A stretch of DNA of 39,100 bases from Candidatus Woesearchaeota archaeon (GTDB lineage Archaea; Nanobdellota; Nanobdellia; Woesearchaeales; GW2011-AR4), in the NCBI GenBank assembly GCA_016185805.1, contig JACPMW010000009.1, forward strand, positions 1 to 39,100, given 5' to 3'. The notes below the pieces were generated by a model that had not been told where the DNA came from, did no database searches, and was given only the letters and a program-made list of their open reading frames with translations. This document shows positions 1 through 39,100 of this stretch, in pieces. Position 1 is the stretch's first letter; every line of letters begins with the position of its first letter. The position numbers and the translations under genes are program-made.

Positions 1-480
1 GACCAAGGCAAAATCATCAGTTGTAGCGTGATACTTTAGCATGTACTGCTGCGCCACCAGAGCATTTTGTGCTGGAAAATTCAGCCCCTCTGCCTGCTCA
101 TATACTCTCTCGGCAGCCATTAAAATCTCGTCAGTTATCTTCATCGAATTATTTGCAAGCAGCCTCTCAACCCCAACAACAAGTATATTATTATAACCAA
201 GCTTATTGGCTGTCCACAAGGCAGCCCCTCCGCCTCCACAAACAGCAGTCGCTGTCAGAATTGGTATCTTTTTTCTTAAGAGTCCATTCAGCACATTCGA
301 GAACAGCCTCTGCCTCTCTCCATTGCTTTCAGTATCAACTGCAGAGACTACGGCAGCTTCAATATCATCTACCTTAAAATCAGCATTTTCAATGGCCTCT
401 AGAGTAGCCTCGTAAACAAGCTCTTGGCTTGTGTCTGTCTGTGCCCCAAACTTGGTCATTCCAACGCCTTTAATATACAT
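1..480 (-). CDS. thiolase-family acetyl-CoA acetyltransferase (N-terminal 160 aa; 3' end runs off the window)
   Basis: Absent from the ORF track because it stays open to position 1. The reverse-strand ATG at 480-478 reads MYIKGVGMTKFGAQTDTSQELVYEATLEAIENADF...LTATAVCGGGGAALWTANKLGYNNILVVGVERL. The GxGMTKFG start, the Cys loop and the G-x-E block match archaeal/SCP-x type thiolases. A GGGGG run lies upstream of the ATG. Confidence 0.75.
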   Translation of the reverse strand, partial: MYIKGVGMTKFGAQTDTSQELVYEATLEAIENADFKVDDIEAAVVSAVDTESNGERQRLFSNVLNGLLRKKIPILTATAVCGGGGAALWTANKLGYNNILVVGVERLLANNSMKITDEILMAAERVYEQAEGLNFPAQNALVAQQYMLKYHATTDDFALV

Positions 481-490
481 AGAAACCCCC

Positions 491-982
491 TTACCTAGAA
501 TATTTCGCCCTGAATTCTTGCTTATCGACAATCGCGAGCATAAGAAGAGCCTCAGCCACCAACTTTTCGCTGACAAGAGATTTTCCCTGCAAAATAGCTC
601 CCCTTTCATCCTGCGCCACAAGGTCAATTTCAAATCTGACTTTGGCTGGTGGCAATATTGGGGCAATAAATTTGACCTCTTTCAGCTTATGGGCAAGCAC
701 GTCCTTTTCTTTGTGATTTGGTATATTGCTTCTTGCCAATAATGTGGCCGCTTGCCCCATTCCTTCGACTGTCAACGCACCTGGCGTGATTGGAAAATCT
801 ACAAAGTGGCCCTTATAAAAATCCTCTTTGCCGGTAAAATCCTTAACTGCCACTATCCTATTGCTTGTTAGGCTTGTCACCCTGTCCAAAAATAAGAAAG
901 GCTTGTCATAAGGAATTATCTTCATGATGCCTTCTGTATCTATCTCTCCTTTGGCATTCTTCAGATCATTAATTGCGTCCAT
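491..982 (-). CDS. fabZ: FabZ-like 3-hydroxyacyl thioester dehydratase (hotdog fold)
   Basis: IIPYDKPFLFLDRV matches FabZ PHRYPFLLVDRV. KGHFVDFPITPGALTVEGMGQ carries the FabZ/FabA HFxxxPxxPG catalytic-His motif. Length is 163 aa. The stop lies 10 nt before the thiolase ATG, which suggests an operon. Confidence 0.8.
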   Translation of the reverse strand: MDAINDLKNAKGEIDTEGIMKIIPYDKPFLFLDRVTSLTSNRIVAVKDFTGKEDFYKGHFVDFPITPGALTVEGMGQAATLLARSNIPNHKEKDVLAHKLKEVKFIAPILPPAKVRFEIDLVAQDERGAILQGKSLVSEKLVAEALLMLAIVDKQEFRAKYSR

Positions 983-1113
983 TTTGCTGTTTTTACCTAC
1001 TTTAAGGCTGTTTAAAAAACTTTCTACTTTATTATTTTAGAATATAGATTTTAAAAAATATATAACAAAAGCAATGAAAAAACCTCAAAAAGTGCAAAAT
1101 TTTATATAAAAAG

Positions 1114-3054
1114 ATGCAAATTCTTGGTTATATGCTAAAAAACAGGAAAGCAAGGCTGAAAATAGGCCAAAGCCATAAATTTTTTGTTAATGCGCTGGAC
1201 AAAAGCCTTAAACTGCTTGAAAATTCCTACTCCTACTTAAAGAACTTTGCCCTAAAGGCAAAAGAAAAATTTCCTGCATTTTACAGGTATTTTGAAGCAT
1301 TGGCAAACCAGCATATAATCAAGCCAAGCAAAAATCTGTTTAACTCCTCCAAGATTGAGGACATGGGCAGCTTTATAACAGCCAACGTGATAAAAAGGCT
1401 TCCTAATGTTGATGAGGTTCAGGTGGAAAAGATATTGAGCGACCCTTCCAATAAATCTTTTTTGGAAATCCTGACAGAAGGCTTTGGCATAAATCAAGAC
1501 AAGGAAAAGACATATACAGTGCTCGGCAAAAATGGCTCCTTCAAGAGAATACTGATAGCAAATAGGGGGGAAATAGCGTTAAGGATAATAAGGGCTTGCC
1601 GGGAGCTCGGGGTAGGGAGCGTTGTCATATACTCTGAAGGGGAAAAAGATTCGCTTGCTGTAAAATTTGCCGACAAATCCTACAATATAGGAAAATCAAA
1701 AAACTATCTCGATATCAAGAAAATTGTCAAGCTTGCTAAGCAGGCGGATTGCGATGCAATTCATCCAGGCTATGGCTTTCTGGCAGAGAATTCTAAATTT
1801 GCCAATCTATGTGAAAAGAAAAAGATAAAGTTCATAGGGCCGTCTTCCAGGATGATAAAAAAGCTAGGCGATAAGGTAGAGGCAAAAAGGGCAATGCTAA
1901 AAGCAAGCATCCCCGTCATAGAAGGCATAAAGGAAGGGTTGAGAAGCAAACGGCATGCTTTAAAAGTTGCAAAAAGAATAGGCTTCCCGGTTATTTTGAA
2001 AGCATCTGCCGGCGGCGGAGGCAAGGGGATGCGGATTGTTACAAAACAAGAAGATGTCTTCAACGCTTATGAAAATGCAAAAAAAGAATCATTTAATGCC
2101 TTTGGAGAGGATTCTCTTTATATTGAAAAGTACCTTGAAGAGCCACGCCACATAGAATTTCAGGTATTGGCAGACAGGCACCACAGCGTGATTCATCTTG
2201 GAGAAAGGGATTGCAGCATACAAAGAAAGCACCAAAAATTAATTGAAGAGTCTCCAAGCCCTGCGCTTGACAATGAATTAAGGGAAATAATGGGAAACGC
2301 AGCTGTAAATGCAATAAAGGCAATTGGCTATGAGGGCGCAGGCACTGTAGAATTTTTACTGGATAAAAACAGGAATTTCTATTTTATCGAGATGAATACA
2401 AGGATACAGGTTGAGCATGGGGTAACCGAAATGGTGACTAATGTTGATCTTGTAAAAGAGCAGATAAAGCTTGCAGAGGGCGCGAAGCTTGCCTACAAGC
2501 AGGAAGACATCAAGGTTGACGGGCATGCCATAGAGTGCAGGATAAATGCAGAAGACTCAAGCAACGATTTCGCGCCTTCGCCAGGAACTATAACAAATTA
2601 TCTTCCTCCAGGGGGGCCTGGAATAAGGATAAGCAGCTCATGCCATTCAGGCTGCAGGATATCTCCCCAATTCGATTCTTTAATAGCCTTGCTGATATGC
2701 TACGGAAAGACAAGGCAGGAAGCCGTTGTGCGAATGAAGCGCGCTTTGCAGGAATTCATAATAGAAGGCGTCAAAACCACAATCCCGTTTCATCAGCTTG
2801 TTTTGGCCAAAAGGCAGTTTTTGAGAGGCAATGCAACAACATCCTTTATAGAAAACAACAACCTAATGGAAGAATTAAAAGGCGTAAAGCAGGAGAAAGA
2901 AAAAATGCCTAAGGAAAAGAAAGTCCTAATAGTGACAACTGCGGTATCACAGTATCTTGCGAAGAAGCACAATGGAATAAACAGCAAAAGGATGAATCCT
3001 TGGGTGATGGCAGCAAGGCAGGAGTCAATGAATGAAGGCGCTTTCGAGGAATAA
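1114..3054 (+). CDS. accC: biotin carboxylase subunit (ATP-grasp) with unassigned N-terminal extension and C-terminal tail
   Basis: Residues ~143-590 form a complete biotin carboxylase: KRILIANRGEIALRIIRACRELG, HPGYGFLAEN, the GGGGKGMRIV loop and EMNTRIQVEHGVTE. About 140 aa at the N terminus and about 55 aa at the C terminus are unassigned. In-frame alternative starts are ATG 1132, ATG 1363 and GTG 1519. Confidence 0.9.
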   Translation: MQILGYMLKNRKARLKIGQSHKFFVNALDKSLKLLENSYSYLKNFALKAKEKFPAFYRYFEALANQHIIKPSKNLFNSSKIEDMGSFITANVIKRLPNVDEVQVEKILSDPSNKSFLEILTEGFGINQDKEKTYTVLGKNGSFKRILIANRGEIALRIIRACRELGVGSVVIYSEGEKDSLAVKFADKSYNIGKSKNYLDIKKIVKLAKQADCDAIHPGYGFLAENSKFANLCEKKKIKFIGPSSRMIKKLGDKVEAKRAMLKASIPVIEGIKEGLRSKRHALKVAKRIGFPVILKASAGGGGKGMRIVTKQEDVFNAYENAKKESFNAFGEDSLYIEKYLEEPRHIEFQVLADRHHSVIHLGERDCSIQRKHQKLIEESPSPALDNELREIMGNAAVNAIKAIGYEGAGTVEFLLDKNRNFYFIEMNTRIQVEHGVTEMVTNVDLVKEQIKLAEGAKLAYKQEDIKVDGHAIECRINAEDSSNDFAPSPGTITNYLPPGGPGIRISSSCHSGCRISPQFDSLIALLICYGKTRQEAVVRMKRALQEFIIEGVKTTIPFHQLVLAKRQFLRGNATTSFIENNNLMEELKGVKQEKEKMPKEKKVLIVTTAVSQYLAKKHNGINSKRMNPWVMAARQESMNEGAFEE

Positions 3055-3085
3055 TTTTAATATGTTTGTCTATTTTCTTTAGTCT

Positions 3086-3805
3086 ATGCATAAAGTATTT
3101 CATTTTAAATCTTTGCCTTCAACACAAGACAAGGCCAAAGAATTATACAAAAAAGGCTTAAGCAATATTGTAGTGGCGGCAGATTTCCAAACCAAAGGCA
3201 AGGGCAGGTTCAATCGCAAATGGCATTCCGGCAAAGGCGGCCTGTGGTTGTCAATTCCGCTAAAACTCAAAAACAAGGAAAAGCCGCAATATCTTACTTT
3301 TATCGCTGCAATTTCTGTTGTAGAGTCCATTAAAAAAATCTCAAAATTAAAAACAAGCATCAAATGGCCGAATGACATCCTTTATAACAAAAAGAAGCTA
3401 TGCGGCATCCTAACTAAAGGCATTTTCGGGAAAGATAGCTTTGTTATTGTCGGAATTGGCTTGAATGTCAATCAAACTAAATTCCCAAATGAAATCAGAA
3501 ACACAGCAACTTCGTTAAGGATGATAAAGCACAGATTTTTCAGCATCAAAAGCCTAATGAATGAAATAATCAACAATTTCTTTTTTCTTTACCATGATTA
3601 CTACACAAAAAATGAACTTAATCATATAACCAAACTTTGGAAGAAACACTGCGGTACAATAGGTAAAGATATAATTGTCGTAACAAGTACAAAGAAAATC
3701 TATGGGAAGGCAGTTGGAATAGACAATAACTGCAGTTTGCTGTTGAAATTAAAAAGCAAAAGAATAATAAGAATAGCTGAAGGCGACATAAAAATAAGGT
3801 ACTAG
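3086..3805 (+). CDS. birA: biotin--[acetyl-CoA-carboxylase] ligase (class I, no HTH domain)
   Basis: KGKGRFNRKWHSGKGGLWLS matches the GRGRxGRxWxSxxGxxLxxS ligase signature. KWPNDILYNKKKLCGIL is also present. Length is 239 aa. Confidence 0.85.
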   Translation: MHKVFHFKSLPSTQDKAKELYKKGLSNIVVAADFQTKGKGRFNRKWHSGKGGLWLSIPLKLKNKEKPQYLTFIAAISVVESIKKISKLKTSIKWPNDILYNKKKLCGILTKGIFGKDSFVIVGIGLNVNQTKFPNEIRNTATSLRMIKHRFFSIKSLMNEIINNFFFLYHDYYTKNELNHITKLWKKHCGTIGKDIIVVTSTKKIYGKAVGIDNNCSLLLKLKSKRIIRIAEGDIKIRY

Positions 3806-4212
3806 CCAATCTTAAGCCTTTTCCTTATATCGTTGGGTATTTTCATCGACTTCATCCTTTTTTTATCTACAAAAACATTTATTGTGTAGCCTGATGCCAA
3901 CAGTTTTTTGTCTTTTTTCCTGTAAATCTTCTGCTCAAATTTCACGCTTTTTTCCTTCAACTCTGAAATTCTTGATTCAACTACAACAATATCATCGTAC
4001 CTTGCGGGATGGAAATAATTGCAATGCGCTTCCACAACTGGGGTGATTATTCCCCTCTTGTCAAGTGCGTTGTAGTCAATTTTCAGGCTTCTGAATATCT
4101 CCCTCCTTCCGCTCTCAAACCACCTGAAATAATTGGCATAGTATACAACCTGTCCCGCATCCGTATCAGCGTAAATAACCCTGTGCTCAATCTTATGCAT
4201 GAATAACGGCAT
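3802..4212 (-). CDS. YbgC/4HBT-family acyl-CoA thioesterase (hotdog)
   Basis: HRVIYADTDAGQVVYYANYFRWFESGRREIF is the typical N-terminal catalytic-Asp block of 4HBT/YbgC thioesterases. Length is 136 aa. It converges on birA with a 4-nt overlap. Confidence 0.8.
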   Translation of the reverse strand: MPLFMHKIEHRVIYADTDAGQVVYYANYFRWFESGRREIFRSLKIDYNALDKRGIITPVVEAHCNYFHPARYDDIVVVESRISELKEKSVKFEQKIYRKKDKKLLASGYTINVFVDKKRMKSMKIPNDIRKRLKIG

Positions 4213-4275
4213 TTAGAAGTTGTATATATTTATTTCCACAATCTTTTTAAAAGATATGGCTTAACCAATGCACAA

Positions 4276-4503
4276 ATGTCAGTCTTAAGGAATGTCCCTA
4301 TTTTAAGAAAGCTTCTGGAGATAGTTTATGCAATGCTCCTTGTCGTTATATTGAGCGTGTTGGTTGGCCTTATTCTCGCATTTCCAGTCATGTGGCTGTG
4401 GAACTTTATATTTGGGAGCCTGTATAAGATAAATGTTTTTCAGGCATGGGCATTAAATGTGCTTGCAGGCATCTTGTTTGGGCAGAAAAATTCTAATAAA
4501 TAA
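4276..4503 (+). CDS. small hydrophobic protein (two predicted TM helices), function unknown
   Basis: The 75-aa ORF has two hydrophobic stretches, LLVVILSVLVGLILAFPVMWLW and AWALNVLAGILFG. It has no recognisable family and lies just upstream of the 784-aa ORF. Confidence 0.4.
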   Translation: MSVLRNVPILRKLLEIVYAMLLVVILSVLVGLILAFPVMWLWNFIFGSLYKINVFQAWALNVLAGILFGQKNSNK

Positions 4504-4519
4504 GGATATAATAGCATAG

Positions 4520-6874
4520 GTGTGGAATATCTTAAGCTTACCCAAGAGCATTATAACAAGAGATAAATTATTCTTGCCTCAAGTAGAGTTTGGGCTTTTT
4601 GCATCTGGAATTGAAAATTTTGGGGGTTTCAATGAAGATTCCTTGGAGGGCAGCGGCCCAAAAAGAGAAAGAGCTGAAGCTGATTTTAAAGCAGAAGAGC
4701 CAAAGCTGGAAACACAGGCGGCATTCCCCTCCCCATTATTTCTGGACGATTTAATAGTTCCTATCAATGCAGGCAATTTGGAAAAAAAGGCTTTTTTTGT
4801 TGCCAATTCAATTGGGTCAGCAAATACAATTCTTGGCTATTTATTGCCTAATCCCAAACTTGGAGCTGCCAACAGCTTAAATCCACGATATTTAGTCTAC
4901 AAGGCTCTTGAATTTCCAGCGCAGAAGTATGCAGGATATGCATTGCCTCAGGATGATTCAGCCTATCAAAATGAGACAGTTTACAATCTATCGCCAAGCC
5001 CGTCATTTTCCTACCAGCCAGCTTGGCAAGGCGAAACAAAACATTACAGTTTCCCGCTAATTAAGCCTGAAGAATTCTCCGCGCCTCAGTTTGTTTATGC
5101 CCAATCAAATTTGGCTCCAAACTATGACATGCCAAAGCCCGCAATTGAAGCCTTAAATGGCAGTTATTGGCAAACCACTTCCAGATTTATTGGTGTTTAT
5201 GAGCCAACAGGCGCAAAATTAGGGGAAGAAAAAGTTCATAGAAAGACTTTGGAAAATGTAATTGCAAAAACAGAAATACATATGAATGTAACTCAATCAC
5301 AAATACCTCAAGCGCCTCAGCCAACACAGCCCTCATCAAGATATGGAAGAGGCGTAGATTTCATAGTAAACTCCCATTTTTCTGGAAAATTATCGCTGCC
5401 TTATGAAACCACACCAAAATTCCAAATTCCTGTTTTAGGAATTTCTTTAGGGGCTATTCTAGCCATCCTGAATCCTTTCAGAGCAAGCGATTATAATAAA
5501 ACTCAAAACAATGCCTTGCATAATTATCAAAAGCCCGACATAACAAAAACAGTTGTTATGGCATCCAAAGTACAGCAATATATCCTTGAGGAAATCCAAA
5601 ATGGAAATCCTGAAAACGAAAATTCAGGTAAAAATACTCATGCACAAAAAACTACACAAATTGTGGTCACCGAAGGAAAAACTCAAAATTCAACTGTTAT
5701 TTACTTGAGCAATTACAGAAGTCCTAGGAAAAGGAATAATCCATTTTGGCAGCCAAGAGATATAAGAAGCAAGTATAAGGCAATATTGAGAGACTCAAGC
5801 AGAAAATTAAGAGAAATTGCTAAAAAAAGCAGTGATTATGCACTAACTTCAGCCAAGAAAGTTGGCAATCAGTTCTATGCAAATGCGAAAAGCCTTTACA
5901 CAAAACTTAAAGGAAGAATAGAATCAACTATTGACAATTATCGTGCAGGTCAAACTATAGATATTTCAGAATCACTAAGTGCAAGAATAAATTCATATAA
6001 TCAATTAAATCCTAACGCAAATCTGGAGTCACTGCAGGATGGAGCCAAATATCTTGAAGAAAAGTCCGGGGGAAAAGTATCTTATATAATTATAGATTCG
6101 GTGACAGGAGAGATAATAGCAGAAAGAAATGCAGACGATATGGTATCTAATGGCTCAATGTCAAAAATTTTTATTTTAAGGCAGATTCTGGAATTATCTC
6201 AACAAGGAAAAATAAATTTAGAATCAGAATTGAAATTAAGAAATTCTCAACATCCAAAGAATTACACACCAACTGGAAAACCTACTACAATAAGGGAAGC
6301 TTGTAGAGAAATGGTTAGTGACGAAAATGGAAATAGCAACTTAGTCACGAATGCGTTGCTGGAGCTAATTGGAATAAAAAGAACAAATAAAATGCTACAA
6401 CAGCAGGGCTACAATGAAACAGTTTTTGTTGATTATTACAGACCAAAAGATCTTTATAGAGGCAATAAAACATCAGCACGAGATACTGCAAGTGAAATGT
6501 TTAGACTGAAAAATGGTATAGGCCTTGATGAATATCACCACAAAGTTGCATTAGAGAGTTTAGATGGGAGGTATATGACTTATCCAATTTCTAAAAAGCC
6601 TCAGAGGCTAAATACAGAGAAAATTATAATTAAACATGGACAAACTGAGCAGGATATTAGCCTAGCTTGTGGGATCGAAGGAGTAAATAACAATGGTGAA
6701 ACCTTTAACAGTATCCTTGTTTACATTGATAGCGATATTAACAAGAGATTGGTAAAGAAAGATTTTAAAACTCCCACATCGTCTGGCTCCGGTATAATGA
6801 ATCTGTTTATTAATACATTGAGACAGGCATGCACAATAGCTCAAGAATACGTATCTTATAAAAAACCCGCTTAA
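4520..6874 (+). CDS. large single-TM protein with C-terminal class-A beta-lactamase / PBP-like serine-hydrolase domain
   Basis: The ORF starts at GTG and encodes 784 aa. A mid-protein TM segment reads IPVLGISLGAILAILNPF. The C-terminal ~270 aa show an SxxK motif (NGSMSKIFILRQIL), an SDN-like loop (VSDENGNSNLVTNALLELIG) and a KxG-like motif (IIKHGQTE). The N-terminal 300 aa are Pro/Gln/Ser-rich with no recognisable family. Confidence 0.6.
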   Translation: MWNILSLPKSIITRDKLFLPQVEFGLFASGIENFGGFNEDSLEGSGPKRERAEADFKAEEPKLETQAAFPSPLFLDDLIVPINAGNLEKKAFFVANSIGSANTILGYLLPNPKLGAANSLNPRYLVYKALEFPAQKYAGYALPQDDSAYQNETVYNLSPSPSFSYQPAWQGETKHYSFPLIKPEEFSAPQFVYAQSNLAPNYDMPKPAIEALNGSYWQTTSRFIGVYEPTGAKLGEEKVHRKTLENVIAKTEIHMNVTQSQIPQAPQPTQPSSRYGRGVDFIVNSHFSGKLSLPYETTPKFQIPVLGISLGAILAILNPFRASDYNKTQNNALHNYQKPDITKTVVMASKVQQYILEEIQNGNPENENSGKNTHAQKTTQIVVTEGKTQNSTVIYLSNYRSPRKRNNPFWQPRDIRSKYKAILRDSSRKLREIAKKSSDYALTSAKKVGNQFYANAKSLYTKLKGRIESTIDNYRAGQTIDISESLSARINSYNQLNPNANLESLQDGAKYLEEKSGGKVSYIIIDSVTGEIIAERNADDMVSNGSMSKIFILRQILELSQQGKINLESELKLRNSQHPKNYTPTGKPTTIREACREMVSDENGNSNLVTNALLELIGIKRTNKMLQQQGYNETVFVDYYRPKDLYRGNKTSARDTASEMFRLKNGIGLDEYHHKVALESLDGRYMTYPISKKPQRLNTEKIIIKHGQTEQDISLACGIEGVNNNGETFNSILVYIDSDINKRLVKKDFKTPTSSGSGIMNLFINTLRQACTIAQEYVSYKKPA

Positions 6875-7264
6875 TCACTCCAAAACAGCCAGCACATCGC
6901 CCTTGTTGACATTGTCGTTCTTCTTGACTTTGATTTCTTTGATTATGCCGTCCCTTGGCGATGCGATATCATTCTCCATTTTCATTGCCATAAGAGTGAA
7001 TAAGCTTTGGCCCTGCTTTACCTGCTCTTTTTGCTTTGCCTTCACATCATAAATTATGCCAGGCAGCGGCGCTGTTATCTCAAGCTTTCCTTCCCCAGTC
7101 GCTTGTTTTTTATGGAGCCTTTCGACAGCGGATTGCTCAATGTCTTTTTTTGTCTCAACCTCATAAACTTCTCCTTCACAATGAACAAGAATTTTGCCCT
7201 CTTCTGTCTCCTCTATAAGAACCTTGTATTCTTTGCCGTCAACCTTAACAACTATCTCTTCCAT
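6875..7264 (-). CDS. accB: biotin carboxyl carrier protein (biotinyl domain)
   Basis: The C-terminal biotinyl domain carries the AMKM biotinylation motif (SLFTLMAMKMENDIASPRDGIIKEI...GDVLAVLE). Length is 129 aa. Confidence 0.85.
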   Translation of the reverse strand: MEEIVVKVDGKEYKVLIEETEEGKILVHCEGEVYEVETKKDIEQSAVERLHKKQATGEGKLEITAPLPGIIYDVKAKQKEQVKQGQSLFTLMAMKMENDIASPRDGIIKEIKVKKNDNVNKGDVLAVLE

Positions 7265-7296
7265 TCAACGGCGAAGTCCGTTGATGCCTTGCGGGA

Positions 7297-7355
7297 CATG
7301 TCGAAAATCAATATTTTCGAGCATGATCGAAAATGCGTAGCATTTATCGACATAA
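7297..7355. repeat. dispersed palindromic element, copy 1 (TCGAAAAT / ATTTTCGAGCATG(A/C)TCGAAAAT core)
   Basis: The sequence acatgtcgaaaatcaatattttcgagcatgatcgaaaatgcgtagcatttatcgacata lies in the 131-nt spacer between the carboxyltransferase and BCCP genes. Near-identical cores occur at 13112-13189 and 24879-24971. Confidence 0.7.
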
Positions 7356-7395
7356 AGTCCCGAGTGCTCACTTCGTTCGCAACCTCCTTTCATTT

Positions 7396-8910
7396 TCATA
7401 GTGGCATATTGCCGTGCTTTTTTGCAGGCTTTTTCTCTCTCTTGGAAAGAAGCATCTCAAGGCATTTTATCAAGGAAATCCTAGCCTCTCTTGGCTCGAT
7501 TATCATGTCGACCTTGCCAAGCTTTGCAGCAGCATAGGGATTAAGGTACTTTTCTGTGTAATCCTTTATTAATTCCCCTCTCACTTTTGGATTTTTGCCG
7601 ATTTCATCCTTGTTTATTATGCTGACAGCCTGCTCCGCACCCATTACTGCAATCTCCGCATAAGGCAAGGCAATAACCTTGTCAAAGCCCATGTCTTTTG
7701 ATACCATTGCAATATAAGCCCCTCCGTAAGCTTTCCTCAAGACAAGAGATATCTTGGGAACTGTAGCTTCCGAGTAAGCAAAAAGCACTTTTGCACCATG
7801 CCTTATAATTCCATTATGCTCCTGCTCAGCGCCGGGCAGATAGCCCGTCACATCAACCAGGTTTATTAGTGGGATATTAAAGCAGTCGCAAAACCTTACA
7901 AATCTTGCAATCTTGAAAGAAGAATTGATGTCAAGGCAGCCTGCAAGCACTTTTGGCTGGTTCGCAACTACTCCAACAACGTTTCCGTTAAGCCTGGACA
8001 ATCCAACAACTATATTGGCTGCGTAGCCTGCCTGCACCTCAAAAAAAGACCTTTTGTCAAAGATTTCAGAAATCACGTCTTTCATATCATAGGTCTTTTT
8101 TGGGTCTTCCGGAATAATTGATTCAAGCTTTTTAGTCTCCCTGGCTGCATCATCATTCACATGATGTGGAGTGCTCTCAAGATTGTTCTGCGGCAGGTAG
8201 CTGAGCAAAGCCTTAATCATGTCCAGGCACTCTTTTTCATTTTCAGCCATAAAATGGGCTACACCGCTCTTTTCATTATGGGATGCAGCGCCGCCAAGCT
8301 TCTCGAAGTCGATTGACTCTCCTGTTACTGTTTTCACAACATCGGGCCCGGTAATGAACATATAGCTTGTCTTCTTCACCATCAAAATAAAGTCTGTCAG
8401 GGCAGGAGAATAAACAGCTATTCCGGCACATGGCCCCATAATCGCGGAAATCTGCGGCACAATGCCCGACATCATTGTGTTAAGCTGGAATATTCTGCCG
8501 CCTGTATCCAAAGCAGATATGCCTTCCTGTATCCTTGCCCCTCCAGAATCAAGCAAACCAATGCATGGGCATCCGGTCTTTAGGGACAATTCCATAACAT
8601 TTGCAATCTTTTTATTATGCATCTCCCCCATCGAGCCCCCCATAAAAGAAAAATCCTGCGCATAAACATAAACAGGCTTCTTGCTTATTGTGCCATAGCC
8701 TGTTATTACACCATCCCCAGTCTTTTTCTTCTCAAGCTGTTTCTGGTGCTCTGCAAATGCATCAAGCTCAACAAAAGAATTCTCATCAAGCAAATATTTC
8801 AGCCTCTCTCTTGCTGTCAATTTGCCTTTCTTGTGCTGCAGCTCAGCAGCCTGCCTGTCGCTTTGCAGCTCTTTGCCCCTCTCAAGAAACTCCTTAAGCT
8901 TTTCCCCCAT
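7396..8910 (-). CDS. pccB: acyl-CoA carboxylase carboxyltransferase subunit (PccB/AccD6/MmdA family)
   Basis: Length is 504 aa. Conserved carboxyltransferase blocks are GKLTARERLKYLLDENSFVELD, FSFMGGSMGE, DSGGARIQEG, GPCAGIAVYSPALTDF and LRKAYGGAYIAM. Confidence 0.9.
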   Translation of the reverse strand: MGEKLKEFLERGKELQSDRQAAELQHKKGKLTARERLKYLLDENSFVELDAFAEHQKQLEKKKTGDGVITGYGTISKKPVYVYAQDFSFMGGSMGEMHNKKIANVMELSLKTGCPCIGLLDSGGARIQEGISALDTGGRIFQLNTMMSGIVPQISAIMGPCAGIAVYSPALTDFILMVKKTSYMFITGPDVVKTVTGESIDFEKLGGAASHNEKSGVAHFMAENEKECLDMIKALLSYLPQNNLESTPHHVNDDAARETKKLESIIPEDPKKTYDMKDVISEIFDKRSFFEVQAGYAANIVVGLSRLNGNVVGVVANQPKVLAGCLDINSSFKIARFVRFCDCFNIPLINLVDVTGYLPGAEQEHNGIIRHGAKVLFAYSEATVPKISLVLRKAYGGAYIAMVSKDMGFDKVIALPYAEIAVMGAEQAVSIINKDEIGKNPKVRGELIKDYTEKYLNPYAAAKLGKVDMIIEPREARISLIKCLEMLLSKREKKPAKKHGNMPL

Positions 8911-9040
8911 ACTTCAAGCTTATGAATAATGCTTTAAAAAGGTTTTCACAGCATCACAGCAATGAGGGACACTCATTACATTGTACATTGCATGGGTCTC
9001 TTTCGGGATTGAAATTAAATATTTGTCCTTAATGTTTGAT

Positions 9041-9760
9041 TTAAAATAACTTAAATCCCCTGCTTTCTGTTGTTCCTATTACGCCTCCATCAACAATCTT
9101 GAACAATATCTCTTTTTCCTCTCCAATGCTCCTGTGCTTTTTCAATATCGCTCTTCGGTTTCCATTTGGGGTTATCTGCAGTTCAATCAGGCATTTGCTG
9201 CCATACTTCAAAATGTCTCCCCCGACTATATTGACCTTGTCTTTGGTGTCAAAATCAGCATATACCTGGTTTGCAATCAGGACAGGAATATTTTTTTTCC
9301 TTGCAATCTCAGTCAGGTAAGATATCTGCTTGCTAAGCTCGATATTCACTTCATGTATGTCCTCATTCTTTCCCAGCTCCAGCCTGTAAAGCATCGCTAT
9401 AGTGTCAACGATTATCAGTCCAATCTTGTCATTGACAACGCTTTTTAGCTTCTCAAATGATTTTTTTTGCTCAGCAAAGCTTGTCGGCTTCAGAAAAATG
9501 ATATTGTCAAGCAGCTTTTTGTAATCTTGGCTTATGTGGGAAGCTATCTGCTTCAGCCTCTCAAGAGAAAACCCTCCCTCGCAGTCAACGTAAACAACCT
9601 TTTTGCTGTCCTTTGCCACGTTTACGGCGCAAAGAATGCAAAGGACAGTCTTGCCGGAGCCCGCCGGCCCGTATATTGTAGTTATCACATCCTTTTCATA
9701 GCCGCCCTTCAGCATCTCGTCAAGCACCTTGCTTCCGGTTGCCAGCTTGTTGTCCTCCAT
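9041..9760 (-). CDS. radB: RadB-type RecA-superfamily ATPase
   Basis: Length is 239 aa. LDEMLKGGYEKDVITTIYGPAGSGKT carries the Walker A motif, followed by VVYVDCEGGFSLERLKQI and LIIVDTIAMLYR (Walker B). Size and layout match archaeal RadB rather than RadA, because there is no N-terminal HhH domain. Confidence 0.8.
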   Translation of the reverse strand: MEDNKLATGSKVLDEMLKGGYEKDVITTIYGPAGSGKTVLCILCAVNVAKDSKKVVYVDCEGGFSLERLKQIASHISQDYKKLLDNIIFLKPTSFAEQKKSFEKLKSVVNDKIGLIIVDTIAMLYRLELGKNEDIHEVNIELSKQISYLTEIARKKNIPVLIANQVYADFDTKDKVNIVGGDILKYGSKCLIELQITPNGNRRAILKKHRSIGEEKEILFKIVDGGVIGTTESRGFKLF

Positions 9761-9845
9761 TCATGGAAGATGCTTTAGCTATTTTATAAAACTTGTTCTA
9801 TTTTTTTCGGGAAAATTTAAATAAGGACATGATATCTTTGCCCAT

Positions 9846-11102
9846 ATGTCAGTCCCATTGTATATTAAGATTTTGCTGTGGAGTTCTTACCTCATCTCAT
9901 TATATTTCGCTATTTTCTGGTTTCTTGTTTTGCTGGACAAAGAGCAAAAGCCAAAAGCAAAAAAGCTAAGCAAATTCCCAAAAGTCAGCATAGTTATACC
10001 AGCTTATAATGAAGAAAAAAACATAACTACAACATTAAAGTCATTGGTTAGTCTTAATTATCCAAAAAACAGGCTTGAGATAATTGTTGTGAATGACGGC
10101 AGCAAGGACAATACAAAAAATGCTGTCAGCAGGTTTATAGCGGAAAACAGGAAATTTGACATCAGGCTGCTAAACAAGAGAAATGAAGGCAAAGGGGCTG
10201 CGCTGAATGACGCTTTGAAGATTGCAAAAGGAGATTTCTTTGTGTGCCTTGATGCAGACTCAATCGTGACAAGGGATGCGCTGTCAAAAATACTGCCGCA
10301 TTTCACAGATGAGAATATTGCTGTTGTGCTTCCTCTGCTGAAGGTCGAGAAGCCGAAGAATTTGTGGCAGAAGATGCAGTGGCTTGAGTACATCATCAAC
10401 ATGTTCTACAAGAAGCTCATGAGCAGGCTGAATTGTGTGCATGTATCACCAGGCCCGTTTTCAGTTTATAGGACTGGTATATTAAGGAAAGTTAATGGCT
10501 TTGACGAGGACAATCTTACAGAGGACTTGGAGATAACCTTGAGGCTGCAGAGCAAAAACTATAGGATAGTGCAATTGCTTGATGCAGAAGTATTCACCCT
10601 TGCTCCAAAAACATTCAGGGAGCTGTATAAGCAGAGAAACAGGTGGTACAAAGGCTCTGTCATTAACGCATTCAAATACAGGCACATGATGTTTAACAAA
10701 AAGTATGGGGACTTTGGCATGATACAGATGCCCACAATTATTGTGTCAGGGTTGATCGCAGTCATTCTTGTGTCATCTGCCATCTACTATGGGCTGAAGC
10801 CTTACTTCAAGGCTTTGTACAACTCCTTCTTTATAGATTTTGATTTTTACACTTTGATGAAAACATTCAAATTTGATTTCAGCCTTTTGGACCTGAATTA
10901 CATGGCCATACTGGTTGCCCTTATAATGCTGTCAATCACAATCTTTATAATAAGAAAATCGCATGCAGAGACTAATGAGAACCCAAAAAGGCATGGATTC
11001 TTCTCGCTGATTTCCTATATATTCTTCTATTTCTTGGTGATAGGGTTTATATGGATTGGCATAATATTTGACTTGGCGTTTGGCAAAAAACAGAAGTGGT
11101 AG
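9846..11102 (+). CDS. membrane-integrated processive family-2 glycosyltransferase (NodC/IcaA/chitin-synthase-like)
   Basis: Motifs are VSIVIPAYNEE, VVNDGSKDNT, LDADS, TEDLE and QRNRWYKG (QxxRW). There is an N-terminal TM helix and a C-terminal TM bundle. Confidence 0.85.
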   Translation: MSVPLYIKILLWSSYLISLYFAIFWFLVLLDKEQKPKAKKLSKFPKVSIVIPAYNEEKNITTTLKSLVSLNYPKNRLEIIVVNDGSKDNTKNAVSRFIAENRKFDIRLLNKRNEGKGAALNDALKIAKGDFFVCLDADSIVTRDALSKILPHFTDENIAVVLPLLKVEKPKNLWQKMQWLEYIINMFYKKLMSRLNCVHVSPGPFSVYRTGILRKVNGFDEDNLTEDLEITLRLQSKNYRIVQLLDAEVFTLAPKTFRELYKQRNRWYKGSVINAFKYRHMMFNKKYGDFGMIQMPTIIVSGLIAVILVSSAIYYGLKPYFKALYNSFFIDFDFYTLMKTFKFDFSLLDLNYMAILVALIMLSITIFIIRKSHAETNENPKRHGFFSLISYIFFYFLVIGFIWIGIIFDLAFGKKQKW

Positions 11103-11103
11103 C

Positions 11104-11793
11104 ATGAGAAGCTTAAGCAAAGACAAATACATTATCGCAGGGCTGATCACCCTTGGAATATTTCTTTTGGGGCTTTTCCTTGGATTGGCTATAGAGGGCA
11201 AAAGGGTCAATTACATAGAATCAGCCGGCAAAAGGCAAAATCTTGACTTTAGCAGCCTGCAGCTGCAGTATGCATTCATAGACCAGCTGAGCCAGGAGAA
11301 AAATTGCCTTGCTGTGCAGAAAACCTTTGAGCAGAACATAAACAATCTCGAGTCAACCAGGATAAGGCTTGAGAATTTTGACAGAGATGCCACTTTAAAC
11401 AAGAACGAGCTGGACATCTTGAAGAACGAATACATACTTGCCCAGATAAGGTACTGGCTCCTTGCGGAAAGGACACGGGAGCTTTGCGGCGCTGATGTTG
11501 TGAGCATCCTGTATTTTTTCTCTGACGAAAAGGAATGCCCTGATTGCGAGAGACAGGCATTTGTATTGACTTACTTAAAGAAGAAATTTGAGGACAAATT
11601 GCTAATATTTTCCTTTGATTCAAAATTTGAATCAGAGCCTATGATACCCCTGCTTAAGAATACCTACAATGTCTCGAGCTATCCTACTATTGTTGTAGAA
11701 GGCAGGCCCAAAAAAGGTTTTCAGGACAAGGACATCATTCTAAAAGAGCTGTGCAGCTATTACAGGGAAAAGACTGAAGACTGTGCAAAATGA
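11104..11793 (+). CDS. membrane-anchored thioredoxin-fold protein with CPDC motif
   Basis: I prefer the ATG at 11104 (MRSLSKDKYIIAGLITLGIFLLGLFLGL, an N-terminal TM helix) over the track start at 11068, which overlaps the GT2 gene. FSDEKECPDCERQAF carries a CxxC motif in a thioredoxin-like context. Confidence 0.55.
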   Translation: MRSLSKDKYIIAGLITLGIFLLGLFLGLAIEGKRVNYIESAGKRQNLDFSSLQLQYAFIDQLSQEKNCLAVQKTFEQNINNLESTRIRLENFDRDATLNKNELDILKNEYILAQIRYWLLAERTRELCGADVVSILYFFSDEKECPDCERQAFVLTYLKKKFEDKLLIFSFDSKFESEPMIPLLKNTYNVSSYPTIVVEGRPKKGFQDKDIILKELCSYYREKTEDCAK

Positions 11794-13080
11794 TCTTCAA
11801 GAACAAATTAATTTATTTAATTATACTTGTGTTTTTCATTGCCAAGCTATTCACACTATCAGCTTACAAGGCAATTTGGTGGGATGCTTCTGTGTATATT
11901 GGCATGGGCAAATACATTTATTCTCTTGGAAATGCTGGATTGTGGGAGCCCTCAAGGCCTCTGATATGGCCGCTTATGCTTGGATTATTGCCAAAGTTCG
12001 GGGTTCTGGCTGGAATGGTGCTGGACATAGTTTTTGGAAGCCTTGTTATCTTTCTGACCTACTTGATAGGAAAAGAAATATTTAGCGAGAAAACAGGGCT
12101 ATTTGCGGCTTTTTTGCTTGCAATCTCCCCCACATTCTTCTTCTTCAACGGAATAATGCTCACAGAAATTGTCTCGACCTTTTTTTCCCTGTTGGCTGTC
12201 TATCTTTTGCTTAGGAACAAGCACTTTCTTTCAGGAGTTTTTTTTGGAGCTGCATTCCTAACAAGGTTTTTGCAGTTGCTTGCATTTATAGCCGTTGTTC
12301 TGGCATTAATATACAATAAAAAATTCAAATCCAAAATATTTCTTGGCTTTGCAATAGCGGTTTTGCCTTATTTGATTGCCAACCAAATATTGTACAATAA
12401 TGCGCTTTTTCCATTTTTTCAGCAATTATTTTACGGAGCTGTTCAGGGAAAACTTCCTCTATCTGCTGTTCATAGCTGGAATTGCATTGCCATTCAAAAA
12501 GCCAAACAGCAGATTTATTGTATTCCCTTTGATTATACTATTTTTGTTTTTTAATATTATCAGGCAAAAAGAGGTGAGGTTTTTGATTATGCTGCTGCCT
12601 TATATGTATTTGCTTGTATCTTATGCTTTGGTATATTTTATAGACCTTAAAAACTCCTTTAAGAATGCTGTAATATTTTTGATACTGGCTTTATTCATTC
12701 TTTCTGCAATAAGAATATCAATATTTCTTGATTCAGAATCAAATAAATCTGATAAATACGAGGCTTTGCAAAGCAGGCTTGAAGAGGCAAAAGGCAATAT
12801 ATGGATTTCAAGCCCCATAATAGCTGCAGAAAGCGGCAAAAAAATCAGCAAGCTTGTGTATTATCCGGTATTTTGGCAGGACTTTGATGAAACGCTCCTT
12901 GAATCAAAGAAAGCTGACTTCATATTCCTTGACACATGCGATTTGGACTGCAGGCCATTTGACTTGGAATGTGGGGATAACAAGAAAAAAATGATAGCTT
13001 TCTTTAAGCAGAATTTTAACCAGATTTATTCAAAACAAGGTGATTGCCAGCAGTTTGTTTTTAAGAGATATAGCAAATGA
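11790..13080 (+). pseudogene. GT-C fold (PMT_2/ArnT-like, GT39/83-type) glycosyltransferase split by a +1 frameshift
   Basis: Two overlapping ORFs (11790..12554 and 12376..13080) are both multi-TM. The first starts like the GT-C family (AIWWDASVYIGMGKYI, then SPTFFFFNGIMLTE). The hydrophobic reading continues in the +1 frame (YFTELFRENFLYLLFIAGIALPF). The frame switch most likely lies in the T-runs at 12406-12419. An ATGA overlap joins it to the upstream gene. Confidence 0.5.
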
Positions 13081-13111
13081 CACAACTTTTTAGACATAGA
13101 AATGTCATTTG

Positions 13112-13189
13112 CTTGTCGAAAATCAAAGATTTTCGAGCATGCTCGGAAATTGTAACAATCCATTATATATTTTTGCAATTTCCGACATA
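13112..13189. repeat. dispersed palindromic element, copy 2
   Basis: The sequence cttgtcgaaaatcaaagattttcgagcatgctcggaaat...gcaatttccgacata contains the perfect 12-bp palindrome cgagcatgctcg. It lies in a convergent intergenic region. Confidence 0.7.
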
Positions 13190-13269
13190 TTACGAGAAGA
13201 CAACAATTCCTCTCCAAGAGGGCTTTGAACTCTGTTCAAAAGTCTAATAACTTTTGTCTTCGAGTATAG

Positions 13270-13725
13270 TTATTTCTTTATTTTAATAAAATCCCCCAAT
13301 GTAAAGCCTTCAATGCTTTTCCTGCCGGACTTGAAAGCATCCTCTTTGTACTCCTCAACCAGTTTTATCCCAAGGAATTTCTCGAGCTTTCTTGCCAGAT
13401 TGATAGGAGGTGCAAAAGCCCCTGTTTCTATCTTGCTTATGATAACCTCTTTTTCATTTATCCTGTTTGCAAATTCTTTTTGTGTCAGTCCCATTGATTC
13501 CCTTTTTTTCTTTATGATTTCAGGATAATCTTCAACAATTAATTCAGTTTTTTCTTTTTCCTCCCTTTTTTGGAGCTGCATGTGCTGCTCTTTTGGGCTT
13601 GGCCGCTTGGGAGCAGAAATGACTTTTCCAAACTTGGCGCAGTCAGCGCAGACGTCTAAATTAACTCCTTCAATTATCGCTTTTGCCAGGCTTTCTGTTG
13701 TCTTTCCGCACAGGTCGCAATTCAT
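13270..13725 (-). CDS. mbf1: archaeal multiprotein-bridging factor 1 (Zn-ribbon + XRE-type HTH)
   Basis: An N-terminal CxxC...CxxC zinc ribbon (MNCDLCGK...VCADCAKFG) is followed by an HTH (MGLTQKEFANRINEKEVIISKIETG). Length is 151 aa. Confidence 0.85.
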   Translation of the reverse strand: MNCDLCGKTTESLAKAIIEGVNLDVCADCAKFGKVISAPKRPSPKEQHMQLQKREEKEKTELIVEDYPEIIKKKRESMGLTQKEFANRINEKEVIISKIETGAFAPPINLARKLEKFLGIKLVEEYKEDAFKSGRKSIEGFTLGDFIKIKK

Positions 13726-14034
13726 TTCTAATCACCGATTATGGTTATGATTATTCTTCTATTATTTCTAGGTTATATGGTCCAATTGATAAACGCGACC
13801 TTATATATTTTACTTATCAGTAAAATACTTTATAGTCTTCAAAATATATATTTCAGTAGCACTGCCCACTGGACATTCCCCGACGTAGACTATTTAAACT
13901 CATTCTACCATTTTTTGATAATTTTTGAGATTTTAAATCAACTTAAAATATCTCGACTGTTAAATTATAATTTTTGTTATAACTATATAAAAATCATTTA
14001 GATAGTCTCAATTAAGAAAACTTAGTGATTTAAA

Positions 14035-15222
14035 ATGAATAATCAAAAAATCGGAAATTTAGAATCGCTTAATAAGCAAGTCTATGATGAAATCCATTGG
14101 TGGCAGTTTCCTTTAGCCGAATTTTCGATTAAATTAAATAAAAATTTTAAAGATATATTTTTTAATAAAATTATATCTAAAAGAAGCAAATCTTTAGAGT
14201 TTGCCTCTTATATGAACAATAGATCTAAAAAATATCATAAAGACTGGAATTTCAAGAGACAAAGAGCACTTATTTGGGACTATAAAATCAATGCCGAATT
14301 TGTGCCAGCATGGTTTGTTTATGAATCTGTTATGTATTTAAAAATGGATTTGCTAGAAATAGAAGAAAATATAATAGCATATTTAACTTTTAGGGGTAGA
14401 ACTATAGTTCATCCGAAATTACCTGTAGAGGTTAAACCCGAATTCTCAAGTTTAATTGCCCACATGATATGTGATGGAACTGTAAGAGAAGATAGATTCT
14501 TTTACTTCCAAAAGGATAAAGATGGATTGAAAAGGTTTATAGAACTAATTCAGAATGTATTTGGAAACTATTCTACAAATCCTCAAAGAGGTCACACAGT
14601 TCCTTTGATTTTTAAAGAAGTAATATCCTCCTATTTTAAAGCATCTAAATTTGGAAGTCTAGATTGCAACTTAACAAACAAAATTTTTGAGCTTCCTCGA
14701 TTGCATAAAGTGGCAATTTTAGCTGGAGCCCTATTGGATGATGGGCACTCTGTGTCATGCATTAGATTTTATACTGCTAGTTTGGATTTTGCTCAAAGTT
14801 TAAAAAGGCTTTCAGAATCTATTGGTTATAAATGTACACCCATAATTAAAAGAAAACCTGATGCCGAAAATTGGCATAATTTATACACGTTTAATATCTC
14901 CGCTGAAAGCATACCTAAGTTCTACCAAGACCTTACAGAACTATTTGAACTCTATCCAAAACTACATATAGGGAAGAAATATGATAATATCAGAAAATTT
15001 GTTGAAATAAAAAACAGAGCTTGGGAACAGAGGGCTAAAGGGGAAACTATAAAAATAATTTTAGACACTCTAAAAGAAAATGGAAGAAGTGCTCAAGAAC
15101 TAAGTGAAATAACAAATACTTCTTTATGGACAGTTTATCATCATTTACAAAAACTTATAAAAAGAGGAAAATTAACTAAATTCAAAAAATATAAGGATAC
15201 ATTTGTTTATAGGTTAGTTTGA
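14035..15222 (+). CDS. free-standing double-motif LAGLIDADG homing-endonuclease-like protein with C-terminal wHTH
   Basis: There are two LAGLIDADG-type helices, LIAHMICDGTV and LAGALLDDGHS, about 100 aa apart. The C terminus reads RSAQELSEITNTSLWTVYHHLQKLIKRGKL (wHTH). The gene and its upstream 300 nt are visibly far more AT-rich than the flanks. Confidence 0.7.
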   Translation: MNNQKIGNLESLNKQVYDEIHWWQFPLAEFSIKLNKNFKDIFFNKIISKRSKSLEFASYMNNRSKKYHKDWNFKRQRALIWDYKINAEFVPAWFVYESVMYLKMDLLEIEENIIAYLTFRGRTIVHPKLPVEVKPEFSSLIAHMICDGTVREDRFFYFQKDKDGLKRFIELIQNVFGNYSTNPQRGHTVPLIFKEVISSYFKASKFGSLDCNLTNKIFELPRLHKVAILAGALLDDGHSVSCIRFYTASLDFAQSLKRLSESIGYKCTPIIKRKPDAENWHNLYTFNISAESIPKFYQDLTELFELYPKLHIGKKYDNIRKFVEIKNRAWEQRAKGETIKIILDTLKENGRSAQELSEITNTSLWTVYHHLQKLIKRGKLTKFKKYKDTFVYRLV

Positions 15223-15621
15223 TGCTACTATGGTTACTATTATTTTACGGTTACTTCTAGGTCCATCGAGTTCGCAAAATTGAAGTGCCTGCCACCGTCC
15301 TAACGCTAGTTTACCATTTTTTATTGGTATCGTCTCGCTTGGCCCCAAAATTGCTGATTTTATGTGGGAGTCTGCGTTGCCGTCAATCCTGTCATGCCTC
15401 CAGATTCCGCTTGGGATAAGCTTGCTTAATGCATCAAGCAGGTCAAGGCATATATTCGGGTCATAGTTCTCATTTATAATTATTGCTGCTGTCGCATGCG
15501 CTGCAAAAACACTGCAAATGCCGTTTTTTATCTTTGATTTTTTAAGGATGGAACTGATTTTGCCTGTTATGTCTATCAATTCCTGCTTTTTTCCTGTTGA
15601 TATTGTGAATTCTTCCTGCAT
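15214..15621 (-). CDS. yjbQ: YjbQ/UPF0047 family protein (secondary thiamine-phosphate synthase-type)
   Basis: ELIDITGKI, CSVFAAHATAAIIINENYDP, DGNADSHIKSAILGPSETIPI and GRWQ... form the characteristic YjbQ pattern. Length is 135 aa. Confidence 0.85.
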   Translation of the reverse strand: MQEEFTISTGKKQELIDITGKISSILKKSKIKNGICSVFAAHATAAIIINENYDPNICLDLLDALSKLIPSGIWRHDRIDGNADSHIKSAILGPSETIPIKNGKLALGRWQALQFCELDGPRSNRKIIVTIVASN

Positions 15622-15675
15622 AATGCAAGTATTGATTAATAATATTTAAATATAATCTAAAGATAATCTGTTTCT

Positions 15676-16158
15676 ATGAAAGTAATATGCGTTACAGGCA
15701 TCCCGGCCACTGGAAAGACAACCATAGCCAAGAAACTGGCTGAAAAATACCATTTTCAAAATTTTGATGTCAGCAGGGCTGTTGCTAAATACAGACTGGC
15801 AGAAGGCTATGACAAAAAGAGAAAGACAAAAGTAATAGATACCAAAAAGCTGAACAAGTTTCTTATTAATCATATTAGCCAGCTTAAAGCAGATAAAAAA
15901 ATAAGAGGGATAATAATTGACTCGCACCTCTCTCATTATTTGCCCAAAAAATATGTTAATCTGGTTGTCGTCACAAAGTGCGATATCAAAGAGTTGAATA
16001 AAAGGCTCAAAAAAAGAAGATATTCACAAGACAAAATAAAGGAGAATCTGCAGGCAGAGATATTTAACATTTGCTGCAATGAGGCTTTTGAAGGAAAGCA
16101 CAAAATCATTGTTATAGACACAACAAAAGGCTTTAATATAAACAGGATAAAAATATAA
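15676..16158 (+). CDS. fap7: Fap7/AK6-type nucleoside kinase (ribosome-biogenesis adenylate kinase)
   Basis: VICVTGIPATGKTTIAKKLAEKY is the P-loop. IIDSHLSHYLP...LVVVTKCDIKELNKRLKKRRYSQDKIKENLQAEIF matches the Fap7/AK6 C-terminal pattern. Length is 160 aa. Confidence 0.8.
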   Translation: MKVICVTGIPATGKTTIAKKLAEKYHFQNFDVSRAVAKYRLAEGYDKKRKTKVIDTKKLNKFLINHISQLKADKKIRGIIIDSHLSHYLPKKYVNLVVVTKCDIKELNKRLKKRRYSQDKIKENLQAEIFNICCNEAFEGKHKIIVIDTTKGFNINRIKI

Positions 16159-16160
16159 AA

Positions 16161-16529
16161 ATGAAGATAAAGATTGTGTCTGGGGAAATTTCCGCAGTTG
16201 CTGATATTAAGAACACTCCAACAGCAAAAGCTGTTTACAATGCTTTGCCTATTGAAGCATCGGCAAACAGGTGGGGAGACGAGATTTATTTCCCGATTCC
16301 TGTCAAGCTTGATGCCGAGCCGGATGCAAAAGATGTAGTTGGGCAAGGGGATGTTGCATATTGGCCTGAAGGAGCATGCTTCTGCATATTCTGGGGAAAG
16401 ACTCCTGCATCAAAAGGCAATGAGATACGGGCTGCTTCTGAAGTGAATGTGTTTGGCAAAATAAAAGGAGATGCAAAGGTTTTTGAAAAAATCAAGAATG
16501 GAGACTTGATTATTCTTGAAAAAGCATGA
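16161..16529 (+). CDS. cyclophilin-like superfamily protein (PF04126-type)
   Basis: Length is 122 aa. The pattern NTPTAKAVYNALPIEASANRWGDEIYF...GDVAYWPEGACFCIFWG is typical of the small archaeal/bacterial cyclophilin-like family. It starts 2 nt after fap7. Confidence 0.65.
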   Translation: MKIKIVSGEISAVADIKNTPTAKAVYNALPIEASANRWGDEIYFPIPVKLDAEPDAKDVVGQGDVAYWPEGACFCIFWGKTPASKGNEIRAASEVNVFGKIKGDAKVFEKIKNGDLIILEKA

Positions 16530-17644
16530 AAAAGCAGATTTCAGGCATAGACCTGCATTTTTTATTGAAAGAGTTTGAGATACTTAAAGATTCAAGGATA
16601 GACAAGATTTACCAGCCTGAAAAAGAATTGGTAATTTTAAGCCTGTACAAGACAAATGCAGGCAAGAGGCTTTTGAGGATAGAAACAGGAAAATCAATTT
16701 TCATAGCAGAGCAAAAAGAAGCCTATGAAGAGATTCTTGGCTTCGGCCAGTTCCTAAGAAAGCATCTGGATGGGTATTTCTTAATTGGCATTGGGCAGCT
16801 CAAGCCCGAGAGGATATTGAAATTAATTTTCAAGGCAAAAGGCGAGAGAAAATATCTTTACATTGAAATGCTTGGCAAGGGGAATGCGATATTATGCGAT
16901 GAAAATAATATAATTTTGAATGCGCTTGAGCAGCACGATTTCAGGGAAAGGTCAATAAGGCCGAAGCTGAAATATTCATATCCAATGATGAGCTACAATT
17001 TGTTTGATTTAAAGGAAGATGATATTTTCAAGATGCTTCAGGAATCCAAAAAAGAGTCGCTAGTCATTTCTTTGGCCACAGAATTGGGCTTAGGTGGTCT
17101 TTATTCTGAGGAAATTTGCCTGTTGTCCGGCATTGACAAAAACATCATGCCAAAAAATGTTGATGAAAAACAGTCTCATTTAATGCTAAATTCAATAAAA
17201 AAAATAATCAGCCATGAGATTGATGCAAAAGTAATTCTTGAGAATGGTAACGTCATTGATTTCATTCCGTTTGAATTTGAATATTATCAGGACAAAAAAT
17301 ATGCCAAAAAATCATTCAACACATTCAATGAGGCAGTTTCATTTTTCTATTCCCAATTCAAGGAATTGAAGGAGACAGAGCAGGAAAAAAGAATAAAGTC
17401 CTTGCAAAGGATAATCGGGCAGCAGAAGCAGACAATTGAAGAATTGAGGAAGGAAGAGCATGAGTCAAGGCAGAAAGGCGAGTTGATTTACCACAATTAC
17501 CAGCTGATTAAGGAAGTTTTGGATGAGTTGAACAAGGCAAACAAGAAATATTCCTGGAAGGAAATCAAAGAGAAATTGAAAGGGCATAAGACAATCAAGG
17601 AGCTTAACGATAAAGACAGGAAGGTTGTGGTGGAGATAGAGTAA
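16526..17644 (+). CDS. NFACT-N (FbpA/Rqc2-RqcH N-terminal) domain protein, short form lacking NFACT-R
   Basis: MKKQISGIDLHFLLKEFEILKDSRIDKIYQPEKELVILSLYK is an NFACT-N start. An HhH-like segment LATELGLGGLYSEEICLLSGID follows, then a coiled coil. The protein ends at 372 aa without a DUF814/NFACT-R domain. Confidence 0.75.
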   Translation: MKKQISGIDLHFLLKEFEILKDSRIDKIYQPEKELVILSLYKTNAGKRLLRIETGKSIFIAEQKEAYEEILGFGQFLRKHLDGYFLIGIGQLKPERILKLIFKAKGERKYLYIEMLGKGNAILCDENNIILNALEQHDFRERSIRPKLKYSYPMMSYNLFDLKEDDIFKMLQESKKESLVISLATELGLGGLYSEEICLLSGIDKNIMPKNVDEKQSHLMLNSIKKIISHEIDAKVILENGNVIDFIPFEFEYYQDKKYAKKSFNTFNEAVSFFYSQFKELKETEQEKRIKSLQRIIGQQKQTIEELRKEEHESRQKGELIYHNYQLIKEVLDELNKANKKYSWKEIKEKLKGHKTIKELNDKDRKVVVEIE

Positions 17645-17666
17645 GGACAGAAACAATAGCTTTCCG

Positions 17667-18029
17667 CTATAATTTTTTATATCCAAATTTCTTATCATAC
17701 TCTTTGTGATCCATAAACTCAAGAAGGACAGAAATGATCTCAAATTCATTGCCCACGATGGTGTAGAGTATTCTCCAATATCCTGGCAAGTCTATTTTCC
17801 ATAAGTTTGTTACTCCATACTGAGCGACATATTCTTTTGGAATTTTGCTCTTCTCAATCTGGGTGCCCCTGTGCATGTCAACGCGGAGGTTGCCTTCCTC
17901 CCGTTCAATGGCCTTAAGAAGCTGCCTGTGAAATTTACCGTCTTTTTCCTTGACAGCTTCGCGGAGCTTTTTTAGCTGCTCTTCAAAGAGCGGAGAATGC
18001 CTCACCCTAACAGCCTTGGAAGTCTTCAT
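17667..18029 (-). CDS. RelE/ParE-superfamily toxin-like protein
   Basis: Length is 120 aa. The C terminus LWKIDLPGYWRILYTIVGNEFEIISVLLEFMDHKEYDKKFGY resembles the RelE/ParE/YoeB core (xxRxxY...beta strand...H..Y). It starts 1 nt after the stop of the upstream wHTH gene. Confidence 0.55.
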   Translation of the reverse strand: MKTSKAVRVRHSPLFEEQLKKLREAVKEKDGKFHRQLLKAIEREEGNLRVDMHRGTQIEKSKIPKEYVAQYGVTNLWKIDLPGYWRILYTIVGNEFEIISVLLEFMDHKEYDKKFGYKKL

Positions 18030-18030
18030 C

Positions 18031-18285
18031 CTATATGCTATTCTCCAATAATTTCTTCATCTTGGGGCTTTCGTTATGCACCCAGAGGACGCCTTTGCTT
18101 CCTGTCATAATAACTCCCTTATCTTCCAGATAGTTCAGAATGATATTGAGTGTTTGCCTCATAACCTGCTTGGGAAGGCGCCTTTGCAGTTCGCTTTTGG
18201 AGATGGCAAGTTCAGCATTCTTTAGCACTTCCTCTACCATGAGGACAGTGTCCAATCGCGGGTAATGCAGTACTTCTTGCGGCAT
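18031..18285 (-). CDS. small winged-helix DNA-binding protein (putative antitoxin/regulator)
   Basis: Length is 84 aa. ISKSELQRRLPKQVMRQTLNIILNYLEDKGVIMTGSKGVLWV fits a helix-turn-helix plus wing. It is the first gene of a two-gene operon with the RelE-like ORF. Confidence 0.55.
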   Translation of the reverse strand: MPQEVLHYPRLDTVLMVEEVLKNAELAISKSELQRRLPKQVMRQTLNIILNYLEDKGVIMTGSKGVLWVHNESPKMKKLLENSI

Positions 18286-18358
18286 GATGTTAACCTCTGT
18301 ATAGACTTATCTATATATAAACTTATATATAAATGTTTTGGTTTTTTGTAAAAGCTGT

Positions 18359-18470
18359 CAATGGAAAAAACTTAGGAGAGCGAACCCGTATAATCTACAG
18401 AGATTATGCGAAGCCACCAACTTAAAGGACTTTCGGTTTAACGCTAACAGCGGCAGCTCAAAAAATGTTA
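18359..18470 (+). repeat. upstream module copy R1 (5' of the wHTH/RelE-like operon)
   Basis: The sequence caatggaaaaaacttaggagagcgaaccCGTATAATctacagagATTATGCGaagcc...cggcagctcaaaaaatg is related to 24730-24861 in the same orientation. It is related to 20657-20768 in the inverted orientation. Confidence 0.7.
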
Positions 18471-18689
18471 GAGGAGCACCGCAACCCCTTTGATGGGGTG
18501 AGGAGCGGACTCGCTTAAAATGTGTTATATGCAATGAGGCTTTGATGCCGAATGACATTTCTTACGCCCTAAAACTTATTCTTCCTGTACATCACGCAAG
18601 AATGAGTAATGTTCCGTTAGGCTTTGCGCTTAATCCCACGTTGTACGCATTACTTGTAGTGCGTGTTTGCAGGATTAAGCGAAAGGGAG

Positions 18690-18804
18690 AAGGCTAAGTT
18701 TTAGGTTTAACTATAGACAAAGAGGCAGTTCGTTTCGTTTTTCGTTAGGGGGAGTTCCTAATAAAGAATTATATTTAAATAGTAGATACGCTCTCAAGTC
18801 ATTT
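18690..18804 (+). repeat. left inverted-repeat arm of the small-protein/lipobox cassette (includes promoter)
   Basis: The core ggtttaactatagacaaagaggca (18704-18727) reappears inverted at 20255-20282 (tgcctctttgtctatattaagttaaacc). Weaker similarity continues through the atttaaata TATA box to each start codon. Confidence 0.65.
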
Positions 18805-19017
18805 ATGGCAACAAATATTAGTATGATAGGTTTGCTTGAAAGGCATCAGAAATTGGTTGATGAGATAGCTGAAAGAGTAGCTGAATTAGAAGCTATGAAA
18901 AAGATATTAAAATACCATATCTCAGAGCAAAAAAGGCAAGGTGGTTCTATGTATGGTACAACTGATGAATATAGATATGACAAAAATAAGAAGGAGTATG
19001 TTAGAGTGGTGGAATAA
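18805..19017 (+). CDS. small coiled-coil protein, unknown function
   Basis: The 70-aa ORF (LLERHQKLVDEIAERVAELEAMKKILKY) has a TATA-like tatatttaaata about 25-35 nt upstream. Its stop overlaps the next ATG (TAATG). Confidence 0.5.
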   Translation: MATNISMIGLLERHQKLVDEIAERVAELEAMKKILKYHISEQKRQGGSMYGTTDEYRYDKNKKEYVRVVE

Positions 19018-19166
19018 TGGTAGAAATAAGAGATGAAGTTCTTGAAGCTTGGAGGAAGTTGAAGGCGAATAATCAAAGAATTAAGGAAATCATAAAAGAG
19101 AATGAAAGTTTAGAGGAAAAATTAACGAGGTATTTTAAAGCAAGAAAAGCACATAAGAACAGGTAA
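19017..19166 (+). CDS. small coiled-coil protein (49 aa), below the ORF-track cutoff
   Basis: My own translation gives MVEIRDEVLEAWRKLKANNQRIKEIIKENESLEEKLTRYFKARKAHKNR*. The ATG at 19017 overlaps the TAA of the preceding ORF, which suggests translational coupling. Confidence 0.4.
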   Translation: MVEIRDEVLEAWRKLKANNQRIKEIIKENESLEEKLTRYFKARKAHKNR

Positions 19167-19222
19167 AAATTTTCTTTCAAAATCTTTAAAATTGTTAATA
19201 AAATAGCTACAACATGATTAAT

Positions 19223-19819
19223 TTATGTTATTACTAATTCAAATTGTTCGGTGGCTAATAGTTTTCTAGCTGTTTCTAAGTCTGTTTTTATAACTTCACT
19301 AGGAACAACTGCATGATTCATTCCTCCACTTTCGATGAAATTTTGTTGTTTTCCTGATACATTCTTAATGTAGATATATCCGCCTAATTTTTCACTTTCA
19401 ATATTAATTTTTTCTTCTAACTTCTCTAAAACTTTCAATTGCTTATCTTTTATTCTCTGTTCTTCAATACTTTTTTCATATGCCAATTTTGCATCAGCTT
19501 CTGCTTGCTTTTTTCTTTCTTCAATTCCTTGCAACTGTTCTGGTGTACAATCACCACATTTATCGCATTTATAAAACTCAATTAGTCGTTTTAATTCAGC
19601 AGAACCACCAGTATATTTTCCAGTGTTACAGACCATGTTACATATATCCTGATTATTTCCAGAATCACTTTTACCATGCATACATAAGTCCACACAATAA
19701 CTCAATTGTGACTGGAAAATTCCTTGTGTGGGACAGCTTACTTTTGTGTTTGTAGGATTGCTTGTAGTGCAACTAGCAACCAAGACCACCAACAAACTTA
19801 TAATGATTAATATTTTCAT
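19223..19819 (-). CDS. secreted Cys-rich protein with lipobox-like signal peptide and coiled-coil
   Basis: MKILIIISLLVVLVASC is a signal peptide with a lipobox-like V-A-S-C. About 10 further Cys fall in the first 90 mature residues. A charged coiled coil and a C-terminal globular part follow. Confidence 0.6.
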   Translation of the reverse strand: MKILIIISLLVVLVASCTTSNPTNTKVSCPTQGIFQSQLSYCVDLCMHGKSDSGNNQDICNMVCNTGKYTGGSAELKRLIEFYKCDKCGDCTPEQLQGIEERKKQAEADAKLAYEKSIEEQRIKDKQLKVLEKLEEKINIESEKLGGYIYIKNVSGKQQNFIESGGMNHAVVPSEVIKTDLETARKLLATEQFELVIT

Positions 19820-19829
19820 ATCTCCTCCT

Positions 19830-20180
19830 TCAATCTTCTGCCAATCTTTTGAAATATTCCTTTACAGGTGCTTGAGTATTATTTTCATTTTGAGAGTTGT
19901 TACCAATACCACCGCCTTCCCCACCATCGCCCTTGCTTTCACTACTACTCAGCTTTTTATTGATGTCCTGAATGGCTTGTGATGTATTTTCCAATTGTTG
20001 TTTTAATTCTTCATTCTGTTTTGTAAGGTTTTCAACAATTTGCTGGGTTGTGTTTTGGACTATCTTTTGCGTTTCATTCTTGAAGATAGGTTCATATTTT
20101 TCCCTATATATTTGCTCTTGCTCGGCAGTACAACCAATAACTAAAGCTGTTAGCAAAACTATGGATATATACCTCATCAT
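19830..20180 (-). CDS. small secreted protein with lipobox-like signal peptide
   Basis: MMRYISIVLLTALVIGC is a signal peptide with a V-I-G-C lipobox. The rest is Gln/Asn/Glu-rich with a GDGGEGGGIGNN tract. It is the first gene of a two-gene minus-strand unit. Confidence 0.55.
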   Translation of the reverse strand: MMRYISIVLLTALVIGCTAEQEQIYREKYEPIFKNETQKIVQNTTQQIVENLTKQNEELKQQLENTSQAIQDINKKLSSSESKGDGGEGGGIGNNSQNENNTQAPVKEYFKRLAED

Positions 20181-20300
20181 TTTAGTGAGTATCTTGCTTT
20201 AAATATTTAAATCTACTTATCTATTAAAAATATCAGTCAATAATAGTAAAGACGTGCCTCTTTGTCTATATTAAGTTAAACCCTTTAGTTTTCTCGAAGA
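20181..20300 (-). repeat. right inverted-repeat arm of the small-protein/lipobox cassette (includes promoter)
   Basis: This is the reverse complement of the 18690-18804 arm. The core is 20255-20282, and a shared atttaaata TATA lies at 20200-20211. Confidence 0.65.
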
Positions 20301-20312
20301 TTAGCTTTAGCC

Positions 20313-20445
20313 AAAAATTTCAACAACATGGGTGAAAATTGAGTGCAGAGGATTTTTCAGTTACGAAGTTCTGAAAAATCCTTTGCGAATAGGGTTTTCA
20401 CCAAGAAAACCCGTGTTTGAACCCTTTGTTGTTGTTGAAATTTTT
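20313..20445. repeat. 133-nt long imperfect hairpin / MITE-like palindromic element
   Basis: aaaaatttcaacaac (20313-27) pairs with gttgttgaaattttt (20431-45). ggtgaaaa pairs with ttttcacc. aggatttttcag (20349-60) pairs perfectly with ctgaaaaatcct (20371-82) around the loop ttacgaagtt. Confidence 0.6.
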
Positions 20446-20656
20446 ATTTGAAAATTCTTTGTATGGATTTGCAAATTATCATCGAGAAAATGCAAAACAA
20501 AGTGAAGCAGGGCAGTAAGAAATGGGCATATAACGTACAGAGCAAGGCGACCTTTGGCTCGAGGCGAGAAATTTTTTCCTCGAATTTTGAGGCAACCCGC
20601 AAAATTCAGAGCTGAAAAAATTTTGAAGCACTCGAGACTTTTTTCCGCAGAAAAAA

Positions 20657-20768
20657 GTTTGCCTTGCGAGTGTTAGGCGACCGATAGGCGAGTGAGCCGC
20701 AGCGAACATCGAGTTTTTGAGCCACCCCGTGCGTTACTGCCGTAGTTTTTGCTTAATTGATTTTCCAT
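20657..20768 (-). repeat. upstream module copy R2 (5' of the nuclease gene; inverted relative to R1/R3)
   Basis: The reverse complement reads atggaaaatcaattaagcaaaaactacggcagtaacgcacggggtggctcaaaaactc...tcgcctaacactcgcaaggcaaac. It matches R3 blocks aagcaaaaact, ggcagtaacgcac, ggtggctcaaaaact and gcctaacac in the same order. The R1/R3 hairpin segment is absent. Confidence 0.7.
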
Positions 20769-20803
20769 AAACATTATATATACTAAACACAAACAAAAGT
20801 AAT

Positions 20804-22258
20804 ATGGAGTCATTATTAAAATATCCATGGAAATATATACATAGCACTAGCAATCATCAGTCTGTAACTGCCAAGTTAGTTGAAACTCTAAATGCAACAA
20901 ATAAACAAGATTTTTTCCCTGAAACATATTTTTATCTTACTCATTTAATAAATCCAATCAATGCATACTGGACTAAATTGACTACTTCAACTGTTTCAAA
21001 TTCCAACGATACTGCAAGAAAATTATTTTTAGGTAATAAAATAGAAAGGTTGGCTAGTATTTGGTTCAAAAAATTACCAGACTTTGTTGTTGAACAAGGC
21101 AAGTTAGATGGCGCTTTTGTAGGCATCCCGGGAGTTGTAGGAAAATTTGATTTCTTAATTGGTGATTCTATAATTGAACTAAAAAGCAAAGAGGAATTCC
21201 CAACAGATGAAAAAGAGATTATCCAGCTTTATCCTCATGATATAGAGCAGTTGGCTTTTTACTCAGCTTTACACCCTATGCAACCAAAGGAAAATTACCT
21301 TGTATTCATAAATCAGGTTCATCCTTACCAATTTAAAGCGTATAAATTAATAATAAAAGATTTTGGGAAAGTCAAATCAATCATACTATCCAGAATTAGC
21401 CATCTTAAAAAATCTATTGAGGGTAAAGATTACAGTTCTTTGGGCAAATGTAGGTATTATGATCTAGGATGTAAATTTCAAGACAATCAAATATGCAACT
21501 GTGAGTCCTTAGAATCACTTCCAGATACAATAAGTTCAGCAGTTGAGATAAAATATGATGAAGAATTCACAAAGCTGCTTCAATCTGAAATGGAAAAATC
21601 TGGATTTAAAGGAGAAGCATACACCACTTTAGATTTAATCATCCCTAGAAAAAAGATAATGAATGATAAGCTAAACATATCTGAAGAAATCGTTTCGGAC
21701 ATGAAAAAAGAAGGCTATATTTCTTGTTTGGACAATCTTGTAAAAAAATTACCCTATAAAATATCCAAAGAGCAAAGAAAAATTATCAAAGAAGGGCTAT
21801 TTGATGATAGATTAATCATTGCACAAAGATGGTTAAATCTACCAAGTTCTGGTAAAACAATGGGGGAGTTAGTACCTTATATAATTAAATGTGGAAAAAC
21901 TACCGACAAGGAATTCGCAAGTAAACCAAACACATTTAATATCGGAGAATTAGCAATTATTTGCGCTTCATATGGTGTCACAAAAGGATTAATATTTGTT
22001 ATTTATCCCAATTTAAATGATTTAATTCACACATTTGAAATTAACTTCAAAAATCTTAAAGAAGTTCAAACTGAAATAAAAGGGATTCTTGACCAGCTAG
22101 ACAAAGCAATGGGGGATGGGGAGTTCTTATCTCTGGAACCATGCTTTAAATTTTTTAATAATGAAGGAAAATGCCCATTAATGGAACCTTGCCATTCAGG
22201 AGGAAATAAGGGTTGTGATCCAGATTATATACCCATAAAGAGTAGATTCAAGGCTTAA
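20804..22258 (+). CDS. Cas4/RecB-family-like PD-(D/E)xK nuclease with two four-Cys clusters
   Basis: Length is 484 aa. GKFDFLIGDSIIELKSK gives the D...E-x-K motif, followed by EQLAFYS (QxxxY, a hallmark of the RecB/Cas4 family). Next comes C216-x6-C-x7-C-x-C. A second region ends with C-x9-C-x5-C-x7-C (EPCFKFFNNEGKCPLMEPCHSGGNKGC). The gene is strongly AT-rich. Confidence 0.6.
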   Translation: MESLLKYPWKYIHSTSNHQSVTAKLVETLNATNKQDFFPETYFYLTHLINPINAYWTKLTTSTVSNSNDTARKLFLGNKIERLASIWFKKLPDFVVEQGKLDGAFVGIPGVVGKFDFLIGDSIIELKSKEEFPTDEKEIIQLYPHDIEQLAFYSALHPMQPKENYLVFINQVHPYQFKAYKLIIKDFGKVKSIILSRISHLKKSIEGKDYSSLGKCRYYDLGCKFQDNQICNCESLESLPDTISSAVEIKYDEEFTKLLQSEMEKSGFKGEAYTTLDLIIPRKKIMNDKLNISEEIVSDMKKEGYISCLDNLVKKLPYKISKEQRKIIKEGLFDDRLIIAQRWLNLPSSGKTMGELVPYIIKCGKTTDKEFASKPNTFNIGELAIICASYGVTKGLIFVIYPNLNDLIHTFEINFKNLKEVQTEIKGILDQLDKAMGDGEFLSLEPCFKFFNNEGKCPLMEPCHSGGNKGCDPDYIPIKSRFKA

Positions 22259-22263
22259 ATCAT

Positions 22264-23670
22264 TCACCATAATAATTTTGTTTCTCCGCCGGCTTTTACT
22301 TTGATCTGGTCTACTTTAATAACAAAAGGAAAGTTATTTGTTGCTTGACCTATTAATACTGCTTCTCCCCTACCTAAATTTTTAAGAATTAATAAACTCT
22401 CTGGGTCTATAACTTGAGCTTTAGAAATAAAAGATATATCAGCCGAATTTGAAAAATTAAATGCAAAAAGATTGTCACATTGTCTAAAAACCATTTCCGG
22501 AAGTGTGGTGGGTTCATTAGTAATTATAACTGAGTAAATACCTAAATGCCTCATTCTTGTGATAACATCATCCCAAAATTCTTCCTCAAAATAGTTTTGG
22601 GCTTCTTCAGCAAATAAAAAAATTCTACCTTTATCATATTCACCAGCACGGATTAATTGATTTAAGACGTACACTATTGATAATTCTTTAACTTTTTGGC
22701 CTTGAGCAAACATATTTATTATGATAGCGCCCCCAGAACTTTTTACTTTCTTTAAGTCTTTTGACAAATCAAAGTCTCCAAATATATTAAGACTTTTTGC
22801 AAATTCTATTCTCCCTACTGCTGCAGTAACTGTATTTTGATGACTTCCACTTTCTTCTATGTAATCCTGTAAATTATCTAAGTCCTTCCCCTCACGATTT
22901 TCATTCCAATATCTAGAAAATAGTCTATAAGCATTATGGGAGTCATCTATCTGGCACATTCTGGCGAAAGTTTCAAATCTTATTCCATCTAAAGGTATCA
23001 AAAAATTTTTAGTAGGAATTAGTTCTATAATTAAGTCATGATAAGATGATTTTCCGCCTGATTCTTTTTCTTTTAATCCTGAATATTCACCATTTACATC
23101 TAAAATAACAATAGGAGCTTTGTTTTTAATAAGTTCCTCAACAATTTTTTTAGATAAATGAGATTTACCCGAACCTTTTTTACCTGTAATTAATGTAATA
23201 CCTTGTAATCCTGTTAAGTCTAAATTAAATTCTGAATTTGTTTTCAAGAATTTTCCTATTTGTGCTGGTTTTTTAGGTTTAAATCCGATGAGTTTGGCAA
23301 CATTGTCTTCAGGAATTACTGAAACTTTTGAATTTCTCGAAGGGAGTATAGTAGAACCGAGTAAGAAGTTTGAGTTAATCAGATTTCCCCTAATTTTACA
23401 TCTCGCAATTCGTGCATCTCTTACAGAATTGTAGTAATTCGCTAATTCAGATTGTGGTGCGAGTACATCTGCACCTGCTGCAATCTCTCTTAACAAACTA
23501 GCAAAAAAACCTGGAAAATCTGAATACTGTAAATCAAAGATTTGGGCTATGCAACAATAACTCCCATCTTCTATTTTAAAACAATCCCCCACCCTTAAGT
23601 CAAGTCCGGAAGAAAACATAAATGCAATTTCATTTTCTTTTTTGTAGATTATTTTGATTTTATTTTCCAT
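22264..23670 (-). CDS. herA: HerA-like (FtsK/HerA superfamily) hexameric ATPase
   Basis: Length is 468 aa. An N-terminal barrel-like region reads LRVGDCFKIEDGSYCCIAQIFDL. Walker A is ITLITGKKGSGKSH. VILDVNGEYS follows, and Walker B is IFLFAEEAQNYF. RHLGIYSVIITNEPTTLPEMVFRQCDNLFAFNFSNSAD and LGRGEAVLIG match HerA/DUF87 blocks. It lies 5 nt downstream of the NurA-like gene. Confidence 0.75.
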   Translation of the reverse strand: MENKIKIIYKKENEIAFMFSSGLDLRVGDCFKIEDGSYCCIAQIFDLQYSDFPGFFASLLREIAAGADVLAPQSELANYYNSVRDARIARCKIRGNLINSNFLLGSTILPSRNSKVSVIPEDNVAKLIGFKPKKPAQIGKFLKTNSEFNLDLTGLQGITLITGKKGSGKSHLSKKIVEELIKNKAPIVILDVNGEYSGLKEKESGGKSSYHDLIIELIPTKNFLIPLDGIRFETFARMCQIDDSHNAYRLFSRYWNENREGKDLDNLQDYIEESGSHQNTVTAAVGRIEFAKSLNIFGDFDLSKDLKKVKSSGGAIIINMFAQGQKVKELSIVYVLNQLIRAGEYDKGRIFLFAEEAQNYFEEEFWDDVITRMRHLGIYSVIITNEPTTLPEMVFRQCDNLFAFNFSNSADISFISKAQVIDPESLLILKNLGRGEAVLIGQATNNFPFVIKVDQIKVKAGGETKLLW

Positions 23671-23675
23671 TTTAC

Positions 23676-24689
23676 TTACCCTTTACTCCATGGTCCAAAA
23701 AGTACTGGTCTAATGCGTTGCTCTATGGTTAATGCGTACTTGTCTATTGCATAAGCCTGCATGGCCAAAATTTCAGACGGGTCAAAAACACAAAATATAT
23801 GTGCTAATCTTAGTGGATCTGGGTATCCGTCTGGACCGCAGTATTTTGCGATAATTCCAAAAATTTTATTTACATCACTATCTTTTGGAAAAACATCTAC
23901 TCTAAAGGCATAGCCACTGGGTTTGAATCTTACTACAAAAATTTTTCCCAGATATCTTGATTGATTGGCCAAATTTACTTTATTAGTAACATCGATATAG
24001 CATGGTTTATTGTTTAATTCTAATTTTTGAGTTAGGTCATTACCTTTATTATCTGTTACTATAGTATGTTTAGATACAGCAACCATCACTGAATTATTTT
24101 TTTCTGCTTGTTCTTTCATCTCTTTCATAACAGAATTAGGGGAGTCTACTGTACCAGTTATTAATGAGCCATCAAATAAGAAAATAGATTTTGGATTATT
24201 TTTTACTAATCTAAATTGAACTACTCTTTCGATTATATTTCTAATCCTATCCGGCATTTTAAAAACCTCTGGGCTTTTAACAGAATCTGTAGAGAAAAAA
24301 TATTTCTTACGAAGTTCCCTATACATGGAAGTCTTATTATCAAATGTTATTTTTATTATTTCAGGTCCAACTATTTCAATAGATGGTTCTAAATTTGGCT
24401 GAACAGATATTAATGCGCCTCTAACAGAGGCAACAATACCTTTTTCTACCCTACCCAAAGTATTTGAAGTGCTATCAATAGCAAATATTTTCTTCATATC
24501 GGTCAATTCAAAGAATGTATCAATTTTTACATCTTCACTTTCTAATTCAATTACTGATTCCTGTTCTCTAGATGGAGCAACAATAAAATCGTTAGGATTA
24601 ACATCTGAAGGTTGGAATTTTTTAGATTTATCTTTCTTAGAAAGTACAGAAATATCTTCTAGTAAATCAGCTATTATACCCTTTCCCAT
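23676..24689 (-). CDS. nurA: NurA-like nuclease (RNase H-like fold)
   Basis: Length is 337 aa. The spaced acidic and signature blocks are IFAIDSTSN, IIERVVQF, IFLFDGSLITG, VMVAVSKHT, FVVRFKPSGYAFRVDV and DGYPDPLRLAHIFCVF. Their order matches NurA-domain motifs. It is the first gene of an operon with the HerA-like ATPase. Confidence 0.65.
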   Translation of the reverse strand: MGKGIIADLLEDISVLSKKDKSKKFQPSDVNPNDFIVAPSREQESVIELESEDVKIDTFFELTDMKKIFAIDSTSNTLGRVEKGIVASVRGALISVQPNLEPSIEIVGPEIIKITFDNKTSMYRELRKKYFFSTDSVKSPEVFKMPDRIRNIIERVVQFRLVKNNPKSIFLFDGSLITGTVDSPNSVMKEMKEQAEKNNSVMVAVSKHTIVTDNKGNDLTQKLELNNKPCYIDVTNKVNLANQSRYLGKIFVVRFKPSGYAFRVDVFPKDSDVNKIFGIIAKYCGPDGYPDPLRLAHIFCVFDPSEILAMQAYAIDKYALTIEQRIRPVLFGPWSKG

Positions 24690-24729
24690 TGAGTACTAGG
24701 ATAAATTTAAGCTATATTTATATTTTATG

Positions 24730-24861
24730 CAATGGGTAAGCAAAAACTTAGGAGAACTTTAGCGAACCATATAATATACACATATTATATGAAGGCAGTA
24801 ACGCACTATAAATTGACGTAAAATGGTGGCTCAAAAACTTTGCCTAACACACGTTAGGCGA
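24730..24861 (+). repeat. upstream module copy R3 (5' of the NurA/HerA operon)
   Basis: The sequence is caatgggtaagcaaaaacttaggagaactttagcgaacCATATAATATacacATATTATATGaaggcagtaacgcac...tggtggctcaaaaactttgcctaacacacgttaggcga. It has a perfect 10-bp hairpin at 24768-24791 and a cctaac/gttagg hairpin at 24843-24858. Confidence 0.7.
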
Positions 24862-24878
24862 AGTTTTGACTTTTTTTC

Positions 24879-24971
24879 ATATGTCGAAAATATACCATCA
24901 CTCTGTGACTGATTGATGTAAATCCAATGTTGCTACCACATATTGCATATTTTCGAGCATGCTCAAAAACC
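24879..24971. repeat. dispersed palindromic element, copy 3 (split by ~50-nt insert)
   Basis: atatgtcgaaaatat (24879-93) and atattttcgagcatgctcaaaaacc (24947-71) match the cores at 7297-7355 and 13112-13189. Confidence 0.6.
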
Positions 24972-25067
24972 ACGTAAAAACATTTATGATAGCAGCATGT
25001 TATTAGTCTATAACTGGTGGTTTTTGACACGTAAAAATTCAGAAATTTTAATCCTGCAATTCACCGC

Positions 25068-25082
25068 AACATTTTTAAATCA
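25068..25082 (+). promoter_or_regulatory. TATA-box promoter of the 5S rRNA gene
   Basis: aacatttttaaatca is centred about 25 nt upstream of the mature 5S 5' end, which is the canonical archaeal TATA spacing. Confidence 0.5.
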
Positions 25083-25099
25083 CTAATTCTTCCTAAATA

Positions 25100-25214
<115 letters not shown>

Positions 25215-25218
25215 TTTT

Positions 25219-26019
25219 CTATCTAAGATTATCAACATCTTTCTTGGAATGAATATGAATCTCCTTTTCAGAGCTCAAATGCCCGTTCAACAGCCCTTTT
25301 TCCGCCAGTTCAGGGAATACATCGCTTTCAAGGCTGTTCCCGGAATATTCAAAGATTTGCGGCTCTGTGACAAATATGGGGGAAAAGACAAGATAGATGT
25401 CCGACTTCCTGGGCTTTTGCGTGAATGTAAGCACTTTGTTGCCTTCAACCCTCACAGTCCCTTTCTCGCTTGGCTTTGATGATGTTGTCAGCATTATTGT
25501 AGCGACTGCATTCTGCTTTATGTGGTCGTTCCACAGCTCTTCAATATTTATCTTGTTAAAAACGATATCGCCGTACACGACAAGGAAATTCGTGCTTATT
25601 CTGCCTTTCAGCAGCCTTAGGGAGCCTGCAGTTCCATTCGAGGATTTCTCTTCAATGTAGCTTATTTTTATTCCATAGCCTGTCCCGTCCTTGAGCATCT
25701 CAAAAAGCCTTGTCAGTAATGCATGCCTTGCAACAATAAAAATAGTCTTGAAATTGTTCTCCCTCAGCTTCTTCAGAGCCAATTCTATGACAAAGCTGTT
25801 CCTTATTTTCGCAGTTGGCCTGTACTCATCCCTTCCAATCCTTATATGCCCCTCATCCCCTCCCAGAAGAATAACGGCAGATTTGTTTTCCCCCAGCGCG
25901 TTCTTTGCAAGGTGCTCTATTGCCTGCGACCTGTTCCTTATGTATATATTGTCGATTATGGAGTCTATGTCCTGCAGCGTCTTCTCGTTTATTGTTATGG
26001 AGATTTTACTTTTAGGCAT
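25219..26019 (-). CDS. ribbon-helix-helix (CopG-like) domain fused to a sugar-phosphate nucleotidyltransferase domain
   Basis: The N terminus KISITINEKTLQDIDSIIDN...IRNRSQAIEHLAKNAL shows an RHH pattern. Next come AVILLGGDEG...RP, then SNGTAGSL and VVYGDIV, which are nucleotidyltransferase (GlmU/RfbA-like) blocks. Length is 266 aa. Confidence 0.65.
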   Translation of the reverse strand: MPKSKISITINEKTLQDIDSIIDNIYIRNRSQAIEHLAKNALGENKSAVILLGGDEGHIRIGRDEYRPTAKIRNSFVIELALKKLRENNFKTIFIVARHALLTRLFEMLKDGTGYGIKISYIEEKSSNGTAGSLRLLKGRISTNFLVVYGDIVFNKINIEELWNDHIKQNAVATIMLTTSSKPSEKGTVRVEGNKVLTFTQKPRKSDIYLVFSPIFVTEPQIFEYSGNSLESDVFPELAEKGLLNGHLSSEKEIHIHSKKDVDNLR

Positions 26020-26165
26020 TTAATATCCTTGTGACGATTTTAATAATTCAATCTGTTCGCAGTGAGATGCGAGGTTCGCAATAAACTCGCTCACCAACTC
26101 ACTGCTCACATAATCTACTGCTCGGCTTTTGCTTCTCTGAGATGCATGCGAGAACGCTGGTAGCT

Positions 26166-26186
26166 GGCGAGTGAGGCTCACTCGCC
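26166..26186. promoter_or_regulatory. perfect 21-bp palindrome in the divergent RHH-NTase / ugd intergenic region (candidate operator)
   Basis: ggcgagtgag-g-ctcactcgcc has arms that are exact reverse complements. It is embedded in degenerate tandem repeats containing AACTCACTGCTC (26096-26107, 26191-26202) and gagatgc(at)gcgag (26064-73, 26139-52). Confidence 0.5.
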
Positions 26187-26377
26187 TCACAACTCACTGC
26201 TCGCGTTCAACTCAGTCGCTCAAGCCTCGCCTATCTATTTTACGTGCCATCGAATATGGTACAATTTTTGATGGAACTTTTTGCGAAAAAGTTTCTCGTC
26301 CTCAAGGGGCGAAACCCTTGGTAGGATTAAGTAGGATAATGGTAAGATATTTAAATAACTTTCCATCCCAAAAGCCT

Positions 26378-27676
26378 ATGAAAATAGCAGTTGCAGGCGC
26401 CGGCTATGTCGGCTTGGTCACGGCGGCGTGCTTTGCCGAGATTGGAAACAATGTGATTTGCGTTGACATAGACGAGTCTAAGATCAATCACCTCAATAAT
26501 GGAGTCATTCCTATCTACGAGCCCGGCTTGGACAAGCTGGTTGCTAAAAACAGGAAGGAAAATAGGCTGGAATTCTCGACAGATTTGAAAAGCTCAATAA
26601 AGCAGTCTGAAGTAATATTCATCTGCGTAGGCACCCCCCCAAAGGATAATGGAGAGGCGGACTTGAGCTATGTCGAGAATGTTGCAAGGATGATTGCAGA
26701 GGCCATGGACTCGTACAAGGTGATTGTCGAGAAAAGCACAGTGCCTGTCGAGACTGGAGAAAAAGTTGTAAAATCCATAAGGGCTTACAATATCCATAAG
26801 GTTGACTTTGATGTGGTGAGCAACCCTGAGTTTCTCAGGGAAGGCAGCGCTGTCAACGATTTCATGCATCCCGACAGGATTGTCATAGGCGCCGAAAGCG
26901 AAAAGGCAAGGGAAACAATGAAAGCATTGTACCAGCCTTTAAATGCCAAAATACTGTTCACAGACATAAAAAGCGCTGAAATCATAAAGCATGCATCAAA
27001 CTCATTCCTGGCAACAAAGATTTCTTTCATCAATGCAATAGCAAACATTTGCGAGCTGGCAGGGGCAGACGTTGAAAAAGTTGCGGAAGGCATGGGGCTT
27101 GACAAGAGAATCGGAAAGTCCTTCCTCAATGCGGGCATAGGCTACGGGGGATTTTGCTTTCCAAAGGATGCAGAAGCTTTCATAAAAATAGCGGAAAAGC
27201 TTGGCTATGACTTCAGGCTCCTAAAGGCAACGCAGGAAATAAATAATTTCCAGAGAAAGAATTTCGTGGAAAAGATAGAAAATGCATTATGGATTGTAAA
27301 GAACAAGACTATTGGAATCCTTGGCCTGGCGTTTAAGCCAAACACAGATGACATGAGATTTGCGCCGTCAATAGACATAATCAACGAGCTGCAGAGAGAG
27401 GGGGCAAAAATAAAGGCTTATGATCCTGAGGCGGCCGGAAAAGCGAAGAGCATACTCAATAATATAGAATATTGCACCAATCCCTATGATGCTGCAAAGG
27501 AAGCTGATGCATTGCTGATACTGACGGAATGGGACGAGTTCAAAACAGTTGATTTAAATAGGATAAAATCAGTCATGAAGCACCCATTGTTGATAGACGG
27601 CAGGAATATTTTTGACCCGGAAGATGTTAAAAGGCTGGGATTTTCCTATATAAGCATGGGGAGGAAGGACAACTGA
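26378..27676 (+). CDS. ugd: UDP-glucose 6-dehydrogenase
   Basis: I moved the start to the ATG at 26378 (MKIAVAGAGYVGLVTAACFAEIGNNV, a Rossmann GxGxxG) with a ttaaata TATA about 25 nt upstream. Further blocks are EKSTVPV, NPEFLREGSAV, GFGGxCFPKD (GYGGFCFPKD) and GLAFKPNTDDMR. Confidence 0.9.
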   Translation: MKIAVAGAGYVGLVTAACFAEIGNNVICVDIDESKINHLNNGVIPIYEPGLDKLVAKNRKENRLEFSTDLKSSIKQSEVIFICVGTPPKDNGEADLSYVENVARMIAEAMDSYKVIVEKSTVPVETGEKVVKSIRAYNIHKVDFDVVSNPEFLREGSAVNDFMHPDRIVIGAESEKARETMKALYQPLNAKILFTDIKSAEIIKHASNSFLATKISFINAIANICELAGADVEKVAEGMGLDKRIGKSFLNAGIGYGGFCFPKDAEAFIKIAEKLGYDFRLLKATQEINNFQRKNFVEKIENALWIVKNKTIGILGLAFKPNTDDMRFAPSIDIINELQREGAKIKAYDPEAAGKAKSILNNIEYCTNPYDAAKEADALLILTEWDEFKTVDLNRIKSVMKHPLLIDGRNIFDPEDVKRLGFSYISMGRKDN

Positions 27677-28410
27677 TGGAAGCGATAATACTTGCGGCAG
27701 GTTACGCTACCAGACTCTATCCCTTGACAGAGAATACCCCAAAGCCGCTCTTGAATGTGGCAGGCAAGCCAATCATGGAGCACATAATCAAAAAATTGGG
27801 CGCTATAAAAGAAATATCCAGAATATACATAGTTACCAACCACAAGTTTGAGCAGCATTTCAGGAAATGGCTCCAAAGCTTTGATGCGCAAAAGCCCATA
27901 GAGATAATAAATGACGGCACAAAAAGCAACGAGGACAGGCTTGGGGCATTGGGAGATGTCCACTATACAATAAATGCAAAAAAAATAAATGACGATGTCA
28001 TTGTTGTTGCAGGCGACAATCTTTTTGAGTTAAATCTGTCGGATGTTGCCAATTTTTTCAGGAAGCGAAAGTCAAATACCATCGTATTGCACGATGTAAA
28101 GGATTTTGAGCTTGCAAAGCAATATGGTATAGTGGAGATAGATGAGAATTTAAGAGTGGTGCATTTTGAAGAAAAGCCAATCGTGCCAAAATCAACTTTA
28201 GCCTCGACTGGAATTTACCTGTTCCCAAAAAAAACCATTGAGCTTATCAAAAAATACATATCGCAAGGCAACAACCCCGACAAGACAGGCAGCTTCATCG
28301 AATGGCTCCACAAAAGAGATGCAGTCCATTCCTATGTGACGGACAAAAAATGGTACGACATAGGCAGCTTTGAGCAGCTGGAGATGGCCAACAGGCATTA
28401 CAGGCAATGA
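27676..28410 (+). CDS. sugar-1-phosphate nucleotidyltransferase (RfbA/GalU-like short form)
   Basis: [26 protein letters not shown] is the G-x-G-T-R-L signature. GDNLF and the EKP block (VHFEEKP) are also present. The ATG overlaps the ugd stop (TGATG). Confidence 0.8.
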
Positions 28411-29336
28411 AAACGGTTTTAGTAACAGGCGGGGCCGGCTTTATAGGAAGCCATTTATGCGGATTCCTTCTTAGCAAAGGCTTTAAAGTAATTGCGATGG
28501 ACAATCTTGCGACAGGCGGCTTGAAAAATATAGAGCATTTGAGAAGCAACCAGAATTTCAGCTACATACATCACGATGTTAGCAAGCATATTGCTGTAAG
28601 CGAGGAATTGGATTTTGTGCTTCATTTTGCATCCCCCGCATCCCCAATTGACTATCAAAAAATACCAATCCAGACATTGAAGGTAGGCTCTCTTGGAACC
28701 CACAATACACTTGGATTGGCGCTTGCAAAAAAGGCAAAGTATTTGCTTGCTTCGACATCGGAAGTTTACGGCGACCCTCTTGTAAACCCGCAGCCTGAAA
28801 CTTATTGGGGGAATGTAAATTGTGTGGGAATTCGCGGATGCTACGATGAAGCAAAAAGATTTGCAGAGGCTTTGGCAATGGCTTATCACAGAATCCACAA
28901 GCTGGACACAAAGATAGTCAGGATATTCAACACTTATGGTCCTGGAATGAGGAAAGATGACGGCAGGGTTGTGCCGAATTTCATAACACAGGCACTGAAG
29001 AATGAGCCGATAACCGTTTATGGGGATGGGAAGCAGACAAGAAGCTTCTGCTATGTAAGCGACTTGATTGACGGGGTTTTCAGCCTGATGAGCTCAAGCT
29101 TGAACGAGCCTGTGAATATTGGCAATCCTGACGAGCATACAATTCTGGAATTTGCAGAGATAATAAAAGAACTGACAAAAAGCAAAAGCAAAATTATTTT
29201 CAAGCCATTGCCTGTTGACGACCCTCATATAAGGTGCCCTGACATCTCAAAAGCAATGAAAGAGCTTAAATGGAAGCCAAAGGTGGCATTGAAAGAAGGG
29301 TTGTCAAGCACAATTGAATGGTTCAGGAAAAATTAA
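28407..29336 (+). CDS. uxs: UDP-glucuronate decarboxylase (UDP-xylose synthase), SDR family
   Basis: [49 protein letters not shown] (YxxxK), RIFNTYGP and the overall 309-aa layout match UXS. A 4-nt overlap joins it to the upstream gene. Confidence 0.85.
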
Positions 29337-30736
29337 GCCTGCATCACCCTTAATCTCTTCATCATTACCCATATCTTGGTTGCAGTATTCATACCATGCT
29401 TCTGTATGCTGGGCATCTTCCACAGGCGAAATCCCAATGCGCCCAAGAATCTGCCAAAATGCCTTTTTAAGAACAACTGCATAATTTTTTCCTGCCCTAG
29501 CCTGTAAGCCTTTATCCTTTCCTCCCTGGTGAATTCGTCAGTCTCAAAAACAGGCTCTTCACCCCAATAGTTAAGGTCATTCAGGAATTCCTCTGGCTGG
29601 TAGAGAAACTTGCCATTCTGCTTGACCCATTCATACATTTCTGTGCCTGGGTAAGGAATCATGTTATAGAACCTTAGCTGGTCCACATTTAGCTCTTCAG
29701 CCACTTTCAAATCTTTCAGAAAGCCTTCAAAATTTTCTCCGGGATTGCCTATTATGAAATTGACTTGCACCTTTATTCCAAGGGCTTTTGTCTCTGCCAC
29801 TGATTTCTTGAGCTGCTCCAGCGTCAAATCCTTTTTCAGCAGTTCCAATGAATGCGGGTCAGAGCTCTCCAAGCTGTATGCAATCCACGAAGTCCCGGCC
29901 TTCTTAAGCTTCTTTAGCAGGGCTTCATTTACCCTGTCAGCCCTCAATCCATTTCCAAAAAGTACCTTTAGCTTCATCCCGCTGCCAATTATCAAGTCAC
30001 ATATCCTTTCTGCCCTGGGCATGTTAAAAGTAAAATTGTCGTCGCTAAACTCAAATGTGTCATATCCCTTATTATGCCAGTATTTGAGCTCTTCCAGAAC
30101 ATTCTCAGGGCTTCTGGTCCTGAACGGATGCCCCATTACAAGCTGTATCGAGCAGAATGTGCACCTGTTTGGGCAGCCTCTTGATGAGATTATGGGTATT
30201 CTTTTTTCGAGCATCCTGTTAAGCTCAAACAGCTCATAATCAGGGAAAGGCAGCTTGTCAATATCCTGCTCCAATGGATAAGGGGGGTTCATGATTATTT
30301 CATCATCGTCTCTGTAAATAAGCCCTTTTATCTGGCTTATTGCATTGCCGTTTGCCAGCTCCAAAAATGTGCGCTCGCCCTCCCCATAAACAACATAGTC
30401 TATTTTTGTGTCCTCAAGTATCTTTGAATGGACAGTCGATGCATAAGAGCCCCCGATGGCTATCGGTATTTTTGGGTGCTTGGCTTTTATCGTGTCAATT
30501 ATTTCATAGGCCATTTTATAGCCTATAGACGCGGTGGTCATGCCAATCATATCAGGCTTAAATTCCTCGATTTTGCTGAACAAGTATTTGTTGGATGCGT
30601 GCATTCTCATGTCCACTAGCCCAGTCTCATGGCCGTCTCTCTTCAGGATAGCCGATAAGTAAGCAATCCCTGCATGTGGTATGGTTGCAGCTACATATCT
30701 TCCAATATTTGGCGGAACAATCAAAAGCACTCTCAT
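29333..30736 (-). CDS. B12-binding-domain radical SAM enzyme
   Basis: I prefer the start at M28 (MRVLLIVPP...) because a tttaaatat TATA lies about 25-35 nt upstream. The N-terminal cobalamin-binding-like Rossmann region reads [19 protein letters not shown]...MIGMTT. The radical SAM cluster motif is [13 protein letters not shown] (CxxxCxxC). Confidence 0.8.
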
Positions 30737-30903
30737 TATACCGAATATTTCGCTAAGAGCATATTTAAATGTTTTGGAAATCTGTGAGTGCACGCGAGAA
30801 TGCGTGCTCGCATCCATTTATGCGTTTGTAGCGTCTTTGAATCATTTGTCTTTAATAAGTTCTATTGGGCAAAAGTTATTTATAAAAAGAATTTTTTCCT
30901 GAA

Positions 30904-31692
30904 ATGATGGGGCAATTAAGCAAGGAAGAATGGCTCAGAAAAAGGCTAAGGGGCAATTTTCTGATACTGGACAAGAACGAGTTTCCAAAATTCACCAATA
31001 GCAGTTATGACTCTTCCTTGTTCGGGATAATCAATGGCGCATATGCAATCAATAACAGGCTGGATGATTTTCTCAAGATTATTGGGCAATCTGTTGTTTT
31101 TGACGAAAGGGCTGGCAACTACAGGATGGACGCTTCAAACATGGAAAAAAATAAAAAATTATTGCTGAAGGACAAGATATTATCCGGCTTGAATATTTTT
31201 GAGCTCAATCCAAGAGGCACAAATCACTTGGATTTCCTCGAGCAGTTAGGCGCGGCAATTCCGGAAAACGTCAAAAAAAACCAAATTCCAATATCCGGTG
31301 AAAAGGCAATAAACCTAAAGAACTGGAGCAGCAGCATTAATGGGAGATATGACATCACTTTCAGCAACGAGCTTATGGACGAAAACTCAGGGATTAAATA
31401 CGGGAATCACTCGGCTGTTTATTCGGCATTTGAGCTTTACTCCATGTTTGCCAACATAACAAGGAAGAGTGGCTTTAGCATACACTCGAATGGGAGCGCG
31501 ATAAGCAGCCTTTATGAGACATATTTCCAGTTTATAGGTTTCAAGGTGATTGAGTACTTCAGGAATTCGGATGGCAGTTTCAGATTCACCATGATTATGG
31601 AGAAGCTGAATGACAAGCAAACAAGCTTCGATGAATTTTTGTACATTTACACTGAGCTTAAAAAGAGATGGCCCACAAGATACGGGAATTAA
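30904..31692 (+). CDS. hypothetical protein (weak Rossmann/methyltransferase-like pattern)
   Basis: Length is 262 aa. The only hints are LNIFELNPRG (motif-I-like) and YDITFSNELMDE (motif-IV-like). This is not enough for assignment. Confidence 0.4.
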   Translation: MMGQLSKEEWLRKRLRGNFLILDKNEFPKFTNSSYDSSLFGIINGAYAINNRLDDFLKIIGQSVVFDERAGNYRMDASNMEKNKKLLLKDKILSGLNIFELNPRGTNHLDFLEQLGAAIPENVKKNQIPISGEKAINLKNWSSSINGRYDITFSNELMDENSGIKYGNHSAVYSAFELYSMFANITRKSGFSIHSNGSAISSLYETYFQFIGFKVIEYFRNSDGSFRFTMIMEKLNDKQTSFDEFLYIYTELKKRWPTRYGN

Positions 31693-32807
31693 CTCCTTAA
31701 ATTCCTCATCATGCCGAACACGGCATTATTTATCCCATGCCTGTTTCTGTAGCCGAAATCAAAAAAAGCCGCAAAATCCGAATGCTTCAGGCTTGCGGCA
31801 AGCTCTGCCTGGGCGTTAAAGATAGCAGCCCTTTTTTCAGCTATTTTCTTGTAGCCAAGCTCATATTTTATGTCTGTTTTTAAATGGGCTTTTATGTAGT
31901 CGCTTATCTTCCCCTCATTTTTTGAGTACTCAATCTGCTGGGGAGCAAGCTCTATGGGCAATACAGAGCAAAAATCCTTTCTGCTTTCAGGATAGCCCTT
32001 CATGCCTTTCAGCGCATTTTCCGGGCTCCAGTTTTTCACAAATAAAGCGCCGTTTTTTTTGTCATTGTACTCTGCGCAGTTGCCGGATTTTATATTGACA
32101 AAATCATTCTTCACCAAAAAATCTCTGAATCTGCTTATCAAGTCCATAGTTATGTCAGTCGCGTCATTTACGCATGATATTAAAGATTCAAAATCACTCT
32201 CCCTGAGCCAATTTTTTCTCAAAAAGGAGATTTTTTTTAACTCGTCATTCCATTCGCTTTTTCCTTTTGTCAGCATCTCTAATGCCATTATGCTGTATTT
32301 CAGCGAATTTAGCCTTAACAGGGTGTCTCTGACATTAATGCTTCTCTTTAAAGACTGCTCAAGAAAATCTCTGGGATAATGCCTTATTATTATGTCGTTA
32401 AGCAGGGCCATATTTGAAAAGTAAAAGCATTTTGAAGAGATATCTTTTATCTTTACATCCTTTCCATAAATAAGCTTGAAGGTTGCTTCAGGATAAACGT
32501 ACCTTATATCCTTGAAAGAGGGTTCGTCTATATAGAAAAAAGGGTGCCTTGCTGTATACCTGCGCTCACGGTTAAGCATGTAAAAGCCCCTTTTGAAAAG
32601 AGGCATGGAAGAGGCTTTTTTTTCTTTAAATACAAAAATAAGGTCCATATCAGAAATTCCCGGATCTGAAACATCCCCCCACTCATAAATTGACACAAGG
32701 CCTTTTATCTTGCAGTATCTGTCAACCAAGTATCCAGCCAATTCTTCATAATCCTCTAAGACGCGCCTTTTTGGCAGGTTGTAAAATTTATATTTCAGTT
32801 TTGACAT
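31689..32807 (-). CDS. Pol-beta-superfamily nucleotidyltransferase-fold protein (paralog A)
   Basis: VSIYEWGDVSDPGISDMDLIFVF gives the G-(S/D)...D-x-D NTase signature. A helical C-terminal domain follows. Length is 372 aa. Confidence 0.55.
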   Translation of the reverse strand: MSKLKYKFYNLPKRRVLEDYEELAGYLVDRYCKIKGLVSIYEWGDVSDPGISDMDLIFVFKEKKASSMPLFKRGFYMLNRERRYTARHPFFYIDEPSFKDIRYVYPEATFKLIYGKDVKIKDISSKCFYFSNMALLNDIIIRHYPRDFLEQSLKRSINVRDTLLRLNSLKYSIMALEMLTKGKSEWNDELKKISFLRKNWLRESDFESLISCVNDATDITMDLISRFRDFLVKNDFVNIKSGNCAEYNDKKNGALFVKNWSPENALKGMKGYPESRKDFCSVLPIELAPQQIEYSKNEGKISDYIKAHLKTDIKYELGYKKIAEKRAAIFNAQAELAASLKHSDFAAFFDFGYRNRHGINNAVFGMMRNLRS

Positions 32808-34074
32808 TTTGTTTTATCCTGAGCCAAGCCTCTTCGGAAAGGTCGAACATGCCGCTAACCAAATTTTTAATGCTGATGTCTGTTTTTCTGAATAATCCCA
32901 TGATTTTTGAGTTCAGCTGGTAAGCAAGCAGCGGGTTTACTCTCGATGCAAAATCCAGGAAAGGCACTTTTCCAAATCCCCCCCAGTTCCTCCTTATAGC
33001 GCTTGCTTCATCAATCACTTTCCAGTTTCTCCTTAAATCTTTTCGTGCAATGCCGAATGAGAATTTTTTGTAGACAAATATGTTTTTTGCATTGAGGTAT
33101 ATGGTTGGGAATAACGTGATGCAGTGCAGCAGGTTTTTGGCCTCATAGCTTCCCATATTGTGCCTCTTTTCAATTTTCAGTTTCCTGAAGTAGTTGACAA
33201 ACCAGAATAATTTGGCAAGGGCCTCCTGCGAGTGCCCCCTTAATTTGACATCCATTACTTCATCCCTAAAAAAGGATTTTGCATACTTGAATATTTCAAC
33301 CGGAAAATACACATTGCAATAATTCTGCAAATCATGCTCGCTGATAACAATGCTTCCATGGTGCTGCAATGGATCCATCCTGCAAAGAAAATGCCTCATG
33401 TAAAACATCCCCTTCCTCAATTCCAGCAGTTTTTTCGGCTCATCTATCGTTTCCTTGGAGACAATTGCCAGCGTGTCAGCATCGCTCCATCCTTTTATGT
33501 AGTCCCTTGTTGCAAAGCTTCCATGAAGGTAAAACCCTGCAAGATATTGCCTCAAATTTCTGCCTGCATAGCCCTTCAGCTCAAATAACGGCCTCAAATA
33601 TTCCAAATCGTTTTTTTTGTAGCCTTTAGCGCCAAATTCCATGCATTTTGGCTTTTTTAAATGCTTTGCATTTTTGCTTTTGACAGATGAAAAATCCCTG
33701 TAGAGGGATGATAAAATGGCTGCAAAACCAATACTTTTTTTTGCATCATTATCATGCATTTTGGCTGAATTGGAGAAATCATAGCCATTGTCATTCAGGA
33801 AAGCGGCAATTTCCCTTAATTTGTTTATCCTTTTGATGTTGCTTTTTGAAATATCCGCGGCAAAAGGAAAAAGAAAGTAGCCTTTGTATGAAAATCCCCC
33901 ATTGACGAATGAGTGCAACAGATCATTAAGCTCGTTTTGCAAAAACCTTAATAAATAATCAGAACCTATTTGGCTCAGATTCTGCCCGATATACTTATCT
34001 GGCAGGATGTGCTTAATCAGGCGCTCTTCACCTTCCAGGATATAGAAATCACCTATCCTGCTGTAGCCTTTCAT
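32788..34074 (-). CDS. Pol-beta-superfamily nucleotidyltransferase-fold protein (paralog B, with ~180-aa N-terminal extension)
   Basis: FYLHGSFATRDYIKGWSDADTLAIV gives the hGS...D-x-D signature. The downstream block MDPLQHHGSIVISEHDLQNYCNVYFPVEIFKY parallels RHPFFYIDEPSFKDIRYVYPEATFKL of paralog A. It overlaps paralog A by 20 nt and the flippase gene by 26 nt. Confidence 0.55.
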   Translation of the reverse strand: MKGYSRIGDFYILEGEERLIKHILPDKYIGQNLSQIGSDYLLRFLQNELNDLLHSFVNGGFSYKGYFLFPFAADISKSNIKRINKLREIAAFLNDNGYDFSNSAKMHDNDAKKSIGFAAILSSLYRDFSSVKSKNAKHLKKPKCMEFGAKGYKKNDLEYLRPLFELKGYAGRNLRQYLAGFYLHGSFATRDYIKGWSDADTLAIVSKETIDEPKKLLELRKGMFYMRHFLCRMDPLQHHGSIVISEHDLQNYCNVYFPVEIFKYAKSFFRDEVMDVKLRGHSQEALAKLFWFVNYFRKLKIEKRHNMGSYEAKNLLHCITLFPTIYLNAKNIFVYKKFSFGIARKDLRRNWKVIDEASAIRRNWGGFGKVPFLDFASRVNPLLAYQLNSKIMGLFRKTDISIKNLVSGMFDLSEEAWLRIKQNVKTEI

Positions 34075-35491
34075 TTTGGAAAATTGTCCTCATTATTTTT
34101 TTATCGTCTTCGTCAACCGCCCTTAAAAAATACAAGGCTGCAAAATAAGCAAGCGCAGAAACCAGTATTGTCAGAATCAGCCCAAAGCCGGCAAATTTTA
34201 TGACCAAAAGCATGGCAACCGTAGCAATCAGCGGCTTGGCAAGAATTCTGCCGAAGTTGTAAAAATACAGGCCTTTGGAGACATACAGGTAATACAAAAT
34301 AAACAAAAATATCTCTGTTGCAAAAGTTGCCCACGCAGCCCCTACATATCCGATTTTCGGTATCAGCATAAAATTCAGCAGCACATTAAAGCCTGCTGTC
34401 AGCCCCTGCCCAAGCATCCTTTTATCCTGCCTGTCAATTGACGAAAGCGTTGTCCCAAGAAGAAAATTAAGGAACTTGATGAACATGTACCATGATATTA
34501 TCTGCAGCGCTATTGCAGAGGATGCATATTCATTTCCATAGAAAAATTGCATGATCCTGCCGGCCAGAAAATAAGAGCCGACAGATATCGGCAGGCCTAT
34601 GATGTAGAGATACTTGAACGATTTCTCGTACAATATGCCGAGCTTTTCTTTTGATGATTTGTAGTATCTTGAAAGCACGGGGTAGATTGCATTTGTGTAC
34701 ACAGTCGGAATGAATAAGAGCGCAAGGGCAAGATTGTAGGCAGCGCTATAGATAGCAACTTCCTCATTTCCCCTCATCTTTGAGAGCATGACGCTTCCAA
34801 TGTAGAAGTATATGCTGCCGAAAACAAAAGCCAGCCCGAACGGCAGCGCGCTCTTCAGCATTGATTTTGCAAACTTAAAGTTAAAAAAAGGATTTATTGC
34901 TATAAATTTTTTGAGTGCGATCAGGAATGCGGCTAAAACAACCACAAGCTCAACAAGCACAAAAGTATAGCTGAATGCAACAATGCCATAGCCGCTGAAC
35001 AAGACGTAGAGGCCTGCAGCAGTCAGCAAAGCCATCCTGAATATCTTCAGGAAAGCGTCATATTGCATCATTTCAAATGCCCTGAAAATGGAATAGAAAA
35101 GCTCAGTGAATGTGGACAGTATTGCAAAAATCCAGATTATATAGACGATCTGCCTTGTGTCCATGGGATAATTGAGGGCATTCAATGCAGCCGCAATCAA
35201 AAAGTAAGTGATGAAAGCCAAGGCAATTTTGACAAAAAATGCATTCATGAAATATTTGCCCGCAAGCCTCCTGTCCCTTGAGATTTCCCTGATCAAGAAG
35301 GAATTAATCCCCAGGTCTGCAAACACTATGGCAATCAAAGACAACGACAATGCGAAATTGAACTTTCCAAAATCTCCCTTGCTTAAAAGCCTTGCAGCAT
35401 AAAGCATCACAACAAACTGCAGCAGCTTGGAAACTATTTCAGCTGCCCCCAAATAAATGGTATTTTTGTATATTCTTCTGCCTGTCCCCAT
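34049..35491 (-). CDS. wzx: Wzx-type oligosaccharide flippase (MOP superfamily polysaccharide biosynthesis protein)
   Basis: Length is 480 aa with about 12-14 hydrophobic helices. The N terminus IYKNTIYLGAAEIVSKLLQFVVMLYAARLLSKGDFGKF is typical of the Wzx/RfbX family. Confidence 0.8.
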   Translation of the reverse strand: MGTGRRIYKNTIYLGAAEIVSKLLQFVVMLYAARLLSKGDFGKFNFALSLSLIAIVFADLGINSFLIREISRDRRLAGKYFMNAFFVKIALAFITYFLIAAALNALNYPMDTRQIVYIIWIFAILSTFTELFYSIFRAFEMMQYDAFLKIFRMALLTAAGLYVLFSGYGIVAFSYTFVLVELVVVLAAFLIALKKFIAINPFFNFKFAKSMLKSALPFGLAFVFGSIYFYIGSVMLSKMRGNEEVAIYSAAYNLALALLFIPTVYTNAIYPVLSRYYKSSKEKLGILYEKSFKYLYIIGLPISVGSYFLAGRIMQFFYGNEYASSAIALQIISWYMFIKFLNFLLGTTLSSIDRQDKRMLGQGLTAGFNVLLNFMLIPKIGYVGAAWATFATEIFLFILYYLYVSKGLYFYNFGRILAKPLIATVAMLLVIKFAGFGLILTILVSALAYFAALYFLRAVDEDDKKIMRTIFQNERLQQDR

Positions 35492-35575
35492 GCCTCAAAC
35501 CAACAGATAGCCATATAAAAAGGTTGCTAAACTAGAGGGAAAACCTTTTAATAATGCCATGTTTTGTTCTGGGCT

Positions 35576-36745
35576 ATGAAAATATGCATATTGGCCACCT
35601 CTTATCCAAGGTCAAAAGATGACTATTGGGTGCCTTTCATGCACTCGTGGGCAAGGGAACTGGCAAAGAGAGAAGATGTTACAGTTGTGACTTCCGGAGG
35701 CCCTGATACAAGTGAATTTGAGTTAAGGGACAATGTCAGGATTTATCGCTTCAGCTATTTCTACCCAAAAAGGCTGCAGGCATTGACCTACACGGGAGGC
35801 ATGGGTGAAAGCTTCAATAAAAGCCTCATTGCAAAAATACAAGCCCCTTTCTTCATGCTAGCATTTATGCTCAAGTCATTGAAGTTAGCCAAAGATTGCG
35901 ATGTAATAAATGCCCATTGGGCCTTGTCAGGATTGGTGGCTTTGCCTTTGAAATGGCTTTATAAAAAGCCGGTTGTCTTGACAGAGCATGGAGGAAGCAT
36001 AAGGATGCTGCCAAAATGGCTTAACAAGTTTATAGTAAAAAGAATGGATGCCGTGACATCGGCGCATTATGACATGGCTGAGATTATCAAAAAAATGGGC
36101 GCAAAGAATGTTGTCGACATCAAAAATTTCCTGAACGAGGAAAAATTTCTGAAAGGCCATGACAAAGCTGCAATCAAAAAAAAGCTAAGGATAAAAAATG
36201 AGCTTGTAGTCACTTTTATTGGAAGGTTCGAGCCATTAAAAGATCCTCTGACTTTTGTAAACTCCATCCCCTATGCAGTAAAGTCAATGAAAAATGTCAA
36301 ATTTATTATGGTTGGAGATGGGCATTTAAAGGGCGAAATTGGAAGACAGATTGGAAAATTGGGCGTTAAAAAGCATTTGATTACGCCAGGCCCTTCCCCA
36401 AATGTTGAGGACTATCTTGCGGTATCTGACATATTTATAGCGTGCAGCGCAACAGAGAATTGCTTCAGCACAACTATTCTGGAGGCAATGCTTTCAAAAG
36501 TTCCATGCATCATAACAAAGGCTGGAATGACAGAAAGGTTTTTTGTTCATAAAAAAGACGCTTATCTTGTTGAAAAGAAAAATCCAAAGCAACTGGGAGA
36601 GTCTATTGTTAAGCTATTAAATGATAAAAAACTAAGGAAAAAATTGCCTAATAACGGATTAAGGTTTCTTGACGGATACGGGTTCAGGAATAAAGTCATA
36701 AAAGAAAAAATAATGAAGATTTTCAATGAGGTCGTAAAAACTTAG
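35576..36745 (+). CDS. GT4-family (GT-B fold) glycosyltransferase
   Basis: I prefer the ATG at 35576 (MKICILATSYP) over the TTG at 35564. The C-terminal Glycos_transf_1 pattern is FIGRFEPLKDP...VKFIMVGDG...ATENCFSTTILEAMLSKVPCI (E-x7-E region). Confidence 0.8.
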   Translation: MKICILATSYPRSKDDYWVPFMHSWARELAKREDVTVVTSGGPDTSEFELRDNVRIYRFSYFYPKRLQALTYTGGMGESFNKSLIAKIQAPFFMLAFMLKSLKLAKDCDVINAHWALSGLVALPLKWLYKKPVVLTEHGGSIRMLPKWLNKFIVKRMDAVTSAHYDMAEIIKKMGAKNVVDIKNFLNEEKFLKGHDKAAIKKKLRIKNELVVTFIGRFEPLKDPLTFVNSIPYAVKSMKNVKFIMVGDGHLKGEIGRQIGKLGVKKHLITPGPSPNVEDYLAVSDIFIACSATENCFSTTILEAMLSKVPCIITKAGMTERFFVHKKDAYLVEKKNPKQLGESIVKLLNDKKLRKKLPNNGLRFLDGYGFRNKVIKEKIMKIFNEVVKT

Positions 36746-37496
36746 GATTGTATGTTATATTATTCCTCTTTCTCAATTTAGTCATGACTTCATGCAATGT
36801 TTCTATCTCGAAGCCATCCTGCGTCATGAAAAATTCCTGTATCTGCCTGCCCCATTTCTTGAATGGAGTCGGATGCGTCAGGACAATAAGCAAGCCATTT
36901 GTTTTTCTGGCAATGTCAACAACATCCTTGTAGAGCGCCTTGATGTTTTCACCCTTGCCTTTGTGCAGATTGATGAATTCTATCTCCGGCAGATGCGGGA
37001 ATTCTATCAGGCCAAGCGTTGTTAAAAATGGCTTGAACAAGCTTAATTTTGTCCAGTTGTCATAGCTTGAGTCTGCCTTGAAGTAGTCCTTTACAAGCTT
37101 CAGGTCAGGCAAATGATACTGGTGCGCTCTTACGATTTCCGTTTTTTTCCCGATAAGCTCGTCTATAATCCCCTTTTCCTCAATGACTTTCTTCATGCTG
37201 TTTCCGATGAAATTAGCATGGTATTGGAAATCCCATTTCGAATTCCTGCTTGCCCACTTTTTTGATGGATGTGACATGGCAAGCAGGAACATTGTTGACT
37301 TGATGCCATACTTCTTCTCAATGTCAATTATTTCGTCAATATTAGGCTCGTACCCTTCGTCAATGTCATGCGTGAAAACAAGTGTTGGCTTGTCAAGCTC
37401 CAGGGATTTCTTATGATAGTCAAGATACTTTGTCTTTGCGTACCGTTTTCTTAGCCTCCTTATTGATGCAGCCAGAAGATAATGGAGATATCTCAT
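36723..37496 (-). CDS. polysaccharide-deacetylase-like (CE4-type) protein, divergent
   Basis: LVFTHDIDEG resembles the TFDDG motif-1 position. FQYHANF and RAHQYH are His-rich blocks, and LIVLTHP is also present. The glycan-cluster context supports the call. Assignment is tentative. Confidence 0.45.
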   Translation of the reverse strand: MRYLHYLLAASIRRLRKRYAKTKYLDYHKKSLELDKPTLVFTHDIDEGYEPNIDEIIDIEKKYGIKSTMFLLAMSHPSKKWASRNSKWDFQYHANFIGNSMKKVIEEKGIIDELIGKKTEIVRAHQYHLPDLKLVKDYFKADSSYDNWTKLSLFKPFLTTLGLIEFPHLPEIEFINLHKGKGENIKALYKDVVDIARKTNGLLIVLTHPTPFKKWGRQIQEFFMTQDGFEIETLHEVMTKLRKRNNITYNPKFLRPH

Positions 37497-38587
37497 TTTG
37501 TGAATTCTTTGATGGATTTGGCAACAAGCTCTATCTCTTCCTGCTTCAGCTCCGGGTACATTGGCAATGAGATTATTTCATCGACGCACTTTTCCGCAAC
37601 TGGAAAGCTTCCTCTTTCATGGCCCAGAAATGAATATGCTTCCTGCAAGTGAATTGGAGTCGGGTAATGGATTGCTGTCTGTACCCCCTTTGAATTCAGA
37701 TGCTCCATCAGTTTCTGCCTTTGCTTCGCCCTTATAACATACAAGTGATAAACATGCTTGTTGTAATTCCTCTCAACAGGCCTTGCAACATCGCAATCCT
37801 CAAGCATCTCATCATATATTTTTGCATTTTTTCTTCTCATTTCTATCCATTCGTCAAGATGCTTTAGCTTGACCCTTAGGACAGCAGCCTGCAATTCCTC
37901 AAGCCTGTAATTGTACCCGATATGCTTGTGCACATGCTTCTTTATTTGCCCATGGTCGCGGTAAGCCCTTATCAGCTCATCAGATTCCTTGTCATTTGTT
38001 ACAATTGCCCCTCCTTCCCCATAAGCCCCCAGGTTTTTTGCAGGATAGAAGGAAAAGCATCCAATGTCCGCTATTGGCACTTTTTTTTTGTGATGCTCAG
38101 CCCCATGGGCCTGGCAGGCATCCTCTATCACGCTCAGATTATTCTTTCTTGCAATTTCCAAAATCTCGCTCATGTCAGCCGGCTGCCCATACAAATCAAC
38201 AGGGATTATTGCCTTTGTTTTTGGCGTTATTGCCTTTTTCAATTTTTCAGCATCCATATTGTATGTATCCTCATCAATATCCGCAAATTTCGGAGTTGCA
38301 CCTGTGTAAGAGATGGCCTCGCAGGTTGCAAAAAAAGTGTTTGGAGTTGTAAGCACTTCATCTCCTTTTCCAATGCCCTTTGCAAGCAGCGCAAGATGCA
38401 GCGCAGATGTCCCTGTGTTCAGCCCGATGCAATGCTTTGCATTGCAGAACCTGGCAAATTCATTTTCAAAATCAGATAGCTGCTGGCCAAGTATGTAAGA
38501 AGTTGATTCAAGAACTCCGTCAATCGCCTTCCTGACTTCATCCCTTATGGAATTGTACTGCTGTTTTAAGTCAACAAATTTTATCAT
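37493..38587 (-). CDS. DegT/DnrJ/EryC1/StrS-family PLP-dependent sugar aminotransferase
   Basis: MIKFVDLKQQYNSIRDEVRKAIDGVLESTSYILGQQLSDFENEFARF...NTGTSALHLAL matches the family. SFYPAKNLGAYGEGGAIVTND covers the Lys region. Length is 364 aa. Confidence 0.85.
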   Translation of the reverse strand: MIKFVDLKQQYNSIRDEVRKAIDGVLESTSYILGQQLSDFENEFARFCNAKHCIGLNTGTSALHLALLAKGIGKGDEVLTTPNTFFATCEAISYTGATPKFADIDEDTYNMDAEKLKKAITPKTKAIIPVDLYGQPADMSEILEIARKNNLSVIEDACQAHGAEHHKKKVPIADIGCFSFYPAKNLGAYGEGGAIVTNDKESDELIRAYRDHGQIKKHVHKHIGYNYRLEELQAAVLRVKLKHLDEWIEMRRKNAKIYDEMLEDCDVARPVERNYNKHVYHLYVIRAKQRQKLMEHLNSKGVQTAIHYPTPIHLQEAYSFLGHERGSFPVAEKCVDEIISLPMYPELKQEEIELVAKSIKEFTK

Positions 38588-38617
38588 TTTGATTTTTTAT
38601 ATCATTATTATATATTT

Positions 38618-38777
38618 AAAATTTCAAACACTGACTGGAGACCCATGCTCTGCATATAATAATGGGTGCCCCTCAAAAGTATTGTTGCATTATATCTAAG
38701 CAAGCAAATGCAGCAAACCCAAACTGGTCTCCTCAAACTCGATTTGTTTCCAGAGGACGTTTTCGGGTTTGAAATTT
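38618..38777. repeat. ~160-nt multi-stem inverted-repeat element between two glycan genes
   Basis: The termini aaaatttcaaac (38618-29) and gtttgaaattt (38767-77) are complementary. Internal pairs are ggagacc/ggtctcc (38637-43 with 38726-32) and acccat/atgggt (38641-46 with 38662-67). The termini resemble those of the 20313-20445 hairpin (aaatttcaac...gttgaaattt). Confidence 0.45.
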
Positions 38778-38814
38778 CGTTTTGTGTGTGTTATATTCTT
38801 TAATAACCTAACTT

Positions 38815-39100
38815 TTAAATCAAATCCTTAACTTTTCCAATTACTCTTGCCGGATTTCCCGCAACAATTGAATTATCTGGCACATCTTTTGTAACTACAG
38901 AGCCTGCCCCCACAAGCGAATTCTTTCCTATTGTTACGCCGCATAAGATCGTTGCATTGGCCCCAATGCTTGCCCTTTTCTTCACCAAAGTCTTGGCCAC
39001 TGTCCAATCCTGGCTTGTCTTGAGCTCTCCGTCCTCTGTTGTCGCTCTCGGCAGCTTGTCATTTGTAAAGCATGCATGAGGCCCGACAAACACCCCATCT
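38815..39100 (-). CDS. hexapeptide-repeat (left-handed beta-helix) sugar acetyltransferase, C-terminal part; 5' end outside the window
   Basis: [44 protein letters not shown] shows canonical LbH hexapeptide repeats. The reading frame remains open to the window edge. Confidence 0.8.

Follow-up and report, generated by a model that had tools for sequence, protein, structure and literature searches.

The window analyzed here, a stretch of 39,100 nucleotides (39 kb), contains three tightly packed genes at 20804-24689, in agreement with an earlier sequence-only reading of the same DNA. The gene at 20804-22258, on the plus strand, encodes a protein of 484 aa and converges on two minus-strand genes at 22264-23670 (468 aa) and 23676-24689 (337 aa), identified as herA and nurA. 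The convergent stop codons of the 484-aa gene and herA are only 5 nt apart (ATCAT), as had been read, and another 5 nt separate herA from nurA. The three genes have GC contents of 0.316, 0.316, and 0.318, which is 8-10 points under the core genes to the left (0.396) and right (0.417). The direction of the AT bias first described is correct (31.6% GC vs 40-42% in the flanks), but the flank figure of 45-55% given with it was too high. The low-GC patch starts at ~18500, upstream of the slot (20520-24873) formed by the three genes and the repeats that bracket them. The toxin-like module noticed near the slot corresponds to an ORF of the ParE family (17667-18029; Pfam E 1.3e-5), and a RadA/RadB-like recombinase is encoded at 9041-9760. 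Beyond the right boundary, the first feature to be conserved is a 5S rRNA gene at 25100-25214 on the plus strand (Rfam RF00001, 76.3 bits). We scanned 33 ORFs of the 39-kb window with Pfam, namely the trio, its neighbors, and nearly all ORFs of at least 100 aa. No Mre11 or Rad50 domain was detected among them, as the sequence-only reading had it, and no integrase domain.

Pfam scores above the cut-offs bear out the HerA and NurA assignments. The 468-aa protein, encoded by the second gene of the operon, is a member of the HerA family of hexameric translocases/ATPases. It matched the DUF87/HerA central domain (PF01935; E 2.2e-17, 64.4 bits, cut-off 23.2), the PADLOC HerA and mad8 models (E 1e-12 to 1e-18 for the HerA models), and the PDB HerA chains 8wiv and 4d2i. 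The Walker A (GKKGSGKSH) and Walker B ((IFL)FAEEAQ) motifs that had been noted are present in its translation. The scores for the NCBIfam "anti-phage HerA" family, 45 and 34 bits, were below the cut-offs (800 and 850). Full-length identity is 32% with the HerA encoded after NurA in locus L050, and the N-terminal 130 residues also align. The closest relative of the protein (61% identity) is taxonomically unlabeled, and the best taxon-labeled ones (50-55%) are from Micrarchaeota. The 337-aa product of the first gene matched Pfam NurA (PF09376; E 1.5e-7, 31.6 bits, cut-off 21) over model positions 2-249 of 254. Residues D71, E153, D172-G-S, and H296 are invariant in six NurA homologs (alignment A4) and were equated with the published active site (for example, Asp49 of the T. 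kodakarensis NurA, PMC12977600) through position and motif, not structure. Only four relatives were detectable, at 32-34% identity; in addition, the ORF that immediately precedes HerA in the Bathyarchaeia locus L049 has 29% identity to the protein.

The pair shares with the NurA-HerA end-resection complexes of Sulfolobus, Thermococcus, and Deinococcus the Pfam families, the location of nurA directly upstream of herA, the acidic/His residues of NurA, and the Walker motifs of HerA. It differs from them in the lack of mre11/rad50 in the 39-kb window, in the low identity (29-34%) of the nearest NurA proteins, and in its location in a low-GC, repeat-bounded accessory slot, in the company of defense genes, and not in a repair operon. 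Indeed, the canonical herA-mre11-rad50-nurA operon is not what lies at this locus, neither mre11 nor rad50 being adjacent. The uncoupling from Mre11-Rad50 had been taken as telling, but it is not unusual in itself, as Deinococcus also has a nurA-herA pair without Mre11-Rad50 (PMC12977600). The T. kodakarensis HerA-NurA cleaves both strands of dsDNA, and an antiviral role was raised by the authors of that work (PMC12977600). NurA-HerA pairs with neither Mre11-Rad50 nor a nuclease of the window type are common in Bathyarchaeia. The locus also resembles the SIR2-HerA and DUF4297-HerA systems, with a HerA-family ATPase beside nuclease-type effectors in defense-rich surroundings. DUF4297 is a PD-(D/E)xK-type nuclease. 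However, the SIR2 and DUF4297 effectors are both absent here, and no PADLOC model matched either of the two HerA neighbors.

The 484-aa protein is predicted to be a stand-alone, two-domain Cas4/RecB-like PD-(D/E)xK nuclease of an unannotated family, with a size of ~299 clusters at 50% identity. It had no matches in Pfam, NCBIfam, PADLOC, or PDB sequences, and the Cas_Cas4/DUF83 and PDDEXK_1 Pfam profiles were unmatched by all 18 members at E values up to 0.1. The D..ExK and QxxxY motifs first seen in the sequence are invariant in the alignment of the 18 homologs (A3), as D116, E125-x-K127, and Q149...Y153, and so are C216, C223, C231, C233, C447, and C463. The N-terminal half combines the nuclease motifs with the C216-C223-C231-C233 cluster, and the C-terminal half duplicates the N-terminal one in degenerate form (91% probability in an hhalign comparison of the two halves) with a cysteine cluster of its own, to which the window protein adds C457 and C472. 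With the AF2 model (pLDDT 84, pTM 0.79), the best Foldseek match in the PDB was the Cas4 protein SSO0001 (4ic1; E 5e-5, probability 1.0), followed by MGME1 and lambda exonuclease. Those in BFVD were Cas4-like nucleases of archaeal viruses (rudivirus, lipothrixvirus), and no relatives of the nuclease were found in viral contigs. As judged from this model, the Cas4/RecB-like fold proposed earlier holds, although the profile libraries gave no match.

The best structural matches are thus named: with the Fe-S exonucleases of the Cas4/RecB family, and with the stand-alone Cas4-like proteins of archaeal viruses, the window protein has in common D...ExK and QxxxY motifs as well as cysteine clusters. 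The window protein departs from Cas4 in having no Cas4/PDDEXK profile match and no CRISPR context: no cas genes were found in the window (33 ORFs, Pfam) or in six other contexts of the nuclease, and no CRISPR array by a repeat scan of 19500-26000. It is twice the size of Cas4 because of the internal duplication. The cysteines are also arranged differently, with one N-terminal and three C-terminal in Cas4, and here four placed C-terminal to the core (Cx6Cx7CxC) plus the second, C-terminal cluster. The clusters are putative iron-sulfur ligands, and the protein is most likely a 5'-3' exonuclease working on DNA ends.

Inverted repeats bracket the three genes, as had been seen, at 20647-20768 and 24730-24873. 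They are real (86% identity in a gapped alignment of 91 columns) but interrupted, and what they share is four collinear blocks. One block is of 26 nt at 81% identity (20653-20678/24842-24867), and three are exact: AGTTTTTGAGCCACC (20712-26/24825-39), GTGCGTTACTGCC (20729-41/24794-806), and AGTTTTTGCTTA (20744-55/24737-48). No other exact copies of the 15-mer and 13-mer blocks occur in the window. The left boundary element, of a "short" type, covers 20520-20768 on the minus strand (nhmmer match at 20647-20754). On that strand, blocks A (TAAGCAAAAACT), B (GGCAGTAAC), and C (GGTGGCTCAAAAACT) are followed by a spacer and then by a structured extension of ~150 nt, which has GCCTAAC at its start and GCCTTGCTCTGTAC-GTT at its end. 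More than 10 other contigs carry this extension at 90-94% identity, and its conservation drops sharply past GTT(N4)GAAC. Its fold z-scores are -5.0 and -5.7, and the consensus structure has 51 pairs, 10 of which are kept in the divergent L006 copy by changes on both sides.

The right boundary element, of a "long" type, is located at 24730-24873 on the plus strand (nhmmer E 1.6e-30; fold z -3.9). Its block A is followed by a covarying TATA-rich hairpin and its block B by a second insert, and after block C come a GCCTAAC-ACAC-GTTAGGC hairpin and a T-run. In an alignment of 39 copies, 5/10 pairs of the TATA-rich hairpin show double changes, for example CG in 20 copies vs AU in 17 at one pair. The left and right elements carry the same rare B/C variant. 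A third copy, of the long type and with the common B/C variant, was found at 18358-18480 on the plus strand (nhmmer E 6.8e-30), without the terminal hairpin. On its A side lie the ParE-type toxin-antitoxin pair and the core gene NFACT, and it lacks a short partner, so the pairing of the two types is not perfectly clean.

These elements had been described as inverted copies of one upstream module. Inverted copies they are, but the module is not private to the two operons of the window; it belongs to a mosaic, structured repeat family found lineage-wide. With an nhmmer-type profile built from 7 copies, we identified 111 copies in 95 collected loci, mostly Woesearchaeota-labeled or on unlabeled metagenome contigs. 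The loci were fetched by one exact pattern derived from the window, which biases the sample toward close variants. It retrieved 37 genome and 79 metagenome stretches, and ~11 of the 37 genome stretches are bacterial, probably matching by chance. The same pattern had 0 matches in the IMG/VR viral contigs. Each of the 11 two-copy loci that were fully resolved has its cargo flanked by one short and one long copy in facing orientation. The cargo-spanning two-copy loci, namely the window, L006, L007, L012, L015, L019, L028, L062, L064, L093, L105, L108, and L117, all have the order short(-)...long(+) or its mirror, and tail-to-tail fusions were observed only as junctions of two units (L012, L065). 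Similarly, the B/C variant is the same at both ends in 11/11 typable two-copy loci (10 cargo-spanning pairs and the L065 junction), including three pairs with the rare variant (window, L015, and L064).

The cargo between the elements is 1.6-7.3 kb long, often multi-gene, in either orientation, and biased to defense genes. The two-copy loci mainly hold restriction-modification, AbiL-like, AIPR, and Dcm-Vsr-Z1 genes. For example, we found an MvaI/BcnI restriction enzyme with its methyltransferase (L006, L007), DUF4420 with Z1, HATPase_c_3, Dcm, and Vsr (L012), AAA_21 with RloB, and AIPR (L028, L029), and a methyltransferase with a PLD nuclease (L015). Other cargoes are type III Res and Mod (L048, L093), RE_TdeIII (L032), and a RecD-like helicase with a weak DraIII-like match and an N6 methyltransferase (L062). 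Methyltransferases occur alone in L014, L021, L064, and L117, and no family is commoner in the vicinity of the elements than the N6/N4 methyltransferases (17 loci). Cargo that is not obviously defensive is found as well, such as the ParA-like genes of L108 and several unknowns. The genes outside the element ends are housekeeping ones: 5S rRNA with NTP-transferase, PPDK, a class II aminoacyl-tRNA synthetase, methionine aminopeptidase, Hef, GatB, and SHMT-FolD-FNR. Locus L024 has the same right flank as the window (5S rRNA, NTP-transferase, and UDP-glucose dehydrogenase; 75-84% aa identity) and the same order of long element, 5S, and NTP-transferase, with a different cargo from which nurA-herA is missing. 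The accessory island proposed from the sequence is supported by this comparison, and so is the defense setting, the bracketing repeats marking where relatives keep defense genes. As the same repeats enclose restriction enzymes and other anti-virus genes in relatives, the trio looks like swappable defense cargo. It is also foreign to the lineage core, judging from its GC (0.316 vs ~0.40-0.42), the HerA relatives in Micrarchaeota, and the few relatives of NurA.

Integron cassette arrays and CALINs have been reported in Archaea, including Woesearchaeales (Ghaly et al. 2022, PMC9668308), but the element-bearing MAGs are not in the tables of that study. As in integrons, the accessory cassettes are rich in genes of the restriction-modification, toxin-antitoxin, and signal-peptide kinds, and structured, imperfect palindromes lie between them. 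The words GCCTAAC...GTTAGGC, the textbook inverse-core and core of integrons, are present and conserved in the elements together with an inner GCAAGGC/GCCTTGC stem, and conservation stops at GTT. As with CALINs, there is no integrase nearby. The elements differ in being much larger mosaics, each end measuring ~70-250 nt, that have additional inverted A-B-C arms and come in two end types. Their cargo is often multi-gene and several kb long and lies in either orientation, unlike the short, mostly co-oriented, promoterless cassettes of integrons. Sites of the attC type are R''(RYYYAAC)-L''...L'-R'(GTTRRRY) hairpins of 57-141 nt, whereas the short-element extension is ~150 nt and branched, and the R' half departs from GTTRRRY in most copies. 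An attC-style scan with our own scanner was non-specific, and its signal was not separable from noise. An IntI-type tyrosine recombinase with attI does not accompany the elements, judging from the 33 window ORFs and from the lack of a recurrent recombinase in the 95 loci. Mobile insertion cassettes and similar non-autonomous passenger elements are bounded by inverted repeats, and Tn7-like transposons have asymmetric ends and carry defense genes. The window elements are likewise asymmetric and inverted, with a repeated CAAAAACT word, and enclose defense cargo and passenger genes without a transposase. Their slots, however, show no target-site duplication by eye and no cognate transposase, and the same chromosomal sites are reused across genomes.

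Several other explanations were weighed. The sequence-only reading had joined the Cas4-like nuclease, NurA, and HerA into one DNA-targeting system, whose co-regulation would come from the shared upstream module and from the overlap of the convergent transcripts. The sharing of one slot, the equal GC, the 5-nt gaps between genes, and the matching rare-variant elements adjoining the start of both transcription units would fit this, as would DNA ends as the target of all three. There is also a precedent for HerA with a PD-(D/E)xK-type nuclease in DUF4297-HerA (PMC11291478). However, in none of six other distinct genomic contexts is the nuclease beside HerA or NurA; its neighbors are restriction-modification genes or a conjugative element, or it stands alone, and a 94%-identical nuclease adjoins a restriction-modification system instead. 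The nearest HerA relatives (53-61% identity, three contexts) adjoin neither NurA nor the nuclease, and the nurA-herA operon occurs in the same order without the nuclease in L049 (Bathyarchaeota) and L050 (an unlabeled contig). The search for the trio in other neighborhoods, which had been suggested, gave no second co-occurrence (tblastn, all three proteins vs 129 loci), and the "upstream module" is a generic boundary element that adjoins unrelated genes, whichever their orientation. As a cassette the trio is not conserved, and a self-contained system, which we consider improbable, is not supported. NurA-HerA might instead perform housekeeping DNA-end resection within a variable region, with the nuclease as an unrelated neighbor. 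Same-order pairs without Mre11-Rad50 at the unremarkable L049 and L050 loci and in Deinococcus (PMC12977600), the intact NurA catalytic residues and HerA Walker motifs, and the RadA/RadB-like recombinase agree with such a role. DPANN genomes are reduced, which makes a minimal resection set plausible, and in a view of the genome limited to the window the pair could be the only end-resection machinery of the organism. Nevertheless, housekeeping seems unlikely given that the pair is enclosed in a slot that holds defense genes in relatives, is missing at the orthologous L024 site, and is 8-10 GC points under the core. Its nearest taxon-labeled HerA relatives are in another phylum, the closest being unlabeled, and the relative L007 encodes another, distant NurA at a different place (25% identity across half of the length).

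Rather than sites of mobility or recombination, the elements themselves could be genes for small structured RNAs, or insulators of transcription made of a promoter and a terminator, that are only incidentally beside accessory genes. The covarying hairpin of the long type and its terminal hairpin followed by a T-run, the good fold of the short-type extension (z about -5) with pairs kept in the divergent copy, and a conservation (90-94%) above that of neighboring genes would all suit this possibility, as would the lack of a linked recombinase. They have no Rfam match, however, and are not oriented like promoters or terminators: the window nuclease reads away from its element, while in L006 and L007 the reading is into the element. 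The strict inverted pairing of short and long types, the matched end variants, and the knife-edge stop at GTT point to recombination sites or element termini, and we regard RNA genes or insulators as rather unlikely.

We therefore favor, with a probability of about 0.55, that 20520-24873 represents one slot of a repeat-bounded locus, found lineage-wide in Woesearchaeota-type DPANN archaea, for accessory defense genes, and that its cargo is two separate DNA-end-degrading units. The slot would be made of one short and one long element, with their A-ends facing across the cargo and their outer ends abutting housekeeping genes. One unit would be the stand-alone nuclease with its two cysteine clusters, and the other the nurA-herA operon, whose hexameric dsDNA translocase would feed a NurA nuclease dimer, each with its own evolutionary history. 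Both would act on free DNA ends, most likely to destroy linear or cleaved foreign DNA, and could complement the restriction systems filling the slot in relatives, as a RecBCD-like "degrade what has an end" defense. We found no reported defense phenotype for NurA-HerA or for the window nuclease family, and the defense role of each is presumed from its setting. The boundary elements may mediate cassette exchange, either by way of a trans-acting site-specific recombinase or by homologous recombination of their conserved ends. Among 482 ORFs located within 6 kb of a copy in the 95 loci, no recombinase or transposase family recurred in at least four loci, which leaves the means of exchange unsupported.

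More tentatively, and with less than an even chance of being right, Woesearchaeota may carry a new cassette system, in which matched, asymmetric, structured inverted elements with one attC-like end define slots that are reused at fixed sites and in which defense modules are swapped by a trans-acting recombinase or through end homology. If so, nurA-herA and the duplicated Cas4-like nuclease as cargo would be the first genomic-context evidence that an archaeal NurA-HerA can serve as an anti-virus/anti-plasmid DNA-degradation module.

ORF translation places the gene for the 484-aa nuclease at 20804-22258 on the plus strand, with the genes for HerA (468 aa, 22264-23670) and NurA (337 aa, 23676-24689) on the minus strand. 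These coordinates bear out the tight packing of the three genes and the 5-nt gap between the convergent stop codons described in the sequence-only reading, and the spacing between nurA and herA is also 5 nt. The GC contents of the three genes are 0.316, 0.316, and 0.318, compared with 0.396 for the left core and 0.417 for the right core, so the block is clearly AT-richer than its flanks, although the earlier figure of 45-55% for the flanks was too high. The low-GC patch starts near 18500, to the left of the trio.

The 484-aa protein has no match in Pfam, NCBIfam, PADLOC, or the PDB sequences, whether searched by itself or as a profile of 18 members. Its family comprises about 299 clusters at 50% identity, all members being about 450-490 aa long; one homologue, P0003 (80% identical), comes from Ca. 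Woesearchaeota GCA_016185945.1, in line with a Woesearchaeota-like DPANN source for the window. The AlphaFold model (pLDDT 84, pTM 0.79) best matches Cas4 SSO0001 (4ic1), MGME1, and the lambda/RecE exonucleases and, among viral proteins, the Cas4-like nucleases of rudiviruses, lipothrixviruses, and uncultured archaeal viruses. Residues D116, E125-x-K127, Q149...Y153, C216, C223, C231, C233, C447, and C463 are invariant. These model matches and motifs therefore make "Cas4/RecB-like" a correct description of the fold. Membership in Cas4 does not follow: the protein matches no Cas4 profile, differs in its cysteine arrangement, and lacks a CRISPR context. The protein is internally duplicated, its C-terminal half being a degenerate repeat of the first half (hhalign probability of 91% over the strand-helix-Cys-cluster segment).

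The assignments of the other two proteins stood. HerA passes Pfam PF01935 (64 bits, cut-off 23), carries both Walker motifs (A and B), and matches HerA chains of known structure in the PDB; its best PADLOC match is MADS mad8. NurA passes PF09376 (31.6 bits, cut-off 21) and keeps D71, E153, D172, and H296 among six homologues. The closest HerA relatives are 53-61% identical, those carrying a taxon label being Micrarchaeota, and neighbourhood look-ups found neither NurA nor a Cas4-like nuclease beside them. For NurA, only four relatives were detectable (32-34% identity). The closest Micrarchaeota HerA relatives have a PIF1-like, WYL-domain helicase beside them or nearby (L009 6499-8133 and L011 10080-11720), and in L010 HerA comes after a MazE-PIN pair; this HerA subfamily may have partners other than NurA. 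The only recombination gene found in the window is a short (239 aa) RadB-like ATPase of the Rad51/RadA family at 9041-9760 on the minus strand, 11 kb from the nurA-herA operon.

Linkage of the trio was checked by eleven neighbourhood look-ups and by tblastn of the three proteins against all 129 fetched loci (L001-L129), which together ruled out a conserved cassette. Neither HerA nor NurA was adjacent to the nuclease in any of six other distinct contexts. In L006 (94% identical) and L007 (80% identical) the nuclease is found with an MvaI/BcnI restriction enzyme and methyltransferase; in L004, it shares an island with restriction genes (BsaWI-like and ThaI), methyltransferases, Fic, and HEPN; in L005, in a conjugative element beside Hjc and an integrase; in L001-L003, beside an MFS transporter and a PIN-ATPase; and in L008 the context is mixed. 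Conversely, the same two-gene nurA-herA operon occurs, at 29-33% identity, both in L050, which holds one of the NurA relatives, and in the Bathyarchaeota locus L049, in each case without Mre11-Rad50 or the Cas4-like nuclease. As the contexts elsewhere are unlinked, the three genes have separate histories, and their adjacency is peculiar to the genome of the window. The proposed three-gene system is probably two neighbours. The observation was confirmed, and its interpretation was partly supported.

The inverted upstream modules noted on both sides of the trio are real but interrupted, not continuous. They share four collinear blocks, three of which are exact (15, 13, and 12 nt), and a gapped alignment spans 91 columns at 86% identity. 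We call these modules boundary elements. The left copy (20520-20768, minus strand) is of a short type and the right copy (24730-24873, plus strand) of a long type, and BLAST revealed a third copy at 18358-18480 on the plus strand. BLAST of the region against the fetched loci also found the module on both sides of the restriction-modification and nuclease block of L006 and L007. Block A reads AAC/GCAAAAA(C/T)T; block B, GCCACCAAC (rarer variant GGCAGTAAC); block C, GGCAGCTCAAAAACT (rarer variant GGTGGCTCAAAAACT); and block D, GCCTAAC...GTT....GAACTTTT. In the long type, a TATA-rich hairpin separates A from B, and another insert separates B from C. The hairpin covaries, with double changes at 5 of its 10 pairs, one pair being CG in 20 copies and AU in 17. 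Both inserts are missing from the short type, whose block D contains a structured extension of some 150 nt (fold z about -5). This extension is 90-94% identical in more than 10 contigs, a conservation above that of the neighbouring proteins. The divergent L006 copy keeps ten pairs through double changes, and conservation ends abruptly past GCCTTGCTCTGTAC-GTT(N4)GAAC.

Searches for tRNA, rRNA, or known RNAs with ARAGORN and Rfam (gathering and E-value thresholds) gave only 5S rRNA, encoded by a stand-alone gene at 25100-25214. The long element was rejected as a promoter of this gene, since a separate TATA box precedes 5S by about 25 nt in both the window and L024, and no 5S lies close to most copies of the element. 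The L024 orthologue (about 2605-2790) apparently has about 70 nt inserted and went undetected by Rfam at the gathering threshold. Two other structured stretches were noted. At 20305-20450, between small ORFs and the left element, lies a 146-nt nested hairpin whose outer and inner stems are perfect over 16 bp (MFE -55.7 kcal/mol; z -7.7, whichever strand is folded). Rfam has no match to this hairpin, and partial copies (82-97% identity) occur in the element carriers L124, L019, and L052. A GC-richer structured non-coding stretch at 18480-18800, directly past the third element copy, has no Rfam match and no copy in the other 129 loci.

Loci were collected with one exact element pattern and then searched with an nhmmer profile. 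The pattern retrieved 79 metagenome stretches and 37 stretches from GTDB genomes, most labelled Woesearchaeota or resembling mis-binned DPANN; about 11 of the 37 are bacterial and probably chance matches. No match was found in IMG/VR contigs, where searches for relatives of the nuclease and NurA also found none, and a virus origin was rejected on these grounds. The profile detected 111 copies in 95 loci. Every two-copy locus spanning cargo, i.e., genes between two facing elements, has one short and one long element, inverted, with the A ends facing. Tail-to-tail fusions (L012 at 7615-7925, and L065) are junctions of consecutive units. The B/C variant is the same at both ends in 11/11 loci with both copies typable; the rare variant (about 10% of copies) forms three matched pairs, in the window, L015, and L064.

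On the inner, A side of the elements we found an MvaI restriction enzyme and methyltransferase (together with the nuclease); DUF4420, Z1, HATPase_c_3, Dcm, and Vsr; AAA_21 with RloB (AbiL-like), and AIPR; a methyltransferase with a PLD nuclease; type III Res and Mod; RE_TdeIII; a RecD-like helicase with a weak DraIII-like match and an N6 methyltransferase; an SMC-like ATPase with a methyltransferase; weak TIR-like and GmrSD-like matches; methyltransferases alone; a ParE toxin-antitoxin pair; and several proteins of no assigned family. N6/N4 methyltransferases are the commonest family near elements (17 loci). Outside, on the D side, are 5S rRNA with NTP-transferase, PPDK, an aminoacyl-tRNA synthetase, methionine aminopeptidase, Hef, GatB, SHMT-FolD-FNR, and NFACT. 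L024 has the right flank of the window (long element, 5S, NTP-transferase, UDP-glucose dehydrogenase, and a 244-aa protein; 75-84% amino acid identity) and a different cargo at this shared site.

Several further genes were observed. Between the core NFACT gene and the third element copy, the minus strand at 17667-18285 encodes a ParE-family toxin (Pfam E 1.3e-5) and, upstream of it, its winged-helix-like partner of 84 aa; NFACT also adjoins an element in L073, L080, and L102. Between two boundary elements, at 19223-20180 on the minus strand, two low-GC ORFs (198 and 116 aa) match no Pfam family and have hydrophobic, lipoprotein-like N-termini and coiled-coil, low-complexity bodies, reminiscent of the cassettes of archaeal integrons, which are rich in signal peptides. 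Possibly another accessory insertion is a second patch of low GC (0.33) at 13000-15600, which encodes an XRE-type HTH protein (13270-13725) and, at 14035-15222, a 395-aa ORF whose LAGLIDADG and HTH matches are weak. A family of 88-103-aa proteins recurs beside slot methyltransferases (L006 2420-2686, L007 9591-9857, L015 1062-1340, L089, L093, and L125) and may be a controller protein. Intein-containing (LAGLIDADG) PPDK and CDC48 genes were seen in related DPANN contigs (L007 11654-15523; L009 10687-14265).

A role of the elements in recombination or mobility is a candidate explanation, favored by three features: the two ends match, their pairing is fixed, and the outer boundary is very sharp. 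In block D, moreover, a GCAAGGC/GCCTTGC stem is framed by the textbook integron words GCCTAAC/GTTAGGC, and reports exist of archaeal CALINs, Woesearchaeales included, that are rich in restriction-modification, toxin-antitoxin, and signal-peptide cassettes (PMC9668308). Identity with integrons is disfavored, however: the elements are mosaics of much greater size, the cargo is large and can point either way, GTTRRRY is not matched by most R' halves, and no IntI was found. A home-made attC scanner (RYYYAAC...GTTRRRY, L''/L' pairing) gave more matches in shuffled sequence than in the window (99 vs 49) and was therefore discarded. Inspection by eye showed no target-site duplications at the outer ends of the pair in the window; among 482 ORFs within 6 kb of an element copy, no family of recombinases or transposases recurred; and an exact NTP-transferase protein look-up found no strain variants of the locus on record. 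Simple inversion of the L006/L007 arrangement was rejected because it would put the 3' end of the nuclease gene at the short element, where the window has the 5' end. The elements, with their covarying hairpin and structured extension, could possibly be RNA genes or insulators.

For the cargo, a less likely reading is that NurA-HerA is housekeeping DNA-end resection machinery in a variable region, with the nuclease an unrelated neighbour. Segment 20520-24873 is most likely one repeat-bounded defence slot, its cargo in the window probably two independent DNA-end-processing units. Defence by degrading linear or cleaved foreign DNA is the best-supported function, suggested by the association with the slot and by the published biochemistry of T. 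kodakarensis HerA-NurA, which digests both dsDNA strands and for which the authors raised an antiviral role (PMC12977600).

The bracket opens onto a lineage-wide organisation of defence genes in Woesearchaeota that is apparently new to the literature. According to published work, DPANN archaea have few CRISPR-Cas and restriction-modification systems (PMC12988326); the conserved element pair would serve as a sequence handle for defence genes in these genomes, new ones included, and cargo proteins of 675, 780, and 413 aa without assigned function are candidates. The 299-cluster Cas4-like family, unannotated in the Pfam, NCBIfam, and PADLOC libraries scanned, merits a name. A defence role for NurA-HerA had so far only been speculated from biochemistry; its presence in a slot hints at first contextual evidence for the pair as defence cargo and makes the role directly testable. 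Finally, the element pair would suggest a mechanism of cassette exchange that is possibly distinct from that of classical integrons.
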